This document shows, piece by piece, positions 1 to 64,000 of a stretch of 64,000 nucleotides of DNA. A program made the translations under genes and the position numbers. The stretch is from Trueperaceae bacterium. GTDB lineage: Bacteria; Deinococcota; Deinococci; Deinococcales; Trueperaceae. The notes beneath the pieces were generated by a model that was given only the letters and a program-made list of their open reading frames with translations, did no database searches and was not told the DNA's origin. The DNA lies in assembly GCA_965215565.1 (NCBI GenBank), contig CBDCDZ010000004.1, forward strand, positions 2,464,001 to 2,528,000. The letters are read 5' to 3'. The stretch's first letter is position 1, and every line of letters begins with the position of its first letter.

Positions 1-639
1 CTCTTTGAGGCTCTTCTCGAGGACTTGAGAAACTTCGGGATCGCCTACGCTGTAGACCCGCTCGCCCCGGTTGATGAGGCTCACGCGGCTGCCAAGTTTG
101 CGAAAGGCGAACGCCATCTCCAGACCGATGGGTCCTGCGCCAATGACCGCCAAGTGCTCAGGCTTATGCGGCTCTTCGAACAGGCTTTCATTGGTGAGGG
201 TGCGCCCTTTTGGGAGCCCGTCAACCTCTAAAAGGCGCGGCTTGCCGCCCGTCGCCAGGACGATATTTTTTGCCTCTAAAGTTTCAACCTTGCCGCCTTC
301 TAAGCTCACTTCAACGCGGGTCTCGCCCGTCAGCTTCGCCGCGCCGTGAAAAACCGAGACGTTCTCGACGGTGTGGACCCATTCGGTCTCCTCGTCACGG
401 AGGTGGTTACGCTTGTCACGTATGTGCTGCAGCACCTTATCCGCGTCATCAAAATCATGCTCCACCGAATGGATAAGCGTCTTCGAGGGTACACAGCCGA
501 CGTTTGTGCAGTCGCCGCCGATGGGTCCGCGCTCAACGAGCGCCACCTGTTTGCCGAACTTCGCTAGACCTACCGCGACGGTGAGCCCACCCGCGCCCGC
601 ACCGATCACAACCGTATGAAAGGGCGTATGTTGCGCCAT
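1..639 (-). CDS. FAD-dependent pyridine nucleotide-disulfide oxidoreductase (dihydrolipoamide dehydrogenase/mercuric reductase-like), 3' end runs off the window
   Basis: Absent from the ORF track. Manual translation from the ATG at 639 gives MAQHTPFHTVVIGAGAGGLTVAVGLAKFGKQVALVERGPIGGDCTNVGCVPSKTL, with a GxGxxG FAD motif and the GGDCTNVGCVPSK redox-active disulfide motif. It starts 1 nt after the upstream gene's stop. Confidence 0.9.
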   Translation of the reverse strand, partial: MAQHTPFHTVVIGAGAGGLTVAVGLAKFGKQVALVERGPIGGDCTNVGCVPSKTLIHSVEHDFDDADKVLQHIRDKRNHLRDEETEWVHTVENVSVFHGAAKLTGETRVEVSLEGGKVETLEAKNIVLATGGKPRLLEVDGLPKGRTLTNESLFEEPHKPEHLAVIGAGPIGLEMAFAFRKLGSRVSLINRGERVYSVGDPEVSQVLEKSLKE

Positions 640-640
640 T

Positions 641-1369
641 TTACGCCTCCACCCCTTTGCGGCGTCTGAGGAGCCTCGAGAGCCCCAAACTCGCCACGAA
701 TATAACGACGGACGCGACCAACACCCACGGATTGAAGCCGCCCCCTTCGGCGCTGAGCCCAGTAGACGCGCCTAAAAGTACAATCCAAATCGTCCCCGGC
801 AGGGACCCCAAGATCGTCGCCAGGATAAAGGCGCGGTAGCTAATGCGCAAAAAGCCTGCAAGATAGTTGACCAAGTCGTAAGGAAGATAAACGAGGCGCA
901 TGATAAACACCGTTTCGAAAGCGTTGTCGCGCATCTTGCCCGTCCAGCGCTGCAAACGTCCCTCGTCGCTCCCTTCAGCCTCGAGCGCATCCTGCCCGAA
1001 GAAGTACCCGATAAAGTACGCCAGCGTCGCCCCTAAATTCGCGCCGATAATGGTATAGATAATGCCCCAAACTGCGCCGAAGAGAGCGCCCCCAGCGATA
1101 CTTAGTAGCGTCGCCGAAAAGAGCACAACGGGGCGCAGCGTGTAGAGCCCGATGAAGATAAGGGGCGCTAAGGGGTTGTCGCGCATAAAGTTGACGAGTT
1201 GCCGAACCGTCTGCTGAAGCGCCTCATTCAAAGGTAAGCCGAGGCTAAAGATGTAGGCAGCGAAACCGCCGAGTAAAAGGAGCCAGAACCCACCCGCCAC
1301 GAGTTTCTGCCAGTGCTTGGCGAGGAACGAAGGTTGCTGCGCGGTTGACGGTTGTGACACTTGAGCCAT
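641..1369 (-). CDS. TVP38/TMEM64 (VTT/DedA-like) membrane protein
   Basis: Multi-TM; GGALFG...YTIIGANLGATLAYFIG, MRLVYLPYDLVNYLAG and ATILGSLPG motifs are typical of the family. Confidence 0.85.
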   Translation of the reverse strand: MAQVSQPSTAQQPSFLAKHWQKLVAGGFWLLLLGGFAAYIFSLGLPLNEALQQTVRQLVNFMRDNPLAPLIFIGLYTLRPVVLFSATLLSIAGGALFGAVWGIIYTIIGANLGATLAYFIGYFFGQDALEAEGSDEGRLQRWTGKMRDNAFETVFIMRLVYLPYDLVNYLAGFLRISYRAFILATILGSLPGTIWIVLLGASTGLSAEGGGFNPWVLVASVVIFVASLGLSRLLRRRKGVEA

Positions 1370-1370
1370 A

Positions 1371-1973
1371 TTAGAGCCTCCTTAAAGCCCAGCGGACGCG
1401 CTGCCCCGCCGAGAATAAAACGAGCAGCGCCATGAGGGAGAAGAGAAAGGTGAGCGCCTGGGGAAAGATTAAGAACAAGCAGTAGAAGAGGATGGTCTCG
1501 CCTCCTTCGATGAGGCCGCTCGGCATGGTGACGCTGGTTTGCTCACCCCGGCTCACTGCGCCTTGCTTGCGCTTTTCTAAAATCGCCGAGAGGTAGAGCC
1601 AGGAGACGGCGTTTAGGTAGAAGCTCGAGAGGAGCAGCGCTAAACTCAGCCAGACGGGGCTCGAGGACTGCGCCCACGCGAGCGCGACGGGCAAGAGCGC
1701 GTAGATCGCCGTGTCGAGGAGCATGTCCAAGTAGCCGCCCAAGTCACTCTGCTTGGCGCTGCTCCTGGCGATACTGCCGTCTAACCCGTCCAGCACGCGC
1801 CCCACGAGCCACAACCCTAACGCCCAGCCGTACAGCTCGAACGCCGCTGCGCCCACCGCCAAGAGCCCTACGCCGAACGCCGTCAGCGTCACGGTGAGCG
1901 GCGAAATGTCTAAGCGCTTAGCAACGGGCTCCAGCACGCGCTCTTTCGGGAGTCTCAAGTACCTGTCAATCAT
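1371..1973 (-). CDS. CDP-alcohol phosphatidyltransferase family protein (YnjF-like)
   Basis: LDGLDGSIAR...SDLGGYLDMLLD matches the CDP-alcohol phosphotransferase signature. Confidence 0.9.
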   Translation of the reverse strand: MIDRYLRLPKERVLEPVAKRLDISPLTVTLTAFGVGLLAVGAAAFELYGWALGLWLVGRVLDGLDGSIARSSAKQSDLGGYLDMLLDTAIYALLPVALAWAQSSSPVWLSLALLLSSFYLNAVSWLYLSAILEKRKQGAVSRGEQTSVTMPSGLIEGGETILFYCLFLIFPQALTFLFSLMALLVLFSAGQRVRWALRRL

Positions 1974-2302
1974 CGTCGGAGAGCGTCACTACCTTTCTAG
2001 TCTAGGGGTCTTTAGAGCGTTGAAACTACCTCGATTGTAAAACGTTTAGCTGCGCTTCACAGCGGTCAAGTGAACATCTTCCCATTCACCATAACGAACG
2101 AGCTTCGGCTTGTTCGTCAAACACTGTACGAAGACGAGAGTCGTTGACACCCTGCCCCTGCTCGTGAGTACACTTGAGAAATTGGGGGTTTCGAGGGTGG
2201 GGTTCACCTCATTTATGTCCAACGCTTTCGTGCCTGACGCTGGCGCATAAGAAGACGGCCTGAGGTGCGTTAAAGCGCTAGAATAATCCAAGGAGGTCCC
2301 CC

Positions 2303-3001
2303 TTGACATTGCCGCGCAACACATCTCCTAAACCTTACGTCGTCAAAAATACCGGCTTTGCCCAGCGCCTCAGTGAGCGCGATATGGCGGTCTTTCAGCG
2401 CGTTTGCCCCGATAAGATGTACCGCAAAGGCGAGACGATCTTCTACGCGGGCGATCCAGCGACAGACTTGCACGTCATCGCCAAAGGGCAAGTCAAGCTC
2501 GTCACGCAGGATGCGAATGGCAGCGAGCGCATCCTGGTGGTGTGCGGCGTAAACGACTTTATCGGCGAGGCGTTCCTGAGCGAGACCTCGAGTTATTTCG
2601 TAGACGCCGTCGCCCTGACCGACGCCGTGACGTGTCCGGTGAGCCGCCAGCAGTTTTTGCAAATGGCGCTGCACGCGCCGCACTTCACGCTGACCTTTAC
2701 AGAAATTTTAGCGAGCCACCTCTTTCACTGCCGCGAGCAACTCGGTCACTCCTACGCGCCCGTCAAAACGCGCTTGGTCAAGACCTTTTTAGAACAAGCG
2801 GAGCGCTTCGGCGAGCCGGAGCAAGGGGGATGGACCCGGCTCGAGACCAGCCTCAAACACGAAGAACTCGCCTCGATGATCTCCGCCACGCGCGTCAGCG
2901 TGTCGATGGCGATTGCGGAGTTGCGCGAAGCGCAGCTTATTGAGGGGACGCGCGGCAACTACCGAATTGATGTACAGGCGCTGAGCAGCTATCTGCAATG
3001 A
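2303..3001 (+). CDS. Crp/Fnr family transcriptional regulator
   Basis: cNMP-binding beta-roll (GETIFYAGD..LHVIAKGQVKL..FIGE) plus C-terminal HTH (HEELASMISATRVSVS); AGGAGG RBS upstream. Confidence 0.9.
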   Translation: MTLPRNTSPKPYVVKNTGFAQRLSERDMAVFQRVCPDKMYRKGETIFYAGDPATDLHVIAKGQVKLVTQDANGSERILVVCGVNDFIGEAFLSETSSYFVDAVALTDAVTCPVSRQQFLQMALHAPHFTLTFTEILASHLFHCREQLGHSYAPVKTRLVKTFLEQAERFGEPEQGGWTRLETSLKHEELASMISATRVSVSMAIAELREAQLIEGTRGNYRIDVQALSSYLQ

Positions 3002-3027
3002 GATGAGCGCGGCGCTATACTGCGCAG

Positions 3028-3520
3028 ATGCCTCTATCCTTCCGAACCGACGAAGGGCGCTTTACTTACCGCGTCGCAGGCATCGCCCTCCAAGACGACC
3101 ACGTTCTACTCGGCACAGAGGCGCACATCGACTTCTGGTATCTACCCGGAGGACGCCCCGAGTTCGGTGAAACGCTCCGGGGCGCACTCGCGTGAGGAAC
3201 TTCGCGCAGAGGTTGAGGTTGGGCGATTAACGCTAGTAGTCGAGAACTTCTTCAACCACGCTTCTGAAAAACACCACGGCGTCGGGCTCTACTTCTTGAT
3301 GAGGTTGCCAGCAGCTTGGACGAACAGAGAAGAGGTCTATAAGGGGCTCGAGCACGACGCGGACGCGATTAGAGATTCAGGTCAAGAGGGGGCGCTCGAG
3401 CTGTCCTTTCGCTGGTTTCATCTAAGCCAACTTGAGACGCTCGATGTGCGCCCAAAGTGCTTACAGAAAGCACTCGCCAACCTCTCCGACGAGGTTCAGC
3501 ACCTCATCAACTTTGGATGA
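3028..3520 (+). pseudogene. NUDIX hydrolase, frameshifted within the Nudix box
   Basis: The ATG 3028 frame reads MPLSFRTDEGRFTYRVAGIAL...WYLPGGRPEFGETLRGALA* (TGA 3193-3195). It continues in another frame as REELRAEVEVGRLTLVVENFF...HHGVGLYF. Confidence 0.75.
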
Positions 3521-3557
3521 CCTCTTGGGCGCGACGACAGAAAGAGCGTACCGCTCG

Positions 3558-6500
3558 CTACCTCTCCTCCACCGGCTTGGGGCGATACGCCTCCTCGAGC
3601 GTCTGTAAAAGGAGCCGCGCTAATACGCCGCCGCTCGCTAGGGTCAAGCTGTCGTCGCGGCGAATCTCCGCTAAGGCCGAATCGTAACGTTTCAAGAGGC
3701 GCGGATGCGTTTCCAAAAACCCTTCAGGACCCCGTTCGCCGCCTTCGCGTAACTCCTCGAAGTAGCGAATCGTCAGCCCGAGTTGGGCGCGGCGCAAGTC
3801 CATGACGAGCCCGCCCAGCGCGATTTTCTCCCACTTGCTCGCGCTCGGCAGCGCGGCGATTTCGTCGCGGAGGACGCCCAGCGAGAGGCGTTCGCCCAAG
3901 CCGTAGAAGCGCTTGGCGGCTTCGTCCACGCTCACGTTCGCCACGCGGCTCACGTCCACGATATTCATCGCGCTCGGCAGGTACTCCATCGCGGCGGCTT
4001 CAGCGGCTAAGGGGTTGGGGCACTCAAGGGATGTAAAGGTCTGCTTATGGCTCTGGTAATGGTCCTTTTCGCCACCGGGGAGGAAGGACTCAAGACCCTC
4101 GCGCAGCGTCTTCATCGGCTCCTTATACGTCTCGACAAACTCAGGAATTGAACGTATCGCCACGTCCGAGAGGAGTATCCAAGCGACGATGTCCTCGGCG
4201 GCGCTAACGAACTCCTCTAGCATCGTGTACTGCGCGTCCGCCGCAATCTCGTAGTCGAGGGCAAACACGCGCTCTAAAAAGTCGCTCGCACCTAAAATCT
4301 CTAGTGCTACGAGCGCCGCCCGGATGACCTCCACCGGGCTTGCGCCCGTGTCGCGGATGCTGCGGTGCACAAAGGTGATACCTAAGAGGTCCACAACGGT
4401 ATTTGTGAACTGCGTGGCGATGATCTCACGGCGTAGCGAGTGGTTTTGAATGACCTCGGGGAAGCGCTCACTCAGAGCACTCGGGAAATAGTCGAAGAGG
4501 TAGTGCTGGAAGTGCGGCTCATCGGGGAAGTCGGTCTCTAAGAGGCGGCGGTAGATGCCCATCTTTGTGTAAGCGAGAAGGATCGCCAACTCGGGACGGG
4601 TCAGGCCCTCGCCAGAGCGCTGCCGCTCGCCGATGACCCTGGGGTTCGGCAAGAACTCCACCTCGGGTTTTAAGGGACCGCGCTCCGCTAAGTAGTCTTG
4701 CAGCGACGCGAAGAGAGGGAGTTCCTCTTGGCTGCGCCGCTCGGCGAGCGAGAGCGCCAAGGACTGCTCGTAGTTGTCGCGCAAAACCGAGGCGCTGACC
4801 TCATCTGTCATCTCGTCTAGTAGGCGGTTGCGCTGCATAAAGGATAACTCGCCGCTGCCGACGAGCGGGCGCAGGGCAATTTTGATGTTGACCTCGTGGT
4901 CGGACATGTCCACGCCGCCCGAGTTGTCGATGGCGTCGGTGTTGATGCGCCCGCCGCGCTTCGCGTATTCGGTGCGGGCGAGTTGGGTGAAGCCCAAGTT
5001 GCCGCCCTCGCCGACAACTTTGGCGCGAAGCTCGGGGGCATCTATGCGCACGGCGTTGTTCGAAGAATCCCCCACGTCCGCGTGCGTTTCCGAAGACGCT
5101 TTGACGTATGTGCCGATGCCGCCGTTCCAAAGCAGATCCACAGGCATTTTGAGAACCGCCCGGATGAGGTCTTGCCCGGAAAGGGCGTCCGCGTCAACGT
5201 CCAACATCACCTTGACTTGAGGGGTGAGGGCGATGGACTTAGTGAACCTCGAATAGACCCCGCCCCCCTCGCTGATGAGATTCTCGTCATAGTCTTCCCA
5301 CGTCGAGCGCGGTTTTTCGAACAGACGTTTGCGCTCCTCAAAGCTCTTTTTAGGGTCAGGGTCGGGGTCTAAAAAGATGTGCAGGTGGTTAAAGGCCGCT
5401 TGCAGTTTGAGCGTGTTCGTGTAGAGGAGCCCGTTGCCAAACACGTCCCCCGACATATCCCCGATGCCCGCTATGGTGACACCATGCTCGTAAACGTTCG
5501 TGCCCATCTCATAAAAGTGCCGCTTGACGCACTCCCACGCGCCGTTTGCGGTAATCGCCTCCTCCTTGTGATCATAGCCGTGCGAGCCGCCCGAGGCGAA
5601 GGCGTCGCCGAGCCAGAAGCCGTACTCGGCGGCGGTCTCGTTGGCGAGGTCAGAGAAGGTAGCCGTGCCTTTGTCTGCCGCGACAACCAGGTAAGGGTCA
5701 GGCGCGTCGTAGGCGACGACGCCTTCGGGCTGCACCGTTTTGCCGTCCACCCGGTTATCGGTGAGGTCCAAGAGGCTGCGGATGTAGGTCCTGTACTGCG
5801 TCCTCACGTACTCGCGCAAAGCTTCACGGTCGGCGGGTGCGTTCTTGACGATGAAGCCCCCCTTCGAGCCCACCGGGACGATCACCGCGTTTTTGGTCAT
5901 CTGCGTTTTCATCAACCCCAAAACTTCGGTGCGGAAGTCATCCGGGCGGTCGCTCCAGCGCAAGCCGCCGCGCGCCACTTTGCCGCCGCGCAGGTGTGTC
6001 CCTTCAACTTTCGGGCTCGACATGGCGATTTCAAAGAGCGGGCGCGGCTCGGGCATCTGGGTGACTTGTGAAGAGTCTAACTTGAGTGAGATATAAGGTT
6101 TGTCCAGGAAAAAGTTCGTGCGCACCGCCGCCGTGACTAAGTTGAAGAGCCCGCGCAGCGTCTGGTCTTCGGACAATGAGGCGACCGCTTGGAGCGCCTC
6201 GGAAAAGGAGGTCTGCACCGCTTCTAGTTCCGTTTCTCTGTTCTCTAGCCCCGGCTTAAACTTCGCGTCGAAGGCGCGGTAGATGAGGCGAGCGACGTCC
6301 GGGTGGTTGAGGAGCGTGCCGGTGACGAAGCTCCGGCTCGTCCCAGGACTCAGTTGGGCATAGTACATCTGCAAGGTGCTCAAAAGGGCGACTTGCCGCA
6401 CGCTGAGGCTGCCGTAGAGCACCAAGCGGTTGAGGGCGTCGCTCTCGGCGCTCTGGGTGAGCAGGGCTAAGAGCGCCTCTTTAAGCCGCTCGCCGTGCTC

Positions 6501-8387
6501 GCGTACATCAATTATCTCCCCGGCGCGGTCCTGTACGCGGAAGATGTCGACGCCGCGCACCTCTCTACGTCGGCTCGAGGACCCCTTGTCAGCCTTGGTG
6601 TAGTAAGAAATCTGCTCCAAAACTTTGCAGCCCAAGTTCTCTAGAATCGGCAACACTTCACTCAAGACGAGCGTGCGCTCTTGGTGATAAATCTTGAGCT
6701 GCGTCGCCTCTTCCCCCTCGTAGCCGTGAACGGGGTTGAGGATGTCCACCCGGTAGGGCGAGTCTCCTAGCGCCTCTAAGTTTTCGATGTCGCGCAGAGC
6801 GACGGCGCTACTCGTGTCCGCCTTGTAGCGCTCGTCGAAGGCGTCCGCGTAGCGCTCCGCCAAGCGTCTACCCGCCGCCTCGCCCTTTTGCGTCATCAGC
6901 CGCTCCAAGAGGTGGTCGCTCCAGGTGCGCGTGAGGTCGGCTACCTCTCCTTCCAACTCAGCCATGTGAAGATCATCTTGACTCTTACTCGTAGTAAAGA
7001 AGAAGTGAAAGCGCACCTGCGCCTCGTCCTCGCCCATCGCGAGCTGATAGTCTACGTGCTCGGCGTCCAGTTTATCCGCCAGAAACCCCTGAATCTCGCG
7101 GCGCACGTCGGCGTTGAAGCGTTCGCGCGGCATGATGACCATCACGGCGAGACCTCTTGCTAGCGGGTCAGGGCGCACCGTGAGCCGCACGCCGCGCTCT
7201 TTAGCCGTATCCATGACCGTGCGGATGTCTTTGTAGAGCTGCGAGGCGTCACTCCAGAAGAGTTCTTCGCGCGGGATGGAGTTGAAAACCGTAACGATGC
7301 GCTTGTAGTCGTGGGAGCCGGGCGTCGCTTTGTCCTTATCCAAGACGAGGCGCAGCTTATGGCGCAAGATAGGGATGTCTTCGACAGACGTGGAGAGCGC
7401 TTTCGAGGTGAAGAGCCCGACGAAGCGCCTTTCGCCCTGCACCTGCCAGTCCTCGCCCATCTTTTTGAGCCCAACGTAGTCCATGCGGGCGGGGCGGTGG
7501 ACGGTGGACTCGGCGTTCGTTTTGGTGACGGTCAAGACCTTGCCGCCCAAGACGCGCTCGCGCAGTCCCTGAGGAATCTCGCCCAATGGGACAGGCTCGG
7601 TGTAGGCGCTCTCTTGCACCTTGCTCAGCACACCCAAGCCCGAGCCCCGGTCCACGACGAGGTGCTGCGCGCCGCGCTGGTCGACGATGTCGTACTCGCG
7701 GTAGCCCAAAAAGACGTAGTTGTCGTCCGCGAGCCAGTCCATGAAGGCGGCGTACTCCTCCAACTCGTCCGCCTGTTTCCGGTTTTGAGTGTGCTCTTGC
7801 AGCCCTTCGAGCGTCCCTCTAAGCTCCTCTGTCTTCGCCCGCATCGCCAGGTAGTCGTCCGTGGCTAAAACGACGTCTTCTAAAACCTCTCGGACGGACG
7901 CCTCTAACGCCTCGCGTTTTTGTGCGTCGTCCTCCCGCCCTAAAAGGTAGAGTTCATACGCCTCTAGTACCTCATCCTCGTCCTGACCTACAGCCACGTC
8001 TGTAATGCCGTCTCCACGTTCGACTTTTAGAATCGGATGTAAGAGGTGGTAGACCTCATATCCCTTACGGCGCAGGGCGGCGCGCACCGAATCCACGATG
8101 AAGGGGCGGTCTTTGAGGGTCAGCTCGAGGGCGGTGTAGGGCGTCTCCCAACCCTCCGCTTCGTAGCTCGGGTTGTAGACGCGCACGCGCACCTCTTCGG
8201 GCGCTTTGTCCTGCATAAAGGAGAGCGCACCCTTGCCCACGGCCAAGAGGCTCTCCGTGTCAAAGGTCTCCAAGAGGTCGGGGCTGGCTTTGTCAAACAA
8301 GAAGCCGACGAACGCTTCTAGTGGATAGTCGGCTCCCTGGCGGTTTCGTTTGATGAACTGCTGCAACTGATTTAGGGTTGCGGGCAC
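3558..8387 (-). CDS. gdhB: Large NAD-specific glutamate dehydrogenase
   Basis: 1609 aa; RGGLRWSDR, KNAVIVPVGSKGGF, PYLVVAADKGTATFSD, FASGGSHGYDHK, GIGDMSGDVFGNG and NTDAIDNSGGVD motifs. Confidence 0.95.
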   Translation of the reverse strand: MPATLNQLQQFIKRNRQGADYPLEAFVGFLFDKASPDLLETFDTESLLAVGKGALSFMQDKAPEEVRVRVYNPSYEAEGWETPYTALELTLKDRPFIVDSVRAALRRKGYEVYHLLHPILKVERGDGITDVAVGQDEDEVLEAYELYLLGREDDAQKREALEASVREVLEDVVLATDDYLAMRAKTEELRGTLEGLQEHTQNRKQADELEEYAAFMDWLADDNYVFLGYREYDIVDQRGAQHLVVDRGSGLGVLSKVQESAYTEPVPLGEIPQGLRERVLGGKVLTVTKTNAESTVHRPARMDYVGLKKMGEDWQVQGERRFVGLFTSKALSTSVEDIPILRHKLRLVLDKDKATPGSHDYKRIVTVFNSIPREELFWSDASQLYKDIRTVMDTAKERGVRLTVRPDPLARGLAVMVIMPRERFNADVRREIQGFLADKLDAEHVDYQLAMGEDEAQVRFHFFFTTSKSQDDLHMAELEGEVADLTRTWSDHLLERLMTQKGEAAGRRLAERYADAFDERYKADTSSAVALRDIENLEALGDSPYRVDILNPVHGYEGEEATQLKIYHQERTLVLSEVLPILENLGCKVLEQISYYTKADKGSSSRRREVRGVDIFRVQDRAGEIIDVREHGERLKEALLALLTQSAESDALNRLVLYGSLSVRQVALLSTLQMYYAQLSPGTSRSFVTGTLLNHPDVARLIYRAFDAKFKPGLENRETELEAVQTSFSEALQAVASLSEDQTLRGLFNLVTAAVRTNFFLDKPYISLKLDSSQVTQMPEPRPLFEIAMSSPKVEGTHLRGGKVARGGLRWSDRPDDFRTEVLGLMKTQMTKNAVIVPVGSKGGFIVKNAPADREALREYVRTQYRTYIRSLLDLTDNRVDGKTVQPEGVVAYDAPDPYLVVAADKGTATFSDLANETAAEYGFWLGDAFASGGSHGYDHKEEAITANGAWECVKRHFYEMGTNVYEHGVTIAGIGDMSGDVFGNGLLYTNTLKLQAAFNHLHIFLDPDPDPKKSFEERKRLFEKPRSTWEDYDENLISEGGGVYSRFTKSIALTPQVKVMLDVDADALSGQDLIRAVLKMPVDLLWNGGIGTYVKASSETHADVGDSSNNAVRIDAPELRAKVVGEGGNLGFTQLARTEYAKRGGRINTDAIDNSGGVDMSDHEVNIKIALRPLVGSGELSFMQRNRLLDEMTDEVSASVLRDNYEQSLALSLAERRSQEELPLFASLQDYLAERGPLKPEVEFLPNPRVIGERQRSGEGLTRPELAILLAYTKMGIYRRLLETDFPDEPHFQHYLFDYFPSALSERFPEVIQNHSLRREIIATQFTNTVVDLLGITFVHRSIRDTGASPVEVIRAALVALEILGASDFLERVFALDYEIAADAQYTMLEEFVSAAEDIVAWILLSDVAIRSIPEFVETYKEPMKTLREGLESFLPGGEKDHYQSHKQTFTSLECPNPLAAEAAAMEYLPSAMNIVDVSRVANVSVDEAAKRFYGLGERLSLGVLRDEIAALPSASKWEKIALGGLVMDLRRAQLGLTIRYFEELREGGERGPEGFLETHPRLLKRYDSALAEIRRDDSLTLASGGVLARLLLQTLEEAYRPKPVEER

Positions 8388-8602
8388 GGTTTACCCCTCT
8401 TTCGTTTCTGGCGCAAAAACCGGCATCTTTCACAGGTTGCACCGTTTCGCGGATGAATATAAAAGAGTATAAGCTGAGAATCGGTGTACGATTTCGCCAA
8501 AGTGCACGCTTTAGGAACACAGATTCAAGCTTCCATTTTTAGCCCTACAAGGTGCGGCGTAACGCTATCCGAAAACCGCAAAGGTCTGTTTAGTACAATA
8601 AC

Positions 8603-8713
8603 TAGCAGTTCCACGACATACTGAGACAAAGTGCCGCAGATATCATCTCTGAACGTACGTGCTAGAGCGTGTTGCTCAAAGTGAGAGCGTCTCAAACCAG
8701 ATGATACCTGCTA
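8603..8713 (+). mobile_element. MITE-like dispersed repeat, 111-bp core copy
   Basis: TAGCAGTTCCAC...CCGCAGATATCATCT...CGTGCTAG...AGTGAGAG...ACCAGATGATACCTGCTA; TAGCAG/CTGCTA inverted ends; same length and conserved blocks as 37876-37986. Confidence 0.8.
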
Positions 8714-9095
8714 AACGCTGTGGCACCGAACGACGGCAAAATTATCCACATTGCTAGTCAAGAGATATCAGAAGAAAAACGGGTAGTGGTTCTAAGTCGA
8801 ATGCTGCTACGTACTCCCCCTGCTATCTCTACACACTGAACAAGGGGTTGTAACCCCTTGCTTTGACATCAGCGTCATTCCAGATAAAGCCACTACCGAA
8901 AAACGAATGTCACACGGTAAATACGAAGCCGGTGAACCTGTTATTTTCAAAGGGAAGAAATACCTCGTGACAAGGGCAGACAGAAGTTTTTCTAAGTCGG
9001 GCGTGGTTTCCCTTTTTACTTTAACGCGCACGTTGTAGAATTCTAATGCAAGCTAATCCACCCCGATAGGGCTCACACTCCGTATACTAAACCCT

Positions 9096-9626
9096 ATGTA
9101 CCTCATAGCAGTTTTCATCCTCGTCGCCATAGACCAGTTTACCAAGTGGTGGGCAGCGAGCACATTCCCCTTAAACGGTCCTGACCTCGCGCTCGGGCTC
9201 GGCTTCCACCTGACCTACACGCGCAACACGGGCGCAGCGTTCGGCATCTTGCAGGGCGGCACATTCCTTTTGGGCATCCTTTCGGCGGTGGTCTCCGCAG
9301 CAATCTTCGTCTACCTCTTGCGCCACGCCCGCACCATGCCTCGGCTGCAACTCGTCGCCTTGACGCTCATTTTAAGTGGCGCAGTCGGCAACATGATCGA
9401 CCGCTTTTTATTGGGCTTCGTGCGCGACTTCATCCACTTCTACGTGCAGGGCTTTAACTACCCGGTATTCAACGTAGCGGACATGTGCGTGGTGGGCGGC
9501 GCGGCGCTGCTCTTACTCTCGAGCTTCTTCGACAAACCACAAGAGGCTGAAGAGAACGAAACAGCGGATTCCGAGCCTTATAGCGGTGCAGAGCCCACCC
9601 GAGCCGACACCCGAAGAGACGCTTAG
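9096..9626 (+). CDS. lspA: Signal peptidase II
   Basis: DQFTK, NTGAAFG, GAVGNMIDR, VRDFI and FNVAD motifs. Confidence 0.95.
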   Translation: MYLIAVFILVAIDQFTKWWAASTFPLNGPDLALGLGFHLTYTRNTGAAFGILQGGTFLLGILSAVVSAAIFVYLLRHARTMPRLQLVALTLILSGAVGNMIDRFLLGFVRDFIHFYVQGFNYPVFNVADMCVVGGAALLLLSSFFDKPQEAEENETADSEPYSGAEPTRADTRRDA

Positions 9627-9635
9627 CGCACCTCT

Positions 9636-10475
9636 TCAGCATCTCAGCCGTAAAAACCGCTCGCGCCGCGCCAGGTCCTTCTCGATCCGGCGCTGCCGCC
9701 AGCTCTCGCACTCGTCAAAGGCAGTGCGCACGTTACGTGGGTCGAGTTCGACGAAGAGCCAAGTGTCCGTTTTAAGCAGGGCGAAAGCGTCACGCGCCAA
9801 CCGTCTAAAATGTGTCAACCCGTCCTCGCCTGAGTAGAGTGCGCCCTGCGGGTCAGCGCGCACCTCCGGGCTAAGCTTGTGGCGGTCCGACTCGGGCAAG
9901 TACGGCGGGTTGGAGATAACGAGGTCAGCGTTTCGAGCGAACGCCCTGACTTCTTCCGACTCTAGAAGATCGGCGACTAAAAAGCGGATATTTAAGCCTA
10001 GATTGGCGGCGTTGGCTCGGGCCACCTCGAGCGCCTCGCCACATATATCCGTCGCCATAACTTCGGCGTTAGGGCGCTCTGCTTTGATCGCGAGCGCGAT
10101 CGCGCCGCTGCCCGTACCGATATCTAAAACTTTGAGCGGCGGACGCCGCCCTAAACGCCGCAAGGCAAGCTCAACCATGCGCTCCGTTTCGGGGCGCGGA
10201 ATGAGCACGTGCGGCGTTACACTAAGTTCTAAGCCGTAAAAGTAGGCGACGCCCAAGATGTGCTGTAGCGGCTCGCGCTCAGTGCGGCGTGAGAGCCAAC
10301 GGCTGAGCTTCGCCTGCTGCAACTCGCTCAGAGGGCGCTGATAGTTGGTGACTATTTCAAGCCGCGACGCGCCCAAAAGATGCTCTAATATGATGAGTGA
10401 CTCGACTCGGTGACTGTCGATTTGAGCAGCCTCGAGGGTCTCTTGCGTCAAAGTAAGTGCTTTCGCTACGTTCAT
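9636..10475 (-). CDS. prmC: Release factor glutamine methyltransferase
   Basis: EPLQHILG, VLIPRPETE, LDIGTGSGAIA and SNPPY motifs. Confidence 0.95.
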   Translation of the reverse strand: MNVAKALTLTQETLEAAQIDSHRVESLIILEHLLGASRLEIVTNYQRPLSELQQAKLSRWLSRRTEREPLQHILGVAYFYGLELSVTPHVLIPRPETERMVELALRRLGRRPPLKVLDIGTGSGAIALAIKAERPNAEVMATDICGEALEVARANAANLGLNIRFLVADLLESEEVRAFARNADLVISNPPYLPESDRHKLSPEVRADPQGALYSGEDGLTHFRRLARDAFALLKTDTWLFVELDPRNVRTAFDECESWRQRRIEKDLARRERFLRLRC

Positions 10476-10685
10476 AAAATACCTACAATAACAGTAAAAT
10501 TGATTAGGAAATAGTGTATTCGAGACGCCTGTAAGGAAGATACATTCTACCCTACCGATGTGACTATAGTATCATTGGCTAATGTGAAGATATTGTTAAT
10601 AGGGGACGTGGTGGCGGGACGTTTAATGGACGGAACCACACCCCTCTCGAGCGCGCTGCGAGCTTGCCGGCACCAGGCGCGATTT

Positions 10686-10970
10686 TAGCAGTCCCACAAC
10701 ATACTGGGACAAAGTGTCGCTTTCTGAAAGCCCGCAGGGACGTAGTTTTCGCTCTGCGAAGGGTTTCAGTTCGCAGAGCGGTTCCGCTCTCAGACGAAGT
10801 CTAGCGGGACAGCTTCGCTTGAGAACGGAACCTCATCTCGGAACGTGCGTGCTGGCGCACGTCGTCAACAGTGAGAGTGTTTCAAACCACCGTCGCTGCG
10901 CGAGTACTAACGTGAACCAAGCTTTGCGAGGCAGACTTTGATTGCGCGAAGCTTCCGAAGGAACCTGCTA
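10686..10970 (+). mobile_element. MITE-like dispersed repeat, expanded copy (~285 bp)
   Basis: Starts TAGCAGTCCCACAACATACTGGGACAAAGTG, contains GTGCGTGCTGG and AGTGAGAGTGTTTCAAACC, ends ACCTGCTA; extra internal hairpins. Confidence 0.7.
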
Positions 10971-10971
10971 T

Positions 10972-11940
10972 TCAGTAAAAAACGGTCCTTGTACGGTGGC
11001 GTGGTTGCGCTTTGTATCTGGAGTCTTGCCCTCTATTCCAGAGCCGCACGTCCAAATTTTGCGCCGTCACGCCCTCTTGGTCACTGCGCAAAACGCTCAC
11101 AAAGCGCTCGACCGCGTGCAGCGCCACAGCGCGAATTTCAACCTCTTCGGGCGAGCCGGGCGCGAGGAGCTGACCCCTTTGAATGCGCCTGGCGAGGTCT
11201 CTATTGAAGCGGAGAACGCCGTCTAAACAGAGCACGTGCGGAACGAGGTTGTCGGCGAATATTGTCAACCTATCCAAGTCTCCAAAATAGCCGTACCCTT
11301 CCCCGTTAAAAGCGAGCGCGAGGTCAGAGGCGGTAATCTGAGCGCGTTTGTAAAGAGGCACGCTGAAGCCTTCGTATGTGGCAACGTCTCTAAAGTAGGG
11401 CATCCCGGTAAGATAGGTTGCCAGACGCTCAGCAGAATGCTCGGCGCTCTCTACAAGCGCGGCGAAGCACCCGTTAAAATGCGCCAAAAGGTAGTCACCT
11501 AAGTCGTTAAGCGCTCGCGTAAAATGCTGCATCAGTTCGGCGCGCACGGGATGTGCTAAGTCTTGACCGAAGAGCCTCGAGCAATCCTCCAGACTCAGCG
11601 TGCTCAGCGCTCGCGCTTCTAAAGGTCCACTTTTACCGAAGTAGTCTTTGAGCGCCGACGCCACCGTGAAATATCCCGACATGCCGGGGCGTTTTTGCAG
11701 GTGCGGAAAATAGCCCGAGCCGAAATTAACGGCGTCCAAGGTAATGATATAGGCGAGCGTGTCGTACGGTGAGCCGACGAAGTGGTGAACGGTGTCGTAA
11801 ACAGGCTCAGGCGTCTCTAAGGGGAGCGAGCGGGCGTAAGCGGCGAGTTCATCCTCGGCTAAGGTGACGTAACGCGAACGCTTCGCCACCTCCGCGCAGG
11901 CCGAGCGGATGTCCGCGAACATACTTTGCGCTTCATGCAT
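10972..11940 (-). CDS. Queuosine salvage family protein (DUF2419/QNG1-like)
   Basis: LDAVNFGSG, LYKRAQITASDL, LTIFADNLVPHVL, EEVEIRA and C-terminal HRTRTVFY motifs. Confidence 0.85.
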   Translation of the reverse strand: MHEAQSMFADIRSACAEVAKRSRYVTLAEDELAAYARSLPLETPEPVYDTVHHFVGSPYDTLAYIITLDAVNFGSGYFPHLQKRPGMSGYFTVASALKDYFGKSGPLEARALSTLSLEDCSRLFGQDLAHPVRAELMQHFTRALNDLGDYLLAHFNGCFAALVESAEHSAERLATYLTGMPYFRDVATYEGFSVPLYKRAQITASDLALAFNGEGYGYFGDLDRLTIFADNLVPHVLCLDGVLRFNRDLARRIQRGQLLAPGSPEEVEIRAVALHAVERFVSVLRSDQEGVTAQNLDVRLWNRGQDSRYKAQPRHRTRTVFY

Positions 11941-11972
11941 AGCTTAGTCTAACGCAGAAGCTAAACCTTTTT

Positions 11973-12152
11973 TAGCAGGTCTCAGGCGAAGCCTAGCGGA
12001 ACCTCATCTGGTCAGAAACACTCTTACTTTGTAAAACGGCGTTTCGCTCTGCGAAAAGTGCCTAACTAGCGCGCACATTATGAGATAAGGTTCCGCTATT
12101 GCTGCGCAATGAGAACTACGGCAATCTGTCTCAGTATGTTTTGGAACTGCTA
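11973..12152 (-). mobile_element. MITE-like dispersed repeat, inverted copy (~180 bp)
   Basis: Plus strand reads TAGCAGGT...CATCTGGTCAGAAACACTCTTACT...TCTCAGTATGTTTTGGAACTGCTA, the reverse complement of the family ends. Confidence 0.75.
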
Positions 12153-12215
12153 TTTGTGCACGAAACGTTGGCAAGAAGTAGCGTCGAGACTTGTCCCGAG
12201 GGCATTTCTATTCAT

Positions 12216-12250
12216 GAAGAATCTCTGACTAAAGGAGTCAGAGATTCTTC
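12216..12250. terminator. Perfect 15-bp stem-loop downstream of the SSS gene
   Basis: GAAGAATCTCTGACT-aaagg-AGTCAGAGATTCTTC; no strong U-tract. Confidence 0.5.
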
Positions 12251-12297
12251 GGCTTGGAAAGTTTGATGGAGTAGCTTTACCTGGAGTTGCTCACTGT

Positions 12298-13881
12298 TTA
12301 CCAGAAGGTGATGAGCATGATGACGGTGAGCAAAACGACCGTTGCCGCGTGAACACGGAAGTCAGCGTACCAAGCGACACTACCTTCGGGTTCGGCGTAA
12401 CCGCTGCTAAAGGTCAGCTCGTTGATCTTTTCCTTGCTAGGCGCGCTGCCCAGGTTGAGGCTCGTCACCACACAGATGATACAGCTTACTGTGAAGAGGA
12501 TACCCGCAACATAGAGAAAGTTGATTGTGACAACGCCGGTTTGTACGAGGGCAAAGGTAATCGCGGCAATGACGTGACCCGCGATAAGCGTGATAAACGC
12601 GCTCTGGGCGTTCATCCTATCCCAGAAGAAGCCCACCAAAAAGACTGCAACGATAGGCGAGACGATGTAGGCGAACATCGACTGTATATAGGAGAAGAGA
12701 CCAGGGAAGCCCTGAATAGCAGGTGCCCAAACTGCCGCAACCACCATAAAGCCTAATGTGGCAAATGTACCGAAACGCCGCGCCTCTTTCGGCTCCAAGT
12801 CGCGCCCCATCATCGGCTCGATAAAGTCCAGCGTGAGGAGCGTCGAGGCGGAGTTTAAGGCGGAGTCGACGCTCGAGAGAATCGCCGAAATCAGCCCCGC
12901 CAACACGATGCCCGTTAAACCGATAGGCAAGAACTCCTGAACCAGCGTGGGGAAAACTTGGTCAGGCGACTCTAGGTTAGGTAAGAGCGTCACCGCGAAC
13001 GCGCCGGGGAGCATCATAATGAAGAGCGGCGTGAGCTTGAGGAGCCCTGCTAACATCGCGCCCCAGCGTGCGTTTTGCACGTCTTTCGCGCCTAAAACGC
13101 GCTGCACAATATACTGGTTCAAAATCCAGTAATAGAAACCTAAGAGGGGTACGCCTACAATAAGTCCAGGCCACGGCAACACCTCGTCGGAAATCGGTTT
13201 AACAATGGAGAGGTGTCCTTCAGGTAGCTCTTGAGTGGCTTCACTCCAGGAGAAACCGAACTGAGAAAAGGTGATGATTGCGATAGCTGACGTACCAATG
13301 ATGAGAACAATCGCCTGCAAAACATCCGTATAAACCACCGCCGCGAGCCCCCCCGCCGCTGTGTAGATGCCGCCGATGATCGCTAACGACACGATAAAAA
13401 CGGTTAAGTTGAGGTCCGGGATAAACACCTGCGCAACAAGTGACCCCGCGTAGAGCCCTGCCGCCGTGTCCACCATAACAGCGAGAAAGATGGTGATCGC
13501 CGAAAAATACTTACGTGAACGGGCGTCGAAGCGCTTCTCCAAGAATTCAGGGATAGTCGAGATTCTTGAGCGTAAAAAGAACGGAAAAAAGGTGAACGCG
13601 CCGAAGATGAGCAGGAGCCCCCCCATCCATTCGTACGCCGAGGGTGCCAGGCCTGCACGGTAAGCGTCACCCATAAGACCTACCAGCGTCGAACTCGAGA
13701 TATTCGAGGCGAAGAGCGACATGCCAACTGCCCCCCAACCTAAGCTGCGCCCCGCCAAAAAGAGATCGTCGCCACTTTCAGTACCTTGCGCCACCAAATA
13801 ACCGATGACGAAAATGATAATAAAGTAAGCAGCGATGATAAGAAGATCAATTGTGCTGATTTGGATATCAAGTCCAAACAT
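12298..13881 (-). CDS. Sodium:solute symporter (SLC5/SGLT-like, probably sugar or polyol)
   Basis: FLAGRSL, SLFASNISS, YTAAGGLAAVVYTD, NQYIVQRVLGAK and SSVDSALNSASTL motifs. Confidence 0.9.
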   Translation of the reverse strand: MFGLDIQISTIDLLIIAAYFIIIFVIGYLVAQGTESGDDLFLAGRSLGWGAVGMSLFASNISSSTLVGLMGDAYRAGLAPSAYEWMGGLLLIFGAFTFFPFFLRSRISTIPEFLEKRFDARSRKYFSAITIFLAVMVDTAAGLYAGSLVAQVFIPDLNLTVFIVSLAIIGGIYTAAGGLAAVVYTDVLQAIVLIIGTSAIAIITFSQFGFSWSEATQELPEGHLSIVKPISDEVLPWPGLIVGVPLLGFYYWILNQYIVQRVLGAKDVQNARWGAMLAGLLKLTPLFIMMLPGAFAVTLLPNLESPDQVFPTLVQEFLPIGLTGIVLAGLISAILSSVDSALNSASTLLTLDFIEPMMGRDLEPKEARRFGTFATLGFMVVAAVWAPAIQGFPGLFSYIQSMFAYIVSPIVAVFLVGFFWDRMNAQSAFITLIAGHVIAAITFALVQTGVVTINFLYVAGILFTVSCIICVVTSLNLGSAPSKEKINELTFSSGYAEPEGSVAWYADFRVHAATVVLLTVIMLITFW

Positions 13882-14069
13882 ACCTTTCCTTTCTCCACCT
13901 GTGAATTTCTATACAAAGTATCAAAGGAGATATACGAGAACATGACCTAGAGTCACAATTGTCGTGAAGTGGCGCAAAGTTGTGTAGGACGAAAAAATTC
14001 AGAAGATGCTCGCGTGTACGCTTCGGCGCGAATTGGCAAACACTCACGGAGAAACGAAAACTCGAGCAC

Positions 14070-14096
14070 AAAAAAGGGCGCATTTAGTGCGCCCTT
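14070..14096 (-). terminator. Intrinsic terminator of the 14125-15288 gene
   Basis: AAGGGCGCA-tttag-TGCGCCCTT stem with an A-run on its left (U-tract on the minus strand). Confidence 0.7.
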
Positions 14097-14124
14097 GAGT
14101 TTGTTCGCTGATCGTCACAGGTAT

Positions 14125-15288
14125 CTAAAAGCGGTAGACAGCCGCCGCAACCCCTTCGCCAGGAACGCCCTCTTTTTGCACCGCGTAGACCGTCCCGCCG
14201 TTCAAGATTGTATGAAGCGCTGCTAAGTCGAGTAAATCGCTGTCGCCGGGTTGCTCTTCGTCGTTCAGCTTGACCTCACGCGCCTCCGGGTCATAGCGCC
14301 CCCAGCGGTGCACGTCTTGCGCCACGAAGAGCGTCTCGATGCGGCTGTCAAAGGCGGCGGGGAGGATGTTCTCTAAGTCATCCGAGGCGTGCTCGGGGTC
14401 AGCGCCCGCTTTATGCATATAGTTATTTTTGTCCTCTTCGCGCTGCCCCTGTAGGTGCGGCTCCACCACGGGCCAGGCTTTCTCGTGGAGCGTCTTGGCG
14501 TCTAGGTTGTCAGGGTTGCCGTCTACATTCTCGTCCAAAAGACCGTTGTAGTGGTTCGCCTCTTGGTAGATAGGAAAGATACCCTTGTCGCCGACGAACA
14601 CGACGGGGATACGACTCCCTTGTGGTTCTAAGATACGCCGCACGCCGTTGTCCAACTCCTTAAAGAAGCGCAGAATGTTGACGTTGCGCTCGTCCTTACC
14701 GCCGCCCTGTCCTTGAAAAACGGCACTTTCGCCGCCGCCACCACGTCCACCTGCGGAGATGGTGTAGTGGTCTAAGCTCGTTTCGGGATCGTCGTATTTA
14801 AGCGCTTCTGCGAGGCTGGTGGGCGTATCCTCCAGCGCGACTTCGCTCACCTCAAAGCGCGTCGCCTCGAAAAGCCGCACGTTGTTGAGGCTCGCCGCCA
14901 AGATGAAGAAGTGCTCGCCCTCCCCTATAAAAGGAAGCATCGGCTTGACATAGAAGTGCTCTGCGACGACAGTGATTTCTTTTGGCGCGAAAGGTAGCTT
15001 GTACTGGCGCTGCTCCTGCTCGCTAAGAAACATCGCGAAGCCCTCGCGCTGATGTTGCCAAAAGTCGTTGTTGTCTACGAGTTGCCGCGCCGAACCGAGC
15101 AACGTGTCAATTCTGCTCGGGTCAATATTATGCTCGTTCAGGCGGCGCTCAGCCTCTTGCAAGCGGTTCTTAAAGCGGATGGGGTTTTCGCGCGTGTCGG
15201 CTCCCGCCATGTGGGTAGGCATATAGATGGAGACGTTGAGCCCTGTCTGTACGCCGAGCGTTTTAAGTTCTTCTTTCGTTGGGACCAT
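14125..15288 (-). CDS. Bacterial archaeo-eukaryotic release factor-like protein (baeRF3/7-type)
   Basis: VSIYMPTH..G...IRFKN, FW.HQ.EG.A.F, LAASLNNVRLF, and C-terminal DLLDLAALHTILNGGTVY..AAAVYRF. Confidence 0.7.
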   Translation of the reverse strand: MVPTKEELKTLGVQTGLNVSIYMPTHMAGADTRENPIRFKNRLQEAERRLNEHNIDPSRIDTLLGSARQLVDNNDFWQHQREGFAMFLSEQEQRQYKLPFAPKEITVVAEHFYVKPMLPFIGEGEHFFILAASLNNVRLFEATRFEVSEVALEDTPTSLAEALKYDDPETSLDHYTISAGGRGGGGESAVFQGQGGGKDERNVNILRFFKELDNGVRRILEPQGSRIPVVFVGDKGIFPIYQEANHYNGLLDENVDGNPDNLDAKTLHEKAWPVVEPHLQGQREEDKNNYMHKAGADPEHASDDLENILPAAFDSRIETLFVAQDVHRWGRYDPEAREVKLNDEEQPGDSDLLDLAALHTILNGGTVYAVQKEGVPGEGVAAAVYRF

Positions 15289-15551
15289 CTTGACCTCTCT
15301 GTTCTCGAGTCTAACTGCTTAATCGGTTACGCTTAGTGAATTACAGTTGCGTCGTAACACTGCTTTACAAGGTAACGTTCAGAGTTGCACAGCGCTTTTT
15401 GCGTGACTGTAGCGCAGTCATAAGAGACGACGTTCTAAGTTGAAGCAGAGTGGGGTTTATCACGTTGAGTGTGGGTTGATTTTGTCCCGCCAACCTTGCT
15501 CAACCTCTTCGGACTTTGACAACTATCTCTCTTAACAAGGGCGTGCGCGGC

Positions 15552-15579
15552 GTAGGGACGATTCGCGAATTGCCCCTAC
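15552..15579. repeat. GTAG-type REP-like palindrome
   Basis: GTAGGGACGATTCGCGAATTGCCCCTAC. Confidence 0.65.
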
Positions 15580-15621
15580 TACATTCGGACGTTTGCAAGT
15601 TGATGGACTCGAGCCCCAACC

Positions 15622-16227
15622 TCACTCCACCGGCTTAACGACAACTCGCCTGTCGCGCCCCTCACCAGACGACTCACTCCTGACCGACGGGTCATCGGCG
15701 AGCGTCATGTGAATAACGCGGCGCTCGCCCGCGTTCATCGGGTCAAGCTCAACAGCGAAACCTGTTTTGCGCACCCGCGCCGCCGCTTTGCGCGCCTCAC
15801 CTCTCAACCTGTCGTCGCGGCGCGCCTTGTAACCGCCCACGTCGATGTTAACGCGCACATTGCCCTCTGACTTATCACGGGTCTCATCACGGTTGATGAC
15901 GGCGTTGGTGAGGTACTCCAGAGCCGCTAAGGTGCGCCCGCCGCGCCCGATAATCTTACCGGGATCGCCGCCGGTGATATCTATGATGACTTCGTCTTCG
16001 TCTGCGCGCCTAACTTCAACCGCGTAGCCAGGGTCGATGTTGAGGAGCAGATGGACTAAGAACGATTCGCAGCGCTCCGCCGCGTCGCCTTCGATCACGA
16101 GCGGCGCGACGAAGGGTTGTGAGGGAGCTGATTTGGGTAGTTCGGGCGTGGCAGACTCCTCTTCACCTGTATTGATGCCGAGGTTATCGAGGTACGTATC
16201 CAAATCGTTATTCTTATCGTCAGCCAC
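15622..16227 (-). CDS. jag: Jag/KhpB (EloR) KH-R3H RNA-binding protein
   Basis: GKIIGRGGRTLAALEYL (KH) and ERRVIH (R3H); position after yidC. Confidence 0.9.
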   Translation of the reverse strand: MADDKNNDLDTYLDNLGINTGEEESATPELPKSAPSQPFVAPLVIEGDAAERCESFLVHLLLNIDPGYAVEVRRADEDEVIIDITGGDPGKIIGRGGRTLAALEYLTNAVINRDETRDKSEGNVRVNIDVGGYKARRDDRLRGEARKAAARVRKTGFAVELDPMNAGERRVIHMTLADDPSVRSESSGEGRDRRVVVKPVE

Positions 16228-16297
16228 ACTAGCTCCTTAACATTGGTTTACAGGATGATAGATAATGCTTCGTTTTGACCTTTTGCGCTCTCTTTCG

Positions 16298-17887
16298 TTA
16301 CTTTGCTTTCGCCTGAGCGGTCGCAGCGGGGGGCGTAGACGTACGCTTAATGAGGAACTGCTGGAAGACTTGCACGACCATTGAGGTGATGAGGTAGAGC
16401 GTCACACCAGCGGGAAAGTTGAAGATGAAAAAGACGAACACACCGCTCATCAGGAGTTGCTGGCGAAGCGACTGCATGTTACCTTGCGCCGATACGAACG
16501 CTTGGCCCGCCATCACCACGACGTAGAGGAGCGGCAAGATGTAGTACGGATCGTTGAGACCCAAGTCGGGAATCCACAAAAAACCCTCGTTGAATTCGAA
16601 GTTGATAAAAACGCGCCACAAGATGATGAAGATAGGCATCTGCACAAGAATCGGCAAGCAGCCCCCCGCCGGGTTGACGCCCGCTTCCTTGTAGAGTTTC
16701 ATCGTTTCTTCAGTGAGCTTTTCGCGGTTGTCCTTATGTTTCTTTTGCAAGGTCTGCAGCTTGGGCTGAAGCTGCTGCATCCCCATCATCGACTTTGTCT
16801 GCGTGGCGATAAGCGGCCACACCAAGATGCGAAAGAGGAGCGTCAGCACGATAATGGAGAGTCCCCAGTTGCCGACGACGCCGTGAATCGTCTCTAACGC
16901 GACGACAATGCCCAGTGAGACGCGCCCTAAGATGTTGGGTCTGAAGAGGCCGGGCAAGTCGAGATAGTTCTCTTGCAGATAGCGCACCATCTCATTAGGG
17001 CCGCCGTACACCTCTAAGTCTAAAGTTACAGAGGCGTTCGCTTGACTTGGCAGCGTCTTAGCCAGCGCGATCTGACGCCCTGAGCGCGGCAGAGCGGCGA
17101 GGTCCTGTCCGCCTGCGCCTTCGGCGTTCGGATCAGGGCGCATAACGATGGCGAAGGCGCGGTTGTTGTTGTTGTTTTGTAGCGAGATGTAAGAGGGATT
17201 CTGGACGGGCTGCGACACGGGGTTGAGCGTAAAGTTTTCGCCTTGCCCTATTTTTATGACGGGCGTATTTTGTCGTCCGATACCGGAATAGGCGTACTGC
17301 ACCTCTACGGGCTCTTCGCCCGCCTCGGCGCGAGTAACGGTAACCTCTACATCTACCGAATTTCTGGCTGAGCTGACTAGAATGGTCTTTTCGACTGCGT
17401 AGCCGTTCGTCTGGTAGGAAAACTCGCCTAAGAGCGCGTCTTCGCCGTTACGCTCGACCTCTTGCCAGTTGCTCTCGGCGGTTTCGGGCTCGAGCCTCTC
17501 CCCGCCTACAAAAACCGCACCTCCAGGTATTTGCGCGGTGTACGGAATGAGGTTTTGGTTGTTGTTGAGGTTGTAGTTACCGCTGAAGTCTTGCCCGCGC
17601 TGCTGCTTAGCGAAAAGCGCAACGACTTCGCCGCTCTCGTCGAAGATATAGTCGACGCTCTTCGTGGTGATGAGCTTGAGGTCTTGACCTCTTACGTCGC
17701 ACCAAAATGAGCTAGGGTTTGGGGTGCAAAGCTCATCCAACTCTTCCGCGTTGCTAAACTGCGAGGCGCTAAAATCCTGGATACCGAACGTAACCCTGGC
17801 AAACGCAAACGAAACCAGAACGAGCGCGGCGAGGAGCGCGAGCGCCGAAAATACTTTACCTTTCAAAATTCCTCCGGGTGAGGGCAC
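16298..17887 (-). CDS. yidC: Membrane protein insertase
   Basis: GNWGLSIIVLT, LQPKLQ..K, LYKEAGVNPAGGCLP..QMPIF and FPAGVTLY motifs; start codon uncertain. Confidence 0.95.
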   Translation of the reverse strand: MPSPGGILKGKVFSALALLAALVLVSFAFARVTFGIQDFSASQFSNAEELDELCTPNPSSFWCDVRGQDLKLITTKSVDYIFDESGEVVALFAKQQRGQDFSGNYNLNNNQNLIPYTAQIPGGAVFVGGERLEPETAESNWQEVERNGEDALLGEFSYQTNGYAVEKTILVSSARNSVDVEVTVTRAEAGEEPVEVQYAYSGIGRQNTPVIKIGQGENFTLNPVSQPVQNPSYISLQNNNNNRAFAIVMRPDPNAEGAGGQDLAALPRSGRQIALAKTLPSQANASVTLDLEVYGGPNEMVRYLQENYLDLPGLFRPNILGRVSLGIVVALETIHGVVGNWGLSIIVLTLLFRILVWPLIATQTKSMMGMQQLQPKLQTLQKKHKDNREKLTEETMKLYKEAGVNPAGGCLPILVQMPIFIILWRVFINFEFNEGFLWIPDLGLNDPYYILPLLYVVVMAGQAFVSAQGNMQSLRQQLLMSGVFVFFIFNFPAGVTLYLITSMVVQVFQQFLIKRTSTPPAATAQAKAK

Positions 17888-17950
17888 GCCTTTGACGTGT
17901 CACCTTATGCGTGATGTTTCCCTCAGCGTTGTTTCGTACTGGGTGGCGGC

Positions 17951-18235
17951 TCACTTCGCGTCTCTCGAGGTGTGACCTACTTGGGTTGGAACGGGATCGA
18001 GCCCGCCAGGGTGAAACGGATGGCATTTGAGCACGCGCTTCAGCGCCAGATAGCTTCCTTTAAGGACACCGTGCCGCACAACCGCGTCCACGGCGTACTT
18101 GCTACACGTCGGGTGAAAGCGGCAGCTCGGACTTGCCTTGAGCGGTGACAAAAAGCGGCGGTATGTGCGCAGCGGAAGCAGCGCGAGTTGCTGCGCGAAC
18201 GACAGCTTGGTAGGAGCTTTCGCATCCTCTCTCAC
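17951..18235 (-). CDS. yidD: Membrane protein insertion efficiency factor
   Basis: [28 protein letters not shown]. Confidence 0.95.
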
Positions 18236-18570
18236 AGCGCTCCGCCCTTTTTGAGCGCGTAACGCAGCGCATCTTTGAGCTGCCAGTAGTCCGCGTCAGC
18301 GGCAACGGGTCTCGCGATGACGACGAGGTCGAAAGTTTTAGAAACCTTACCTTCTACAGTGAGCGCCCGAAGTGCCTCGCGTAGACGGCGGCGCACGCGG
18401 TTTCTCACCACGGCGTTGCCGACTTTTTTCGACACGACGATACCGACGCGCACACACGTTTCGCGGTTGCCGCGCCAGCGGAGGCTCAAAAGCTTTGCGT
18501 GCCCCGCCTTGCCGCGCCGCATCCTCTGAAACGCGCGGTCACCCTTCAAGGAGCAGACCGGCGTCACCAT
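18232..18570 (-). CDS. rnpA: Ribonuclease P protein component
   Basis: [24 protein letters not shown] (RNR motif). Confidence 0.95.
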
Positions 18571-18575
18571 AAGGG

Positions 18576-18719
18576 TTACTCGTCAGAGACGGAGAGCTTG
18601 GTGCGGCCTTTGGCGCGGCGGCGCTTAATGATGTTGCGGCCCGTCGAGGTCTTCATGCGAGCGCGGAAGCCGTGCGTCTTGGCACGCTTGCGCTTGTTGG
18701 GTTGATAGGTTCTTTTCAT
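18576..18719 (-). CDS. rpmH: 50S ribosomal protein L34
   Basis: [22 protein letters not shown]; true start 18719 with a GGAGG RBS. Confidence 0.97.
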
Positions 18720-19149
18720 CTCATTCCTCCAGTAGGGTGGGTGCGGGTTAAAGGGCGCAACTCCCAAGTACGCCGAGGAACCATGCGCCGACAAGACGTA
18801 AGAGCATACCATAGGTAGGGGTGTGGACGCTAGGCATGTCGATGCAAAGCTCGAACCAAGTTTGGCGCAATCAAGGACCGCTCGCCGACGCCCTAAACGA
18901 AGTGACGTCCTAAAATGGATACAAAAGCAGCTTCCTCAACTCATCTTTTAGCTCGCCTAGCAGAAGGCGAAACTCTTCGCATGAGGCCAAGTCTGCGCTT
19001 CGTTCTTCAGCGTGGACGGGGCGATGGACGTGCTCTGTTCGAGTCCCGCCACCCCGCTTCAAAACGGACCCCCTCTCGGTGTGACGAATGCACATCTCCC
19101 GCGCCCATTACGCGCTACACTTACTTCAAGTTCAGGGAGACCTGAACGA

Positions 19150-19223
19150 CTTCGGAAGCGATGACGTTTGTTCTGTATCTGGGCGCTTGGAACAAGCTGA
19201 GCTAGTAGCGCACCCGGCCGAGG
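19150..19223 (+). ncRNA. c-di-GMP-II riboswitch aptamer (copy 1 of a tandem pair)
   Basis: P1 CTTCGG/CCGAGG; GGAAGCGATGA...GAGCT kink-turn; P3 GTTTGTTC/GAACAAGC; loop TGGGCGCT pairs with AGCGC; 3' GCACCCGGCC. Confidence 0.85.
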
Positions 19224-19331
19224 GTGAACAACTCGCTTTTCACAAAGAAGTTTAGCCTCGGGCAAACTTCAATCTGCGAACCTCACTCGAGCAGCCGGGC
19301 TAAGTGCCCCTGGTCGAGCGTTTCTTATGGC

Positions 19332-19407
19332 GTTCGGAGGCGATGAACCGATTCTCCCTATTTGGGCATCATGGGACTCGGGGAGCCAGTGATGCAACCG
19401 GCCGAAC
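19332..19407 (+). ncRNA. c-di-GMP-II riboswitch aptamer (copy 2, GGAG variant)
   Basis: P1 GTTCGG/CCGAAC; GGAGGCGATGA...GAGCC; pseudoknot GCATCA/TGATGC covaries relative to copy 1; GCAACCGGCC. Confidence 0.8.
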
Positions 19408-19415
19408 TTAGGGTA

Positions 19416-19525
19416 TATCGGTTTCACAGTTACTGAGCTTGAATCACGCAGATATCATCTTTGAATATGCGTGCTAAGCCGTGCTTTTTCGACAGAGCGC
19501 GTCCGTAACCAGATGATACCTGCTC
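19416..19525 (+). mobile_element. MITE-like repeat, degenerate ~110-bp copy in the pilin leader
   Basis: CGCAGATATCATCTTTGAA..GCGTGCTA...AACCAGATGATACCTGCT; left end degenerate (TATCGGTTTCAC). Confidence 0.7.
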
Positions 19526-19565
19526 TACAAGGTGGTTGTGTCCATTCCACGAAAGGGTGGTTTGG

Positions 19566-20039
19566 ATGCGCAAAAGATTTTTATTTTTCGTTCTCGTAGT
19601 TTTAGGTTTAGCCAACGTCGCAGCGGCGCAAAGAAGTAGCAGCCACGACGTTAGCCTCAGCATCCCCAACATTCTCAGACTCAAAATTGACGATAGCGCG
19701 ACTCAAGACCGAGCGGACGTCGGTATCGACATTCGCGTGTCGAGCGGCGCGTTCGAAATCGCGCCTGCGGGTAGCAGCGTCCGGGTCATGGCGAACAGCG
19801 CGTGGCAGCTCTCCGCGAGCTACGTCCCAGCGAGCGAAGCGGACGCGGCGGCGCAGCTTATGTGGCGAGCCGAAGCGGATGAAAGCGGCTGGGAGCGCTT
19901 CACCTCTTATCCGCAGATCGTCGAACGCGGCGAGAATACGAGGGGCTGGCAGAATTTTGATCTTCGCTACGGGCTCCAGAGCCTACCAGCGGACGGGCAC
20001 TACCAGGGTACGGTGACCTATACGGTGACGCGCCCCTAA
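19566..20039 (+). CDS. Secreted pilin-like protein (minor subunit candidate)
   Basis: Start inferred at MRKRFLFF (Sec signal ending AAA); mature QRSSSHDVSLSIPNILRLKI; C-terminus GHYQGTVTYTVTRP. Confidence 0.7.
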   Translation: MRKRFLFFVLVVLGLANVAAAQRSSSHDVSLSIPNILRLKIDDSATQDRADVGIDIRVSSGAFEIAPAGSSVRVMANSAWQLSASYVPASEADAAAQLMWRAEADESGWERFTSYPQIVERGENTRGWQNFDLRYGLQSLPADGHYQGTVTYTVTRP

Positions 20040-20419
20040 TAAGGTACTACCCAGAATTTTGAATAGAAGCGCGAGGAGCTAAGCTCTATCTAAGCTTAGC
20101 CCCTTCTCGAGACCTCTTCTCGAAACTTATACCTCTATCATCGGGGCAACCCTTTCACGCTCCAAGGTGCATAGCGTTTCGCAAGACCTTCTTGAGACGC
20201 TACAACCTCTTGCAAATTGAGCTAGCTAAGGCGCTCCGAACGCGGCGACTTTTCGTGATATTTTTACACCTTTGAGCGGTTCCCTTCCGCGCGAACTTAG
20301 TGGAGTTTTTAACGTCTCTGAGCCACTTTCTTGTCAGAATTTTGTAAGAGCAAATCCGTATACTAATTTTAGTTAAACGCTCCTCCGCAACCCCAAATTC
20401 ACCCACGCGGAGGGTTCCT

Positions 20420-20492
20420 TTCGGAAGCGATGAAGTCTTGACCCGTACTTGGGCGCTTGGGCAAGATGGAGCTAGTAGCGCAACCGGCCGAA
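20420..20492 (+). ncRNA. c-di-GMP-II riboswitch aptamer (copy 3)
   Basis: P1 TTCGG/CCGAA; GGAAGCGATGA; P3 GTCTTG/CAAGAT; TGGGCGCT...GAGCTAGTAGCGCAACCGGCC; ends about 9 nt before the GGAGG RBS. Confidence 0.88.
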
Positions 20493-20512
20493 CCTATTCC
20501 GGGAGGAATACA

Positions 20513-21040
20513 ATGAAGAAAGTTTTTGGTTTACTCGCAGCCGCAGCCGTCCTCAGCACCAGCGTCGCCTTTGCTCAAGAGCAGCAGAGCCACGAAGTCG
20601 AGATTAAAATCCCGGACGTCTTAGGTATCCGCTTGACGAATGGAAACAGCAACGACGCAGTCGCTGAACCCACCGCTGTCTCCTTCATCTTAAATGACGG
20701 TCAGCTATCGTTCGACGGCGGTACGTTTAATCCAAGCAACTTAGGTGAGGGTAACTGGGACGACGTCAAGGTGTTCTCTAACCAATCCGGCTTCGACGTC
20801 AAGGTAGGCGTTGCGAACGGTCTCAGCTTCGACTGGACCAAAGTATCGGTTGCAGCAGACGGCTTAGCCAGCCCGTTCACCTTAGGCGCACTCAACCCTA
20901 ACATCATCACGAGTGCCGCAAAGACAAATGCGTGGACGAGCTTAGGCTTCGGTCCCGACGACTTCAAGCTCACGCTCGACGGCTCTGAAGATGCGGGCGA
21001 CTACAGCACCGAAGTAACCTACACCATCTCCCTTCCTTAA
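20513..21040 (+). CDS. Secreted pilin-like protein (major subunit candidate)
   Basis: GGGAGG RBS then ATG 20513; signal MKKVFGLLAAAAVLSTSVAFA; mature QEQQSHEVEIKIPDVLGIRL; C-terminus DGSEDAGDYSTEVTYTISLP; has its own riboswitch and a downstream hairpin. Confidence 0.8.
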   Translation: MKKVFGLLAAAAVLSTSVAFAQEQQSHEVEIKIPDVLGIRLTNGNSNDAVAEPTAVSFILNDGQLSFDGGTFNPSNLGEGNWDDVKVFSNQSGFDVKVGVANGLSFDWTKVSVAADGLASPFTLGALNPNIITSAAKTNAWTSLGFGPDDFKLTLDGSEDAGDYSTEVTYTISLP

Positions 21041-21060
21041 AACTAGCTAGATTCAAGGTC

Positions 21061-21083
21061 AGCCGCCGCATCTTGCGGCGGCT
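21061..21083 (+). terminator. Stem-loop after the major pilin-like gene (attenuator or stabiliser)
   Basis: AGCCGCCGCA-tct-TGCGGCGGCT with a weak U-tail. Confidence 0.55.
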
Positions 21084-21110
21084 ATCTTATCGTGAAAGGG
21101 GGAAGCTGTA

Positions 21111-21761
21111 ATGACACAGTTGCCATACGCTCGAGCTAAGCGTCTAAGACTCGCCAGAGCGTTCGCTTGTCTCGTCCTCATCTGCGCCGCACTCCACATG
21201 TCACTCGCCTCCGCGCAACAGGCTGACCATAAGACCGAGGTGTACATACCGAGCTACCTGGGCATCCGTATCATCAATGACGCCGGTGCCGCGCGCGGCT
21301 CGCCCGCGGTCAACTTCGACTACACTTCGGACGTGTCGGCTTACACGGACGCCTACAAAGGACCAGGGTACATAGGCGCTTCGGAGGTCACTGACTTTGC
21401 CGACGTGCAGGTGTCGGTACGTACCGGCTTCGCGTTTCCACTGTGGTACGTAACCGCTCAAGCGTCGCCGCTAGCCTACGAAGGTAGTCAGGGAGGTGCG
21501 GGACTTACTTTGGGAGATATCGAAGTGGTGCGTGGCTCGGTTTCTGGTCTCAACCAAGGAGCAGTCGTAGGGGGGTTAGGGCGTGTATTCGACGCCTGGA
21601 CGCTCGCTGTCAATCCTCAGCCAGTCGCCTATAGCTTTATCGGAACCTACGGATGGCGGTCTCTAGGCTTTAACGGTCTGGACTACCGCGTGGCTGTAGA
21701 CGGCGACGAAGACCCAGGCGAATATTCCACAACGGTGACCTATGCAATTTTCTATCCTTAG
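21111..21761 (+). CDS. Secreted pilin-like protein (minor subunit candidate)
   Basis: Signal ending ASA; mature QQADHKTEVYIPSYLGIRI; GWRSLGF..DYRVAVDGDEDPGEYSTTVTYAIFYP parallels the 20513 protein. Confidence 0.75.
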   Translation: MTQLPYARAKRLRLARAFACLVLICAALHMSLASAQQADHKTEVYIPSYLGIRIINDAGAARGSPAVNFDYTSDVSAYTDAYKGPGYIGASEVTDFADVQVSVRTGFAFPLWYVTAQASPLAYEGSQGGAGLTLGDIEVVRGSVSGLNQGAVVGGLGRVFDAWTLAVNPQPVAYSFIGTYGWRSLGFNGLDYRVAVDGDEDPGEYSTTVTYAIFYP

Positions 21762-22545
21762 AGCTATGGTCACCTCTTCCGCGAGAACGCTCGCCTTCTC
21801 CATACTGACGCTGCTCTTGGCTTCTTTTGCCCAAGCGTCCGACATCGGTCTCTCTCCACCTCGTCTCGCTCTCACAGGCAGCCCGGGGCAAACGCTCACC
21901 GAAACCATCATCTTAGTGACGGATAGCTCAGCGCCGCTACAAGTCAGCACGGAGATCAGCGACTGGACGCTCGACGCGACGGGCAACATCACCTTTTTAC
22001 CGGCGAACAGCTTAGAGCATAGCGCCGCCAACTGGATAAGCTTGGAGAGCACGGACTTTCTCTTGGAGCCCGACTCGAGCCGCGAACTGCGCGTCTCCGT
22101 CACGATTCCGCCTGACGCCAAAGGCGGCACCTATCACGACATGGTGTTCTTCCGCGTGGTGCCGCCCGAGTCAGTTCTTTCGGGCGTCGGCGTCGTGACC
22201 ACGACGCGCATCGGTCTGACGGTCTACATCACGGTGGCGGGCTCGGAGCAAAACAGCGCTGAAGTGGTGGACTTTTTTCAGCAGGACGAAGCCTCACTCA
22301 TGCTAGCAGTCGCCAACACGGGCAACACGCTCATGCGCTTGGGTGGCAACGTCGAGCTGCGCGACGAGACGGGCGAGGTTAGGTACACCGTGGAGGTCCC
22401 TGACGTGCCAGTTCTCCGCGACAGCGAGCGCGAGGTCTTACTTCCCTTGCCAGAAGTGGACGCGGGCTTCTACGTCGCTTTAGCGCTGATCCAGGACAGC
22501 CGGGGCGAACTGCTCGTGGCAGAGCTGCCGATCTCGGTTCCGTGA
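21742..22545 (+). CDS. Periplasmic pilus-assembly chaperone-like protein (PapD/DUF916-like)
   Basis: Signal peptide; SPPRL, DW.L..G, NWI, V.IP.DAKGGTYHDMVFF, RIGLTVY and NTGN motifs of two-Ig-domain chaperones; alternative start 21766. Confidence 0.7.
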   Translation: MQFSILRAMVTSSARTLAFSILTLLLASFAQASDIGLSPPRLALTGSPGQTLTETIILVTDSSAPLQVSTEISDWTLDATGNITFLPANSLEHSAANWISLESTDFLLEPDSSRELRVSVTIPPDAKGGTYHDMVFFRVVPPESVLSGVGVVTTTRIGLTVYITVAGSEQNSAEVVDFFQQDEASLMLAVANTGNTLMRLGGNVELRDETGEVRYTVEVPDVPVLRDSEREVLLPLPEVDAGFYVALALIQDSRGELLVAELPISVP

Positions 22546-23465
22546 AGATTGCGGCGAAAAGGCTAAGTGTCTGCTTAGCCTTTTTATGCTTTCTCTGCAC
22601 GCTATGTACGCTGAACCTAGCTGACGCGCAGAGGCTCCGCTTTCGCTCGTCCGGGCTCGTCACCTTCGCGCCGACGAGCGAGGTCTATTTGACGGCGCTG
22701 GGCGGCACCCTCGAGCCCGAATCCTCGAGCCCGGACGTTCGTATGCGCGTCGACAAGAGCCGCCGCTTTACCCTCAGCGTCGAGCCTACGCCTCGTCCGA
22801 GCGGCGCGCCCGAGTTACAGGCGCGCTACACCTTTACGACGAAAAGAGACGGCACGACAGTGACCCCCTGGCTACCGCTCAACGCTCCTTTTCAAAGCAC
22901 CTTTTCAAATATAGATAGACGCATGGACGTAAGTGTGGCGTACCGCGTACGGCTCACGGGTCAAGAGGTCGCGGGCAGCTATACGGTTGCGCTGACGTAC
23001 CGCGCGAACGATTCATCGGTGCGGCACGAGGTCCGCGTGGTCATCCCTACCGCAACGGCGCTGCGCTTAGATACCTCGCTCGTCACGGCGCAGAACGCCT
23101 TGCTCGACTTCGATTACGGCGGCGCGAACCTCAAAGCGTACTTGCGGGCTGTTGAAGCGCGCTCGCCTCTGAGCGCGACAGCGGATAACTTTCGCGCGCT
23201 CGAGGTCTTCAGCAACCACCCCCGGGGCTACACGGTCACAGTCGAAGTTGCGCAGCAAGACATCTCGCCTGGTGGCGACACGCTCGCCGATAGGCTCTAC
23301 CTCGCCGGGCAGCCCGCGAGGGGGCGGCGTTTTGTCAGCACGTCGCCGACGTACGGGTTCGAGCCGCTCATCTCGCCAGATGACTTCGCACTGCGCGTGG
23401 ACGGGCTCGAGGACCCCGGCCGCTATACCTTCCGCCTAACCTACGACGCGCGAGCGAACCCTTAG
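22542..23465 (+). CDS. Secreted two-domain pilin-like protein (tip candidate)
   Basis: GTGA overlap with the chaperone gene; two C-terminal-type motifs (GQEVAGSYTVALTY, GLEDPGRYTFRLTY) with an internal HEVRVVIPTATALRL. Confidence 0.7.
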   Translation: MKIAAKRLSVCLAFLCFLCTLCTLNLADAQRLRFRSSGLVTFAPTSEVYLTALGGTLEPESSSPDVRMRVDKSRRFTLSVEPTPRPSGAPELQARYTFTTKRDGTTVTPWLPLNAPFQSTFSNIDRRMDVSVAYRVRLTGQEVAGSYTVALTYRANDSSVRHEVRVVIPTATALRLDTSLVTAQNALLDFDYGGANLKAYLRAVEARSPLSATADNFRALEVFSNHPRGYTVTVEVAQQDISPGGDTLADRLYLAGQPARGRRFVSTSPTYGFEPLISPDDFALRVDGLEDPGRYTFRLTYDARANP

Positions 23466-23727
23466 GCTCACAAAAATGCCGCTTTATTCCCCGAGAGCGT
23501 CTACTCATGTTCGGGGGATATTCGAACATTTATCAAAAGACGCATAGCAGCCTAACTCAGTGGCTCTATCAAAAGTGGAGCCGAGTCGTCCCGCTCCTTA
23601 GAGGAAACCGAAATGCGCTGAGAGAATGACTGTTTGCCCTTTGCGAGCCCAACGATCCGTTTCCTCTGCATATCATGAACCTCTCAGCTCACCGCCGAGA
23701 AGTCCGCCTCCTACCGCAAGAGGTTCC

Positions 23728-26700
23728 CTAATCCGGCGCGTTCAGCACCCGCACCCTGCGCGTCTGCTCGACTACCGTGCCGTCCTCTCTCGTGGCGAGA
23801 AAGAGAAGGTCGTAGACGGCGTCATCGGCAGCGGCGACGACAGGGAGCTGCGCTTCGTATCGCCCCGGCTCGACTTCGGTGAGTTGCACGTCGCCTAGGG
23901 GGCTTTGCACGCTCACGTCAGCCGCTCCGAAAAGGGGTGTAGCGGAGAGGTCTAAGGCTTCTCCAGCGCGCACCGGACCGTCAGCGGCGGCGTCTAAAAG
24001 TGCGATGTCGGGGTCAATCACGAGCTGGCCCCGGCGGCTCGCCGTTTCAGCGCCGCGCCGCGCGCTGACCTCGAAGGGGTAGACGCCGGGCGGAGTGTCT
24101 TGAGGCACTACGACGCGCCCAAGCCACACATCGCCCCGCAGCGAGAGGCTGCTTGGGCCCGCTGCCGCGCTCACGCTCACCTCGTCCGCGTCGCCTTGAA
24201 CCCTCACGCTGACGAGCGGCGCAGCGCCGGGCGGAACGCGCTCGGTATCCAGCGTGACGCGGCGCACGCGCAGCGCCGACGAGCCGAAACTCCGCGCTCT
24301 AGTGCGGGCGGGCTGCAGCAGAAAGGTGACCTCGGTGACTTCGCCTGCTCGCATCGCGAGTTCGCGCGCGCTTTCGGCTATAAGGATGCTGCCAACAGGA
24401 TAGCTCATGAGTTGCAACGTTCCTTCGCCGGGCAGGAGACCTCTCGCCGAAAAGTTGCCCTGCTCGTCCGTGTTGAGCGAGCGGTAGAGCCCTTCAGGGT
24501 CGACGAGGAGCAGCCGGGCGGCTAAGCCGCGCGCGGGCGTGTCGGCGACGCCGTCCGCATCCGCGTCCTCGAGCACCCGCCCTCTAAGCGCCGCCGTCCG
24601 CACGAGGCGGAAGTCGTGCGTCGCCGTCTCCCTGAGCGCCACCTCCACGGAGACCGCATCCTCGCCCAACAAGCGGTAGGTGATCGGCAGACTTCCTAGC
24701 TCGAGGTTCACCTTATAGGTGCCGGGCGCAACTTCGGCGTGGTAGCGTCCCTCTTTGTCGGTCAGCAGCCTAAAGCGCCCGACTTTCACCTCAGCGCCCG
24801 CGAGCGGACCCGCGTCCGAGCGCACGACGCCCCCCACGCTACCGACGCGGCGACCTCCAGCAAGCTCGCTCACCGCGCGCGGCACGGGGATGTCGAAGGC
24901 GTAGTCGCTCGAGAGAGACAGCCCGAACGTCAAGGGCGCAGTGGCGTCCGCCGCGTAGCTGTAGCTCGCGTTGCCCGCCACGTCGACGCGCCACGGTCCG
25001 CTGTACCAGACCGTTCCTGCGTTGAGCCCTAGCTGCTTTTCGGAGAGGTTCCAGGTGCCGTTGCCAAAGAGCGTAAGCGGCGTGAACGTCGTCTGCAGTT
25101 TGAGGTCAAACTGACCGTCTAGGTGCGCGGTGCGCGGATAGTAGGTCAGATTACCGCCGAAGCTGTAGTAGTCTTCGCGGCTCTGCGACAGGCGCGCCGA
25201 CGCGCCTAAGCCGAGCCCGTCCGCGCCGTACACCACACCGAAGCGCGACTCCGTGCGCCACACTCGGGCGAGAGGTCCGTCGTCATACTGCAGCCTCGCG
25301 AAACCCTGCTGAGAGCCTATCTCTAAGCCTAACGTAAATTCACCGAGCGCAGACGGCACCTCACCGAGAACGGCGTCAAAGATAGAGTCAAGCACCAAAC
25401 GGTCCTGCAGACCGACGCTCCACTGCGCCTCGGTAGCGCTACCAGGGGGCGTCTCGTCTGAGGCGTCCTCACCGTTAGACTCTTCGCCGTCAGACCCTTC
25501 ACTAGAAGGTCCCTCGCTTAGAAACCAGTTGCCGCTGGCGTAGAGGTGCTCGCTCGCCCCATAAAGGTCAAGGCGTGCGGAGAGCGCCGCGTCTTCACCC
25601 AGGAACTGTGCGAGTTTGAACTGGCCCTCGAGCGTCCCTATGGAGGAGACGGTTTCCGCCTCGAGAGACAGATCGAGGGCGTCACCGTAGCGAGCGTTCC
25701 CTGCCAAGCTGAACGTGCCCAGGTCAGCGCCGCCCCGCACGCTGACCTGCACGCCGCCCCTTTCGACGCCGAGCCCGCCCGCCACCGCGACGTCTTCATC
25801 TCGGTACTCGCCCGCCAGATAGCCCGATGCGGTGTCCGTCAGCCCGCCCAACGCGCCCGCTACCGACCAGCGCGGCGCATAATAACTTCCCGACACGCCG
25901 ACGCCCGCTGTCAGACTCAAGCGATAAGGATCACTCGCGCCGCCGCCTAATTTTGCCGTCCAAGCTTCGTGGGTGAGCGAAGCGTAAGAACTCAGCGCGT
26001 CTTTAGCGTCCAGCCTCGCGTTCAAGGTCACGAAGTCGGAGAGGGAGCCCTCCACATTGAGTCCACCTCTCCACCCTTCGGTACCCAAGCTCGCGGAGGC
26101 GTCCGCTGCCAGCGCGAAGGGCGGCGGCTGCGGCGTGCCGAAGCGCGTCACCGAGAGCGTTTTGCGAACCTCCGTACCCTCTCTATCCTGCGCCGTTAAA
26201 ACGAGCGTATAGCGTCCTTCGCGCGGCACCTCGAGCCGCAAATCCAGCCGCTCCTGCGGCGCAAGCTCGCGCTCACGCGCCGCTAAAACCTCGTCTCTTT
26301 GGCGCAGCTCGAGGCGCGCTTGACTCCTCACATTACCCCGGTTGATGAGCGTGACGCTAAACCCCTCACTCAGCACGATTGCCTCGGGCGCTTCTAAATC
26401 CAACGATAAGCGCTCGCTCACGGTGACGCCGGTCTGAGCTTCGCTGCCGCCAAGCTCGAGCGTCACAATATTCTCTGTAAAAGCGGGTGCGTCGTTAGGA
26501 ACAGCTAACGTGAGGGCAACCGGACGGCTCCGCCCCGGCTCCAACGTCAGCGTGCCGGGCTGACGCAAGATTTGCCAGCCCAAAGACGAACGCGCCTCCG
26601 CCTCGACCTTCAGCGACTCCGCTCCCGGCGTCTGCGCGCGCGGAGCTTCTACGCGGAAAACCAGGGTTACGTAGTCACCTGGCGCGGCGAAACGGCTGTT

Positions 26701-26841
26701 GGGCGGCGTTAAGGTAAGAGACCCAGCTTGCGCCGCGCCGACGCCCGCCGAGATGAGAAGCCAAGCTAAGCTAAAAAAAACGAGGACGCGCCGCGCCGCT
26801 ACGCCTCTCCAGAAGAGCGTGACACCGAAAGCGCCCCTCAT
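23728..26841 (-). CDS. Large exported usher-like outer-membrane protein
   Basis: Signal peptide; N-terminal Ig-like segments; long amphipathic beta-strand region rich in G/Y/W; C-terminal carboxypeptidase-regulatory/SdrD-B-like modules (LRGRVLEDADADG); converges on the pilin operon. Confidence 0.6.
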   Translation of the reverse strand: MRGAFGVTLFWRGVAARRVLVFFSLAWLLISAGVGAAQAGSLTLTPPNSRFAAPGDYVTLVFRVEAPRAQTPGAESLKVEAEARSSLGWQILRQPGTLTLEPGRSRPVALTLAVPNDAPAFTENIVTLELGGSEAQTGVTVSERLSLDLEAPEAIVLSEGFSVTLINRGNVRSQARLELRQRDEVLAARERELAPQERLDLRLEVPREGRYTLVLTAQDREGTEVRKTLSVTRFGTPQPPPFALAADASASLGTEGWRGGLNVEGSLSDFVTLNARLDAKDALSSYASLTHEAWTAKLGGGASDPYRLSLTAGVGVSGSYYAPRWSVAGALGGLTDTASGYLAGEYRDEDVAVAGGLGVERGGVQVSVRGGADLGTFSLAGNARYGDALDLSLEAETVSSIGTLEGQFKLAQFLGEDAALSARLDLYGASEHLYASGNWFLSEGPSSEGSDGEESNGEDASDETPPGSATEAQWSVGLQDRLVLDSIFDAVLGEVPSALGEFTLGLEIGSQQGFARLQYDDGPLARVWRTESRFGVVYGADGLGLGASARLSQSREDYYSFGGNLTYYPRTAHLDGQFDLKLQTTFTPLTLFGNGTWNLSEKQLGLNAGTVWYSGPWRVDVAGNASYSYAADATAPLTFGLSLSSDYAFDIPVPRAVSELAGGRRVGSVGGVVRSDAGPLAGAEVKVGRFRLLTDKEGRYHAEVAPGTYKVNLELGSLPITYRLLGEDAVSVEVALRETATHDFRLVRTAALRGRVLEDADADGVADTPARGLAARLLLVDPEGLYRSLNTDEQGNFSARGLLPGEGTLQLMSYPVGSILIAESARELAMRAGEVTEVTFLLQPARTRARSFGSSALRVRRVTLDTERVPPGAAPLVSVRVQGDADEVSVSAAAGPSSLSLRGDVWLGRVVVPQDTPPGVYPFEVSARRGAETASRRGQLVIDPDIALLDAAADGPVRAGEALDLSATPLFGAADVSVQSPLGDVQLTEVEPGRYEAQLPVVAAADDAVYDLLFLATREDGTVVEQTRRVRVLNAPD

Positions 26842-27132
26842 CTTTGGAAAGCGCTAGTTGCGAACACGTGTAACCAAGAGGCAACAACATAAGGGGGCAC
26901 GTTACTAAGCTCCGCGACGCAGCTAAGAGCGCGACGAGCGTCCCAGGTGTTGCAGTTGGACGCATATAATAGGTAGGCGTAAGCACGCTGAAGCGCCGCT
27001 CTAAAGTTGGAGAAGATGAGCTTCGTCATAAGAAAACGCAGCCTAAGAGATACGCTTCCCTATATATAGCAACGCTGGCGCGCTACTCGCGTGAAGATTT
27101 GCCCCTTGCGGGGCGGGAATTTTACACTTTTA

Positions 27133-27292
27133 TAGCAAGCATCGTCTGGTTTGAGCTAGTCTTACATTAGAGAACATTGCGAGGTAAAGTCCCGCTAGCC
27201 TTAGCAGGCTGAGACTTTCGCCAGGATCAAAACTTCGTCTCTGCGAGCTTTCAAAAAGCGTGATTCAAGCTCAGTGTTTACGTGAACTGCTG
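27133..27292 (-). mobile_element. MITE-like repeat, degenerate inverted copy
   Basis: TAGCAAGCATCGTCTGGTTTGAG at the left and GCGTGATTCAAGCTCAGT...GAACTGCTG at the right (reverse complement of the ACTGAGCTTGAATCACGC block in the 19416 copy). Confidence 0.6.
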
Positions 27293-27419
27293 TATAGCTT
27301 TAGGCCATAGGACAAGTCGTAAACATGAGAAAGCGCGAGCATACAAACCTATCTATATACCCGTATAAATTTCACCCATAGCCCGAGCCGACGCCCCGGC
27401 TCTGAACTAAAGCAGGGGT

Positions 27420-27650
27420 TCAGACTGCAGAAACGAGTGCGAGTTGGCGCTCACATTCGGTTGCAAACGCGCCGCAAGCCTCGATGTCATCATGGGTCAG
27501 TTCGGGATAGCGTCTCAAAATGTCCTCTTCGCTTAGACCCGTGGCAAGGTAGCCCAGCACTTGATACACCGTGACCCTCGAGTTGCGAATACAGGGTTGA
27601 CCGCCTCGTTCATTCAGGTCGATAACAATATGATCTCTATAGTTAGTCAT
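27420..27650 (-). CDS. DUF433 domain protein (antitoxin-like)
   Basis: GGQPCIRNSRVTVYQVLGYLATG.SEEDIL..YPELT..DI.AC. Confidence 0.9.
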   Translation of the reverse strand: MTNYRDHIVIDLNERGGQPCIRNSRVTVYQVLGYLATGLSEEDILRRYPELTHDDIEACGAFATECERQLALVSAV

Positions 27651-27982
27651 TCACGCAAATCCAATCCGCTGCAGGAACTGAAAGGTTGGTTCGTTCACCA
27701 TTCAGAGTAAAGATTCTGCACCTTGCAGAATCATAATTTCATGGTGCATCATACGCATCTCATCTTTTAGAAATGTGATAGCTCTTCAATTTGCAACTTC
27801 AACGAACATACTGCGAAACGAACACCAAATGTGTCTTGAGCACCAAAGTAAAGTACACCACAGACCTCGGGGCGGTCACCGAGACAGAAGTTCGAGGGGT
27901 GGGAAGACTCACTTTCGTCTACATGATCGATCCAGAAGAGAATATCCTCGAGCTTCAGCGCTGGTCTTGAAGCATTAGGGTT

Positions 27983-28438
27983 TCAGAGTTTTTTCGTCAT
28001 AAATACGCTGTTGGGGTCATTGGTGTAGCCCGCGAACGGTCCCCGGTAGCCGAAGCCGCGCCTCTCGTACAGATCTCTCGCTGGCGCGAACTCCGGCTGA
28101 GACCCTGTTTCCAAATTTAGAGAGGTGTACCCGCGCCGCGCCGCTTCTCGGAGGATACGTTCTAGAATTTTAGAACCAACCCCTTTACCCCTATGCGCCG
28201 CAGCCGTGCGCATAGATTTGATTTCACCCGTTTGTGCGTCCAACGCTTTGAGCGCGCCGCAGCCGAGCAGTTCATCCTCTTCCCACGCGGACCAAAAGGT
28301 GACTTCAGGCGAGCGTAGCCCTCCAAGACCCAGCGCGTGGACGCTCTCGGGCGGCGAAATCGCGCGCATATTGTCGAGATGTTCTCGGAGAAAGGTGATG
28401 GTCCTCTCCCCGGTCAGATCGTCTTCGCGGATGTGCAC
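27983..28438 (-). CDS. GNAT acetyltransferase (YedL-like)
   Basis: SPPESVHAL, GCGALK, EIKSMRT, RGKGVG, LETGS and DPNSVFM motifs; start inferred at GTG 28438 after GAGGTG, because the longer ORF runs into a repeat. Confidence 0.9.
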   Translation of the reverse strand: MHIREDDLTGERTITFLREHLDNMRAISPPESVHALGLGGLRSPEVTFWSAWEEDELLGCGALKALDAQTGEIKSMRTAAAHRGKGVGSKILERILREAARRGYTSLNLETGSQPEFAPARDLYERRGFGYRGPFAGYTNDPNSVFMTKKL

Positions 28439-28477
28439 GCTGCTCACCTCTTCTGCTCGTCGGGCGTTTGTCCTAAA

Positions 28478-28651
28478 CTGCAGGTACCATCTGGTCTGAA
28501 ACACTCTTACTATGATGAACGGCGTTTCGTTCTGCGAAAACTCCGTCCCTACGGGCTTTCAGAAACTAGCACGTACATTATGAAGTGAGATTCCGTTACA
28601 GCAAGCTGTGAAATCTGCGTCCATCTACATCAGTATATTTTGGAAATGCTA
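28478..28651 (-). mobile_element. MITE-like repeat, inverted copy
   Basis: GCAGGTACCATCTGGTCTGAAACACTCTTACT...CTAGCACGTAC...CAGTATATTTTGGAAATGCTA; closely resembles 11973-12152. Confidence 0.7.
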
Positions 28652-28812
28652 AGGAATTCAATTTTAACCGTCAGCTCGAACCTCTCAAAATACTAGATTC
28701 AACTGCGCCAAGCGCGTGTCGCCGGGGAAAACCGTTTCGTTGGGAGAGGATACTACCGAACCGTGAGACGTTTGGGTATCGAGCTGGGCGCGCGAGGGTG
28801 GCGATACAAAAC

Positions 28813-28841
28813 CAGGGCGCAACCGTGTGGTTGCGCCCTAC
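28813..28841. repeat. GTAG-type REP-like palindrome
   Basis: CAGGGCGCAACC-gtgt-GGTTGCGCCCTAC. Confidence 0.55.
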
Positions 28842-28898
28842 CTTGAACGAATTTTACTACGTGGTATTAGCTCGAGGTCACTCGGTCCCCAGTACGTA

Positions 28899-31181
28899 CT
28901 ACTCCAAGTAGTCCCTAAACTTCGCCGGATTGCCGAACTCGTCACCTTGCAAGACGTACCACATCATGCCCGAGTCGGAGACGTCGCCACGGATGTTCGC
29001 GTCGTCGATGACCTTACCAACCCAGCGCGTGCCCGCGTCACCCGAGCTTTTCATCCACGCCCACGCCTCTTCGCCCACTGAGGTGCCGAGCCCATTCGCG
29101 CCGTTCTGGTCACGAATTGCTTGAAAGTTGAGCCCAGGAAAGTCGCGCTTGATGTCGGCTAGATTGTAGATATTGTCCGCGTCGTCGTGCGTGTCGTTCC
29201 AGTTCGAATGCGAAATCATCGTGACGTGCTGGAACTTTGAGGGGTCCGCCTGAGCGACACCGCGATAGGCGACGCCGTGCGGCCCGGCGACGACGAAGCA
29301 GAGACGGTTCGTGGCGCTCGAGGCGTTGATCGCCTGCGCGATGCTGTTCACCGAGCCCGAGAGGTCGCGCTGATCGTTGTAAATCCTCGACATGTCGTAG
29401 CCGATGCGCCGCGCGGTCTCCTCGACGGACTCGATCATCTGCTGCTCCATGCTCGGGTTGTTATCGCCCAAGTGCGAGCTGTGGTCCCAGTGGGCTAGAC
29501 GTCCTTGCTGACCTCTTTCGGCGAGGAGCAGCAGGGCCAGCGCAGACGCGCCGATGTCGTCGGGGTCGTGCTGGTTGCCGTCCGAACTCCAGGCGATTCG
29601 TTTGCAGTCGTAGTCTAGCTCGGGACCGAGATTGCCGGGCTCGGGCTGTGGGTCAGGTTGTGGACTTGGTTGTGGATCAGGTGACGCCTCGCCCGCTGCG
29701 GTAGGTCTCCAGAGGCTAGCGTCGTCCCTCTGACCTGTATTCCAAGCCACCTCGCCCGCTGCGACTAGAAAGCCTCGTCCTGCCTCGACGTTGTCGAAAC
29801 GGTAACCGTTTCCTTCCTGGACGACAGTCCAGCGCTTGTCAGCGCCGTCTGGCGCAGCTTCAGCCGTCCAGCGTACATCTCCGTCGGGGCGGGTGTCGAG
29901 CGCACCTCGGCCCGGAAGTTTATTAACGATGAGGTAGCTGCCGCCACCTGCGGGGACAAACTTGAAGTAGCTGTTGTCATCGCGGCTCTCAGCCTCGAGG
30001 AAGAGACCGTTCTCGGCGTCGGTGCTTAAAAGCCCCCCTTGCTGAACGTTCTCGAGGGTGTACCACGTGTCCGTCTGCGGAAATGAACCAGGCTCGGGCG
30101 AATCGACAGGATCAGAGGGCTCGGTAGGACCTGATGGGCCGTCGGCGCAGCGGTTCCTGATGGCGTCCTCTTGGGTAACGGAGTCGTGATAGAGAACGAT
30201 GCGGTCAATCTGATGTCCGTGCGAGCGCCCCGCGAGCTGCATCGTATAGGTGCCGGGTTCGCTAAAGTCGATAGCCATCTCACTCTTCTGGTGATTTTGG
30301 TCCGCTGTTGCTCCATAGTTAAATGAACCCTTCCCATTCCCAAACACCTTGATGAAGCCACCGTAGCTGCCGCCCCCGACCGGACCGAAGCGAGCCGCGT
30401 CCGGGAAGTTGACCCAAGAGTCGTTCGCCTTGTCGCCCGCTACGTCGTCAGGTTGCCGCATCGCCCAGGTAAAGCGGTACGTTCCGACTTGTTGAATTTC
30501 GAGCGCCACATCTACTACATCCGCTGGTTGCCCATTGTTCGCCTCTTTACTGAGCCCAAGCCACGTGGCGTACGCTCCGCCGCTCGCCGCGCCATCATTC
30601 ACAACTTGCCAAGCGCCCGTCAGCGGCAGCGACTCCGCCTCTAGCGTGGTAACCGAACATCCTTCGGGCGCTGGCGAGGGTTCCGGCGTAGGCGCTGGCT
30701 CGCTGGGTTGCCCAGGATTCGGGTCAGGCTGTGCGCCTGCCTCCACCACCTCGAAGCTGAGCTTTTGCGGCGTGCCCGCCTCTCCGCCCGCATTCTCAGA
30801 CGAATAGGGCGTCGCCGTCAGCTCATAAGAGCCCAGCTCCGGCGTCCAATCCATGTAGTCGCCCGCCGTATCGCCCGCTAGGGCATATGGCGCGTCACTT
30901 TCCGTGCGCACATCCTCACCGTTGAGCGTAAAGCGCACGCTGCCCGTCAGGTCCATATTCGCGCGGATGTTGAGTTGCCGCGTCGGTAGAGCGCTTAACT
31001 CGAGCGTCGCCCCTTGCATGATCGGGTCAAAGCCCGCGATGGGCTGATCGCTTCGCGCGTCAATTAGAGTAAAGCTCGAGGCGTTCGTCGGGTCTAGCCC
31101 ATCTAGCGCAGTCTGCTGGCACGCGAGCAATCCCAGCGCGATGAGCAAAAACGCTGCGAGAGGTGTGAAAACCCTACGCAT
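28899..31181 (-). CDS. Multidomain lipoprotein with carbohydrate-binding/ricin-like modules and a C-terminal Asp-rich putative hydrolase domain
   Basis: Lipobox LLAC; Pro-rich linkers separate four domains; C-terminal IAWSSDGNQHDPDDIGA. Confidence 0.6.
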   Translation of the reverse strand: MRRVFTPLAAFLLIALGLLACQQTALDGLDPTNASSFTLIDARSDQPIAGFDPIMQGATLELSALPTRQLNIRANMDLTGSVRFTLNGEDVRTESDAPYALAGDTAGDYMDWTPELGSYELTATPYSSENAGGEAGTPQKLSFEVVEAGAQPDPNPGQPSEPAPTPEPSPAPEGCSVTTLEAESLPLTGAWQVVNDGAASGGAYATWLGLSKEANNGQPADVVDVALEIQQVGTYRFTWAMRQPDDVAGDKANDSWVNFPDAARFGPVGGGSYGGFIKVFGNGKGSFNYGATADQNHQKSEMAIDFSEPGTYTMQLAGRSHGHQIDRIVLYHDSVTQEDAIRNRCADGPSGPTEPSDPVDSPEPGSFPQTDTWYTLENVQQGGLLSTDAENGLFLEAESRDDNSYFKFVPAGGGSYLIVNKLPGRGALDTRPDGDVRWTAEAAPDGADKRWTVVQEGNGYRFDNVEAGRGFLVAAGEVAWNTGQRDDASLWRPTAAGEASPDPQPSPQPDPQPEPGNLGPELDYDCKRIAWSSDGNQHDPDDIGASALALLLLAERGQQGRLAHWDHSSHLGDNNPSMEQQMIESVEETARRIGYDMSRIYNDQRDLSGSVNSIAQAINASSATNRLCFVVAGPHGVAYRGVAQADPSKFQHVTMISHSNWNDTHDDADNIYNLADIKRDFPGLNFQAIRDQNGANGLGTSVGEEAWAWMKSSGDAGTRWVGKVIDDANIRGDVSDSGMMWYVLQGDEFGNPAKFRDYLE

Positions 31182-31584
31182 GTGCTTCCCCTTTAACGAT
31201 GACGTGATAGATGATGTTCATGATTCAACCCTCCAGAGTCGATAAGCCGCCTGCAGACGCACCAGGGCGTCACAGCGCCCGCACCTCGGCTTTCAAGTTG
31301 AGGGTAGCAGTTGCACCTCACCTCGAGAGGCGTCAAGGTGCGTTCTGTGAGGCTCACCGGGGAGGGTACTAGGCGCACGCAAAAGCGGCGTGAGCGTGAT
31401 AAAACCGGCGCTACCTCGTGCCAAACGGAACACCTCTTACTGTATAAAGCTTCGAGGCGTTCGGCTCCGACTGCGCATTGACTGGTGGGAAATACTTGGG
31501 GAGGCGCTGCTCGGCGCATAACGATGTGAGCTTTCATTAAGGACGTCGCCCGCTCCTTTTCATTCCGGCTCGGACTATAGTTTC

Positions 31585-31878
31585 TTGATCGTGACGCGAA
31601 GAGTCCTCGAGTTCACAACCAAGCTTGGCGTCGCGCTACTACACATCGTCACCGCTTACCTGTCGCTTCTACTCGGGCTTGTCTACCTCGTCCGGTGGAC
31701 GGGCGTCGCCGAAGTCGCCGCTATCGTTGCGCTCTTCATCTCGCTGCCTATCCTCATCGTCGGGATACTCAACCTGTCGTTCGACGGCTACAGGCGTATT
31801 CCGCCCCTCGGGTGGGTGGGGGTCAGCATGATGCTGGCGGCGGGTGTGTTTCTGCTTGCGCTTATTCTTGTTTTTTGA
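31585..31878 (+). CDS. Small membrane protein (about 3 TM)
   Basis: Hydrophobic ORF with a TATAGT box just upstream; start may be GTG 31591. Confidence 0.55.
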   Translation: MIVTRRVLEFTTKLGVALLHIVTAYLSLLLGLVYLVRWTGVAEVAAIVALFISLPILIVGILNLSFDGYRRIPPLGWVGVSMMLAAGVFLLALILVF

Positions 31879-31960
31879 CCTCGAGAACAACTACTTTGCT
31901 GAGACTAAACCGTTTTGCGCTCGCATCTTTTTGGGAAACGCTTTGCCCTTACGAATGCGT

Positions 31961-32674
31961 TTAATCTTGCGCCTCATGCGCCGACTTTGTAGAACGACTA
32001 GACATAAACTCAATTAGCTGCTCCATTCTTGGCTCTGGCTCAGGCTTAATATCAATGTGAGGATGATAATCCTGTTGATCTGGTCCCCAATCGAAATAGA
32101 TACCCGTGTTTGGTGTGACTAATTGCGTCGCCTGAGATTCATTTATTGCGAGATGTATACTTGCTAGTTCGATTGACTTCTTATCCCCTACAAGTCTCGC
32201 GATGACGGATAATTTGTATATACCTGCGAGAAACTTAAAGTTAGCCCCATCTTTTGGTAGCAAGAAGTGATGATTAAAGGTAACGCCCTCTTGTGGAACA
32301 AAAAGACCGCTACCTCTTTTCAAATCGTCTTTTTCACCGTACACCCATATGCTGAAGTTTTGTTTTGACTCGTTTCGCTGTAGCGATATATGAAGACTCT
32401 CGAGAACTTGACCACGCTTTGAAGTGCTATAGAGAAGGGTGCGTAAGTATATCTTATTTTCGCCTCCTTCGAATTTAGAACCATCAGGACCAAAAAATAT
32501 AACCGTTGGTTGAGTCATCACCAACTTGCCTCTACGAAAAAAGGTAAGCCACGCCGTTATTCCCGAAACGAGTAGCGCTGAACAAGAGATTGCAAAACTA
32601 AACCACAACACTGTCATCGAATTACACGCTCCACCGTCATACTGAAAGGGGCGAGCCTGAAACTCACCCCTCAA
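31961..32674 (-). CDS. Hypothetical protein with an N-terminal TM anchor, low GC
   Basis: Long ORF in visibly AT-rich DNA; start uncertain (possibly 32617). Confidence 0.65.
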   Translation of the reverse strand: MRGEFQARPFQYDGGACNSMTVLWFSFAISCSALLVSGITAWLTFFRRGKLVMTQPTVIFFGPDGSKFEGGENKIYLRTLLYSTSKRGQVLESLHISLQRNESKQNFSIWVYGEKDDLKRGSGLFVPQEGVTFNHHFLLPKDGANFKFLAGIYKLSVIARLVGDKKSIELASIHLAINESQATQLVTPNTGIYFDWGPDQQDYHPHIDIKPEPEPRMEQLIEFMSSRSTKSAHEAQD

Positions 32675-32692
32675 TCAACCCCTTCTAAACTC

Positions 32693-34126
32693 TCAAACTT
32701 CCAACAACATCCGCGCCGGACGCTCCACCGCCTCTTTCACCCGCCGCAAAAACGTCACCGCCTCACGCCCATCCACAATTCGGTGGTCATAGGTCAGCGC
32801 AATGTACATCATGGGCTTAATCACCACTTGACCGTCTTCGGCAACGGGGCGCTGCTGAATAGAGTGCATCCCTAACACGCCGGATTGGGGCGGATTGACA
32901 ATGGGTGTGGACATCAAGGAGCCGAACACGCCGCCGTTCGAGATGGTGAAGGTGCCGCCTTGCAGCTCTTCGGGTGAAATCTTGTTGTTTTGGGCGCGTT
33001 TGCCGAAGTCGCTCACCGTCTGTTCAATCTCAGCAAAGCTAAGCCGCTCGGCGTTGCGGATAATCGGCACGAGCAAGCCTTTTTTCGAGGAGACCGCCAC
33101 GCCGATGTCGTAGTAATTCTTATAGATGATGTCCGTACCCTGAATCTCGGCGTTGAGTTGCGGAAACTGCTTCAAGGCGTCAATCACCGCTTTGACGAAG
33201 AAGGACATGAAGCCTAAGCGCACGCCCTCGTAGCGCTCGGTGAAGGCTTCTTTGTACTCGTTACGGAGCGCCATCACTTCGCTCATGTCAATTTCGTTGA
33301 AGGTCGTCAAAAGAGCGGCGTTCTGCTGCGCTTCGACTAAGCGCTCGGCGATGCGGCGGCGCAGGGGGCTCATCGGCACGGCTTCCTCTTCGCGGTCGCT
33401 GCTGGAGGATGCAGGAGCCTCTCTCTCTTGCTTAGGCGCTTCTTTCTGCTGGCTCTTCTGCGTTTCTTTTTGCTGAGAGGAGCCTTGCTTGTCGCCCTGC
33501 TCACTGCCCTGCTTCTTCAAGTACTTCTGCACGTCCTCTTTTAAGAGGCGTCCACCCGGACCCGTCGCCTCGACCTGGTCGGCGCTGACGCCATTTTCTT
33601 CTAGGAGACGTTGCGCGGCGGGCATGATGCGCGGTTCGCCATCTGAATCTGACGCGGAGGTTTCTTCATCCCCTTCGTAACCGCGCTTCTCGGGCTCGCC
33701 CTTCTCCACATCTTGCTCGGGGCTGACGCCCGCCTCGCTGTCTTGGTCGGCAACTTCATCGGCTTGCGAGGACGCTTCGGTTTGCTCGCCCGAGTCCGCT
33801 TCGACCTCTTGGGTTTCGGTGTCCTCCTCTGACTCGGCTTCAGCCGCTTGCGCGTCCTCCGAACCTGCGTCCTCGCCCGCTTCAGCCCCTTCTTCTGATA
33901 TATGCGCGATGACCTCGCCGACCTCAGCGGTATCACCTTGCTGCTTTAAGACTTTGGTGAGCGTGCCGCCCACCGAGGCAGGCACTTCTAACGTTGCCTT
34001 ATCGGTCTCGACTTCGACTAGCGCTTCGTCCTTTTCAACCGTGTCACCCTCCGACTTGAGCCATTCGCCGATGAACACCTCGGTAATCGACTCGCCGACT
34101 TCGGGAACTTTGAGTTCTACTGGCAT
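32693..34126 (-). CDS. sucB: 2-oxoglutarate dehydrogenase E2 (dihydrolipoamide succinyltransferase)
   Basis: Lipoyl motif ETDKAT; E3-binding [19 protein letters not shown]. Confidence 0.97.
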
Positions 34127-34182
34127 AATTTCTCCCTGCTACATTAAAGTGTCGTTATTGTATACCAAGAGGCGTAAATTAA

Positions 34183-34219
34183 GAGGTGTAGCGCTGCTTG
34201 TCAAGCAACGCTACACCTC
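34183..34219. repeat. GTAG-type REP-like palindrome between sucA and sucB
   Basis: GAGGTGTAGCGCTGCTTG-t-CAAGCAACGCTACACCTC. Confidence 0.55.
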
Positions 34220-34247
34220 AAGTTCATAGGGTTAGTCTTCAAATCAC

Positions 34248-37031
34248 TTAACCGCTGGCGAAAGCCTCTTTAAGAAGCTCGGCTTGCTCCAACTTATGTG
34301 CGCTCCCGGAGCCCGTCGCGGGGCTCGCCGAGGCGGGGCGCGTCACGCCCGAGAAGGGCGAGCGTCCGAAGAGGTGAGAGCCGAAACGCACGCGCAAGAA
34401 CTGCCACGCGCCCATGTTCGCGGGCTCCTCTTGCACCCAGACGACGTGGACGCCGTCGGCGTAGTGAGCGAGAGCAGCCTGTAAGTCCTCGTCGGACAAG
34501 GGGTAGAGCTGCTCAAGCCGTACGATCGCCACGTCAAAGCGCTCTAACTTCTCGCGCTCAGAGATGAGGTCATAGTAAACCTTACCCGAGCAGAGCAGCA
34601 CGCGCTGGACCTTTTGCGCGTCCACCTCGGTGTCGGGGATGACGCGCTGGAATTCGCCGTTGGCGAGTTCGTCTAGCGATGAACTCACTTGCTGGTTGCG
34701 CAAGAGGCTTTTAGGAGCCATCATCACCAGCGGCTTGCGCCAGCGGCGCAGGACTTGGCGGCGCAAGAGGTGGAAGTACTGCGCGGCGGTGGTCGGGTAC
34801 ATGACCTGCATGTTGTCCTCAGCGCAGAGCATCAGAAAGCGCTCGAGCCTAGCCGACGAGTGCTCCGGCCCTGAGCCCTCGAAGCCGTGCGGCAAGAGCA
34901 TCACTAAGCCCGAAAGCCGCCGCCACTTGTCCTCCGCCGAGGCGATGAACTGGTCGATGATGACCTGCGCGGCGTTGTTGAAGTCGCCGTATTGCGCTTC
35001 CCAGATAGTGAGGCCGTCGGGCCAGTCCAGGCTGTAACCGTATTCGAAGCCCAAAACGCCCGCCTCGGAAAGCGGTGAGTTGTAGATTTCGATGGGGGCT
35101 TGCTCGAACTCTAGGTGGCGCAGGGGCATGTAGGTGTGCCCGTCCTCTACGTCGTACAGGGCGGCGTGCCGCTGACTAAAGGTGCCGCGCACCGAGTCCT
35201 GGCCGCTCATGCGCACGCGGTAGCCTTCAGTGAGGAGGCTCGCAAAGGCTAAAAATTCCGCCGACGCCCAATCAACCGGGCGCTCGCCCTGGGCTATCTT
35301 CTCGCGGTTTTGGGTTGCCCGTTCGATCTTGGCGTGCGGGTGAAAGTCTTCGGGGAACTGGGTTTGTGAACGCAGGAGCTTGACGAGCTTGTCCTTTTCG
35401 ATGCCCGTCGGCACGTCATCCACCTCTTTGTCCTTGCCGCCGACGTAATCTTTCCACAAACCTTCGCCCGCCTGATAGTAGGGCGTGTACGAATCGCTCC
35501 GAGCGGCGGAGAGTTCGGTCTCCAAATCTTCACGGCGGCGCTCGGCAATCTCGTCTATCTCTTCTTGCGCAACCTGACCGAGCTTTAAGAGGCGCTCCGA
35601 GTAGGCCTCGCGTACGCCCTTGCGGTTACGAATCGCCTCGTACATAAGAGGTTGGGTGAAAGACGGCTCGTCGCCCTCATTGTGACCGTGTTTGCGGTAG
35701 CAGTACATGTCGATGACCACATCACGGGAGAACTCGCGGCGGAAGTCCATCGCCAAGTTGACGACTTGCGCTACCGCCTCGGGGTCTTCACCGTTGACGT
35801 GGAAGATAGGGATTTGCAACATCTTAGCGACGTCACTGGCGTAGGGCGTGCTGCGGCTGTCCTTGGGTCCGGTGGTAAAACCGAGCTGATTATTGACGAT
35901 GATGTGGAGTGACCCGCCGATGTGGTAGCCGGGCAGCTCGCTCATGTTGAGCGTCTCTTGCACGACGCCCTCACCGATAAAGGCAGCGTCACCGTGAATC
36001 ATGATCGCTAAGCCGCGCTCGCGCTCCGCGTCGCCCAGGCGGTCTTGCTTGGCGCGGACGCGCCCCATCGCGACGGGGTTCACGAACTCCAGGTGAGACG
36101 GGTTGAAGCAGAGCGAGAGGTGGACCTCTTCGCCCGTGTCCGTGACCCAGTCGCTCGAGTACCCCAGGTGATACTTCACGTCGCCGCGCCCCCGGTGCAT
36201 CTCGGGGTCTTTGTCCTCGAACTCCCGGAAAATCTGCTTGGGGCTCTTGTCCATGATGTTCGCTAAGACGTTTAAGCGTCCCCGGTGCGCCATGCCTAAG
36301 ACGATCTCTTCGACGCCTTGGGAGCCCGCTTTGTCGATGGCGAGTTCTAGGAGGGGAATTAAGCTCTCGCCCCCCTCCAGCGAAAAGCTCTTCGCGCCCA
36401 GATACTTCTTCTGGATAAACTCCTCGAAGATGACTGCGTCGGTGAGCTTAGTGAGGATGCGCGTCTGCTGGTCGTGCGTGAGGTCGAGGTGATTTTCCGA
36501 GGTCTCCATGCGCCGCTGGAGCCACTTGCGCACCTGCAAGTCGTCGATGTGCATGAACTGTGCGCCGATGGAGCGGCAGTAGGTATTTTGCAACCTTTCG
36601 ATGACTTCGCGCAAGGTGAGTGAGTCCGTGCCGGGTATCGTACCGGGGGCGAGCTTGCGGTTCATGTCCGACTCGGAGAGGTTGTAGTAAGCGGGGTCGA
36701 GTTCGGGCGGCTGCTCTTTGGGCATCCCTAAGGGGTCTACGTCCGCCATGATGTGCCCACGCACGCGGTAGTTACGCACTAAGCGTCCGACGATTTGCTG
36801 CAAAGCAGCGTCACCTTGCGTGGCGTCTTGAGCGGCAACGTGCCCGTTCATTGCACCAAAGAGGCTCTTGGGTTTGAACGAAGGGCTGAACGAGGTCTGC
36901 CCGCCATTTTTGTACCCCTCGAAGTAAGCGCGCCAGTCGGCGTCTACCGACTGGGGATCGTCTAGATAGGCTTCGTAGAGGTCTTCGACGAACGCCAAAT
37001 TAGTTGGGTTGGGTAAAGCGGTGTCGCTCAT
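34248..37031 (-). CDS. sucA: 2-oxoglutarate dehydrogenase E1
   Basis: [33 protein letters not shown] and [13 protein letters not shown] motifs. Confidence 0.97.
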
Positions 37032-37338
37032 GCTGGTTCACGCATAGCAGGGTCTAGCTGCCATCCTTTTGAAGCTGCGTAGACGCCCAAAACCGCGCTT
37101 CAAACGGCTCCAGGACAATGGGCATATCTTAGCAAGATACTTACTGAAATATGAGTGTGAAAAGGTGAAATATTACACCCTGGATTCTTGAGGTTGTATG
37201 AGAGAGAATTTTGGTAAGCTCGAGTCCTTTGCATAACAAAATGACGGAATACGCAACGTGTGGTGTCCTCAGCAGTGTACAACGCACACCCTCTTATGAA
37301 CGCACACTGGGCGACGCATTTTAGGTTACCGTTGAACC

Positions 37339-37812
37339 GTGAACGAACCGAAAGAACACCTCATCGGCGTCATCTCAGATACGCACGGGCTTTTGCGCCC
37401 TGAAGCGTTAGAGGCGCTGCGTGGCGTCTCCCTCATCCTCCACGCGGGCGATGTGGGCAAACCGGAGATTTTGACGCGACTTGGAGAGGTCGCGCCTGTC
37501 AAAGCGGTGCGCGGCAACGTCGATAGAGGAGATTGGGCGCAGCAACTACCGGTGACGGAGGTTGTTGAGATTGGCGATGTGTTTTTCTACATGCTGCACA
37601 TCTTGGACGACCTGGGCCTCGACCCCGTCTCAGCAGGGTTTAAGGTCGTCGTGTTCGGACATTCGCACAAACCGTCGCAAGAGGTCAAAAAGGGCGTGCT
37701 CTACCTCAATCCGGGGAGTGCAGGGCCGAAGCGGTTTAAGTTGCCGGTGTCGTTGACGCGCGTTAAAGTGCGGGAACAAGGGGTCGAGGTGGAGGGGCTC
37801 GAGCTTGGTTAG
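37339..37812 (+). CDS. YfcE/MJ0936-like metallophosphoesterase
   Basis: ISDTHG, HAGD, VRGNVD, GHSH and NPGS motifs. Confidence 0.92.
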   Translation: MNEPKEHLIGVISDTHGLLRPEALEALRGVSLILHAGDVGKPEILTRLGEVAPVKAVRGNVDRGDWAQQLPVTEVVEIGDVFFYMLHILDDLGLDPVSAGFKVVVFGHSHKPSQEVKKGVLYLNPGSAGPKRFKLPVSLTRVKVREQGVEVEGLELG

Positions 37813-37875
37813 TTCTCAGGTCCTGAATCCTTTTCAAGCCCTCACGTGTCCCTAGAGTCAGTATCTTAAAACTTA

Positions 37876-37986
37876 TAGCAGTTCCACTTATCATTGCTAC
37901 ACTTCTCCGCAGATATCATCTTTGAAAGTGCGTGCTAGGCGATGTTCTTTTTAGTGAGAGTGTAGCTGACCAGATGATACCTGCTA
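37876..37986 (+). mobile_element. MITE-like dispersed repeat, 111-bp core copy
   Basis: TAGCAGTTCCAC...CCGCAGATATCATCT...CGTGCTAG...AGTGAGAG...ACCAGATGATACCTGCTA; abuts the hemW stop codon. Confidence 0.8.
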
Positions 37987-39126
37987 TTAGGGTTTTACGC
38001 GCTTATCTCCCTCGTAACTAAAAAACGCCTCCACGATGCGGTTGAGGTGCAAAAGTCCGGCGTCGGTGGTGCGGAGGTAGGGCGGGGCGTGCTCGAGCTG
38101 CCCCTCTTCAACCAACCTCTCGGTGAGAGGTCTGTAGTAGTTGGTGACGTCAATCCCTGACCTCTTCTCGAGCCTCACCACGTCTACCCCGCGCCGCGTG
38201 CGCAGGCCCGTCATAAGTACATCTTCGGCGTAGCTGAGCGCGTCCACCGGTAACATTTCGGGCAACTCACCGCTCAGCCAACCTTTGATCGCGCGGTTGG
38301 TGCGCCGCTCCCCAATGAGATGCGTTTTGGCCTCTTGGCTCACCGGAACAAAACTCGCGGCGGACGGCCCCAACGCGAGAAAGTGCTCGCCGCGCCAATA
38401 CACCTGGTTGTGTTTCGACTCGTGACCCGGCTTCGCGTGGCTCGAGACCTCGTAACGCTCGAGCCCGTAGAGAGATAAAATTTCGTTCGCCCGTTCGTAA
38501 TCGTCCGCCTCTTTGTCCGGGTCTACCGCGACGCCGCGCCGCGCGAAAGGCGTGTGCGGCTCGATGGTTAGATTGTAGACGCTGATATGCTGCACGCCCA
38601 TCTGCGCGAGCGTATGCAAATCTTTCGCTGCGTCTTGGTCTGGTACAGCCGTGATGAGGTCTGCGGAAACTTCGAAGCCTGCGTTCAATGCCGTCTCTAC
38701 GGCGCGCAAACCCTCTTCTGCGTTGTGCTTTCGCCCTAAAAAGAGCAGCGTAGCGTCTTGGGTGGACTGCAAGCCGATAGAAAGCCGGCTAAACCCTAGT
38801 GATTGGAACGTCTGCAACCTCTTCTCGTCAAAGGTCAGGGGGTCCGCTTCCAGGGTGGTTTCACACCTCCCCGGAAAGCCCCACGTGCTTTGAAGTGCGC
38901 GGACGACGCGCCCTAGCTCCTCGTCCGAGAGGTGCGAAGGGGTGCCGCCGCCAAAGTAGACGGTCTCGAGTTCGCTGGGAAAGTCCGCGTAAAGCGCCGA
39001 GGCTTCTCGCTCCAAACGCTCTATATACGCCGCCACCAGCCCTTCGCTGCGGCGCATCTTGTGGAAGTCGCAGTAGGGGCAGATTTTAGGGCAGAAGGGG
39101 ACGTGGAGGTAGAGCGAACGCGGCAC
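37987..39126 (-). CDS. hemW: Radical SAM heme chaperone HemW (HemN-like)
   Basis: YLHVPFCPKICPYCDF, YFGGGTPS, YEVSS and HNQVYW motifs. Confidence 0.9.
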   Translation of the reverse strand: MPRSLYLHVPFCPKICPYCDFHKMRRSEGLVAAYIERLEREASALYADFPSELETVYFGGGTPSHLSDEELGRVVRALQSTWGFPGRCETTLEADPLTFDEKRLQTFQSLGFSRLSIGLQSTQDATLLFLGRKHNAEEGLRAVETALNAGFEVSADLITAVPDQDAAKDLHTLAQMGVQHISVYNLTIEPHTPFARRGVAVDPDKEADDYERANEILSLYGLERYEVSSHAKPGHESKHNQVYWRGEHFLALGPSAASFVPVSQEAKTHLIGERRTNRAIKGWLSGELPEMLPVDALSYAEDVLMTGLRTRRGVDVVRLEKRSGIDVTNYYRPLTERLVEEGQLEHAPPYLRTTDAGLLHLNRIVEAFFSYEGDKRVKP

Positions 39127-39200
39127 CTCTTCAGCTTACGGAAAAGAACGCTAGCCGTAGCGTCGCGCCCTGACATGGACGGTGCCCTGTAAACGCGGTG

Positions 39201-41579
39201 CTAAACTTTGCGCGTCAAGACTACGCCTTGGCTGTCCGCTAGCGTCAGGGACCGCTCGGCGTGCTCGAACGCTACGCCGGGCGCGGCTAGCGCGAGCTGC
39301 CAGCCCTCTTGCGGCAGGTCGGGGACAGGCAGTTTTGTAGGCGTCACCTCTAGGGGCTCGCCCTCCATGTTGGCGAGGAAAAGCACCTGCTCGTCCCCAT
39401 CCGGTGAGGTGCGCAGGCTGTAAAAGAGCGTGGCGTCTTCTACCTTGCGCCCGTAATGGTCAGCGCCGCTCAAGTTACGCCTGAGCCAGGGGCGCGCCAG
39501 GCGAAACTCGCGAACGCGGCGGTTAAACGAGGCGCGCTCTTCGCTCAGGCGCTCCGCCGACAGCCCCACGCTGCAGTAGTCGTGCGCGTCGTCCATAAAC
39601 GCTTTGGCGATACGTTTAAGCGCCGCCATTGACAGCTCCGGCCCGGCGAGGGGCGGCTCGACGTCCTTTAAGAGGACGACCATCGTGACCAGGCTGTAGC
39701 TCGTCAGCGTCACGGCTCTGGCGAGTTCTCGCATGAAGCGGCGCAGCGCGTCAAGCTCGCTGAAGCCAAGCGCCTTGAGCCGCCTGAACGCGCCCTCTTT
39801 TACGTAAGCCGCCTCGTCCACTTGCCACCACAAAAAGAGCGCCTCTTCAGAGGCGACTTTCACGCCGTAGAGGTCGTCGGTGTTGCGGATGAAGCCCCAG
39901 GGCGCGTGCATGGAGGCGTTGAGAAAGTCCATCGGTACGCCCGGAAAGCTCGTGTAGGCGAGCAGGTGCGCCGCCGGGTTGTCGTAAGCGTTGCGCAAGA
40001 TGTCGGGGAGGTGCTCGCCCAAACGCTCGTTGATGGGCTCGTTAAGGTCTATCTGCGTGCCGCGCCGCACCGTGTCGTGGTTCGCGCAGCCCGAAATCCA
40101 GTGGCTGCCCTTCGTATAAATCTCTTCGACGCGCCACCAGCGCTCGTTCCAGAAGCCGCGCAAGGCGGGCGTATTGTGCGCGAAGGTGAGCGGTCCCCAC
40201 TGGAAGGCGTCGGGTTGCTGCTTGGTCACGTCGTCGTAGGTGGAGGCGGTGGGCCAGTCTTCTCTGGGCCACGGTCTGCCGTCCTCGAAAACCATCCAAG
40301 GGTGGTAGCGCAAACCCGCGACCTCTTGCTCGACGTCGCTCATCCTCTTCAGGTACTCGTCGTCGTGTTCGACGACTTGCTCGGTTGCGTTCCACAGCTT
40401 GAAATCTTGCGCGCCGTCCACGCGCACGCCGTCCGCGCCGACGTTGACCTTGCGGCGCTGCATCTCGAGCATCGTCGCCCTCACCACCGGGTGCTGCTGG
40501 TTGACATCTTGCCCATACATGTTGGGCCCGCGAAACCAGTAGGAATTGAGCAAGCTGAGCGCCTGGTTATCCGCGTGCCCATAGACGACGTCGAGGATGA
40601 GCTTAAACGGTCTAGGGAAGTTGTGCAGCGCCGCCACGAAGTCCAAGACCTCGTCGGGGCGTCTCGATTCTAAGAGCGTAGGGTTCGTCGCGGAGGACGC
40701 CGACAAGACAATGTCGTAGCCCCAGTTCGTCATGTCGGGGCGGCGGAGTTGGATGGGCAGCGTGAAGACCTCGTCCTCTTTGTTGTCGATCTCTAGAGGT
40801 TGCCAGAAGTGCGGTCCCATCTCATACTCGATGATGGGCTCGAGCGGAAGGGGTTGGACGGCGTCGTAAGCGAGATAAACCTGCTCTTCGGACGTGAGGA
40901 GTTCGTCCGCGCGCACCTTTTCGGCGATGTGCTCCAAAGTGCGCGTCAACCCCGCGAGCGTGCCGTTTGCTGTCGCGGTAGGGATGTGAAGCTGCAGGAT
41001 GTTGGTGGACGGCGCAAAGTTGACGACGTCCCCCTGCGCCGCTTCAGCGAGGTGGGCGTAGTACGCTTTGTCCTTGCGCTCCGCTTGCATCCGCGCCACG
41101 TCGTAAAACTCAGCCGGCGCGAACGCGCCGAAAGGAAGCGAAGCGGCGAGCACGTCCGGCGAGGTTTCCCAGCGTCCCATCGCCTCCCTGTAGGTGAGCC
41201 AGTACAGGCTGCCGAGTTCGCCCCTGCTACCCGCTTTCATCCCCTCGACGACGCCCCACAGGTAGTCGCCCTCTCGCGCCAACGAGACCAACTCGCGCCG
41301 GAACGAAACCTCTTGCAGCGGAGCCGCGAGGTCAACCTCATTAAGAGGTGTATAGACCTCCAAGAAGACGCGCTCTGGCGAGATGCCGCGCTGCGCGAGT
41401 TCGGGCACCCAGAAGCCTAGCTCGGCGTTTCCGTTCACGAAGTGAGCACCCAAGCACTTGACGAGGTGCTGCGCGGCGACGAACGGGTCGTTATAGGTGC
41501 GCTGAATCTGCTCAGCCCAGGCGACGAGAGTGGCGGTAGCGTCCGGTACGAGGCGGCATTGTGTAGATGCGTCGATCAT
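39201..41579 (-). CDS. gghA: Glucosylglycerol hydrolase-like protein (alpha-amylase fold)
   Basis: NWGYD, DVVYGHADNQA, RVDGAQDF, FEDGRPWP, QWGPLTFAHNTP and GCANHDT motifs; ~800 aa. Confidence 0.8.
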   Translation of the reverse strand: MIDASTQCRLVPDATATLVAWAEQIQRTYNDPFVAAQHLVKCLGAHFVNGNAELGFWVPELAQRGISPERVFLEVYTPLNEVDLAAPLQEVSFRRELVSLAREGDYLWGVVEGMKAGSRGELGSLYWLTYREAMGRWETSPDVLAASLPFGAFAPAEFYDVARMQAERKDKAYYAHLAEAAQGDVVNFAPSTNILQLHIPTATANGTLAGLTRTLEHIAEKVRADELLTSEEQVYLAYDAVQPLPLEPIIEYEMGPHFWQPLEIDNKEDEVFTLPIQLRRPDMTNWGYDIVLSASSATNPTLLESRRPDEVLDFVAALHNFPRPFKLILDVVYGHADNQALSLLNSYWFRGPNMYGQDVNQQHPVVRATMLEMQRRKVNVGADGVRVDGAQDFKLWNATEQVVEHDDEYLKRMSDVEQEVAGLRYHPWMVFEDGRPWPREDWPTASTYDDVTKQQPDAFQWGPLTFAHNTPALRGFWNERWWRVEEIYTKGSHWISGCANHDTVRRGTQIDLNEPINERLGEHLPDILRNAYDNPAAHLLAYTSFPGVPMDFLNASMHAPWGFIRNTDDLYGVKVASEEALFLWWQVDEAAYVKEGAFRRLKALGFSELDALRRFMRELARAVTLTSYSLVTMVVLLKDVEPPLAGPELSMAALKRIAKAFMDDAHDYCSVGLSAERLSEERASFNRRVREFRLARPWLRRNLSGADHYGRKVEDATLFYSLRTSPDGDEQVLFLANMEGEPLEVTPTKLPVPDLPQEGWQLALAAPGVAFEHAERSLTLADSQGVVLTRKV

Positions 41580-41866
41580 AACCGTTTCAGCCTACCTCAT
41601 AATATTGTGGTGCGAAAGACCGCGTAAGTGGAGCGGAGTGCGAGTTCTAAGGCGTAGAGTACGTTTTCAAATCGGATGCCCGAGTCACTTGTAGTGTGCT
41701 GAGCGCATTTTTAGGAGGAGTACTAGCTCGAGCAAAGCCCTCTAAACCTCCCTCCTTGCCCACTTTTTCACACCCTTCACTTGCTCTTCACGTTCTTACA
41801 GAAATCTTACAGACCGAGCGGTTGGCTCGGCTTAAACTACATATATCACTGAGGGGAACGAACCCC

Positions 41867-42016
41867 ACCCCTCGGAAGCGATGACACTTGTTCTCTATGA
41901 ACCTTTAGCAGGCAATGACTTGCTAGGCACGCATCTCTAACCAGATGCTACCTGCAGCTAAAGGCTCTTCTGGGCGCTTGGAACAAGTCGAGCTAGTAGC
42001 GCAACCGGCCGAGGGT
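41867..42016 (+). ncRNA. c-di-GMP-II riboswitch aptamer (copy 4) with a ~70-nt insertion
   Basis: P1 CCCTCGG/CCGAGGG; GGAAGCGATGA; P3 ACTTGTTC/GAACAAGT; TGGGCGCT...GAGCTAGTAGCGCAACCGGCC; insertion at ~41899-41967. Confidence 0.8.
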
Positions 42017-42077
42017 AGCTCTTTGCTACGACTTGGTATCCACTACACTTTCTCATGGGGTTCCAGGGAGCAGAGCT

Positions 42078-44087
42078 ATGTCACCAGTGAACCGTTCATC
42101 CAAAGTAGCAAGCAAAGTAGTCAACACCCTTCTCACCCCAACCAATACTCAAACCAATACCCAAGCCGACACCCCAACGTCTGCCCGCGCCGCCAGACTC
42201 AAGCGCTACACCCGCTTAGGTCTTTTAGCCGCGAGCGCCTTTTTGTTCAGCGCTTGCAGCAGCGTCGAGACGCCCGAGCTAGAAGCGCAGGGCAGCGTCA
42301 AGTACATCAAGATGCGCGTCGCCTCTGACCGTGATGACGCCGAAGAGCGCGCCTCGGGCAAAGTCGTGACCTCTAGCACCGACTTAGAACTCACCTATGA
42401 TGTGAAGCGCGGTCAGCAGCTCGTGGGCGTGCGCTTTACCAACCTCAAGATTCCCCAGGGTGCCAAGATTCGCCGCGCCGAGGTGCGCTTCACCGCCGAC
42501 GAGATCGACAGAGGTGCGCTTAAGCTCAAGGTGTACGCCGACGACAGCGACAACGCCGCGCGCTTTGAGGAGAAGTCCCGCAACCTCTCTAAGCGCCCAG
42601 CCACCGCCGCCAAGGTGCGCTGGCAGCCCCAGGACTGGCGCAAGGTGGGCGAGCGCGGCGGCAAGCAGTTCACGCCCAACGTTGCGCCCCTGCTGCAAGA
42701 GGTGGTCAACCGCCGGGGCTGGCAGAGCGGCAACGCCTTCGCCGTGCTTTTCAGCAGCGAGAGCAAGCGCAACAAGCGTGTCGCCGAGTCCTACCGCGGC
42801 AACAAGCGCGCCGCCCCACAACTCTACGTCGAGTACATCCCCAGCAGCGCTGGTCCGAGTGCCCCTACGCCCAGCCCTGCACCTAGCCCTGCACCCAGCC
42901 CCGAGCCTCAGCCTGTCGCCGCGGCGAAGTCCGCTCTATACGTCTCGCCCACGGGCTCTGACAAGAACGACGGGCGGAGTGCCAAGAAGCCCCTCCAGAC
43001 CCTCGGGCAAGCGGCGAAGCTCGTCAAGCCGGGCGACACGGTCTACTTGCGCAGCGGCGTGCACAAGGGCTACCTCAGCAAGTCCTTTGAGACCGACGGC
43101 AGCAAAGACAAGCCCATCACCATCACCAGCTATCCTGGCGAGCGTGCCATCATCGACGGCAAGTCCCGCCACTGGAAAAACTACAAGAGCGTTTCCAACC
43201 CCACGCTTTTTAGAATCGCCGCCGACTACTACACGGTCCAGAACCTCACCTTCCGCCACGGAGCGGGGCGCGGGCTCTACCTCAAGGGTGACCACATCAG
43301 CGTGCGCAACGTCTTATCGCACAACCACCACAGCGACGGCATCTACTTACTAGGGGACTACGGCACCTTTGAAGACAGTGTTTCGCACTCCAACAACAGC
43401 TATCAGAACGGGGGCGAATCCGCTGACGGCATCAAGATCGCTGCGGGCACCAAGCACGTCGTGCGCAACTTTTTAGCCTACAACAACTCCGACGACGGCA
43501 TCGACGTCTTCTGCGGCAGCAGGTCTTTAGTCGAGTACAGCGTTGCGCACTCCAACGGGGCCGGGCATTCCGGTGACGGCAACGGGTTCAAGTTGGGTTG
43601 CCGCCGCACCGACAACAGCCAGAACATCGTTCGTTACAACGTCGCCTACAAAAACCGTGCCAACAACTTTGACGGCAACAGTGGAGGCGGGCTCACCATG
43701 CTCCACAACACCTCCTGGAAAGCGGGTGCCCACGGCTTCATCGCTTACGCTCCTAAGAGCAGTGGCAAAGCCCCCAACGTCCTCAAGAACAACCTCAGCT
43801 TTCAGGACAAGAAGACCAAGGGCATGAGCCGCGACGACAAGAGCAGCCACAACTCCTGGGACTTAAACATCAACAACCCCGACTTCACCAGCCTCAGCCC
43901 CTCCAACAAGAGCTTCTTGAAGTTAAGCTCCTCCTCCAAAGCTATTGACGCAGGCGTCAAGCTCAACCTCGCCTTCCAGGGCAAAGCCCCTGACCTAGGT
44001 GCCCTAGAAGGCAAGCAGAGCATCGCCTCGCTCTTAGGTGAAACCGTTAAAAAGTTACAAGGCGGGGGGCAGTTGGCAAGTAGGTAG
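42078..44087 (+). CDS. Lipoprotein with an N-terminal DNRLRE-like module and a PL9 (PelL-like) right-handed beta-helix
   Basis: GGGAG RBS and ATG 42078; lipobox FSAC; YVSPTGSD..G....P..T, ADG, NSDDGID, DGNGFKLG and APDLGA motifs. Confidence 0.75.
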   Translation: MSPVNRSSKVASKVVNTLLTPTNTQTNTQADTPTSARAARLKRYTRLGLLAASAFLFSACSSVETPELEAQGSVKYIKMRVASDRDDAEERASGKVVTSSTDLELTYDVKRGQQLVGVRFTNLKIPQGAKIRRAEVRFTADEIDRGALKLKVYADDSDNAARFEEKSRNLSKRPATAAKVRWQPQDWRKVGERGGKQFTPNVAPLLQEVVNRRGWQSGNAFAVLFSSESKRNKRVAESYRGNKRAAPQLYVEYIPSSAGPSAPTPSPAPSPAPSPEPQPVAAAKSALYVSPTGSDKNDGRSAKKPLQTLGQAAKLVKPGDTVYLRSGVHKGYLSKSFETDGSKDKPITITSYPGERAIIDGKSRHWKNYKSVSNPTLFRIAADYYTVQNLTFRHGAGRGLYLKGDHISVRNVLSHNHHSDGIYLLGDYGTFEDSVSHSNNSYQNGGESADGIKIAAGTKHVVRNFLAYNNSDDGIDVFCGSRSLVEYSVAHSNGAGHSGDGNGFKLGCRRTDNSQNIVRYNVAYKNRANNFDGNSGGGLTMLHNTSWKAGAHGFIAYAPKSSGKAPNVLKNNLSFQDKKTKGMSRDDKSSHNSWDLNINNPDFTSLSPSNKSFLKLSSSSKAIDAGVKLNLAFQGKAPDLGALEGKQSIASLLGETVKKLQGGGQLASR

Positions 44088-44117
44088 GAAGGGGGAAGAA
44101 GAAAATCTAGAAGAGGT

Positions 44118-44157
44118 AAAGCGAGAGGGCGTCCACGTGGGACGCCCTCTCGCTTTT
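44118..44157. terminator. Bidirectional intrinsic terminator
   Basis: AAAGCGAGAGGGCGTCC-acgtg-GGACGCCCTCTCGCTTTT between convergent genes. Confidence 0.85.
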
Positions 44158-44193
44158 GATGCGGTCTTCTTTGAAGTTTCGCTTTGGGCCCCT

Positions 44194-46131
44194 CTACTTG
44201 GCCATTCCAGCCGGCAACACCGTGTCCTCTCGCTCCGAGAGGTTTTGGATGCGCGTGTCTTCGGCGACGTCGGTGTCAGGCTGTGTCACCGGGCTGACCT
44301 CTCCCAAGTATTGCTGCAACGCCGCTTGCTCGGCTGTGTCTAAATCTTGCCTGTCCGTATCTGGGAAGGGGTAGGCGTCGCCACCGTCTGCTAAGAAGCC
44401 TAACGTCACTGTGCGGATAGGGCGCTCTGGGTCGCCGACGACAGCACCGTTCTCCACGATGACGTCCTTGACCTCACCGCTGTCATCGAGCAAAACCACG
44501 TTCTGCACGCGCTGACCCTCGCTCACGACGTTGCCCTCTTCATCCACCTCGCTGGGCGGCAAGCGCGGATCGAACGAAAAGGCTAAGCCGCCGACTTGCG
44601 GGAACTGCCCCGGCGTCGCGCCGGGCTCCACCGCTGCGACGCCGTGCTCCAAAATCTGCTTCAACTCCTGCGCGGTGAGCGTGAGGAGCGTCAAGTCGTT
44701 GTCGAAGCGCAGCGCGTTCTGGATGTCGAGCTGCGAGATGTCACCTTCTTGCTTGTCGGTGAGCGGGTTGGCTCGAGGTGGCACGCGCTCGCCCGCGTCA
44801 CCCGGCAAAACCGCGCCAATCGCCGCGCGGATGCCGCCGCCGTTTTTGATCGACACGGCTGTGTCAGGGTCCGTTTCTCTGGCAACGGCTAAGTTCGCGT
44901 CCGCCGTGAGGTTGCCCAAGTTCGTCTCCTGCGTACGCACCGCCTCACGCAGACCGTTCAGATAGACTTCGGTGCTGCCGAAAATCTCGCCGTCGAGTTC
45001 TTCGATGATGGTGCGCACGTCGGCGACCGCCTCCAACACGCCCTCAGCCGGGGCTTCGTCGCCCGTCTCGGCGACGCCCTGTTCGTCAGTCGCGTACACG
45101 CCGCTCTCCTCGCCGATACTGACCAACACACCCGCGCTGTTAAAGCCTGCGATCAGCCGTCCGACGTAGCGGTACTCGCGGCTGGTATTGACCAACGCGA
45201 CGGGCTCGCCTGAAGCGGAGGTGTAGAGCAGCGGGTAGTTGCCTCTACGCTCGTCGCCCTGGCGCAATCTATTGTTTGGCGTCGCAAGCAGCGTGTCCGA
45301 GCCGCCCGCGATCATGATGTCGACGCCCGAGAGCATCTGCGCTAGGTCAATTTCATTCTCGAGCTGCTGCAAATGCGCCAAAACGACGATCTTACTGATA
45401 CCGCGAGAGGTCAAGTCGTCGATAGCGGGCTGGACGATCTGCGCGAGCGCCTGCATATCCTGTTGGGCGCGTGGCGACACGCCCACGTCGCCCGGCGAGG
45501 AGATGCTAGGCAGTTGCGGCGTGGTGACGCCGACGACGCCGAACGTTTCGCCGCCCTCGGTGATGATCACGCTGCCCGCGATACTGTTCGGCACACTCGA
45601 CGCCTCTTGTCCGTCCGGCACGACGAAGTCGCCCAGGTTGCTACCGCTAAAGTCCAGGTTGGTGCTGAGATACGGAAACGTCGCGCCGGGGTAGCCGTCC
45701 TCTTCGTCAGCGGCGATGAGGTCTTCCACCACGTCCGTACCCAAGTCGAACTCGTGGTTGCCGAAGGCGGCGGCTTGAAACCCGACTGCGTTGTTGATGC
45801 GGATGTCGGCGCTGCCCGAGGTCGCGCTGAAAAAAGGACCGGGGATGTAGAGGTCGCCCGACGAGAGGATGAGCGTGAGACCGTAGTCCCCCTCGAGCCC
45901 GTTGATCACCGAAGAGAAGCGCGGCGCGTCTTCGGTAGCAGCCACCGCGCCCTCTTGGTCGCTGGCGTGAAGAATCTGCACAACGACCTCGGCGTCGCCC
46001 TCCAAGGGTCCCCTGGTGCTCTGAAACGGCAAGCTCGGGTCATCGGTAGGTTGAGAGGTGCTAGGCGCGCACGCGGCGAGCGCGAGGATAAGTGCGAAAA
46101 AGAGGTTGAGATGTAAACGTCGTTGCTGCAT
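44194..46131 (-). CDS. 5'-nucleotidase/metallophosphatase lipoprotein
   Basis: Lipobox LAAC; LHASDQE, SSGD, GNHEFD, RTQETNLGNL.AD, NGGGIR and FLADGGDAY motifs. Confidence 0.9.
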   Translation of the reverse strand: MQQRRLHLNLFFALILALAACAPSTSQPTDDPSLPFQSTRGPLEGDAEVVVQILHASDQEGAVAATEDAPRFSSVINGLEGDYGLTLILSSGDLYIPGPFFSATSGSADIRINNAVGFQAAAFGNHEFDLGTDVVEDLIAADEEDGYPGATFPYLSTNLDFSGSNLGDFVVPDGQEASSVPNSIAGSVIITEGGETFGVVGVTTPQLPSISSPGDVGVSPRAQQDMQALAQIVQPAIDDLTSRGISKIVVLAHLQQLENEIDLAQMLSGVDIMIAGGSDTLLATPNNRLRQGDERRGNYPLLYTSASGEPVALVNTSREYRYVGRLIAGFNSAGVLVSIGEESGVYATDEQGVAETGDEAPAEGVLEAVADVRTIIEELDGEIFGSTEVYLNGLREAVRTQETNLGNLTADANLAVARETDPDTAVSIKNGGGIRAAIGAVLPGDAGERVPPRANPLTDKQEGDISQLDIQNALRFDNDLTLLTLTAQELKQILEHGVAAVEPGATPGQFPQVGGLAFSFDPRLPPSEVDEEGNVVSEGQRVQNVVLLDDSGEVKDVIVENGAVVGDPERPIRTVTLGFLADGGDAYPFPDTDRQDLDTAEQAALQQYLGEVSPVTQPDTDVAEDTRIQNLSEREDTVLPAGMAK

Positions 46132-46292
46132 AGATGCCTCCTAAGTGGTGGTTTTCACATTTGATAGTACCTTACGGAACGGCGTTCGAGCTACGGTAAG
46201 AGTAGAGGCGCGGGTTAATGAAAAGGGCAAGCGGCAATCTAAAAGCAACGAGCGACGAGGTCGTGAGGTCTACGCTTGCAGTAGAGTGAAGC

Positions 46293-47381
46293 GTGGCTAA
46301 AAAGTTGCGCCCCAAGCGTCTCTCGAAACGGGTATCCGAGCGGAAGAAGCGCCGCCCGACTCCAAATCAGAAGAGCGGCGCGCAGAACTACGAAGCCGAA
46401 GTTTTAGAGGGGCTCGTCCCTTTTGCGGCGCGCGAATTGAAAGAGGTCGAGGGTCTTCACATCACCTCTCAAGACGCAACTTCGGTACAGTTCCGCTTTC
46501 CCGGTCCTCCCCAAGCGCTACAAAAGCTGCGCAAGGTAGTCGCGGTGTATCGCCTCGAGACCTTCCGCGTCCCCCGTCCTAAAGCGCTTTTAGGTCACGA
46601 ACACTTGACCAAGCTCCTCGGCGTAGTCGAAGAGGTTAAAGGACAGGACACGTTTTCGAGCTTCCGTATAGGCGCGGCGGGCAGCGGCTCGGCGGTGTTC
46701 GCGCGGCTCGCCAGGGAGATAGAAAGAGGTGCGGGGCTGCGCTTCGACGCCGAGGAAGGCGATTTGCTCCTGCGCATAAGGAGATCGAAAGAGGGCTGGG
46801 ACATCCTCTTTAGAACGAGCGCGAGGCCGCTCTCGAGCCGTCCTTGGCGCGTCTGTAACCTAGCGGGCGGCCTCAACGCAACCTTGGCGGCGGCGATGCT
46901 CGAACTTGTCGGCGCAGAGCCAGAAGATCGTTTTTTCAACGCCATGTGCGGCTCGGGCACGCTCCTGATCGAGAGAGGTTTGGGGCAAGCGGCGCGGCTC
47001 GTCGGTTGTGACGTGAGCGGTGAGGCGTTGGCGTGCTCGAGCGAGAATATTCAGGCGAGCCACCTCTCCAGCGCCGAACTTTTGCAAGCTGACGCAACCT
47101 CTTTACCCTTCGGTGATTCGTCGTTCGACATTATCGTAGCGGACGTTCCCTGGGGTGACGTGGTGGGAACGCACGCGGGCAACGCGGCGCTCTATCCCGC
47201 TTTTTTAGCAGAAGCGGCGAGAGTTGCAGCGCCGGGGGCGCGGCTCGCCGTTCTCACGCACGAAATCAAGCTCTTCGAAGAGGTGCTAGCTAGTTTTAGC
47301 GAGGTGTGGCACCTCAGGGAGACGGTGCGCGTCTTTCACGGCGGGCATTACCCGCGCATCTACCTCTTGGCTCGAGCTTGA
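46293..47381 (+). CDS. RNA methyltransferase, UPF0020/Trm14-TrmN-like
   Basis: LSSRPWR, LNATLAAAM, AMCGSGTLLIE and DVPWG motifs. Confidence 0.8.
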   Translation: MAKKLRPKRLSKRVSERKKRRPTPNQKSGAQNYEAEVLEGLVPFAARELKEVEGLHITSQDATSVQFRFPGPPQALQKLRKVVAVYRLETFRVPRPKALLGHEHLTKLLGVVEEVKGQDTFSSFRIGAAGSGSAVFARLAREIERGAGLRFDAEEGDLLLRIRRSKEGWDILFRTSARPLSSRPWRVCNLAGGLNATLAAAMLELVGAEPEDRFFNAMCGSGTLLIERGLGQAARLVGCDVSGEALACSSENIQASHLSSAELLQADATSLPFGDSSFDIIVADVPWGDVVGTHAGNAALYPAFLAEAARVAAPGARLAVLTHEIKLFEEVLASFSEVWHLRETVRVFHGGHYPRIYLLARA

Positions 47382-47702
47382 TGGCGCGCACTCAGTGCTC
47401 CACGTTCCACTGAGAAGAGGGACGCAAAATGTTCGGCAGATTTGTGCGTTTCGTCCATTGGTCTTTGTCTGGCGAGATACCCCTAAAAGTTGGTTGAGCA
47501 AGGTGCTGTGTAGAGGAATAGAGAATACAGCACGGGAGCCTGTATCCCTCTTTCACTTAGCTAGTCAACCGACTTTTCGTGCAACCTCTTGTCTGGCTGT
47601 CTGGCAGGCTTTTGCGCAAGCAGCCCATTCGTGCTACACTCTTTAAGTTTGCACGTCCCTTAACGGGCGTGTTTTTAATCAGGTCTTTTCTCGAGGTGAA
47701 AC

Positions 47703-47930
47703 ATGGCAAAAGTATGTGAAATTTGCGGCAAAAAGCCGATCATGGGCCGCGACGTGGTCCAGAGCGGTAAAGCCAAGCGCGAAGGCGGCGTCGGGCGCAA
47801 AACGACAGGCATCACCAAAAAGTGGAAGCTCCCGAACCTGCAGCGCGTCAAAATCTACCGGAGCGGCAACGCCCACACGATACGCGCCTGCACGAGCTGC
47901 ATCCGCGCAGGTAAAACGCTCACGGTTTAA
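47703..47930 (+). CDS. rpmB: 50S ribosomal protein L28 (Cys-containing form)
   Basis: MAKVCEICGK...GGVGRKTTGITK.W.LPNLQ...CTSCIR. Confidence 0.95.
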   Translation: MAKVCEICGKKPIMGRDVVQSGKAKREGGVGRKTTGITKKWKLPNLQRVKIYRSGNAHTIRACTSCIRAGKTLTV

Positions 47931-47968
47931 TCGTTGTCGTTGCTCAAAGCAGTAAGCTCAAACCAGTG

Positions 47969-48008
47969 AAAAAGTCGAGGCACGCTCTAGCGCGCGCCTC
48001 GACTTTTT
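47969..48008 (+). terminator. Intrinsic terminator after rpmB
   Basis: AAAAAGTCGAGGC...GCCTCGACTTTTT. Confidence 0.8.
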
Positions 48009-48202
48009 CTATTCTCTTAGCGGCGTCTCATTAGAAAGAAGCACCCCCGTGATAAATTGATGGTGTGATTCGGAACTGCACGCTTCGCTTATCCCTACTG
48101 AGAGCGTTTGAACTTACCCTCGCAGATGGGTGTGACTTGGTTTTACAAACTAAGTCACGCAACCTCGTATGAGTTCTCACCTTTTGATCGAGTCGGGGCG
48201 CA

Positions 48203-49660
48203 ATGGCTAGAGACATCACCGCTTTCGAAATCGTCTGGCGCAACCCCTGGGTCCGCGCGATAACTTACGCCGTAGCGATTACGGCGACGATTTATCTGCT
48301 CTTCGCGTACATATTGCCGGGCGCAGCCACCGCGTTTCAAGTTGCGATCATCGGCTTTGTCATCGCGTACATTCTCAATCCGCTCGTAATGGGGCTTAAA
48401 CGCTTGCGCATCCCCCGGACCATCGCAGTCATTCTCGTTTACCTGGCGCTGCTCGCGGTGCTCGTGTTGGGCTCGGTGCTCATCACGCAAGTCGTCACCG
48501 ATATCAGCCGCTTCGCCCGCTTTATCCCGGACGCCTTGGGAAATATCACGATGCTGCTGGGGCAAGCGGCGGCGTGGTTCTCCGGGTTGAGCGAAAACGT
48601 ACCCGACTTTATCGCGAACCGCTTTGGCGACGGTGCGGCGTCTGGCGGGGCGGAGATAGGCGGCGCAGCGGACACATCTGCTGCGCCGGACGGTGCGGCG
48701 GGTGGATCAGGGGACACGTCCAATGGCGACATCGCCCAGCGCGTCGAAGAGGCGGTCCAGAACCTCTTGACGCAAGCGGCAACCTCATTGGAAGCGGGTC
48801 TCCAAGAATTTATCAGCAACAGCGGCAACATCCTCCTCTCCGGCGGCGGCACCTTTATCTCCGGGGTGACGACGGTCTTCTCCACTACCTTTCAAATCTT
48901 CTTGATCCTTTTAGCGGGCGCGTACTTTCTCTACGACTTCCCAAAAATCACCGCGAACTTCCGGCGCTACGTGCCGCTGCGCTACCGCCCCTTCTACAGC
49001 GGCGTCGCTCAAAAGGTGGACCGCACCGTCGGCGGTTACTTGCGCGGGCAGCTCATCGTCATGCTCGCTATCGGCATCTTGCTCTGGATAGGTTTAGAAC
49101 TCGTCGGCGTGCCCTCCGCACCCTCGATTAGCTTTTTGGCGGCGATTTTCAACATCATCCCCTACCTGGGACCGATCATCGGCGTCGTTCCAGCCGTGCT
49201 TCTCTCCTTTACGACGGGCGCACCCCTGACCACCGCCATCCTCGCGGTGGTCGTCTTCGTCGTCGCCAACCAGATCGAGGGTAACTTCTTGTCGCCCCTC
49301 ATCTTGTCGAAATCTACGAACTTACACCCCGTCACGGTTTTCATCGCCATCATCGCGGGCTTCGGTCTGTTCGGGCTGGTGGGCGGTCTGCTCGCCGTAC
49401 CGACGGTGGCGCTCGCAAAGGTGCTTATCGAGTCGTACCTGCTAACCCGCCCGGCTTACACGGGCGAAGGCAAAAGCGCCGAAGAGGTCGCGGGCGGGGC
49501 GGAGGATGTAGCGCTCACGAAGCGGGAGCGGCAGATAGAGGCTGTTGCAGCGTATGAGAACGAGGACGAACGAGACGAGGCAGCGCGCGAGATAGGCGCA
49601 AAGCGTGAACGTCCCTTGCCGCGCGGCGAGACCAAGCCGGGGACTGAAACAGGTGACTAG
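48203..49660 (+). CDS. AI-2E family transporter (UPF0118)
   Basis: IAYILNPLV, GGYLRGQL, NIIPYLGP, NQIEGNFLSP and LHPV motifs. Confidence 0.92.
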   Translation: MARDITAFEIVWRNPWVRAITYAVAITATIYLLFAYILPGAATAFQVAIIGFVIAYILNPLVMGLKRLRIPRTIAVILVYLALLAVLVLGSVLITQVVTDISRFARFIPDALGNITMLLGQAAAWFSGLSENVPDFIANRFGDGAASGGAEIGGAADTSAAPDGAAGGSGDTSNGDIAQRVEEAVQNLLTQAATSLEAGLQEFISNSGNILLSGGGTFISGVTTVFSTTFQIFLILLAGAYFLYDFPKITANFRRYVPLRYRPFYSGVAQKVDRTVGGYLRGQLIVMLAIGILLWIGLELVGVPSAPSISFLAAIFNIIPYLGPIIGVVPAVLLSFTTGAPLTTAILAVVVFVVANQIEGNFLSPLILSKSTNLHPVTVFIAIIAGFGLFGLVGGLLAVPTVALAKVLIESYLLTRPAYTGEGKSAEEVAGGAEDVALTKRERQIEAVAAYENEDERDEAAREIGAKRERPLPRGETKPGTETGD

Positions 49661-49950
49661 GCTCTGTTGACTTTTCAAACTATCCTCCATATTGCTGCAC
49701 GCAAGAAGTAGGAATCAAGAAGTAAGAAGACACCAAAGTACATCCGTTTACCCTGTCTGTGGGGGCAATAAGCAATTTTCTTAAAGGGCGAACGTCAACG
49801 CGACCTAGAAAGAGACGCGCCACCCAAAGACGAGCCTCCCGTTGAAAGCCGCTATACTCAAACGCTCATGATGCGCCACTACCTTAAAATACACTGAATA
49901 AGCTATGAAGCTTCTTGCTTAGCACCCTCCGCAACGCGGTAGACTAGCGT

Positions 49951-52905
49951 GTGGCGAGACGCAAAGTGAAAAAACAACCTGCATTTGACCTAGAAGCTTT
50001 GGGCTTAGTGGTCTTAGCGCTGGGCATTCTGATCATCGGTTTACTTTTACCCGTGTTGCCTACGGGCGCGTTCGGCGCAGCGGTGCGCGAGATGGTGGTG
50101 GGGCGCATCGGCTTGGCGGCGTACCTCTTGCCGTGGCCCCCACTCGTGTTGGGTGGGCTCTTTCTGCTGCGCCAGTACCCTAAAGGGCTGTGGCGGGTGC
50201 TGGCGGGTTACTTCGTCGCCGGGACGGGCGCGTGGGCGCTGCTCGCGTTGGTTCAGCCGAATTTAAGCGGCGCGTGGGGTGTGCTATTCCGGTCGCAAGT
50301 GGCGGGCGCAACGGGCATTCTGGCTTACCTCATCGCGCTTTTAGTGATGAGTTTAGGGCTCGAGCTGCTCCTCGCCCAGCCCCCCACCAGCCTCTTGCGG
50401 CGCGGCGCAACGCGCACCGCGCTCAGCATTCAGCAAGGATTTGGCGCATTGATGAGTGCGCGGCGAGCCGCCAGGGCGAAAGCCGCCTTTCACGCCGACG
50501 TTTCCCTCGTACGCCGCGACCTCAAAGCGCTCGTCAAAGATTTAATTGCCCTGGACGCGCTCTATCCCGGCAGCGCCGAACTCAAGCGGTGGCGCGCGGA
50601 GGTCAAGAAGGCGCAGAAGCGTCTCAGCGGAGCGAACGAGCAGACGCTAGGCGAGGTCAGGCTCGACGTCGAAGCCTGGCAGAGCGCGCTTCAAAGCTTC
50701 GTGCAAGACCGCGCCGCCGACTTAGGAGCGCAACTCCGCGAGGAGGGGCTCTACGACTTTGACGCGCGGCTGCGCGGCGTTAAAGTGCAACTTGACGCGC
50801 CCGTCGAGGGCAAGCTCCGCGCGGCGCGCGCTTTAGATACGGTCCGCAAAGCACTAGCCCTCGATTTGACCGCTCTAAGCGAACGCTACAACCGCTTGAC
50901 CCGCGAGCGCGACCTCGCCGAAGCGCACCTCCAAGAGGTCAGAGCGGGTGAACTCGCCGCGGTACTAGAGGCTCACGCCGCGCGGCTAGCCCAGTACAAA
51001 GAGGTGGCGCGCGCTCGAGACGCTCTGGAGGAGGACGCGGATAAGCTCGAGAGATGGCGCGACCTCATGAGCGACGTGCTGCGCGTCGCGAGCGACCACC
51101 CCGGCGAGAGCGAAGTCGCCGAATACGACGCCTCGCTCACGCAGACCTTACGTGGGGGCGGGCGCGGCGTCCTCACGGAAGAGGAGGCCGAAAGGCAGGG
51201 GGAGGCGCTAACGGAACTCGAGGCGGTTCTGCGCGCGCCCAAAGAAGTCGGAGTCGAGCATGATGCCGGGACAAATAACGCTGGGACAAATGACATTAGG
51301 GCAGATGATATCCGAACAGAAACCGAACAGCTTGAATCTTTGGGCGACACGCCGCCCTGGGAAACCTCGTCACCTGATGGGCATAGTTTCGAGTACGTAG
51401 ACACCTACGATGACGACGAGGAAGGCGACGCCGAACCCATCCCGGAGGTCGGCGGCATACCCATTCAAATCCCCCCTCATAACCTCTTGGACGCACCCGC
51501 GCAGCACCGGGACGATCCCGCCTCTCACTCGCAAGAGGTCCGCAACCGCATCAACAAAATTGACGACACGCTCAATAATTTCAAGCTACAAGGGCGCGTC
51601 GTCGCCTCGGTACGCGGTCCGACTGTGACCCGCTTCGAAGTCGAGCCCGCCCCTGGCGAGAAGATTAGCCGCTTCGCCAACCTCTCGGACGATCTGGCGC
51701 TGGCGATGGCGGTGGGCAGCGTGCGCATCGAAGCGCCGATTCCGGGCAAGAGCGTTATCGGCTTAGAGGTGCCCAACACCAACCGCGACCTCATCAAGTT
51801 TCGCGAGGCGGCCGAGTCGCCGAGTTTCAAACGGAGCAAAAAGCGCCTGCCGCTGATTCTGGGCAAGTCCATCGACGGTGAGATGACAATAGAAGACCTC
51901 GCCAAGATGCCCCACCTCTTGATTGCAGGCTCAACGGGCTCGGGCAAGTCCGTCGCGGTCAACACGCTTATCGGCTCGCTCATCTACAAATTCCTCCCTA
52001 CCGACCTCCGCTTTCTGATGATCGATCCTAAGATGGTCGAGTTGACGCCCTTCGACGGCATCCCGCACCTCTTGCGCCCCGTCGTCACCAACCCGAACGA
52101 CGCGGCGGGCGTGCTTTTAGGCGCAGTCGCCCACATGGAGCGCCGCTACAAGATGATGAGCAAGATCGGCGCGAAGACTTTAGACCAGTACAACCAGAAG
52201 GCGCGCAACCTCGACCTGCCCGAGATGCCCTTTATCGTCATCATCATCGACGAGCTGGCTGACCTCATGATCACGTCGCCCAAAGAGGTCGAGTCCGCCA
52301 TCATGCGCCTCGCGCAGATGGCGCGGGCGACGGGGATGCACCTCGTTCTGGCGACGCAACGCCCGTCGGTGGATATTTTGACCTCGTTAATCAAAGTGAA
52401 CGTGCCTGCGCGCGTGGCCTTCGCCGTATCGTCGGGACATGACTCTCGCACCATCCTCGACACGATGGGCGCGGAGCGTCTCACAGGTATGGGCGACATG
52501 CTCTTCTATCAGCCCGGACTCGTGAAGCCCGTCCGCTTGCAAGGTCCTTTTATCAGTGAAGAGGAGATCGTTACCCTGTCCAACTTCTTGCGCCGTCAAT
52601 ACTTCGACGACGAGTTCGTCGAGGCGTACGGCTCGGACTTCGACCCGCCGCCCTTAGACGACTCGAGCGCCACGGGCATGGTGGACTGGAACGACGACAA
52701 GTTGCGCGAAGCCGCCGAGTTGGTCATCAACGAGGGTCAGGCGAGCGTGTCGCGGCTGCAGCGCCGTTTGAGCGTCGGTCACGCCCGCGCGGGCAAGCTG
52801 ATGGATTCATTGGAGGCGCTAGAGGTGGTAGGTCCGCACATGGGGAGTAAGCCACGGGACGTGCTCGTCGAGTTGGAGGAGTTGCCAAATCTGTTTGGCA
52901 AATAG
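49951..52905 (+). CDS. ftsK: DNA translocase FtsK
   Basis: N-terminal TMs; [22 protein letters not shown] and ATQRPSVD motifs; gamma domain SVSRLQRRL. Confidence 0.95.
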
Positions 52906-52919
52906 CGCTATAATGACCC

Positions 52920-53514
52920 ATGACGGTTGAGCCAAAACCCCTCGAGATGAGCTATGAGGCGTTTCTCGAGTGGGCGGATGAGGACACGCCAGCGGAGTGG
53001 GTAGATGGTAAGGTCTTTTTGATGAGCCCCCCTCTGACCGTCATCAGGACGTCGCTGACTTTCTCACCGCGCTGATGCGTCACTTCACCGAAGAATACAG
53101 TTTAGGCAAGGTGCGTTCGGCTGCGTTTCAGATGAAGCTCGCTACGTCGGGGCGCGAACCTGACATTCTTTTCGTCTCTCAAGAAAATCTCGGTAGAATC
53201 AAAAGAACCGCCTCGTCGGTCCTGCTGACCTCGCCGTTGAAATTATCAGCCCCGAAAGCCGCAAGAGAGACCGAAAAGTGAAGTTTTTCGAATACGAACA
53301 AGCAGGCGTCAAGGAGTACTGGCTGGTTGACCCTGAACGAGAGCAAGCGGAGTTCTACCGGCTGGACGAACGCGAAAGTTATCAAGTTGTTGCGTTGAAT
53401 GAAGGCGTCTTTCGCAGTGAGGTGTTGACCGGGCTCGAGCTTGACACCGCATGGTTATGGCAAGAGCCGCTGCCGCCACTCATGTTCGTATTAAAGGCGT
53501 GGGGCTTAGTTTAG
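52920..53514 (+). pseudogene. Uma2 (DUF820) family endonuclease with three frameshifts
   Basis: MTVEPKPLEMSYEAFLEWADED..AEWVDG..MSP / SDRHQDV...REPDILFVS / GPADLAVEIISPES / KFFEYEQAGVKEYWLVDP lie in successive frames. Confidence 0.85.
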
Positions 53515-53571
53515 CCACCTCGCCGGACGCTCGAGCCGTTTCACATCGTCCTCGAGCGACGCTCATACAAG

Positions 53572-53730
53572 TAGCAGTTCCAAAACATATTGAGACGGAT
53601 AAGCGTAGATCTCTGTCCGCAAGGACTAGCGGGATTTCATCTCAGAACGCGCGTGCTATATGGTGTTCTAAAAAGTGAGAGTGTTTCTAACCAGCTCCGA
53701 ACGAAGTGAGACAGGCTTTGATACCTGCTA
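53572..53730 (+). mobile_element. MITE-like dispersed repeat (~159 bp)
   Basis: TAGCAGTTCCAAAACATATTGAGAC...CGTGCTA...AGTGAGAGTGTTTCTAACCAG...GATACCTGCTA. Confidence 0.75.
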
Positions 53731-53964
53731 AAGGAACCTAACGAGAGCGTCTGCAATGCTCTTGCAAGTTCTCATGAGAAGAATATCTGCGCCATTCCAA
53801 TTCGGCGTTTAGGTTAGTTGTTATACTCACGCGGGGGCTCATTCTATGAACCTGCTCACCACACAACGGCGCAAGAGACGCTGCAAAGTAAAGACTTGAA
53901 GACATTAGCGACGCTCGAGCAAGCCGCTCCTCTCGGCGTTGCTCGCCGCGCAAGAAGGACACAC

Positions 53965-54843
53965 ATGTACCTCGATGTAACCCACATCACCGAATACAGC
54001 TACGGCAAGCCTGCCTGGGACTCGTTCAACGAACTCTGGCTGCGCCCCGCCGACGACTTCCGCCAGACGCTCTTAGCCTTTGAACTCGCCATCAGCCCGA
54101 AAGCGCCCGTGCGCAGCCGCAAGGACTACTACGACAACCTCATCCACCACTTTCATCTACCGAACGACCACACCGAGCTGCGCATCGAGGCACATTCTCA
54201 AGTTTTGACCTACCCGACGCCTGCGCCCCTGGCGGTCTCGGCGGAGACTCTGCCCGAGTTGCGCCACCGCTTCTTTGAATACTTAGCGCCCACGAAGCGC
54301 GTGTCGATGAACCGCAACTGGCCCGGCGTCTTCGGCGCACTGCCTCTTAAAAAAGACGACAACATCGTCACCTACTTAAATAACCTCAATACCTACCTCA
54401 ACAACCACTTCATCTACAAGCCGAACGCCACGCGCGTCGACACGCCGCTCGTCGAGTTCGCCGAGAACAGCACGGGCGTCTGTCAGGACTTCGCCCACGC
54501 CATGCTCGCCCTGTGCCGCACCGCGAACATCCCCGCCCGTTACGTTTCGGGTTACATCCACAGCAACCCGAACGCGCCCGACGAAACGCTCCTCGGCGCG
54601 GCGGCGTCGCACGCCTGGATCGAGGCGTTTATACCGGGCAGCGGCTGGGTCGGCTTTGACCCCACCAACGGCTGCCAAGTGACCGAAGCGCACATCAAAA
54701 TCGGCGTCGGGCGCGACTACGACGACTTGCCACCCGTACGTGGGCTACGGCGCGGCGGCGCGAACTCGTCATTAAACGTCGAGGTGCACGTGCGCAAGTC
54801 CCAAGAGATGCAGGTGAAAGCCGAGGGGGTCTCGAGGCTGTGA
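53965..54843 (+). CDS. Transglutaminase-like family protein
   Basis: Start MYLDVTHITEYSY after an AAGGA RBS; GVCQDFAH, ARYVSGY, SHAWIE and FDPTN motifs. Confidence 0.92.
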   Translation: MYLDVTHITEYSYGKPAWDSFNELWLRPADDFRQTLLAFELAISPKAPVRSRKDYYDNLIHHFHLPNDHTELRIEAHSQVLTYPTPAPLAVSAETLPELRHRFFEYLAPTKRVSMNRNWPGVFGALPLKKDDNIVTYLNNLNTYLNNHFIYKPNATRVDTPLVEFAENSTGVCQDFAHAMLALCRTANIPARYVSGYIHSNPNAPDETLLGAAASHAWIEAFIPGSGWVGFDPTNGCQVTEAHIKIGVGRDYDDLPPVRGLRRGGANSSLNVEVHVRKSQEMQVKAEGVSRL

Positions 54844-54945
54844 CGTTTACCGGTGTACCACAGTTTGTGGTTTAGCTTCGGTGAAGCGGGTGCAACCGCT
54901 CCCCGATACAGCAGATATCCACAAACTGGGACACCTTTTTGATTT

Positions 54946-55457
54946 TCAGCCGAGCGTCTCAGCGTAACGCTCATATGCCCGCTTCACTTTGGGGTCGAAG
55001 CAGACTAAATAGATTTCAGATGGACACGTGTCGTGAGATTTGCAAAACTCGAGCACGCTGTCAATGGCGACTTTCGCAGCCTGATCAATCGGGAAGCGGT
55101 ACGCGCCGCAACTGATGGCGGGGAAGGCGATGCTACGCACGCTGTGCTGTTTTGCAAGCTCTAGAGACCTCTTATAGCACCTCGCCAAAAGCGCGTGCTC
55201 GTCATTATCGCCCCGCGCCACACCGGACCCACCGCGTGAATCACGTACTTGGCGGGCAGCTTAAACCCGTCTGTGATGACCGCCTCGCCCGCCGAGATAG
55301 GACCCAGCTTGCGGCTCGCATGGACGAGTTCTGGACCCGCCGCACGGTTGATGGCTCCGTCCACGCCGCCCCCACCGCTAAGGGCGGAATTCGCCGCGTT
55401 GACAATCGCGTCCACTTCTAACTTAGCGATGTCGTCACTCACGATCTCGAGCCTCAT
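54946..55457 (-). pseudogene. Macro domain protein (YmdB-like O-acetyl-ADP-ribose deacetylase), one frameshift
   Basis: [17 protein letters not shown] and VIHAVGPVW in one frame; SIAFPAISCGAYRFP in another; the shift falls in a G-run at ~55211-55214. Confidence 0.8.
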
Positions 55458-55466
55458 AAGGTCAGT

Positions 55467-56591
55467 TTACCGCTTCCACTCCTCGTAACGCGCCGCTACA
55501 AACCTCTCCAAGTTCTCTTTGAAATGCTCCTGATTAAAGGTGAGCGCGTGCGAGCGAATCTCGGCGGGCGCGAACCTCTCGCGATGCTCTTCAAACCGTT
55601 CAACCGCGCCAATGAGTGAAGAGGCTTCTTGCGACTCGTAAAATACACCTGTCGGAGTGTCTGTATCCAAACCCTTGACCGTCTCCAACACCCCACCCTT
55701 GCCGAACGCAATCACAGGCGTCCCGCACGCTTGCGCCTCCACGGGCACGATGCCGAAGTCCTCTTCCGCCGCGAACACAAAAGCTTTGGCGCGCTGCATG
55801 TGGTCTTTCAAAACGTCGAACGGCTGATAGCCCATGAGCGTGACGTTCAGCTCCGCAGATTTCTGAATCTTGGCAAAGTCGGGTCCGTCACCGATCACGA
55901 CGAGCCTTTTGTCCGGCATCTGCGCGAAGGCTTGGACGATGAGGTCGATTTTCTTATAGGGAACCATCCTCGAGGCGGTGAAGTAAAAGTCCTCTTTCTG
56001 CTCTCGCAATTCAAATGAAGAGGTATCGACAGGCGGGTAGATCACCTCCGCTTCGCGCCGATAGACCTTCCAGACGCGCCGCGCGATAAAGTCCGAATTG
56101 GCAACGAAGTGGTCTACCCCGTTCGGCGTGCGGCTGTCCCAGAGCCGCACACGGTGGAGCATATAACGCGCCGCCCAACCTTTGAGCCCTCTCTCCAAAT
56201 TCGCCTCCCGCAGGTATTGATGCTGCAAATCCCAGGCGTAGCGAATCGGCGAATGCACGTACGAGATGTGAAGCTGGTCGGGTCCGGTGATGACGCCTTT
56301 GGCGACGGCGTGGGAACTTGACAGCACGAGGTCATAACGTGACAGGTCAAACTGCTCCACTGCGAGGGGCATGAGCGGTAAGAACTGCCGGTAGCGCTTT
56401 TCGGCAAAGGGCAGGCGCTGGATAAAAGAGGTCTGCACAGGTTTATTCTGGATGAAGTCGCGCTCACCCTCTGGCAGAAAATCTACCAAACTAAAGAGGT
56501 CTGCGTCCGGGTAGACATGGAGCATCTGCTCCAAGACCCGCTCGGCTCCGGCGTAGGTGACGAGCCAGTCCACAACGATGGCGACTTTCAT
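55467..56591 (-). CDS. GT4 glycosyltransferase (WbaZ-like mannosyltransferase)
   Basis: DWLVTYAGAERV, SSSHAVAKG and EEDFGIVPVEAQACG motifs; ATGA overlap with the upstream gene. Confidence 0.9.
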   Translation of the reverse strand: MKVAIVVDWLVTYAGAERVLEQMLHVYPDADLFSLVDFLPEGERDFIQNKPVQTSFIQRLPFAEKRYRQFLPLMPLAVEQFDLSRYDLVLSSSHAVAKGVITGPDQLHISYVHSPIRYAWDLQHQYLREANLERGLKGWAARYMLHRVRLWDSRTPNGVDHFVANSDFIARRVWKVYRREAEVIYPPVDTSSFELREQKEDFYFTASRMVPYKKIDLIVQAFAQMPDKRLVVIGDGPDFAKIQKSAELNVTLMGYQPFDVLKDHMQRAKAFVFAAEEDFGIVPVEAQACGTPVIAFGKGGVLETVKGLDTDTPTGVFYESQEASSLIGAVERFEEHRERFAPAEIRSHALTFNQEHFKENLERFVAARYEEWKR

Positions 56592-57676
56592 GCAGGTAAC
56601 ATCCTCTCCAAAACCTCCAACGTCTTCTGCGCGCACGCTTCCCACGTAAAGCGTTTCGCACGCTCTAATCCCTTTCGTCTAAGCGACGTTCGTAACGCTT
56701 CATCCTCCATGAGCAAGACGAGCTTCTCCGCGATGTCCTCCGGGCTGTGCGGATCGCAGTAGAGCGCGGCGTCGCCGCAGGCTTCGGGCAGCGAGGCGGC
56801 GTTTGAAACCAGCGCGGGGCAGCCGCACGCCATCGCCTCCAGAGGTGGCAAGCCGAATCCTTCATAGAATGAGGGCAGCGCGAGCGCGTCCGCGTGCTTG
56901 ACGAACTGCTTCAAGAGGTCATCTCGGACGAAACCCGTAAAGTGAACCCGCGCCCCCAACGCTTCCGCCTTCGCCGCTACCGCTTCATCCGCCGTGATGA
57001 GCCCCTCGCGCCGCCCGACGATGACGAGGTCATGCGGGATTCGGTGCTGCGCAAGCTCCAGCGCTCGGATCAGCCCGCCTACATTCTTGTGCGGCTTGAC
57101 GCTGCCGACGAAGAGAATGTAGGGATTTTCGTAAGGACGCGGCGCTTTACCAACGCTGAACCAGGCTCCGTCCACCCCGATGTGGATGGGCGTCACCGCT
57201 TGCTTGCCCCGCCCCGTCAAGCGGAGGAGTTCATCTTTGCTGAACTCGGACACCGTCACGATGGCGTCCGCCTTCTGCCGCACGGCGCGAAACATTCCTC
57301 TGGCGTAGAGCTTTTTGGGCACGCTCATGTCCGACTGGACGAGGTGAAACACGTCGTGGACGGTGACGAGGAGCTTGCCACTGTATCTATTAGGGTAAAA
57401 GATGGGGACGTTGTAGTGCGGGGACCAGAAGAGGTCCGTTTCCGGGGGCGTCTTTTGAGCAAGCTCGAGCTGCTCTTTCACTGAATAAAGAGGTGAATTG
57501 CAATCCGTTATCGTGACGTTGGGGGCGTCCGTCCAGGTGAGGCTCGAGAGGTCAGCCGCAGACCCTAAGAGGTGAAACGCCAGTTCGGGTTTCGCCGCGA
57601 TCAACCTCGGCAAGAGGTTTTGGATGTAGGTGCCGATGCCCGAATTATGCAAGGCGCGAACGTCAACGGTGAGCAT
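56588..57676 (-). CDS. GT4 glycosyltransferase
   Basis: SGIGTY, VTVHD and PSFYEGFGLPPLEAMACG motifs. Confidence 0.92.
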   Translation of the reverse strand: MLTVDVRALHNSGIGTYIQNLLPRLIAAKPELAFHLLGSAADLSSLTWTDAPNVTITDCNSPLYSVKEQLELAQKTPPETDLFWSPHYNVPIFYPNRYSGKLLVTVHDVFHLVQSDMSVPKKLYARGMFRAVRQKADAIVTVSEFSKDELLRLTGRGKQAVTPIHIGVDGAWFSVGKAPRPYENPYILFVGSVKPHKNVGGLIRALELAQHRIPHDLVIVGRREGLITADEAVAAKAEALGARVHFTGFVRDDLLKQFVKHADALALPSFYEGFGLPPLEAMACGCPALVSNAASLPEACGDAALYCDPHSPEDIAEKLVLLMEDEALRTSLRRKGLERAKRFTWEACAQKTLEVLERMLPA

Positions 57677-59009
57677 CTAAATCTCTCGAGTTCGCAAATG
57701 TATTCGCCGTCGCAGAGGAATACCTCATCAGATACGTTGCCAACGCGAGCACCGGAAAGAGCCAGAACTGGTAGAAGAGCACGTTGTTGAATTGGCTCGC
57801 GAAGGCGGTAATCACGACGAGGTAGAGTAGGAAGTAGCGAAAGCAGCGTTCTACAAAAGTACGTTCTCCTAACGCTTTCTTGCGAAACCGCCGCCACAGC
57901 GTCACGCCCCACCAAAAGACCAAAGCCACGATAAAGAGCGTCCCCACCGCGCCGAAACTCACTAGAATCACCTGCAACGACGAATCTAAAGAGGTGAGCC
58001 CTCGCGCCCGCTGCGCGTAAATCAAGAGGTAGTTGTAACCCACGCCGAAAAGAGGCTGCTCGGCGAAGAGGTCAAAACCCAGCTCGAACGAACTGAAGCG
58101 AGCTTGCGCCGAGGCGTCGGTGCTCACGGCGGCGATGCGAGACCACGTGCGCGTAAGGGCGCTCAAGTAGACCGGACTCGCGAGCGCGAAGAGGAAGAGC
58201 GCCGCAGGGACGACGATGAGCAGTGAGCGCTTAACGCGCCGCTTCGTCAAAAGGTGCAGTGCGCCCGAGAGAGCGAACACGCCCACCGCAGCAGCTAGGG
58301 TAGCGATACCGCTACGAGAGCCCGTCAGCACTACCGACACCGCGAAGAGCCCCGCGAGCAGGAGGTAGCGCGTCTTCCAAACGCGCTGATACGCTAAAAC
58401 GCTTAAAGTAAAAGGAAACACCGCAATCGCCCCGTAATAGTTCGGGTCAAAGTAGGGCGAGACGAGCCGCCGCTGGTGCGGGTCACCGAAAAACTCGACG
58501 CCGAAGCCCCGTAAGAACACCCAGAGGTCACGGGAGTCTGGAAACATCACGTAGATCACAAAGGCTAGCAGCGCGACGCAGAGGTACGTGATGAGAAAAT
58601 AGTTGAGAACGCCCAAGAGGTCCTGCCGAAAGAAACTGAAGAGGTAGTAGCCAGCCGTGAGCCCCGCCGCGAGGAGGAGCAGCAGCCGCACGCTGTAGAG
58701 GAGCGCCGACGCGCTGAACCCGTTCAGCATCGCGCCGTACACCGACGACGCGGCGAGAAAGAGCGCAAAGGGCAACAGGCTCTTCAAGTTGAAGAGGAAC
58801 AGCTTACGGTGAAACATCGAGCAGCCAACCGTGAGCCCGTAGAGCCCGAACTCTCCGAGCGAGAGGTTGTCCGCTCCCGGTGAAGTGGGGATAATCCGTG
58901 TGCTATTACCTAAAACGAGGTAGAGAAACGAAAACGCCAGAAAAGCGTGCGGCAGCCGGAGCGCGTAGCCCGCCTCCGACTTGCGGAGCCCGCGAAGATA
59001 GAGCGTCAC
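57663..59009 (-). CDS. O-antigen ligase/Wzy polymerase family protein
   Basis: Multi-TM; DPNYYG, LTGSRSG and PLFGVG motifs; start inferred from the GTGA overlap at 59006-59009. Confidence 0.8.
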   Translation of the reverse strand: MTLYLRGLRKSEAGYALRLPHAFLAFSFLYLVLGNSTRIIPTSPGADNLSLGEFGLYGLTVGCSMFHRKLFLFNLKSLLPFALFLAASSVYGAMLNGFSASALLYSVRLLLLLAAGLTAGYYLFSFFRQDLLGVLNYFLITYLCVALLAFVIYVMFPDSRDLWVFLRGFGVEFFGDPHQRRLVSPYFDPNYYGAIAVFPFTLSVLAYQRVWKTRYLLLAGLFAVSVVLTGSRSGIATLAAAVGVFALSGALHLLTKRRVKRSLLIVVPAALFLFALASPVYLSALTRTWSRIAAVSTDASAQARFSSFELGFDLFAEQPLFGVGYNYLLIYAQRARGLTSLDSSLQVILVSFGAVGTLFIVALVFWWGVTLWRRFRKKALGERTFVERCFRYFLLYLVVITAFASQFNNVLFYQFWLFPVLALATYLMRYSSATANTFANSRDLDAHR

Positions 59010-59932
59010 GCGCTCGCCCGTTTCGGTCTGAAAGACTCCAAGACGAGCCTGAGAATCATCGGGATGCGCGCCCACTGCTTGCGCTGCACGCGCTTGGCGA
59101 GGGTGACGAGCAGCCCTAAGTATACGCTCGGCAAAGCCTCGGGCGCGTGCTTGCGCGTATACAGCAGACGGTTGCGGACGCCGTAGTAGTCCGCCAAGCG
59201 GCTCTTTTTCGCGCCGTCGCTGGACGAGCCTATAGACCCGCCCTCCTTGTGATAGACGACGCTCTCGGGTGCAAACGCGAGCGCGTAGCGCCCTTTCGCC
59301 CGCGCCGCCCAGTCCACCTCTTCGAAGTAGAGAAAGTAGTCTTCGGACATGAGCCCGACCTCATCTAAAAAAGACCTCGAGACCAAACACGACGCCCCTA
59401 CCAGATAGTCCAGTTGCGCCTCGACCTCTTCCGCGTCAACCTCTTCACCTCTTGGCGCGTCTTGACCGATGTGACGCGACGTGGAGAGCCATTTGTTATA
59501 CGTCGCGCCGCCGTACGCCTGAATCCTGCTCCTATCGTGATGATAGACGAGCGTGGAGCCGCAGAGCCCCGCCTCCGGTTTCTCCTGCATCCGCTTCACA
59601 AGCTGCGTGAGTGCGCCCGGCTCAACTAAGGTGTCGTTATTGAGGAGCCAAGCGTAGTCCGCGTCACGCTCTAACGCATAGCGGAGACCGACGTTCGTCC
59701 CGCCAGCAAAGCCCAAGTTCGCCCCGCTCTGGATGATGACGTGCTGCGGATAGCACCCCTTCAAGACCTCTTCTGAGCTGTCCGAGGAGTCGTTATCCAC
59801 CACAACGACTTCGAAGTTGAGATACTCGAGCCCTTTTAGCGACTCGAGACAGTCTAGCGTGTCCGCCAGCCCGTTCCAGTTGAGGATGACGATGAAGACT
59901 TTGGGCGCAACTTGAAATTGAGATTCAGACAC
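59006..59932 (-). CDS. GT2 glycosyltransferase (WbbL-like)
   Basis: ILNWNG, NLGFAGG.N, LLNND and YFLYFEEVDW motifs. Confidence 0.9.
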   Translation of the reverse strand: MSESQFQVAPKVFIVILNWNGLADTLDCLESLKGLEYLNFEVVVVDNDSSDSSEEVLKGCYPQHVIIQSGANLGFAGGTNVGLRYALERDADYAWLLNNDTLVEPGALTQLVKRMQEKPEAGLCGSTLVYHHDRSRIQAYGGATYNKWLSTSRHIGQDAPRGEEVDAEEVEAQLDYLVGASCLVSRSFLDEVGLMSEDYFLYFEEVDWAARAKGRYALAFAPESVVYHKEGGSIGSSSDGAKKSRLADYYGVRNRLLYTRKHAPEALPSVYLGLLVTLAKRVQRKQWARIPMILRLVLESFRPKRASA

Positions 59933-60809
59933 GCTTGCCCATCTTTCCCGCTAAGCCGTGCAGAAGTCCTTGCGCCACCGCTTCTAACTTCTCCCGTTTA
60001 CGCTTTTCGACTAGAATAATCTTGCTGATTTCTTTAAGAAAACCGAGCATGTCTCGCAGCACCCAGCGCGGTTCTGAGGTGAAATAACGGCGGTAGACCG
60101 TCAGACGATTTCTCGAGCTGTAATAGCGGCGTAAAGAACTGTGGTTCGTGGCGTGAAAGGTGAGACCGAACCTCTTATACTTCTCCGTCTCGCCTAAGTT
60201 GTGCTTCAGGATGGCGGTGCGGGACTCGAGCACTCCGAACCCCTCACGCCGAGCGCGCAAGCAAAATTCGTGGTCTACGTAGTCGATGAAGAGGTCTTCC
60301 TCGAACAGTCCTGTTTTAGCGAGCGCATCCGCTTTCACTAAATTTCCTGACGTCATCGTTGAGACAATCTCTTGACAAGGTTCGCCGCTCGGCTCACCGT
60401 GCTGGAACACCGTACCCGTTGTCTCGTCGCGGTAGACGGGGGAGAGGATGGCGATGTGCTCTCTGTTCGAATAAGCGTTATAAGCCTCCAACAACCTCTC
60501 CACAAATTCAGGCGGCGGCTTGCTGTCTTGGTCAAATGTAGCAATCCACGTGTAACCCTGTTCTAAAGCGTACTTAATACCGATATTGAGCGCGGCGGCG
60601 ATACCTAAGTTCTCTTGATTGTAGAACACTTTGACGCCGCATTCTTCTATCTGTTGGATGGGTCCCAGGTTTGCGGAGCCGTTATCCACGACGACGACCT
60701 CTTGCACTTGAGGGCGTAGGGCGGTGACGTTCTCGAGTAGCCCCTCACCCGGGTTAAACGTCACGACGACGGCGCAGACATCGCGGTCAGGATTTGCAAA
60801 TAGAGTCAC
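59925..60809 (-). CDS. GT2 rhamnosyltransferase (RfbF-like)
   Basis: VVTFNP, NLGIAAALN, FDQDS, TSG, LFIDYVDHEFCLR and RRYY..RN motifs. Confidence 0.88.
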   Translation of the reverse strand: MTLFANPDRDVCAVVVTFNPGEGLLENVTALRPQVQEVVVVDNGSANLGPIQQIEECGVKVFYNQENLGIAAALNIGIKYALEQGYTWIATFDQDSKPPPEFVERLLEAYNAYSNREHIAILSPVYRDETTGTVFQHGEPSGEPCQEIVSTMTSGNLVKADALAKTGLFEEDLFIDYVDHEFCLRARREGFGVLESRTAILKHNLGETEKYKRFGLTFHATNHSSLRRYYSSRNRLTVYRRYFTSEPRWVLRDMLGFLKEISKIILVEKRKREKLEAVAQGLLHGLAGKMGKRV

Positions 60810-60835
60810 ATTTACCTACACACCGCGAGAAGAGG

Positions 60836-61750
60836 TCAAGGCGTGACTCTGCGCCCGCTTCTCCCTAAAAGCGCATCTATCCCAGCTTTCGAAATCATCG
60901 CCGCCTTTTCCTGATGCTTTTCTTTGCCGAATATCTTTAAGAGTGCGCCCAGCGCAATGACTTTGACCGCCTTGAACTTCGCGCCCAAATACCCTTCGTG
61001 CTCGGCGCGGCGGAAGACGAGGTTGCGGTAGTCGTAGTAGAGCTTCCAACTCGGCTGCTCGGGCACGCTGACCTTGCGCCCTAAGATGTTGACGTCTTCG
61101 CGCGGCACTTTTTTCATGTCCGCGTGGTAGATGGGGCCGTACGGAAGGCGCAGAATCTTTGCGCCCGCTTTGTGAATGCGGAAGGAATACTCCAAGTCGT
61201 CGTGGTAGATGAAGTAGTGCGCGTGAGGGTAGCCGATCTTTTCGACTAACGTGCGCGGCAGCGCCATCCCGACGAAGATGCCGAACTCCTCTTCGACGGG
61301 TTCAGTCGCGGCAAGTCCACCCTTTTTCTCGTAGGGTAAGGACGGGTTGACGAGCGCATTTTTGCCGTCGTAGAAGTCGGCGAGCGCTTTCGTTGCGCCC
61401 TCGGAGGGAAGCGCGTCATCGTCCATCACCCAGATGAGGTTGCAGTCAATCTGCGCGGCGCGTTTGAAGCCCGCGTGAAAGCCGCCTGCGCCGCCTGTGT
61501 TTTCAGGCAGGACGAGAAGCTCGAGCCCCGGATACGCCTTAGAGAGCATGTCCACTGTTCCGTCCGTGCTCGCGTTGTCCACAATCAAGATGTGACTGAC
61601 CGGATAGGACTGATTCAAAATGCCATCCAAGCAGCGTTTCAAAAGCTCTTTACGGTTGTAAGTGACGACGACAGCGCAAATTTTAACCGTCTTTTTCGGC
61701 ACTTCCCGCTCCGGCGCGACGCCCGTATCCCTTAATACAGAAGAGGTCAT
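60836..61750 (-). CDS. GT2 glycosyltransferase (galactofuranosyltransferase-like)
   Basis: VVTYNR, NTGGAGGF, WVMDDD and FIYHDDLEY motifs; coupled to glf. Confidence 0.8.
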   Translation of the reverse strand: MTSSVLRDTGVAPEREVPKKTVKICAVVVTYNRKELLKRCLDGILNQSYPVSHILIVDNASTDGTVDMLSKAYPGLELLVLPENTGGAGGFHAGFKRAAQIDCNLIWVMDDDALPSEGATKALADFYDGKNALVNPSLPYEKKGGLAATEPVEEEFGIFVGMALPRTLVEKIGYPHAHYFIYHDDLEYSFRIHKAGAKILRLPYGPIYHADMKKVPREDVNILGRKVSVPEQPSWKLYYDYRNLVFRRAEHEGYLGAKFKAVKVIALGALLKIFGKEKHQEKAAMISKAGIDALLGRSGRRVTP

Positions 61751-62862
61751 TTCGCCATCCTTTCAAAGAGGCTCAAGGCTCGCCCCGTCGCCTGGTCCAT
61801 GTTGTAGTACTTGTAGTCACCTAAGCGTCCCGCGAAGATGACGTTGTCCTGCTCCTTCGCCTCTTCCAAATACTTCTCGTACACCTCGCGGTTCTCGTCG
61901 CGTGGAATTGGGTAGTAAGGCTCGTTTTCACCCAACACGTAGCGCTGCGGGTATTCGGTGACGAGCGTTGTCTTGGGTAACTTCTGACCCGTCAAGTGCT
62001 TCTGCTCGGTGGTGCGGGTGAACTCGTACTCGTTCGGGTAGTTGACCGTCCCGACCTCTTGGTGCTGCGCTTCGTCGAGCGTGGTCAAGCCGAAGCGCAC
62101 GCTCCGGTACGGGAGCGCGCCGTGTTTATAGTCAAAATAGGCGTCGATCTGTCCGGTATAGACCATCTGCTTATACGTGACCTCTTCGGCAATATCTTGA
62201 TAAGGCGTATTGAGAAGCACGCGGATGTTCGGGTGCTTGAGCATCCGCTTGAAGAGTTGCGTGTAGCCGTAGAGAGGAATCGCCTGATACGTGTCCTGAA
62301 AGTAGCGGTCGTCGCGGCTGATATGCACGGGCACGCGCCCCGTGACTGCGGGGCTAAGCTCCTCGGGCGTAAGTTCCCACTGTTTGGTGGTGTAGCCGTA
62401 GAAGACCTTTTGATAGATGTAATCCGCCAACTCTTGCAGCGGTTCAATCCCGCTCTCCCTCATCTTCAAAATCGGCACTTTGACGCCGAAGCCGTAGTGC
62501 TCTAAGAGGAGGCACTCGAGCCTTTTGGCGTAATCTGGCGGAAAGAGCATATAAAGTGCGTTGAGGTTAAAGGGCAGCGGCACTTTTCGCCCGTCTACCA
62601 CGCCCAAAACATGATGGTAGTAAGGACGCCACTCGGTGAAATTCGAGAGGTAATTCCAGACCTTTTGCGAGTTCGTGTGGAAGATGTGCGGTCCGTACTT
62701 GTGCACCAAAACGCCGTGTTCATTGTGCTCGTCGTAGGCGTTGCCGCCGATGTGGTCGCGGCGGTCTACTAAGAGCACCTTTTGGTCCAGTTGCGTCGCG
62801 ATGCGCTCCGCCAGCGTCGCACCTGTAAAGCCTGCGCCGACGATGATCCAGTCTACGTTCAT
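61747..62862 (-). CDS. glf: UDP-galactopyranose mutase
   Basis: GAGFTG, HIGGNAYD, HKYGPHIFHT, PYYP and GRLGDYKYYNMDQ motifs. Confidence 0.97.
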   Translation of the reverse strand: MNVDWIIVGAGFTGATLAERIATQLDQKVLLVDRRDHIGGNAYDEHNEHGVLVHKYGPHIFHTNSQKVWNYLSNFTEWRPYYHHVLGVVDGRKVPLPFNLNALYMLFPPDYAKRLECLLLEHYGFGVKVPILKMRESGIEPLQELADYIYQKVFYGYTTKQWELTPEELSPAVTGRVPVHISRDDRYFQDTYQAIPLYGYTQLFKRMLKHPNIRVLLNTPYQDIAEEVTYKQMVYTGQIDAYFDYKHGALPYRSVRFGLTTLDEAQHQEVGTVNYPNEYEFTRTTEQKHLTGQKLPKTTLVTEYPQRYVLGENEPYYPIPRDENREVYEKYLEEAKEQDNVIFAGRLGDYKYYNMDQATGRALSLFERMAK

Positions 62863-63023
62863 AGAGGTCTCCTGCTAAAATCTGTAAGATTTTGGCAACG
62901 TTTAGCGGTTAAGGACCACGATTCATTCGTGGTCCGACTCCGCAAGTTCTCACTGTGGAGGTCTGTGCTCATAGAGGTCTACTTTCTTTTGAAGTCGTTG
63001 TGAAAAAAGTCATATTAGTTCTA

Positions 63024-63989
63024 TCAGTCTACGTCTTGAGGCGTCTTCAGCCACGCTGATAGGTCACGGTCAATCAAGGTTTGTAACTTGAGGATGTCCT
63101 CGCGGTAAAGCTCGGTGAGTTCCGCCTTGACCTGCGGGTCTAAGGGCGGCTTGGCGAGGTTGTTCTGCCGCACATTGGTGATGAGCTTATAGCGCAGCCC
63201 ATCCGGGATGAGGTATTTGAAGGTGGACTTAAACCAGTTGGGTTTGGCTAAAAAGCTGTGGAGGGCTCTGTTTTTGGGCACGCCCGAGACGTTGAGTTTG
63301 AGAGAGGTATCGGGTTTGAAGTCGGGGTCTACCCCTAAGAACGCGAAGAGGTCACGGAATAAGGCGTCGGCGTCGTGCTTGAGGTCCTCTTGCAGATAGA
63401 CCTTGATGTTCTCAGCCGGAAAGTGCGCGTAGTAGCGGCTCAGTTGCGCGTAGTAGAACCCTAAGCGGCGGTAGTGCCAGATGTGTTCGTAACCTGCGGC
63501 GACGCGGGCGTCCTCTTCGCGTAACGCTTGCGCGAAATCTCGAAGCGGCTCACGGTCGTCGCGGATGAGGTGGAGGAAGCTGGCGTAAGCGCGTTCGGCG
63601 GGGTTGCGCAGCATCACGATGATTTTGGCGTCGGGGACGTAGTGAGTGATGCGCTTTATGGCGCGTTCGCTGTAGAGGTACAAGGGTGAAGCTTCGCCCA
63701 GCGCGATTTCGTCCGTGACGCCATCATACTGCGCCTTGTAATCCTCCAAAGAGGTCACGGAGAAGTCGTTGACGGCTTCATCGTCGCCCGGCCCGGTGAA
63801 GGTAAGAGGTTGATTCTCTAAGGCAAAAAAGTTCGTCTCTTTCGTGTGCGAGACGTACACCTGCGGGTGCTGCTTGATGTAGGCGTGCAGCGCCGTCGTG
63901 CCCGCTTTCGCCGCACCGACAATCAAAAAGTTAGGCATCTGGTGAGAGGTTGTATCTGTAGTCGTTGGTGAGGTTGTCAGTTGGGTCAT
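63024..63989 (-). CDS. PAPS-dependent sulfotransferase
   Basis: PNFLIVGAAKAGTT (5'-PSB loop), KETNFF, GEASPLY and LRNPAERAYAS (3'-PB) motifs. Confidence 0.92.
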   Translation of the reverse strand: MTQLTTSPTTTDTTSHQMPNFLIVGAAKAGTTALHAYIKQHPQVYVSHTKETNFFALENQPLTFTGPGDDEAVNDFSVTSLEDYKAQYDGVTDEIALGEASPLYLYSERAIKRITHYVPDAKIIVMLRNPAERAYASFLHLIRDDREPLRDFAQALREEDARVAAGYEHIWHYRRLGFYYAQLSRYYAHFPAENIKVYLQEDLKHDADALFRDLFAFLGVDPDFKPDTSLKLNVSGVPKNRALHSFLAKPNWFKSTFKYLIPDGLRYKLITNVRQNNLAKPPLDPQVKAELTELYREDILKLQTLIDRDLSAWLKTPQDVD

Positions 63990-64000
63990 AAAATCCTTCT

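Follow-up and report, generated by a model that had tools for sequence, protein, structure and literature searches.

Archaic chaperone-usher loci have already been reported in Deinococcota (PMC10104325), and the usher FimD is described as having 24 strands and a plug (PMC11459180). WxL pili are reported in a preprint (10.64898/2026.10.17.759780) as confined to Bacillota, with 96.7% of their chaperones membrane-anchored, a sortase in use, no usher, and a chaperone that is enough for polymerization. The same preprint gives no link between WxL and classical chaperones at E 1e-20, and its section 8 describes matching strand geometry in chaperone-usher and WxL chaperone complexes. MtrB, which enters the barrel comparisons below, has 26 strands according to PMC7198977.

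Here we compare with these systems a cluster of six open reading frames in a window of 64,000 nucleotides, the whole stretch of DNA analysed. All six were found intact where the initial annotation had placed them, and this copy can therefore be used as a reference locus. The cluster is very probably a chaperone-usher-type fibre system from a Deinococcota family overlooked by standard profiles, and most likely it builds a surface fibre whose subunits would polymerize by swapping strands. The divergent pilus or surface-fibre system initially proposed is supported by the chaperone profile, a chaperone-subunit model and the co-occurrence of the genes across Deinococcota. Our verdict is that the system is a variant of chaperone-usher-type pili and itself new; no description of it was found in the literature searched.

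Pilin-like Subunits

Four forward-strand genes encode pilin-like paralogues: a short divergent subunit (19566–20039, 157 aa from the ATG at 19566), the probable major pilin (20513–21040, 175 aa), a minor pilin paralogue (21111–21761, 216 aa), and a two-domain tip-type subunit (22542–23465, 307 aa). The N- and C-terminal motifs initially annotated as shared do occur in all four, although in 22542 the N-motif is internal rather than N-terminal. All four also end in Pro, as had been noted, and their Cys residues are confined to presumed signal peptides (assigned by eye), leaving mature parts free of Cys. Among 11,860 open stretches of at least 100 aa in six frames of the whole genome, the C-terminal motif was present in these four only, and a chance motif was rejected on that ground. 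Family-wide, terminal Pro is common but not universal (76 of 114 alignment rows).

The 21111 product is 30% identical to 20513 over 207 columns (pairwise E 1.6e-16), and that of 19566 is only weakly similar to the other three (22% identity to 20513, pairwise E 1.6e-5). Homologues of 19566, which has its own riboswitch leader, occur in loci L021–L023 and L027 and in inverted orientation in L029, L032, and L034; its product could be a minor subunit or a regulator of length or anchoring. The 20513 product, called major because it is placed behind the switch described below, probably consists of an N-terminal donor strand and an incomplete beta-sandwich, as modelled. Alternating hydrophobic residues at pilin positions 8, 10, and 12, followed by Pro-13, are conserved across the 114 rows. 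The "N-terminal" motif of 22542 begins at residue 162, and there are two copies of the C-motif, at 145 and 293, pointing to a two-domain protein. Its N-domain matched the pilin profile at 95.3% in an alignment starting at pilin position 35. From sequence, this N-domain appears to be pilin-like and to lack a donor strand, and the C-domain appears to be a whole pilin, its donor motif following directly; 22542 is thus a candidate fibre tip subunit.

Neither the subunits nor the chaperone matched a Pfam or NCBIfam family, PDB profile searches with the subunit alignments matched no chain, and SCPU was absent from the 58 family members scanned. In hhalign the subunits reached 5% against an SCPU profile (14 sequences) and 11% against a thin WxL-type profile of 6 sequences. 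An AlphaFold2 monomer of 20513 on a 16-row alignment gave no usable fold (pLDDT 39). Pilins of the alternative class, for example CfaB, also have no disulfide, so its absence here is less unusual than first implied.

Chaperone and Its Modelled Complex with 20513

The protein encoded at 21742–22545 (forward strand, 267 aa) appears to be a soluble two-Ig chaperone. Its annotation as PapD/DUF916-like was borne out by profile homology to both the PapD-type and the DUF916/WxL chaperones. Against a PapD_N-type profile built from 9 archaic Deinococcota chaperones (3 of which were scanned and confirmed as PapD_N), hhalign gave 98.6% over 189 columns and 0.3% for the reversed control; against actinobacterial DUF916-type proteins it gave 99.2%. 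The closest solved relative in a PDB profile search was EfmWxLIP1 (E 2.6e-5), and CfaA, CsuC, and EcpB did not appear in that search. Among the 33 family chaperones scanned, PapD_N was not found, and DUF916 matched weakly, below cut-off, in 7. Arg-9 and Arg-124 are conserved at 85% and 86%, respectively. A hydropathy scan disclosed no C-terminal membrane helix on 21742, which ends with its second Ig domain; its hydrophobic window (1.71, residues 200–218) lies inside that domain and contains Pro, Glu, and Asp. In the last 70 aa, a 19-aa window with hydropathy of at least 1.6 occurred in 6 of 133 chaperone rows.

The complex model of 21742 with 20513 scored 0.88, compared with 0.06 for the best control. 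The mark applied to this score is passed by 116 of 157 solved pairs and 2 of 215 mismatched pairs, counts that carry over only roughly to the alignments used here. Runs agreed on at least 98% of contacts, with a partner pLDDT of at least 83. In the model, chaperone strand 114–126 (mature numbering) lies parallel to the last strand of 20513; contacts of 122–126 with 149–152 increase together, as in parallel pairing, and residues 1–12 of 20513 fall outside the confident interface. This predicted arrangement is donor-strand geometry with the N-terminal extension of the subunit free, in agreement with the strand complementation anticipated by the initial annotation. The high score may reflect resemblance to solved chaperone-pilin complexes.

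Large Usher-like Protein

The 1037-aa protein (23728–26841, reverse strand), left unassigned in the initial annotation, models as an usher-like outer-membrane barrel (AlphaFold2, pLDDT 92, pTM 0.62), the barrel being preceded by a chaperone-like pair of Ig domains and followed by four beta domains at the C-terminus. The N-terminal tandem Ig module (26140..26724, reverse strand) is chaperone-like with most of the donor hairpin missing; it reached 97.4% over 165 columns against the chaperone profile in hhalign, against 85.8% with the protein's own C-terminal Ig pair, taken as a generic-Ig yardstick. The predicted barrel (24886..26115, reverse strand) has 26 consecutive strands by DSSP on the model, a count that may be off by one hairpin, and no inserted plug domain, the longest inter-strand segments being 32 and 18 aa. 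Two prealbumin-like domains (24310..24843, reverse strand) then occupy the position of usher CTD1/CTD2. This region matched Pfam CarboxypepD_reg (37.2 bits) and the C-terminal part of archaic ushers (hhalign, 86.5%), and of the 8 large proteins of the family that were scanned, one, the homologue from L070, scored above the CooC_C cut-off. The two further C-terminal beta domains in the model (23743..24270, reverse strand) are missing in forms of about 800 aa; of the 62 rows in the alignment, 48 and 38, respectively, extend over them.

In fold comparisons, the best wide match of the barrel was MtrB (Z 16.6, rmsd 4.4, 366 aligned), slightly above ushers (Z 16.6 vs 14.1); PapC gave Z 15.2 (rmsd 5.7, 334 aligned) and LptD Z 15.2. 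FimD (9bog) aligned over model residues 200–803 (Z 12.4, rmsd 11.2, 400 aligned) and was the first Foldseek match, with low TM-scores (0.2–0.3); PapC and FimD were among the top VIA rows in the fold search of the 1037-aa model. Comparison of the barrel with archaic usher barrels by hhalign showed no clear sequence homology (58%, 22 columns), and Pfam Usher and PapC_N did not match the protein even at E 1. An S-layer or autotransporter reading was rejected, the barrel being internal and its flanks usher-like.

Distribution and Linkage

Strong chaperone matches were found in 94 of 201 Deinococcota genomes and Pfam Usher in 9 of 201 (none in the genome studied here), making the family about ten times commoner in the phylum than Pfam-detectable ushers. 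It is present in Thermaceae and Deinococcaceae; the latter also hold canonical archaic loci, a visibly different set whose pilins contain Cys. The neighbourhood survey upheld the expected co-occurrence of the genes: of 56 loci, spread over five families, 52 have the large gene next to the chaperone gene. Three of the other four loci are at contig ends, and in one case the genome carries the gene elsewhere; in the congener G001 it is unlinked. Convergence of the large gene on the operon, noted initially, holds here but not family-wide, with 12 of 52 loci convergent and 40 of 52 having it on the same strand. Many family loci have one subunit gene. A single-protein, degenerate-pattern locus search returned one locus. 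Look-alikes in Gemmatimonadota, Acidobacteriota, and other groups, and one subunit match labelled Bacillota, are leads only.

c-di-GMP-II Riboswitches

The three annotated aptamers were confirmed in the leaders as full-length forward-strand matches above the RF01786 gathering score of 53.5: aptamer 1 (19145..19228, 74.3 bits), aptamer 2 (19327..19412, 66.5 bits), and aptamer 3 (20414..20498, 64.8 bits). They are three of the four above-cut-off matches in the genome. Aptamers 1 and 2 form a tandem pair before 19566, and such pairs also occur in L021, L022, L023, and L029. A promoter and terminator scan was at chance level (2 vs 2.5 and 13 vs 9.5), and we therefore claim no terminator mechanism for these two. 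The genome has 33 GGDEF matches.

RNA folding predicts that the 5' strand of aptamer 3 (20414–20424) can alternatively pair with the ribosome-binding region of 20513 (20499–20509) in an 11-bp duplex of −15.7 kcal/mol, compared with −8.4 for its P1 partner. The 20513 SD is unpaired at 0.12 when folding is free and at 0.66 with P1 enforced, and the strength of the anti-SD duplex was matched in 0 of 300 shuffles. Of 24 sites, 14 went unparsed, and the helix occurs in 7 of the 10 that were parsed, all of them close kin. Folding and conservation together make it probable that aptamer 3 turns on translation of 20513. Direct switching by c-di-GMP, as initially put forward, finds sequence support in this clade only: of 52 loci, 23 have an aptamer upstream and 29 have none. 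No report of a c-di-GMP-II riboswitch controlling a chaperone-usher operon was found in the literature searched.

Proposed Assembly and Alternative Readings

Judging from their N-terminal hydrophobic stretches, all six proteins would be exported by Sec. Each subunit would then receive chaperone strand 114–126 beside its first core strand and parallel to its last, as modelled, its own N-terminal strand staying free. At the barrel, by analogy with the known pathway, an incoming subunit would use its free strand to displace the chaperone strand, so that subunits would chain non-covalently and traverse the pore. Having no free donor strand, 22542 would start the fibre as its tip; 20513 would form the shaft, with 21111 and 19566 as minor subunits. 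The pore would be a barrel wider than FimD/PapC with no inserted plug, and the chaperone-like N-terminal module may dock complexes or gate it. Without c-di-GMP, the aptamer 3 5' strand would mask the ribosome-binding site of 20513; the ligand would stabilize P1 and free the site, and fibres would therefore be made at high c-di-GMP, probably for adhesion or biofilm.

Instead of a long pilus, the same machinery could make a tip fibrillum that stays short, or a surface coat of afimbrial type, as the lone subunit gene at many loci might suggest. A tip-plus-shaft product accords better with the presence of a gene dedicated to a tip-type subunit and of another subunit that is switched separately and keeps its donor strand intact, and we consider these alternatives improbable. 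We give very little credence to the view that the chaperone alone polymerizes subunits in a WxL-like manner, with the large protein a general channel or envelope anchor (an MtrB-like sheath) and not a platform. MtrB as best wide fold match, the lack of a plug, the unlinked gene in G001 and the reported sufficiency of the WxL chaperone (preprint 10.64898/2026.10.17.759780) speak for it, but the large gene adjoins the chaperone gene in 52 of 56 loci from five families and its C-terminal domains are usher-like. Large barrels, moreover, all give similar scores, and the MtrB match therefore shows size and not function.

Within a fibre-building reading, the difference may be one of classification only: a highly diverged branch of the alternative (CFA/I, CS1, ECP) or archaic class, which we regard as rather unlikely. 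Cys-less subunits and a two-domain tip recall the alternative class, one large-protein homologue matches CooC_C, and the chaperone is homologous to archaic PapD_N proteins. On the other hand, PapD_N was found in 0 of 33 chaperones scanned, Pfam Usher did not match the large protein, the PDB profile search yielded WxLIP rather than CfaA, CsuC, or EcpB, the barrel has no plug, and distinct canonical archaic loci with Cys pilins coexist in Deinococcaceae. The most specific account, taken jointly, is tentative and falls somewhat short of probable: a separate donor-strand pilus class, the commonest of Deinococcota including Thermaceae, with a chaperone bridging the PapD and WxL families, a plugless 26-strand usher docked or gated by an N-module that descends from a chaperone and has lost the donor strand, and one branch translationally switched on by c-di-GMP.

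As this diderm family resembles both WxL and classical chaperones, their common origin becomes testable, and since Thermaceae and Deinococcaceae include cultured organisms, the family can be tested at the bench. If an usher has no inserted plug, its pore must be sealed and activated in some other way, which is a direct question for such work. Non-covalent fibres that are stable to heat may be obtained from the family, and through RNA the system offers a short path by which c-di-GMP could control an adhesive structure.

Comparison with Known Systems

Filing the system as archaic (Csu/SCPU) was rejected on the lack of mature Cys, the lack of SCPU and the hhalign value of 5%, and filing it as WxL on the lack of a WxL-domain pilin and of a C-terminal membrane helix on the chaperone. 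No sequence-profile match to an alternative-class pilin or chaperone was found for 20513-type subunits or 21742, none of the 201 Deinococcota genomes had a Pfam WxL match above cut-off, and no cytochrome partner was present among the genes scanned.

With the WxL (Elr) pili of Bacillota and their DUF916/DUF3324 chaperone (PMC10599100) the system shares its donor-strand logic, but here the chaperone stops at the second Ig domain and a barrel gene is present. The likeness to MtrB and LptD is one of barrel size; identity is 7–10%, and the large protein carries flanking Ig and prealbumin-like domains. In common with chaperone-usher pili are the soluble two-Ig chaperone, the parallel donor strand (as modelled), the N-terminal extension of the subunits and the two-domain tip, and in the large protein, as in ushers, two CTD-like domains are predicted to come after an outer-membrane barrel. 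This protein differs from FimD/PapC in its 26 counted strands and the absence of an inserted plug from the model, and from archaic and alternative systems in matching none of Pfam Usher, PapD_N, or SCPU. The subunits, unlike archaic Deinococcus pilins, are Cys-less, and to the known chaperone-usher plan the large protein adds a chaperone-like tandem Ig N-terminus and extra C-terminal domains.

Locus and subunits

Inspection of the window bore out the gene content proposed in the initial annotation: six open reading frames, both shared motifs, terminal Pro residues, and mature regions free of Cys. Both motifs are common to the four pilin-like subunits (genes at 19566, 20513, 21111, and 22542), while the N-terminal placement claimed for one of them fails in the two-domain protein 22542, where the shared motif lies at residue 162 and the C-terminal motif appears twice. 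The C-terminal motif was present in 4 of 11,860 open stretches genome-wide, every one at the locus. The first domain of 22542 aligned with the subunit profile from position 35 onward only (95.3%) and thus lacks the free donor strand, as expected of a tip subunit. In the subunit family, the free strand carries conserved hydrophobic residues at alternating positions and, in 98% of 114 rows, Pro13. The subunits had no match among known families and solved chains.

The locus directly adjoins an rpmH-rnpA-yidD-yidC-jag-like cluster (15622–18700, minus strand), in which YidC was assigned by Pfam and the other genes by eye, and its transcription points away from that cluster. Located 2 kb from the large gene is a 760-aa lipoprotein-like protein (28899–31181, minus strand) that contains Pro-rich linkers and weakly matches a ricin-type lectin. 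Another feature is a dispersed repeat built on a conserved core of ~18 bases: it matches the genome 401 times (≤2 mismatches), compared with 3–9 times in shuffles, and has copies in the window at 8695, 19507, 28496, 37968, and 41939. One copy, between aptamer 2 and gene 19566, is retained in the congener locus L021. Candidates for the repeat are a REP-like element or a putative protein-binding site.

The chaperone and its predicted complex with a subunit

Gene 21742 had been described as PapD/DUF916-like, and profile-profile alignments connect it to both chaperone types: 98.6% over 189 columns with archaic Deinococcota chaperones and 99.2% over 204 columns with actinobacterial DUF916 proteins (reversed controls, about 1%). 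The two comparison sets aligned with each other at 95.0%; as their profiles are thin (9 and 6 rows), an intermediate position of this family between the PapD-type archaic and DUF916-type sets is only suggested by these alignments. Among 33 family members scanned, none matched PapD_N and seven weakly matched WxLIP_PGBD; the best PDB match of a 133-row profile was the Enterococcus WxL chaperone (E 2.6e-5). A search for an appended membrane helix on the chaperone found none. Two-gene cassettes on Arthrobacter, Streptomyces, Curtobacterium, and Cellulosimicrobium plasmids (L083, L093–L097) pair a small exported protein, one annotated as WxL, with a DUF916-type partner that in most cases ends in a hydrophobic tail; a preprint on WxL pili (10.64898/2026.10.17.759780) records no more than a small satellite in Actinomycetota.

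The model of the chaperone with subunit 20513 scored 0.88 in three runs, against 0.06 for the best of three controls, with contacts agreeing in at least 98% between runs and partner pLDDT of at least 83. Of solved pairs, 116 of 157 attain the complex-score mark, as do 2 of 215 mismatched ones, counts that apply roughly with our own alignments; the high score may stem from likeness to solved complexes. Chaperone residues 122–126 run parallel to subunit residues 149–152 and also contact residue 18, chaperone residues 4–6 pair with subunit residues 16–18, and subunit residues 1–12 are absent from the confident contacts. The pilin-chaperone modelling proposed initially thus displays strand complementation with the N-terminal subunit strand outside the confident contacts, a predicted donor-strand pairing whose geometry is that of chaperone-usher and WxL systems as presented in the same preprint.

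The large protein

The AlphaFold2 model of the 1037-aa protein (23728–26841, minus strand; 62-row alignment) reached pLDDT 92 and pTM 0.62, and comprises an N-terminal pair of Ig domains, an unbroken run of 26 strands (mature residues 204–613, DSSP count), and four C-terminal beta domains, the first two of which are usher CTD-like. Foldseek ranked FimD first, with low TM-scores. In the VIA comparison, residues 201–616 matched PapC (Z 15.2, rmsd 5.7, 334 aligned) with LptD tying, and a wide fold search placed MtrB on top (Z 16.6, rmsd 4.4, 366 aligned) and PapC at 14.1. MtrB is described as having 26 strands (PMC7198977) and FimD as having 24 strands plus a plug (PMC11459180). The longest inter-strand segment in the modelled barrel is at most 32 aa; among homologues the largest single insertion is 36 aa, although the whole barrel is as long as 492 aa in some of them. 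The N-terminal Ig pair aligned with the chaperone over 165 columns at 97.4%, with most of the donor hairpin missing; set against a generic Ig yardstick of 85.8%, this makes common ancestry likely and leaves a fusion event hypothetical.

Distribution in Deinococcota

Protein searches matched the chaperone in 27 and the large protein in 17 of 41 related genomes. Searched with a 33-row chaperone profile, 109 of 201 Deinococcota genomes gave a match; the 15 with a best E >1e-13 were split off, leaving strong matches (E 4e-21 or better) in 94 genomes from all five families. Four weak-match loci that were examined (L075–L078) all carry Cys-bearing pilins, three with PapD_N chaperones. From a non-random sample of 60 chaperone loci across the score range, four archaic-type loci were removed. 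The anticipated co-occurrence was evident in the remaining 56: 52 carry the large gene, and its four absences are three contig ends and one genome that has it elsewhere. The subunit profile matched 39 of the 56, and most of the other 17 have a small upstream gene whose product begins with a signal-like stretch and closes with a similar strand. A 58-row subunit profile retrieved 550 cluster representatives at E 0.001. In an annotated Deinococcus plasmid copy, every gene is labelled hypothetical. In an aptamer-free branch (L030, L031, L033, L037–L040, L045–L059), first subunits are larger (250–330 aa), often with Cys inside an inserted region, and a few genomes hold 2–4 chaperone matches each.

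Riboswitches

All three aptamers (19145–19228, 19327–19412, and 20414–20498) are full-length c-di-GMP-II aptamers above the Rfam cut-off, as annotated. Across loci with enough DNA, 23 of 52 have such an aptamer upstream, at most 3.5 kb from the chaperone; one of these (L063) is probably unrelated. Rfam hits from 14 of the surveyed loci served to seed the survey model, and reversed-sequence controls stayed below 11 bits. Since a large branch is aptamer-free and one aptamer-bearing locus turned up among 12 canonical or archaic-type ones, the riboswitch is a frequent partner of the system and a non-defining part. A c-di-GMP-II-like aptamer precedes the pilin of a canonical archaic chaperone-usher locus (L086:3606–3678).

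Aptamer 3 ends 12 bases upstream of the 20513 ribosome-binding site, with which its 5' strand is predicted to form an 11-bp helix (−15.7 kcal/mol). Forcing P1 raised site accessibility from 0.12 to 0.66 in folds computed without pseudoknot and ligand; the rise was similar in L021, L022, L023, and L028, weak in L044, and absent in L027, L042, L032, and L034. Of 24 sites, 10 were parsed, and the helix outperformed shuffles in 7 of these, which are kin. The best reading of these folds is a predicted translational ON switch for 20513. The source genome has 33 GGDEF matches.

L029, L032, and L034 have a 19566-like gene that, together with its aptamer(s), runs opposite to the operon, so that riboswitch leaders lie back to back; the major-subunit aptamer in these loci is the GAG variant. 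A fourth c-di-GMP-II-type aptamer in the window (41865–42019, plus strand; RF03169, 42.4 bits), whose loop has a ~70-base insertion containing the dispersed repeat, lies ahead of a lipoprotein-like ORF of 684 aa (42033–44087) that has a beta-helix domain. The genome's remaining above-cut-off c-di-GMP-II aptamer (G000:C4:3833873–3833956, minus strand) also precedes a lipoprotein-like ORF.

Comparison with known pili

The system probably works like a chaperone-usher pilus, and it fails the defining tests of canonical usher, archaic class, and WxL pili. For the alternative class, profile searches returned no pilin or chaperone hit, while CooC_C scored above cut-off in 1 of 8 large proteins of the family. 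Pfam Usher was found in 9 of 201 Deinococcota genomes, in one family only and not in the source genome, and Pfam WxL above cut-off in none of the 201. Archaic chaperone-usher pili are mentioned in Deinococcota (PMC10104325); these correspond to the separate Cys-pilin loci, distinct from this family. Two further systems, the tubular pili of cyanobacteria (PMC12397347) and the chaperone-usher system of Synechocystis (10.1101/130278), also differ from it. A full-text literature search returned no description of this family; subscription papers and supplements, such as riboswitch-survey gene lists, lay outside its scope and could mention the genes. We conclude that this family, for which no earlier description was found, is a variant of chaperone-usher-type pili.
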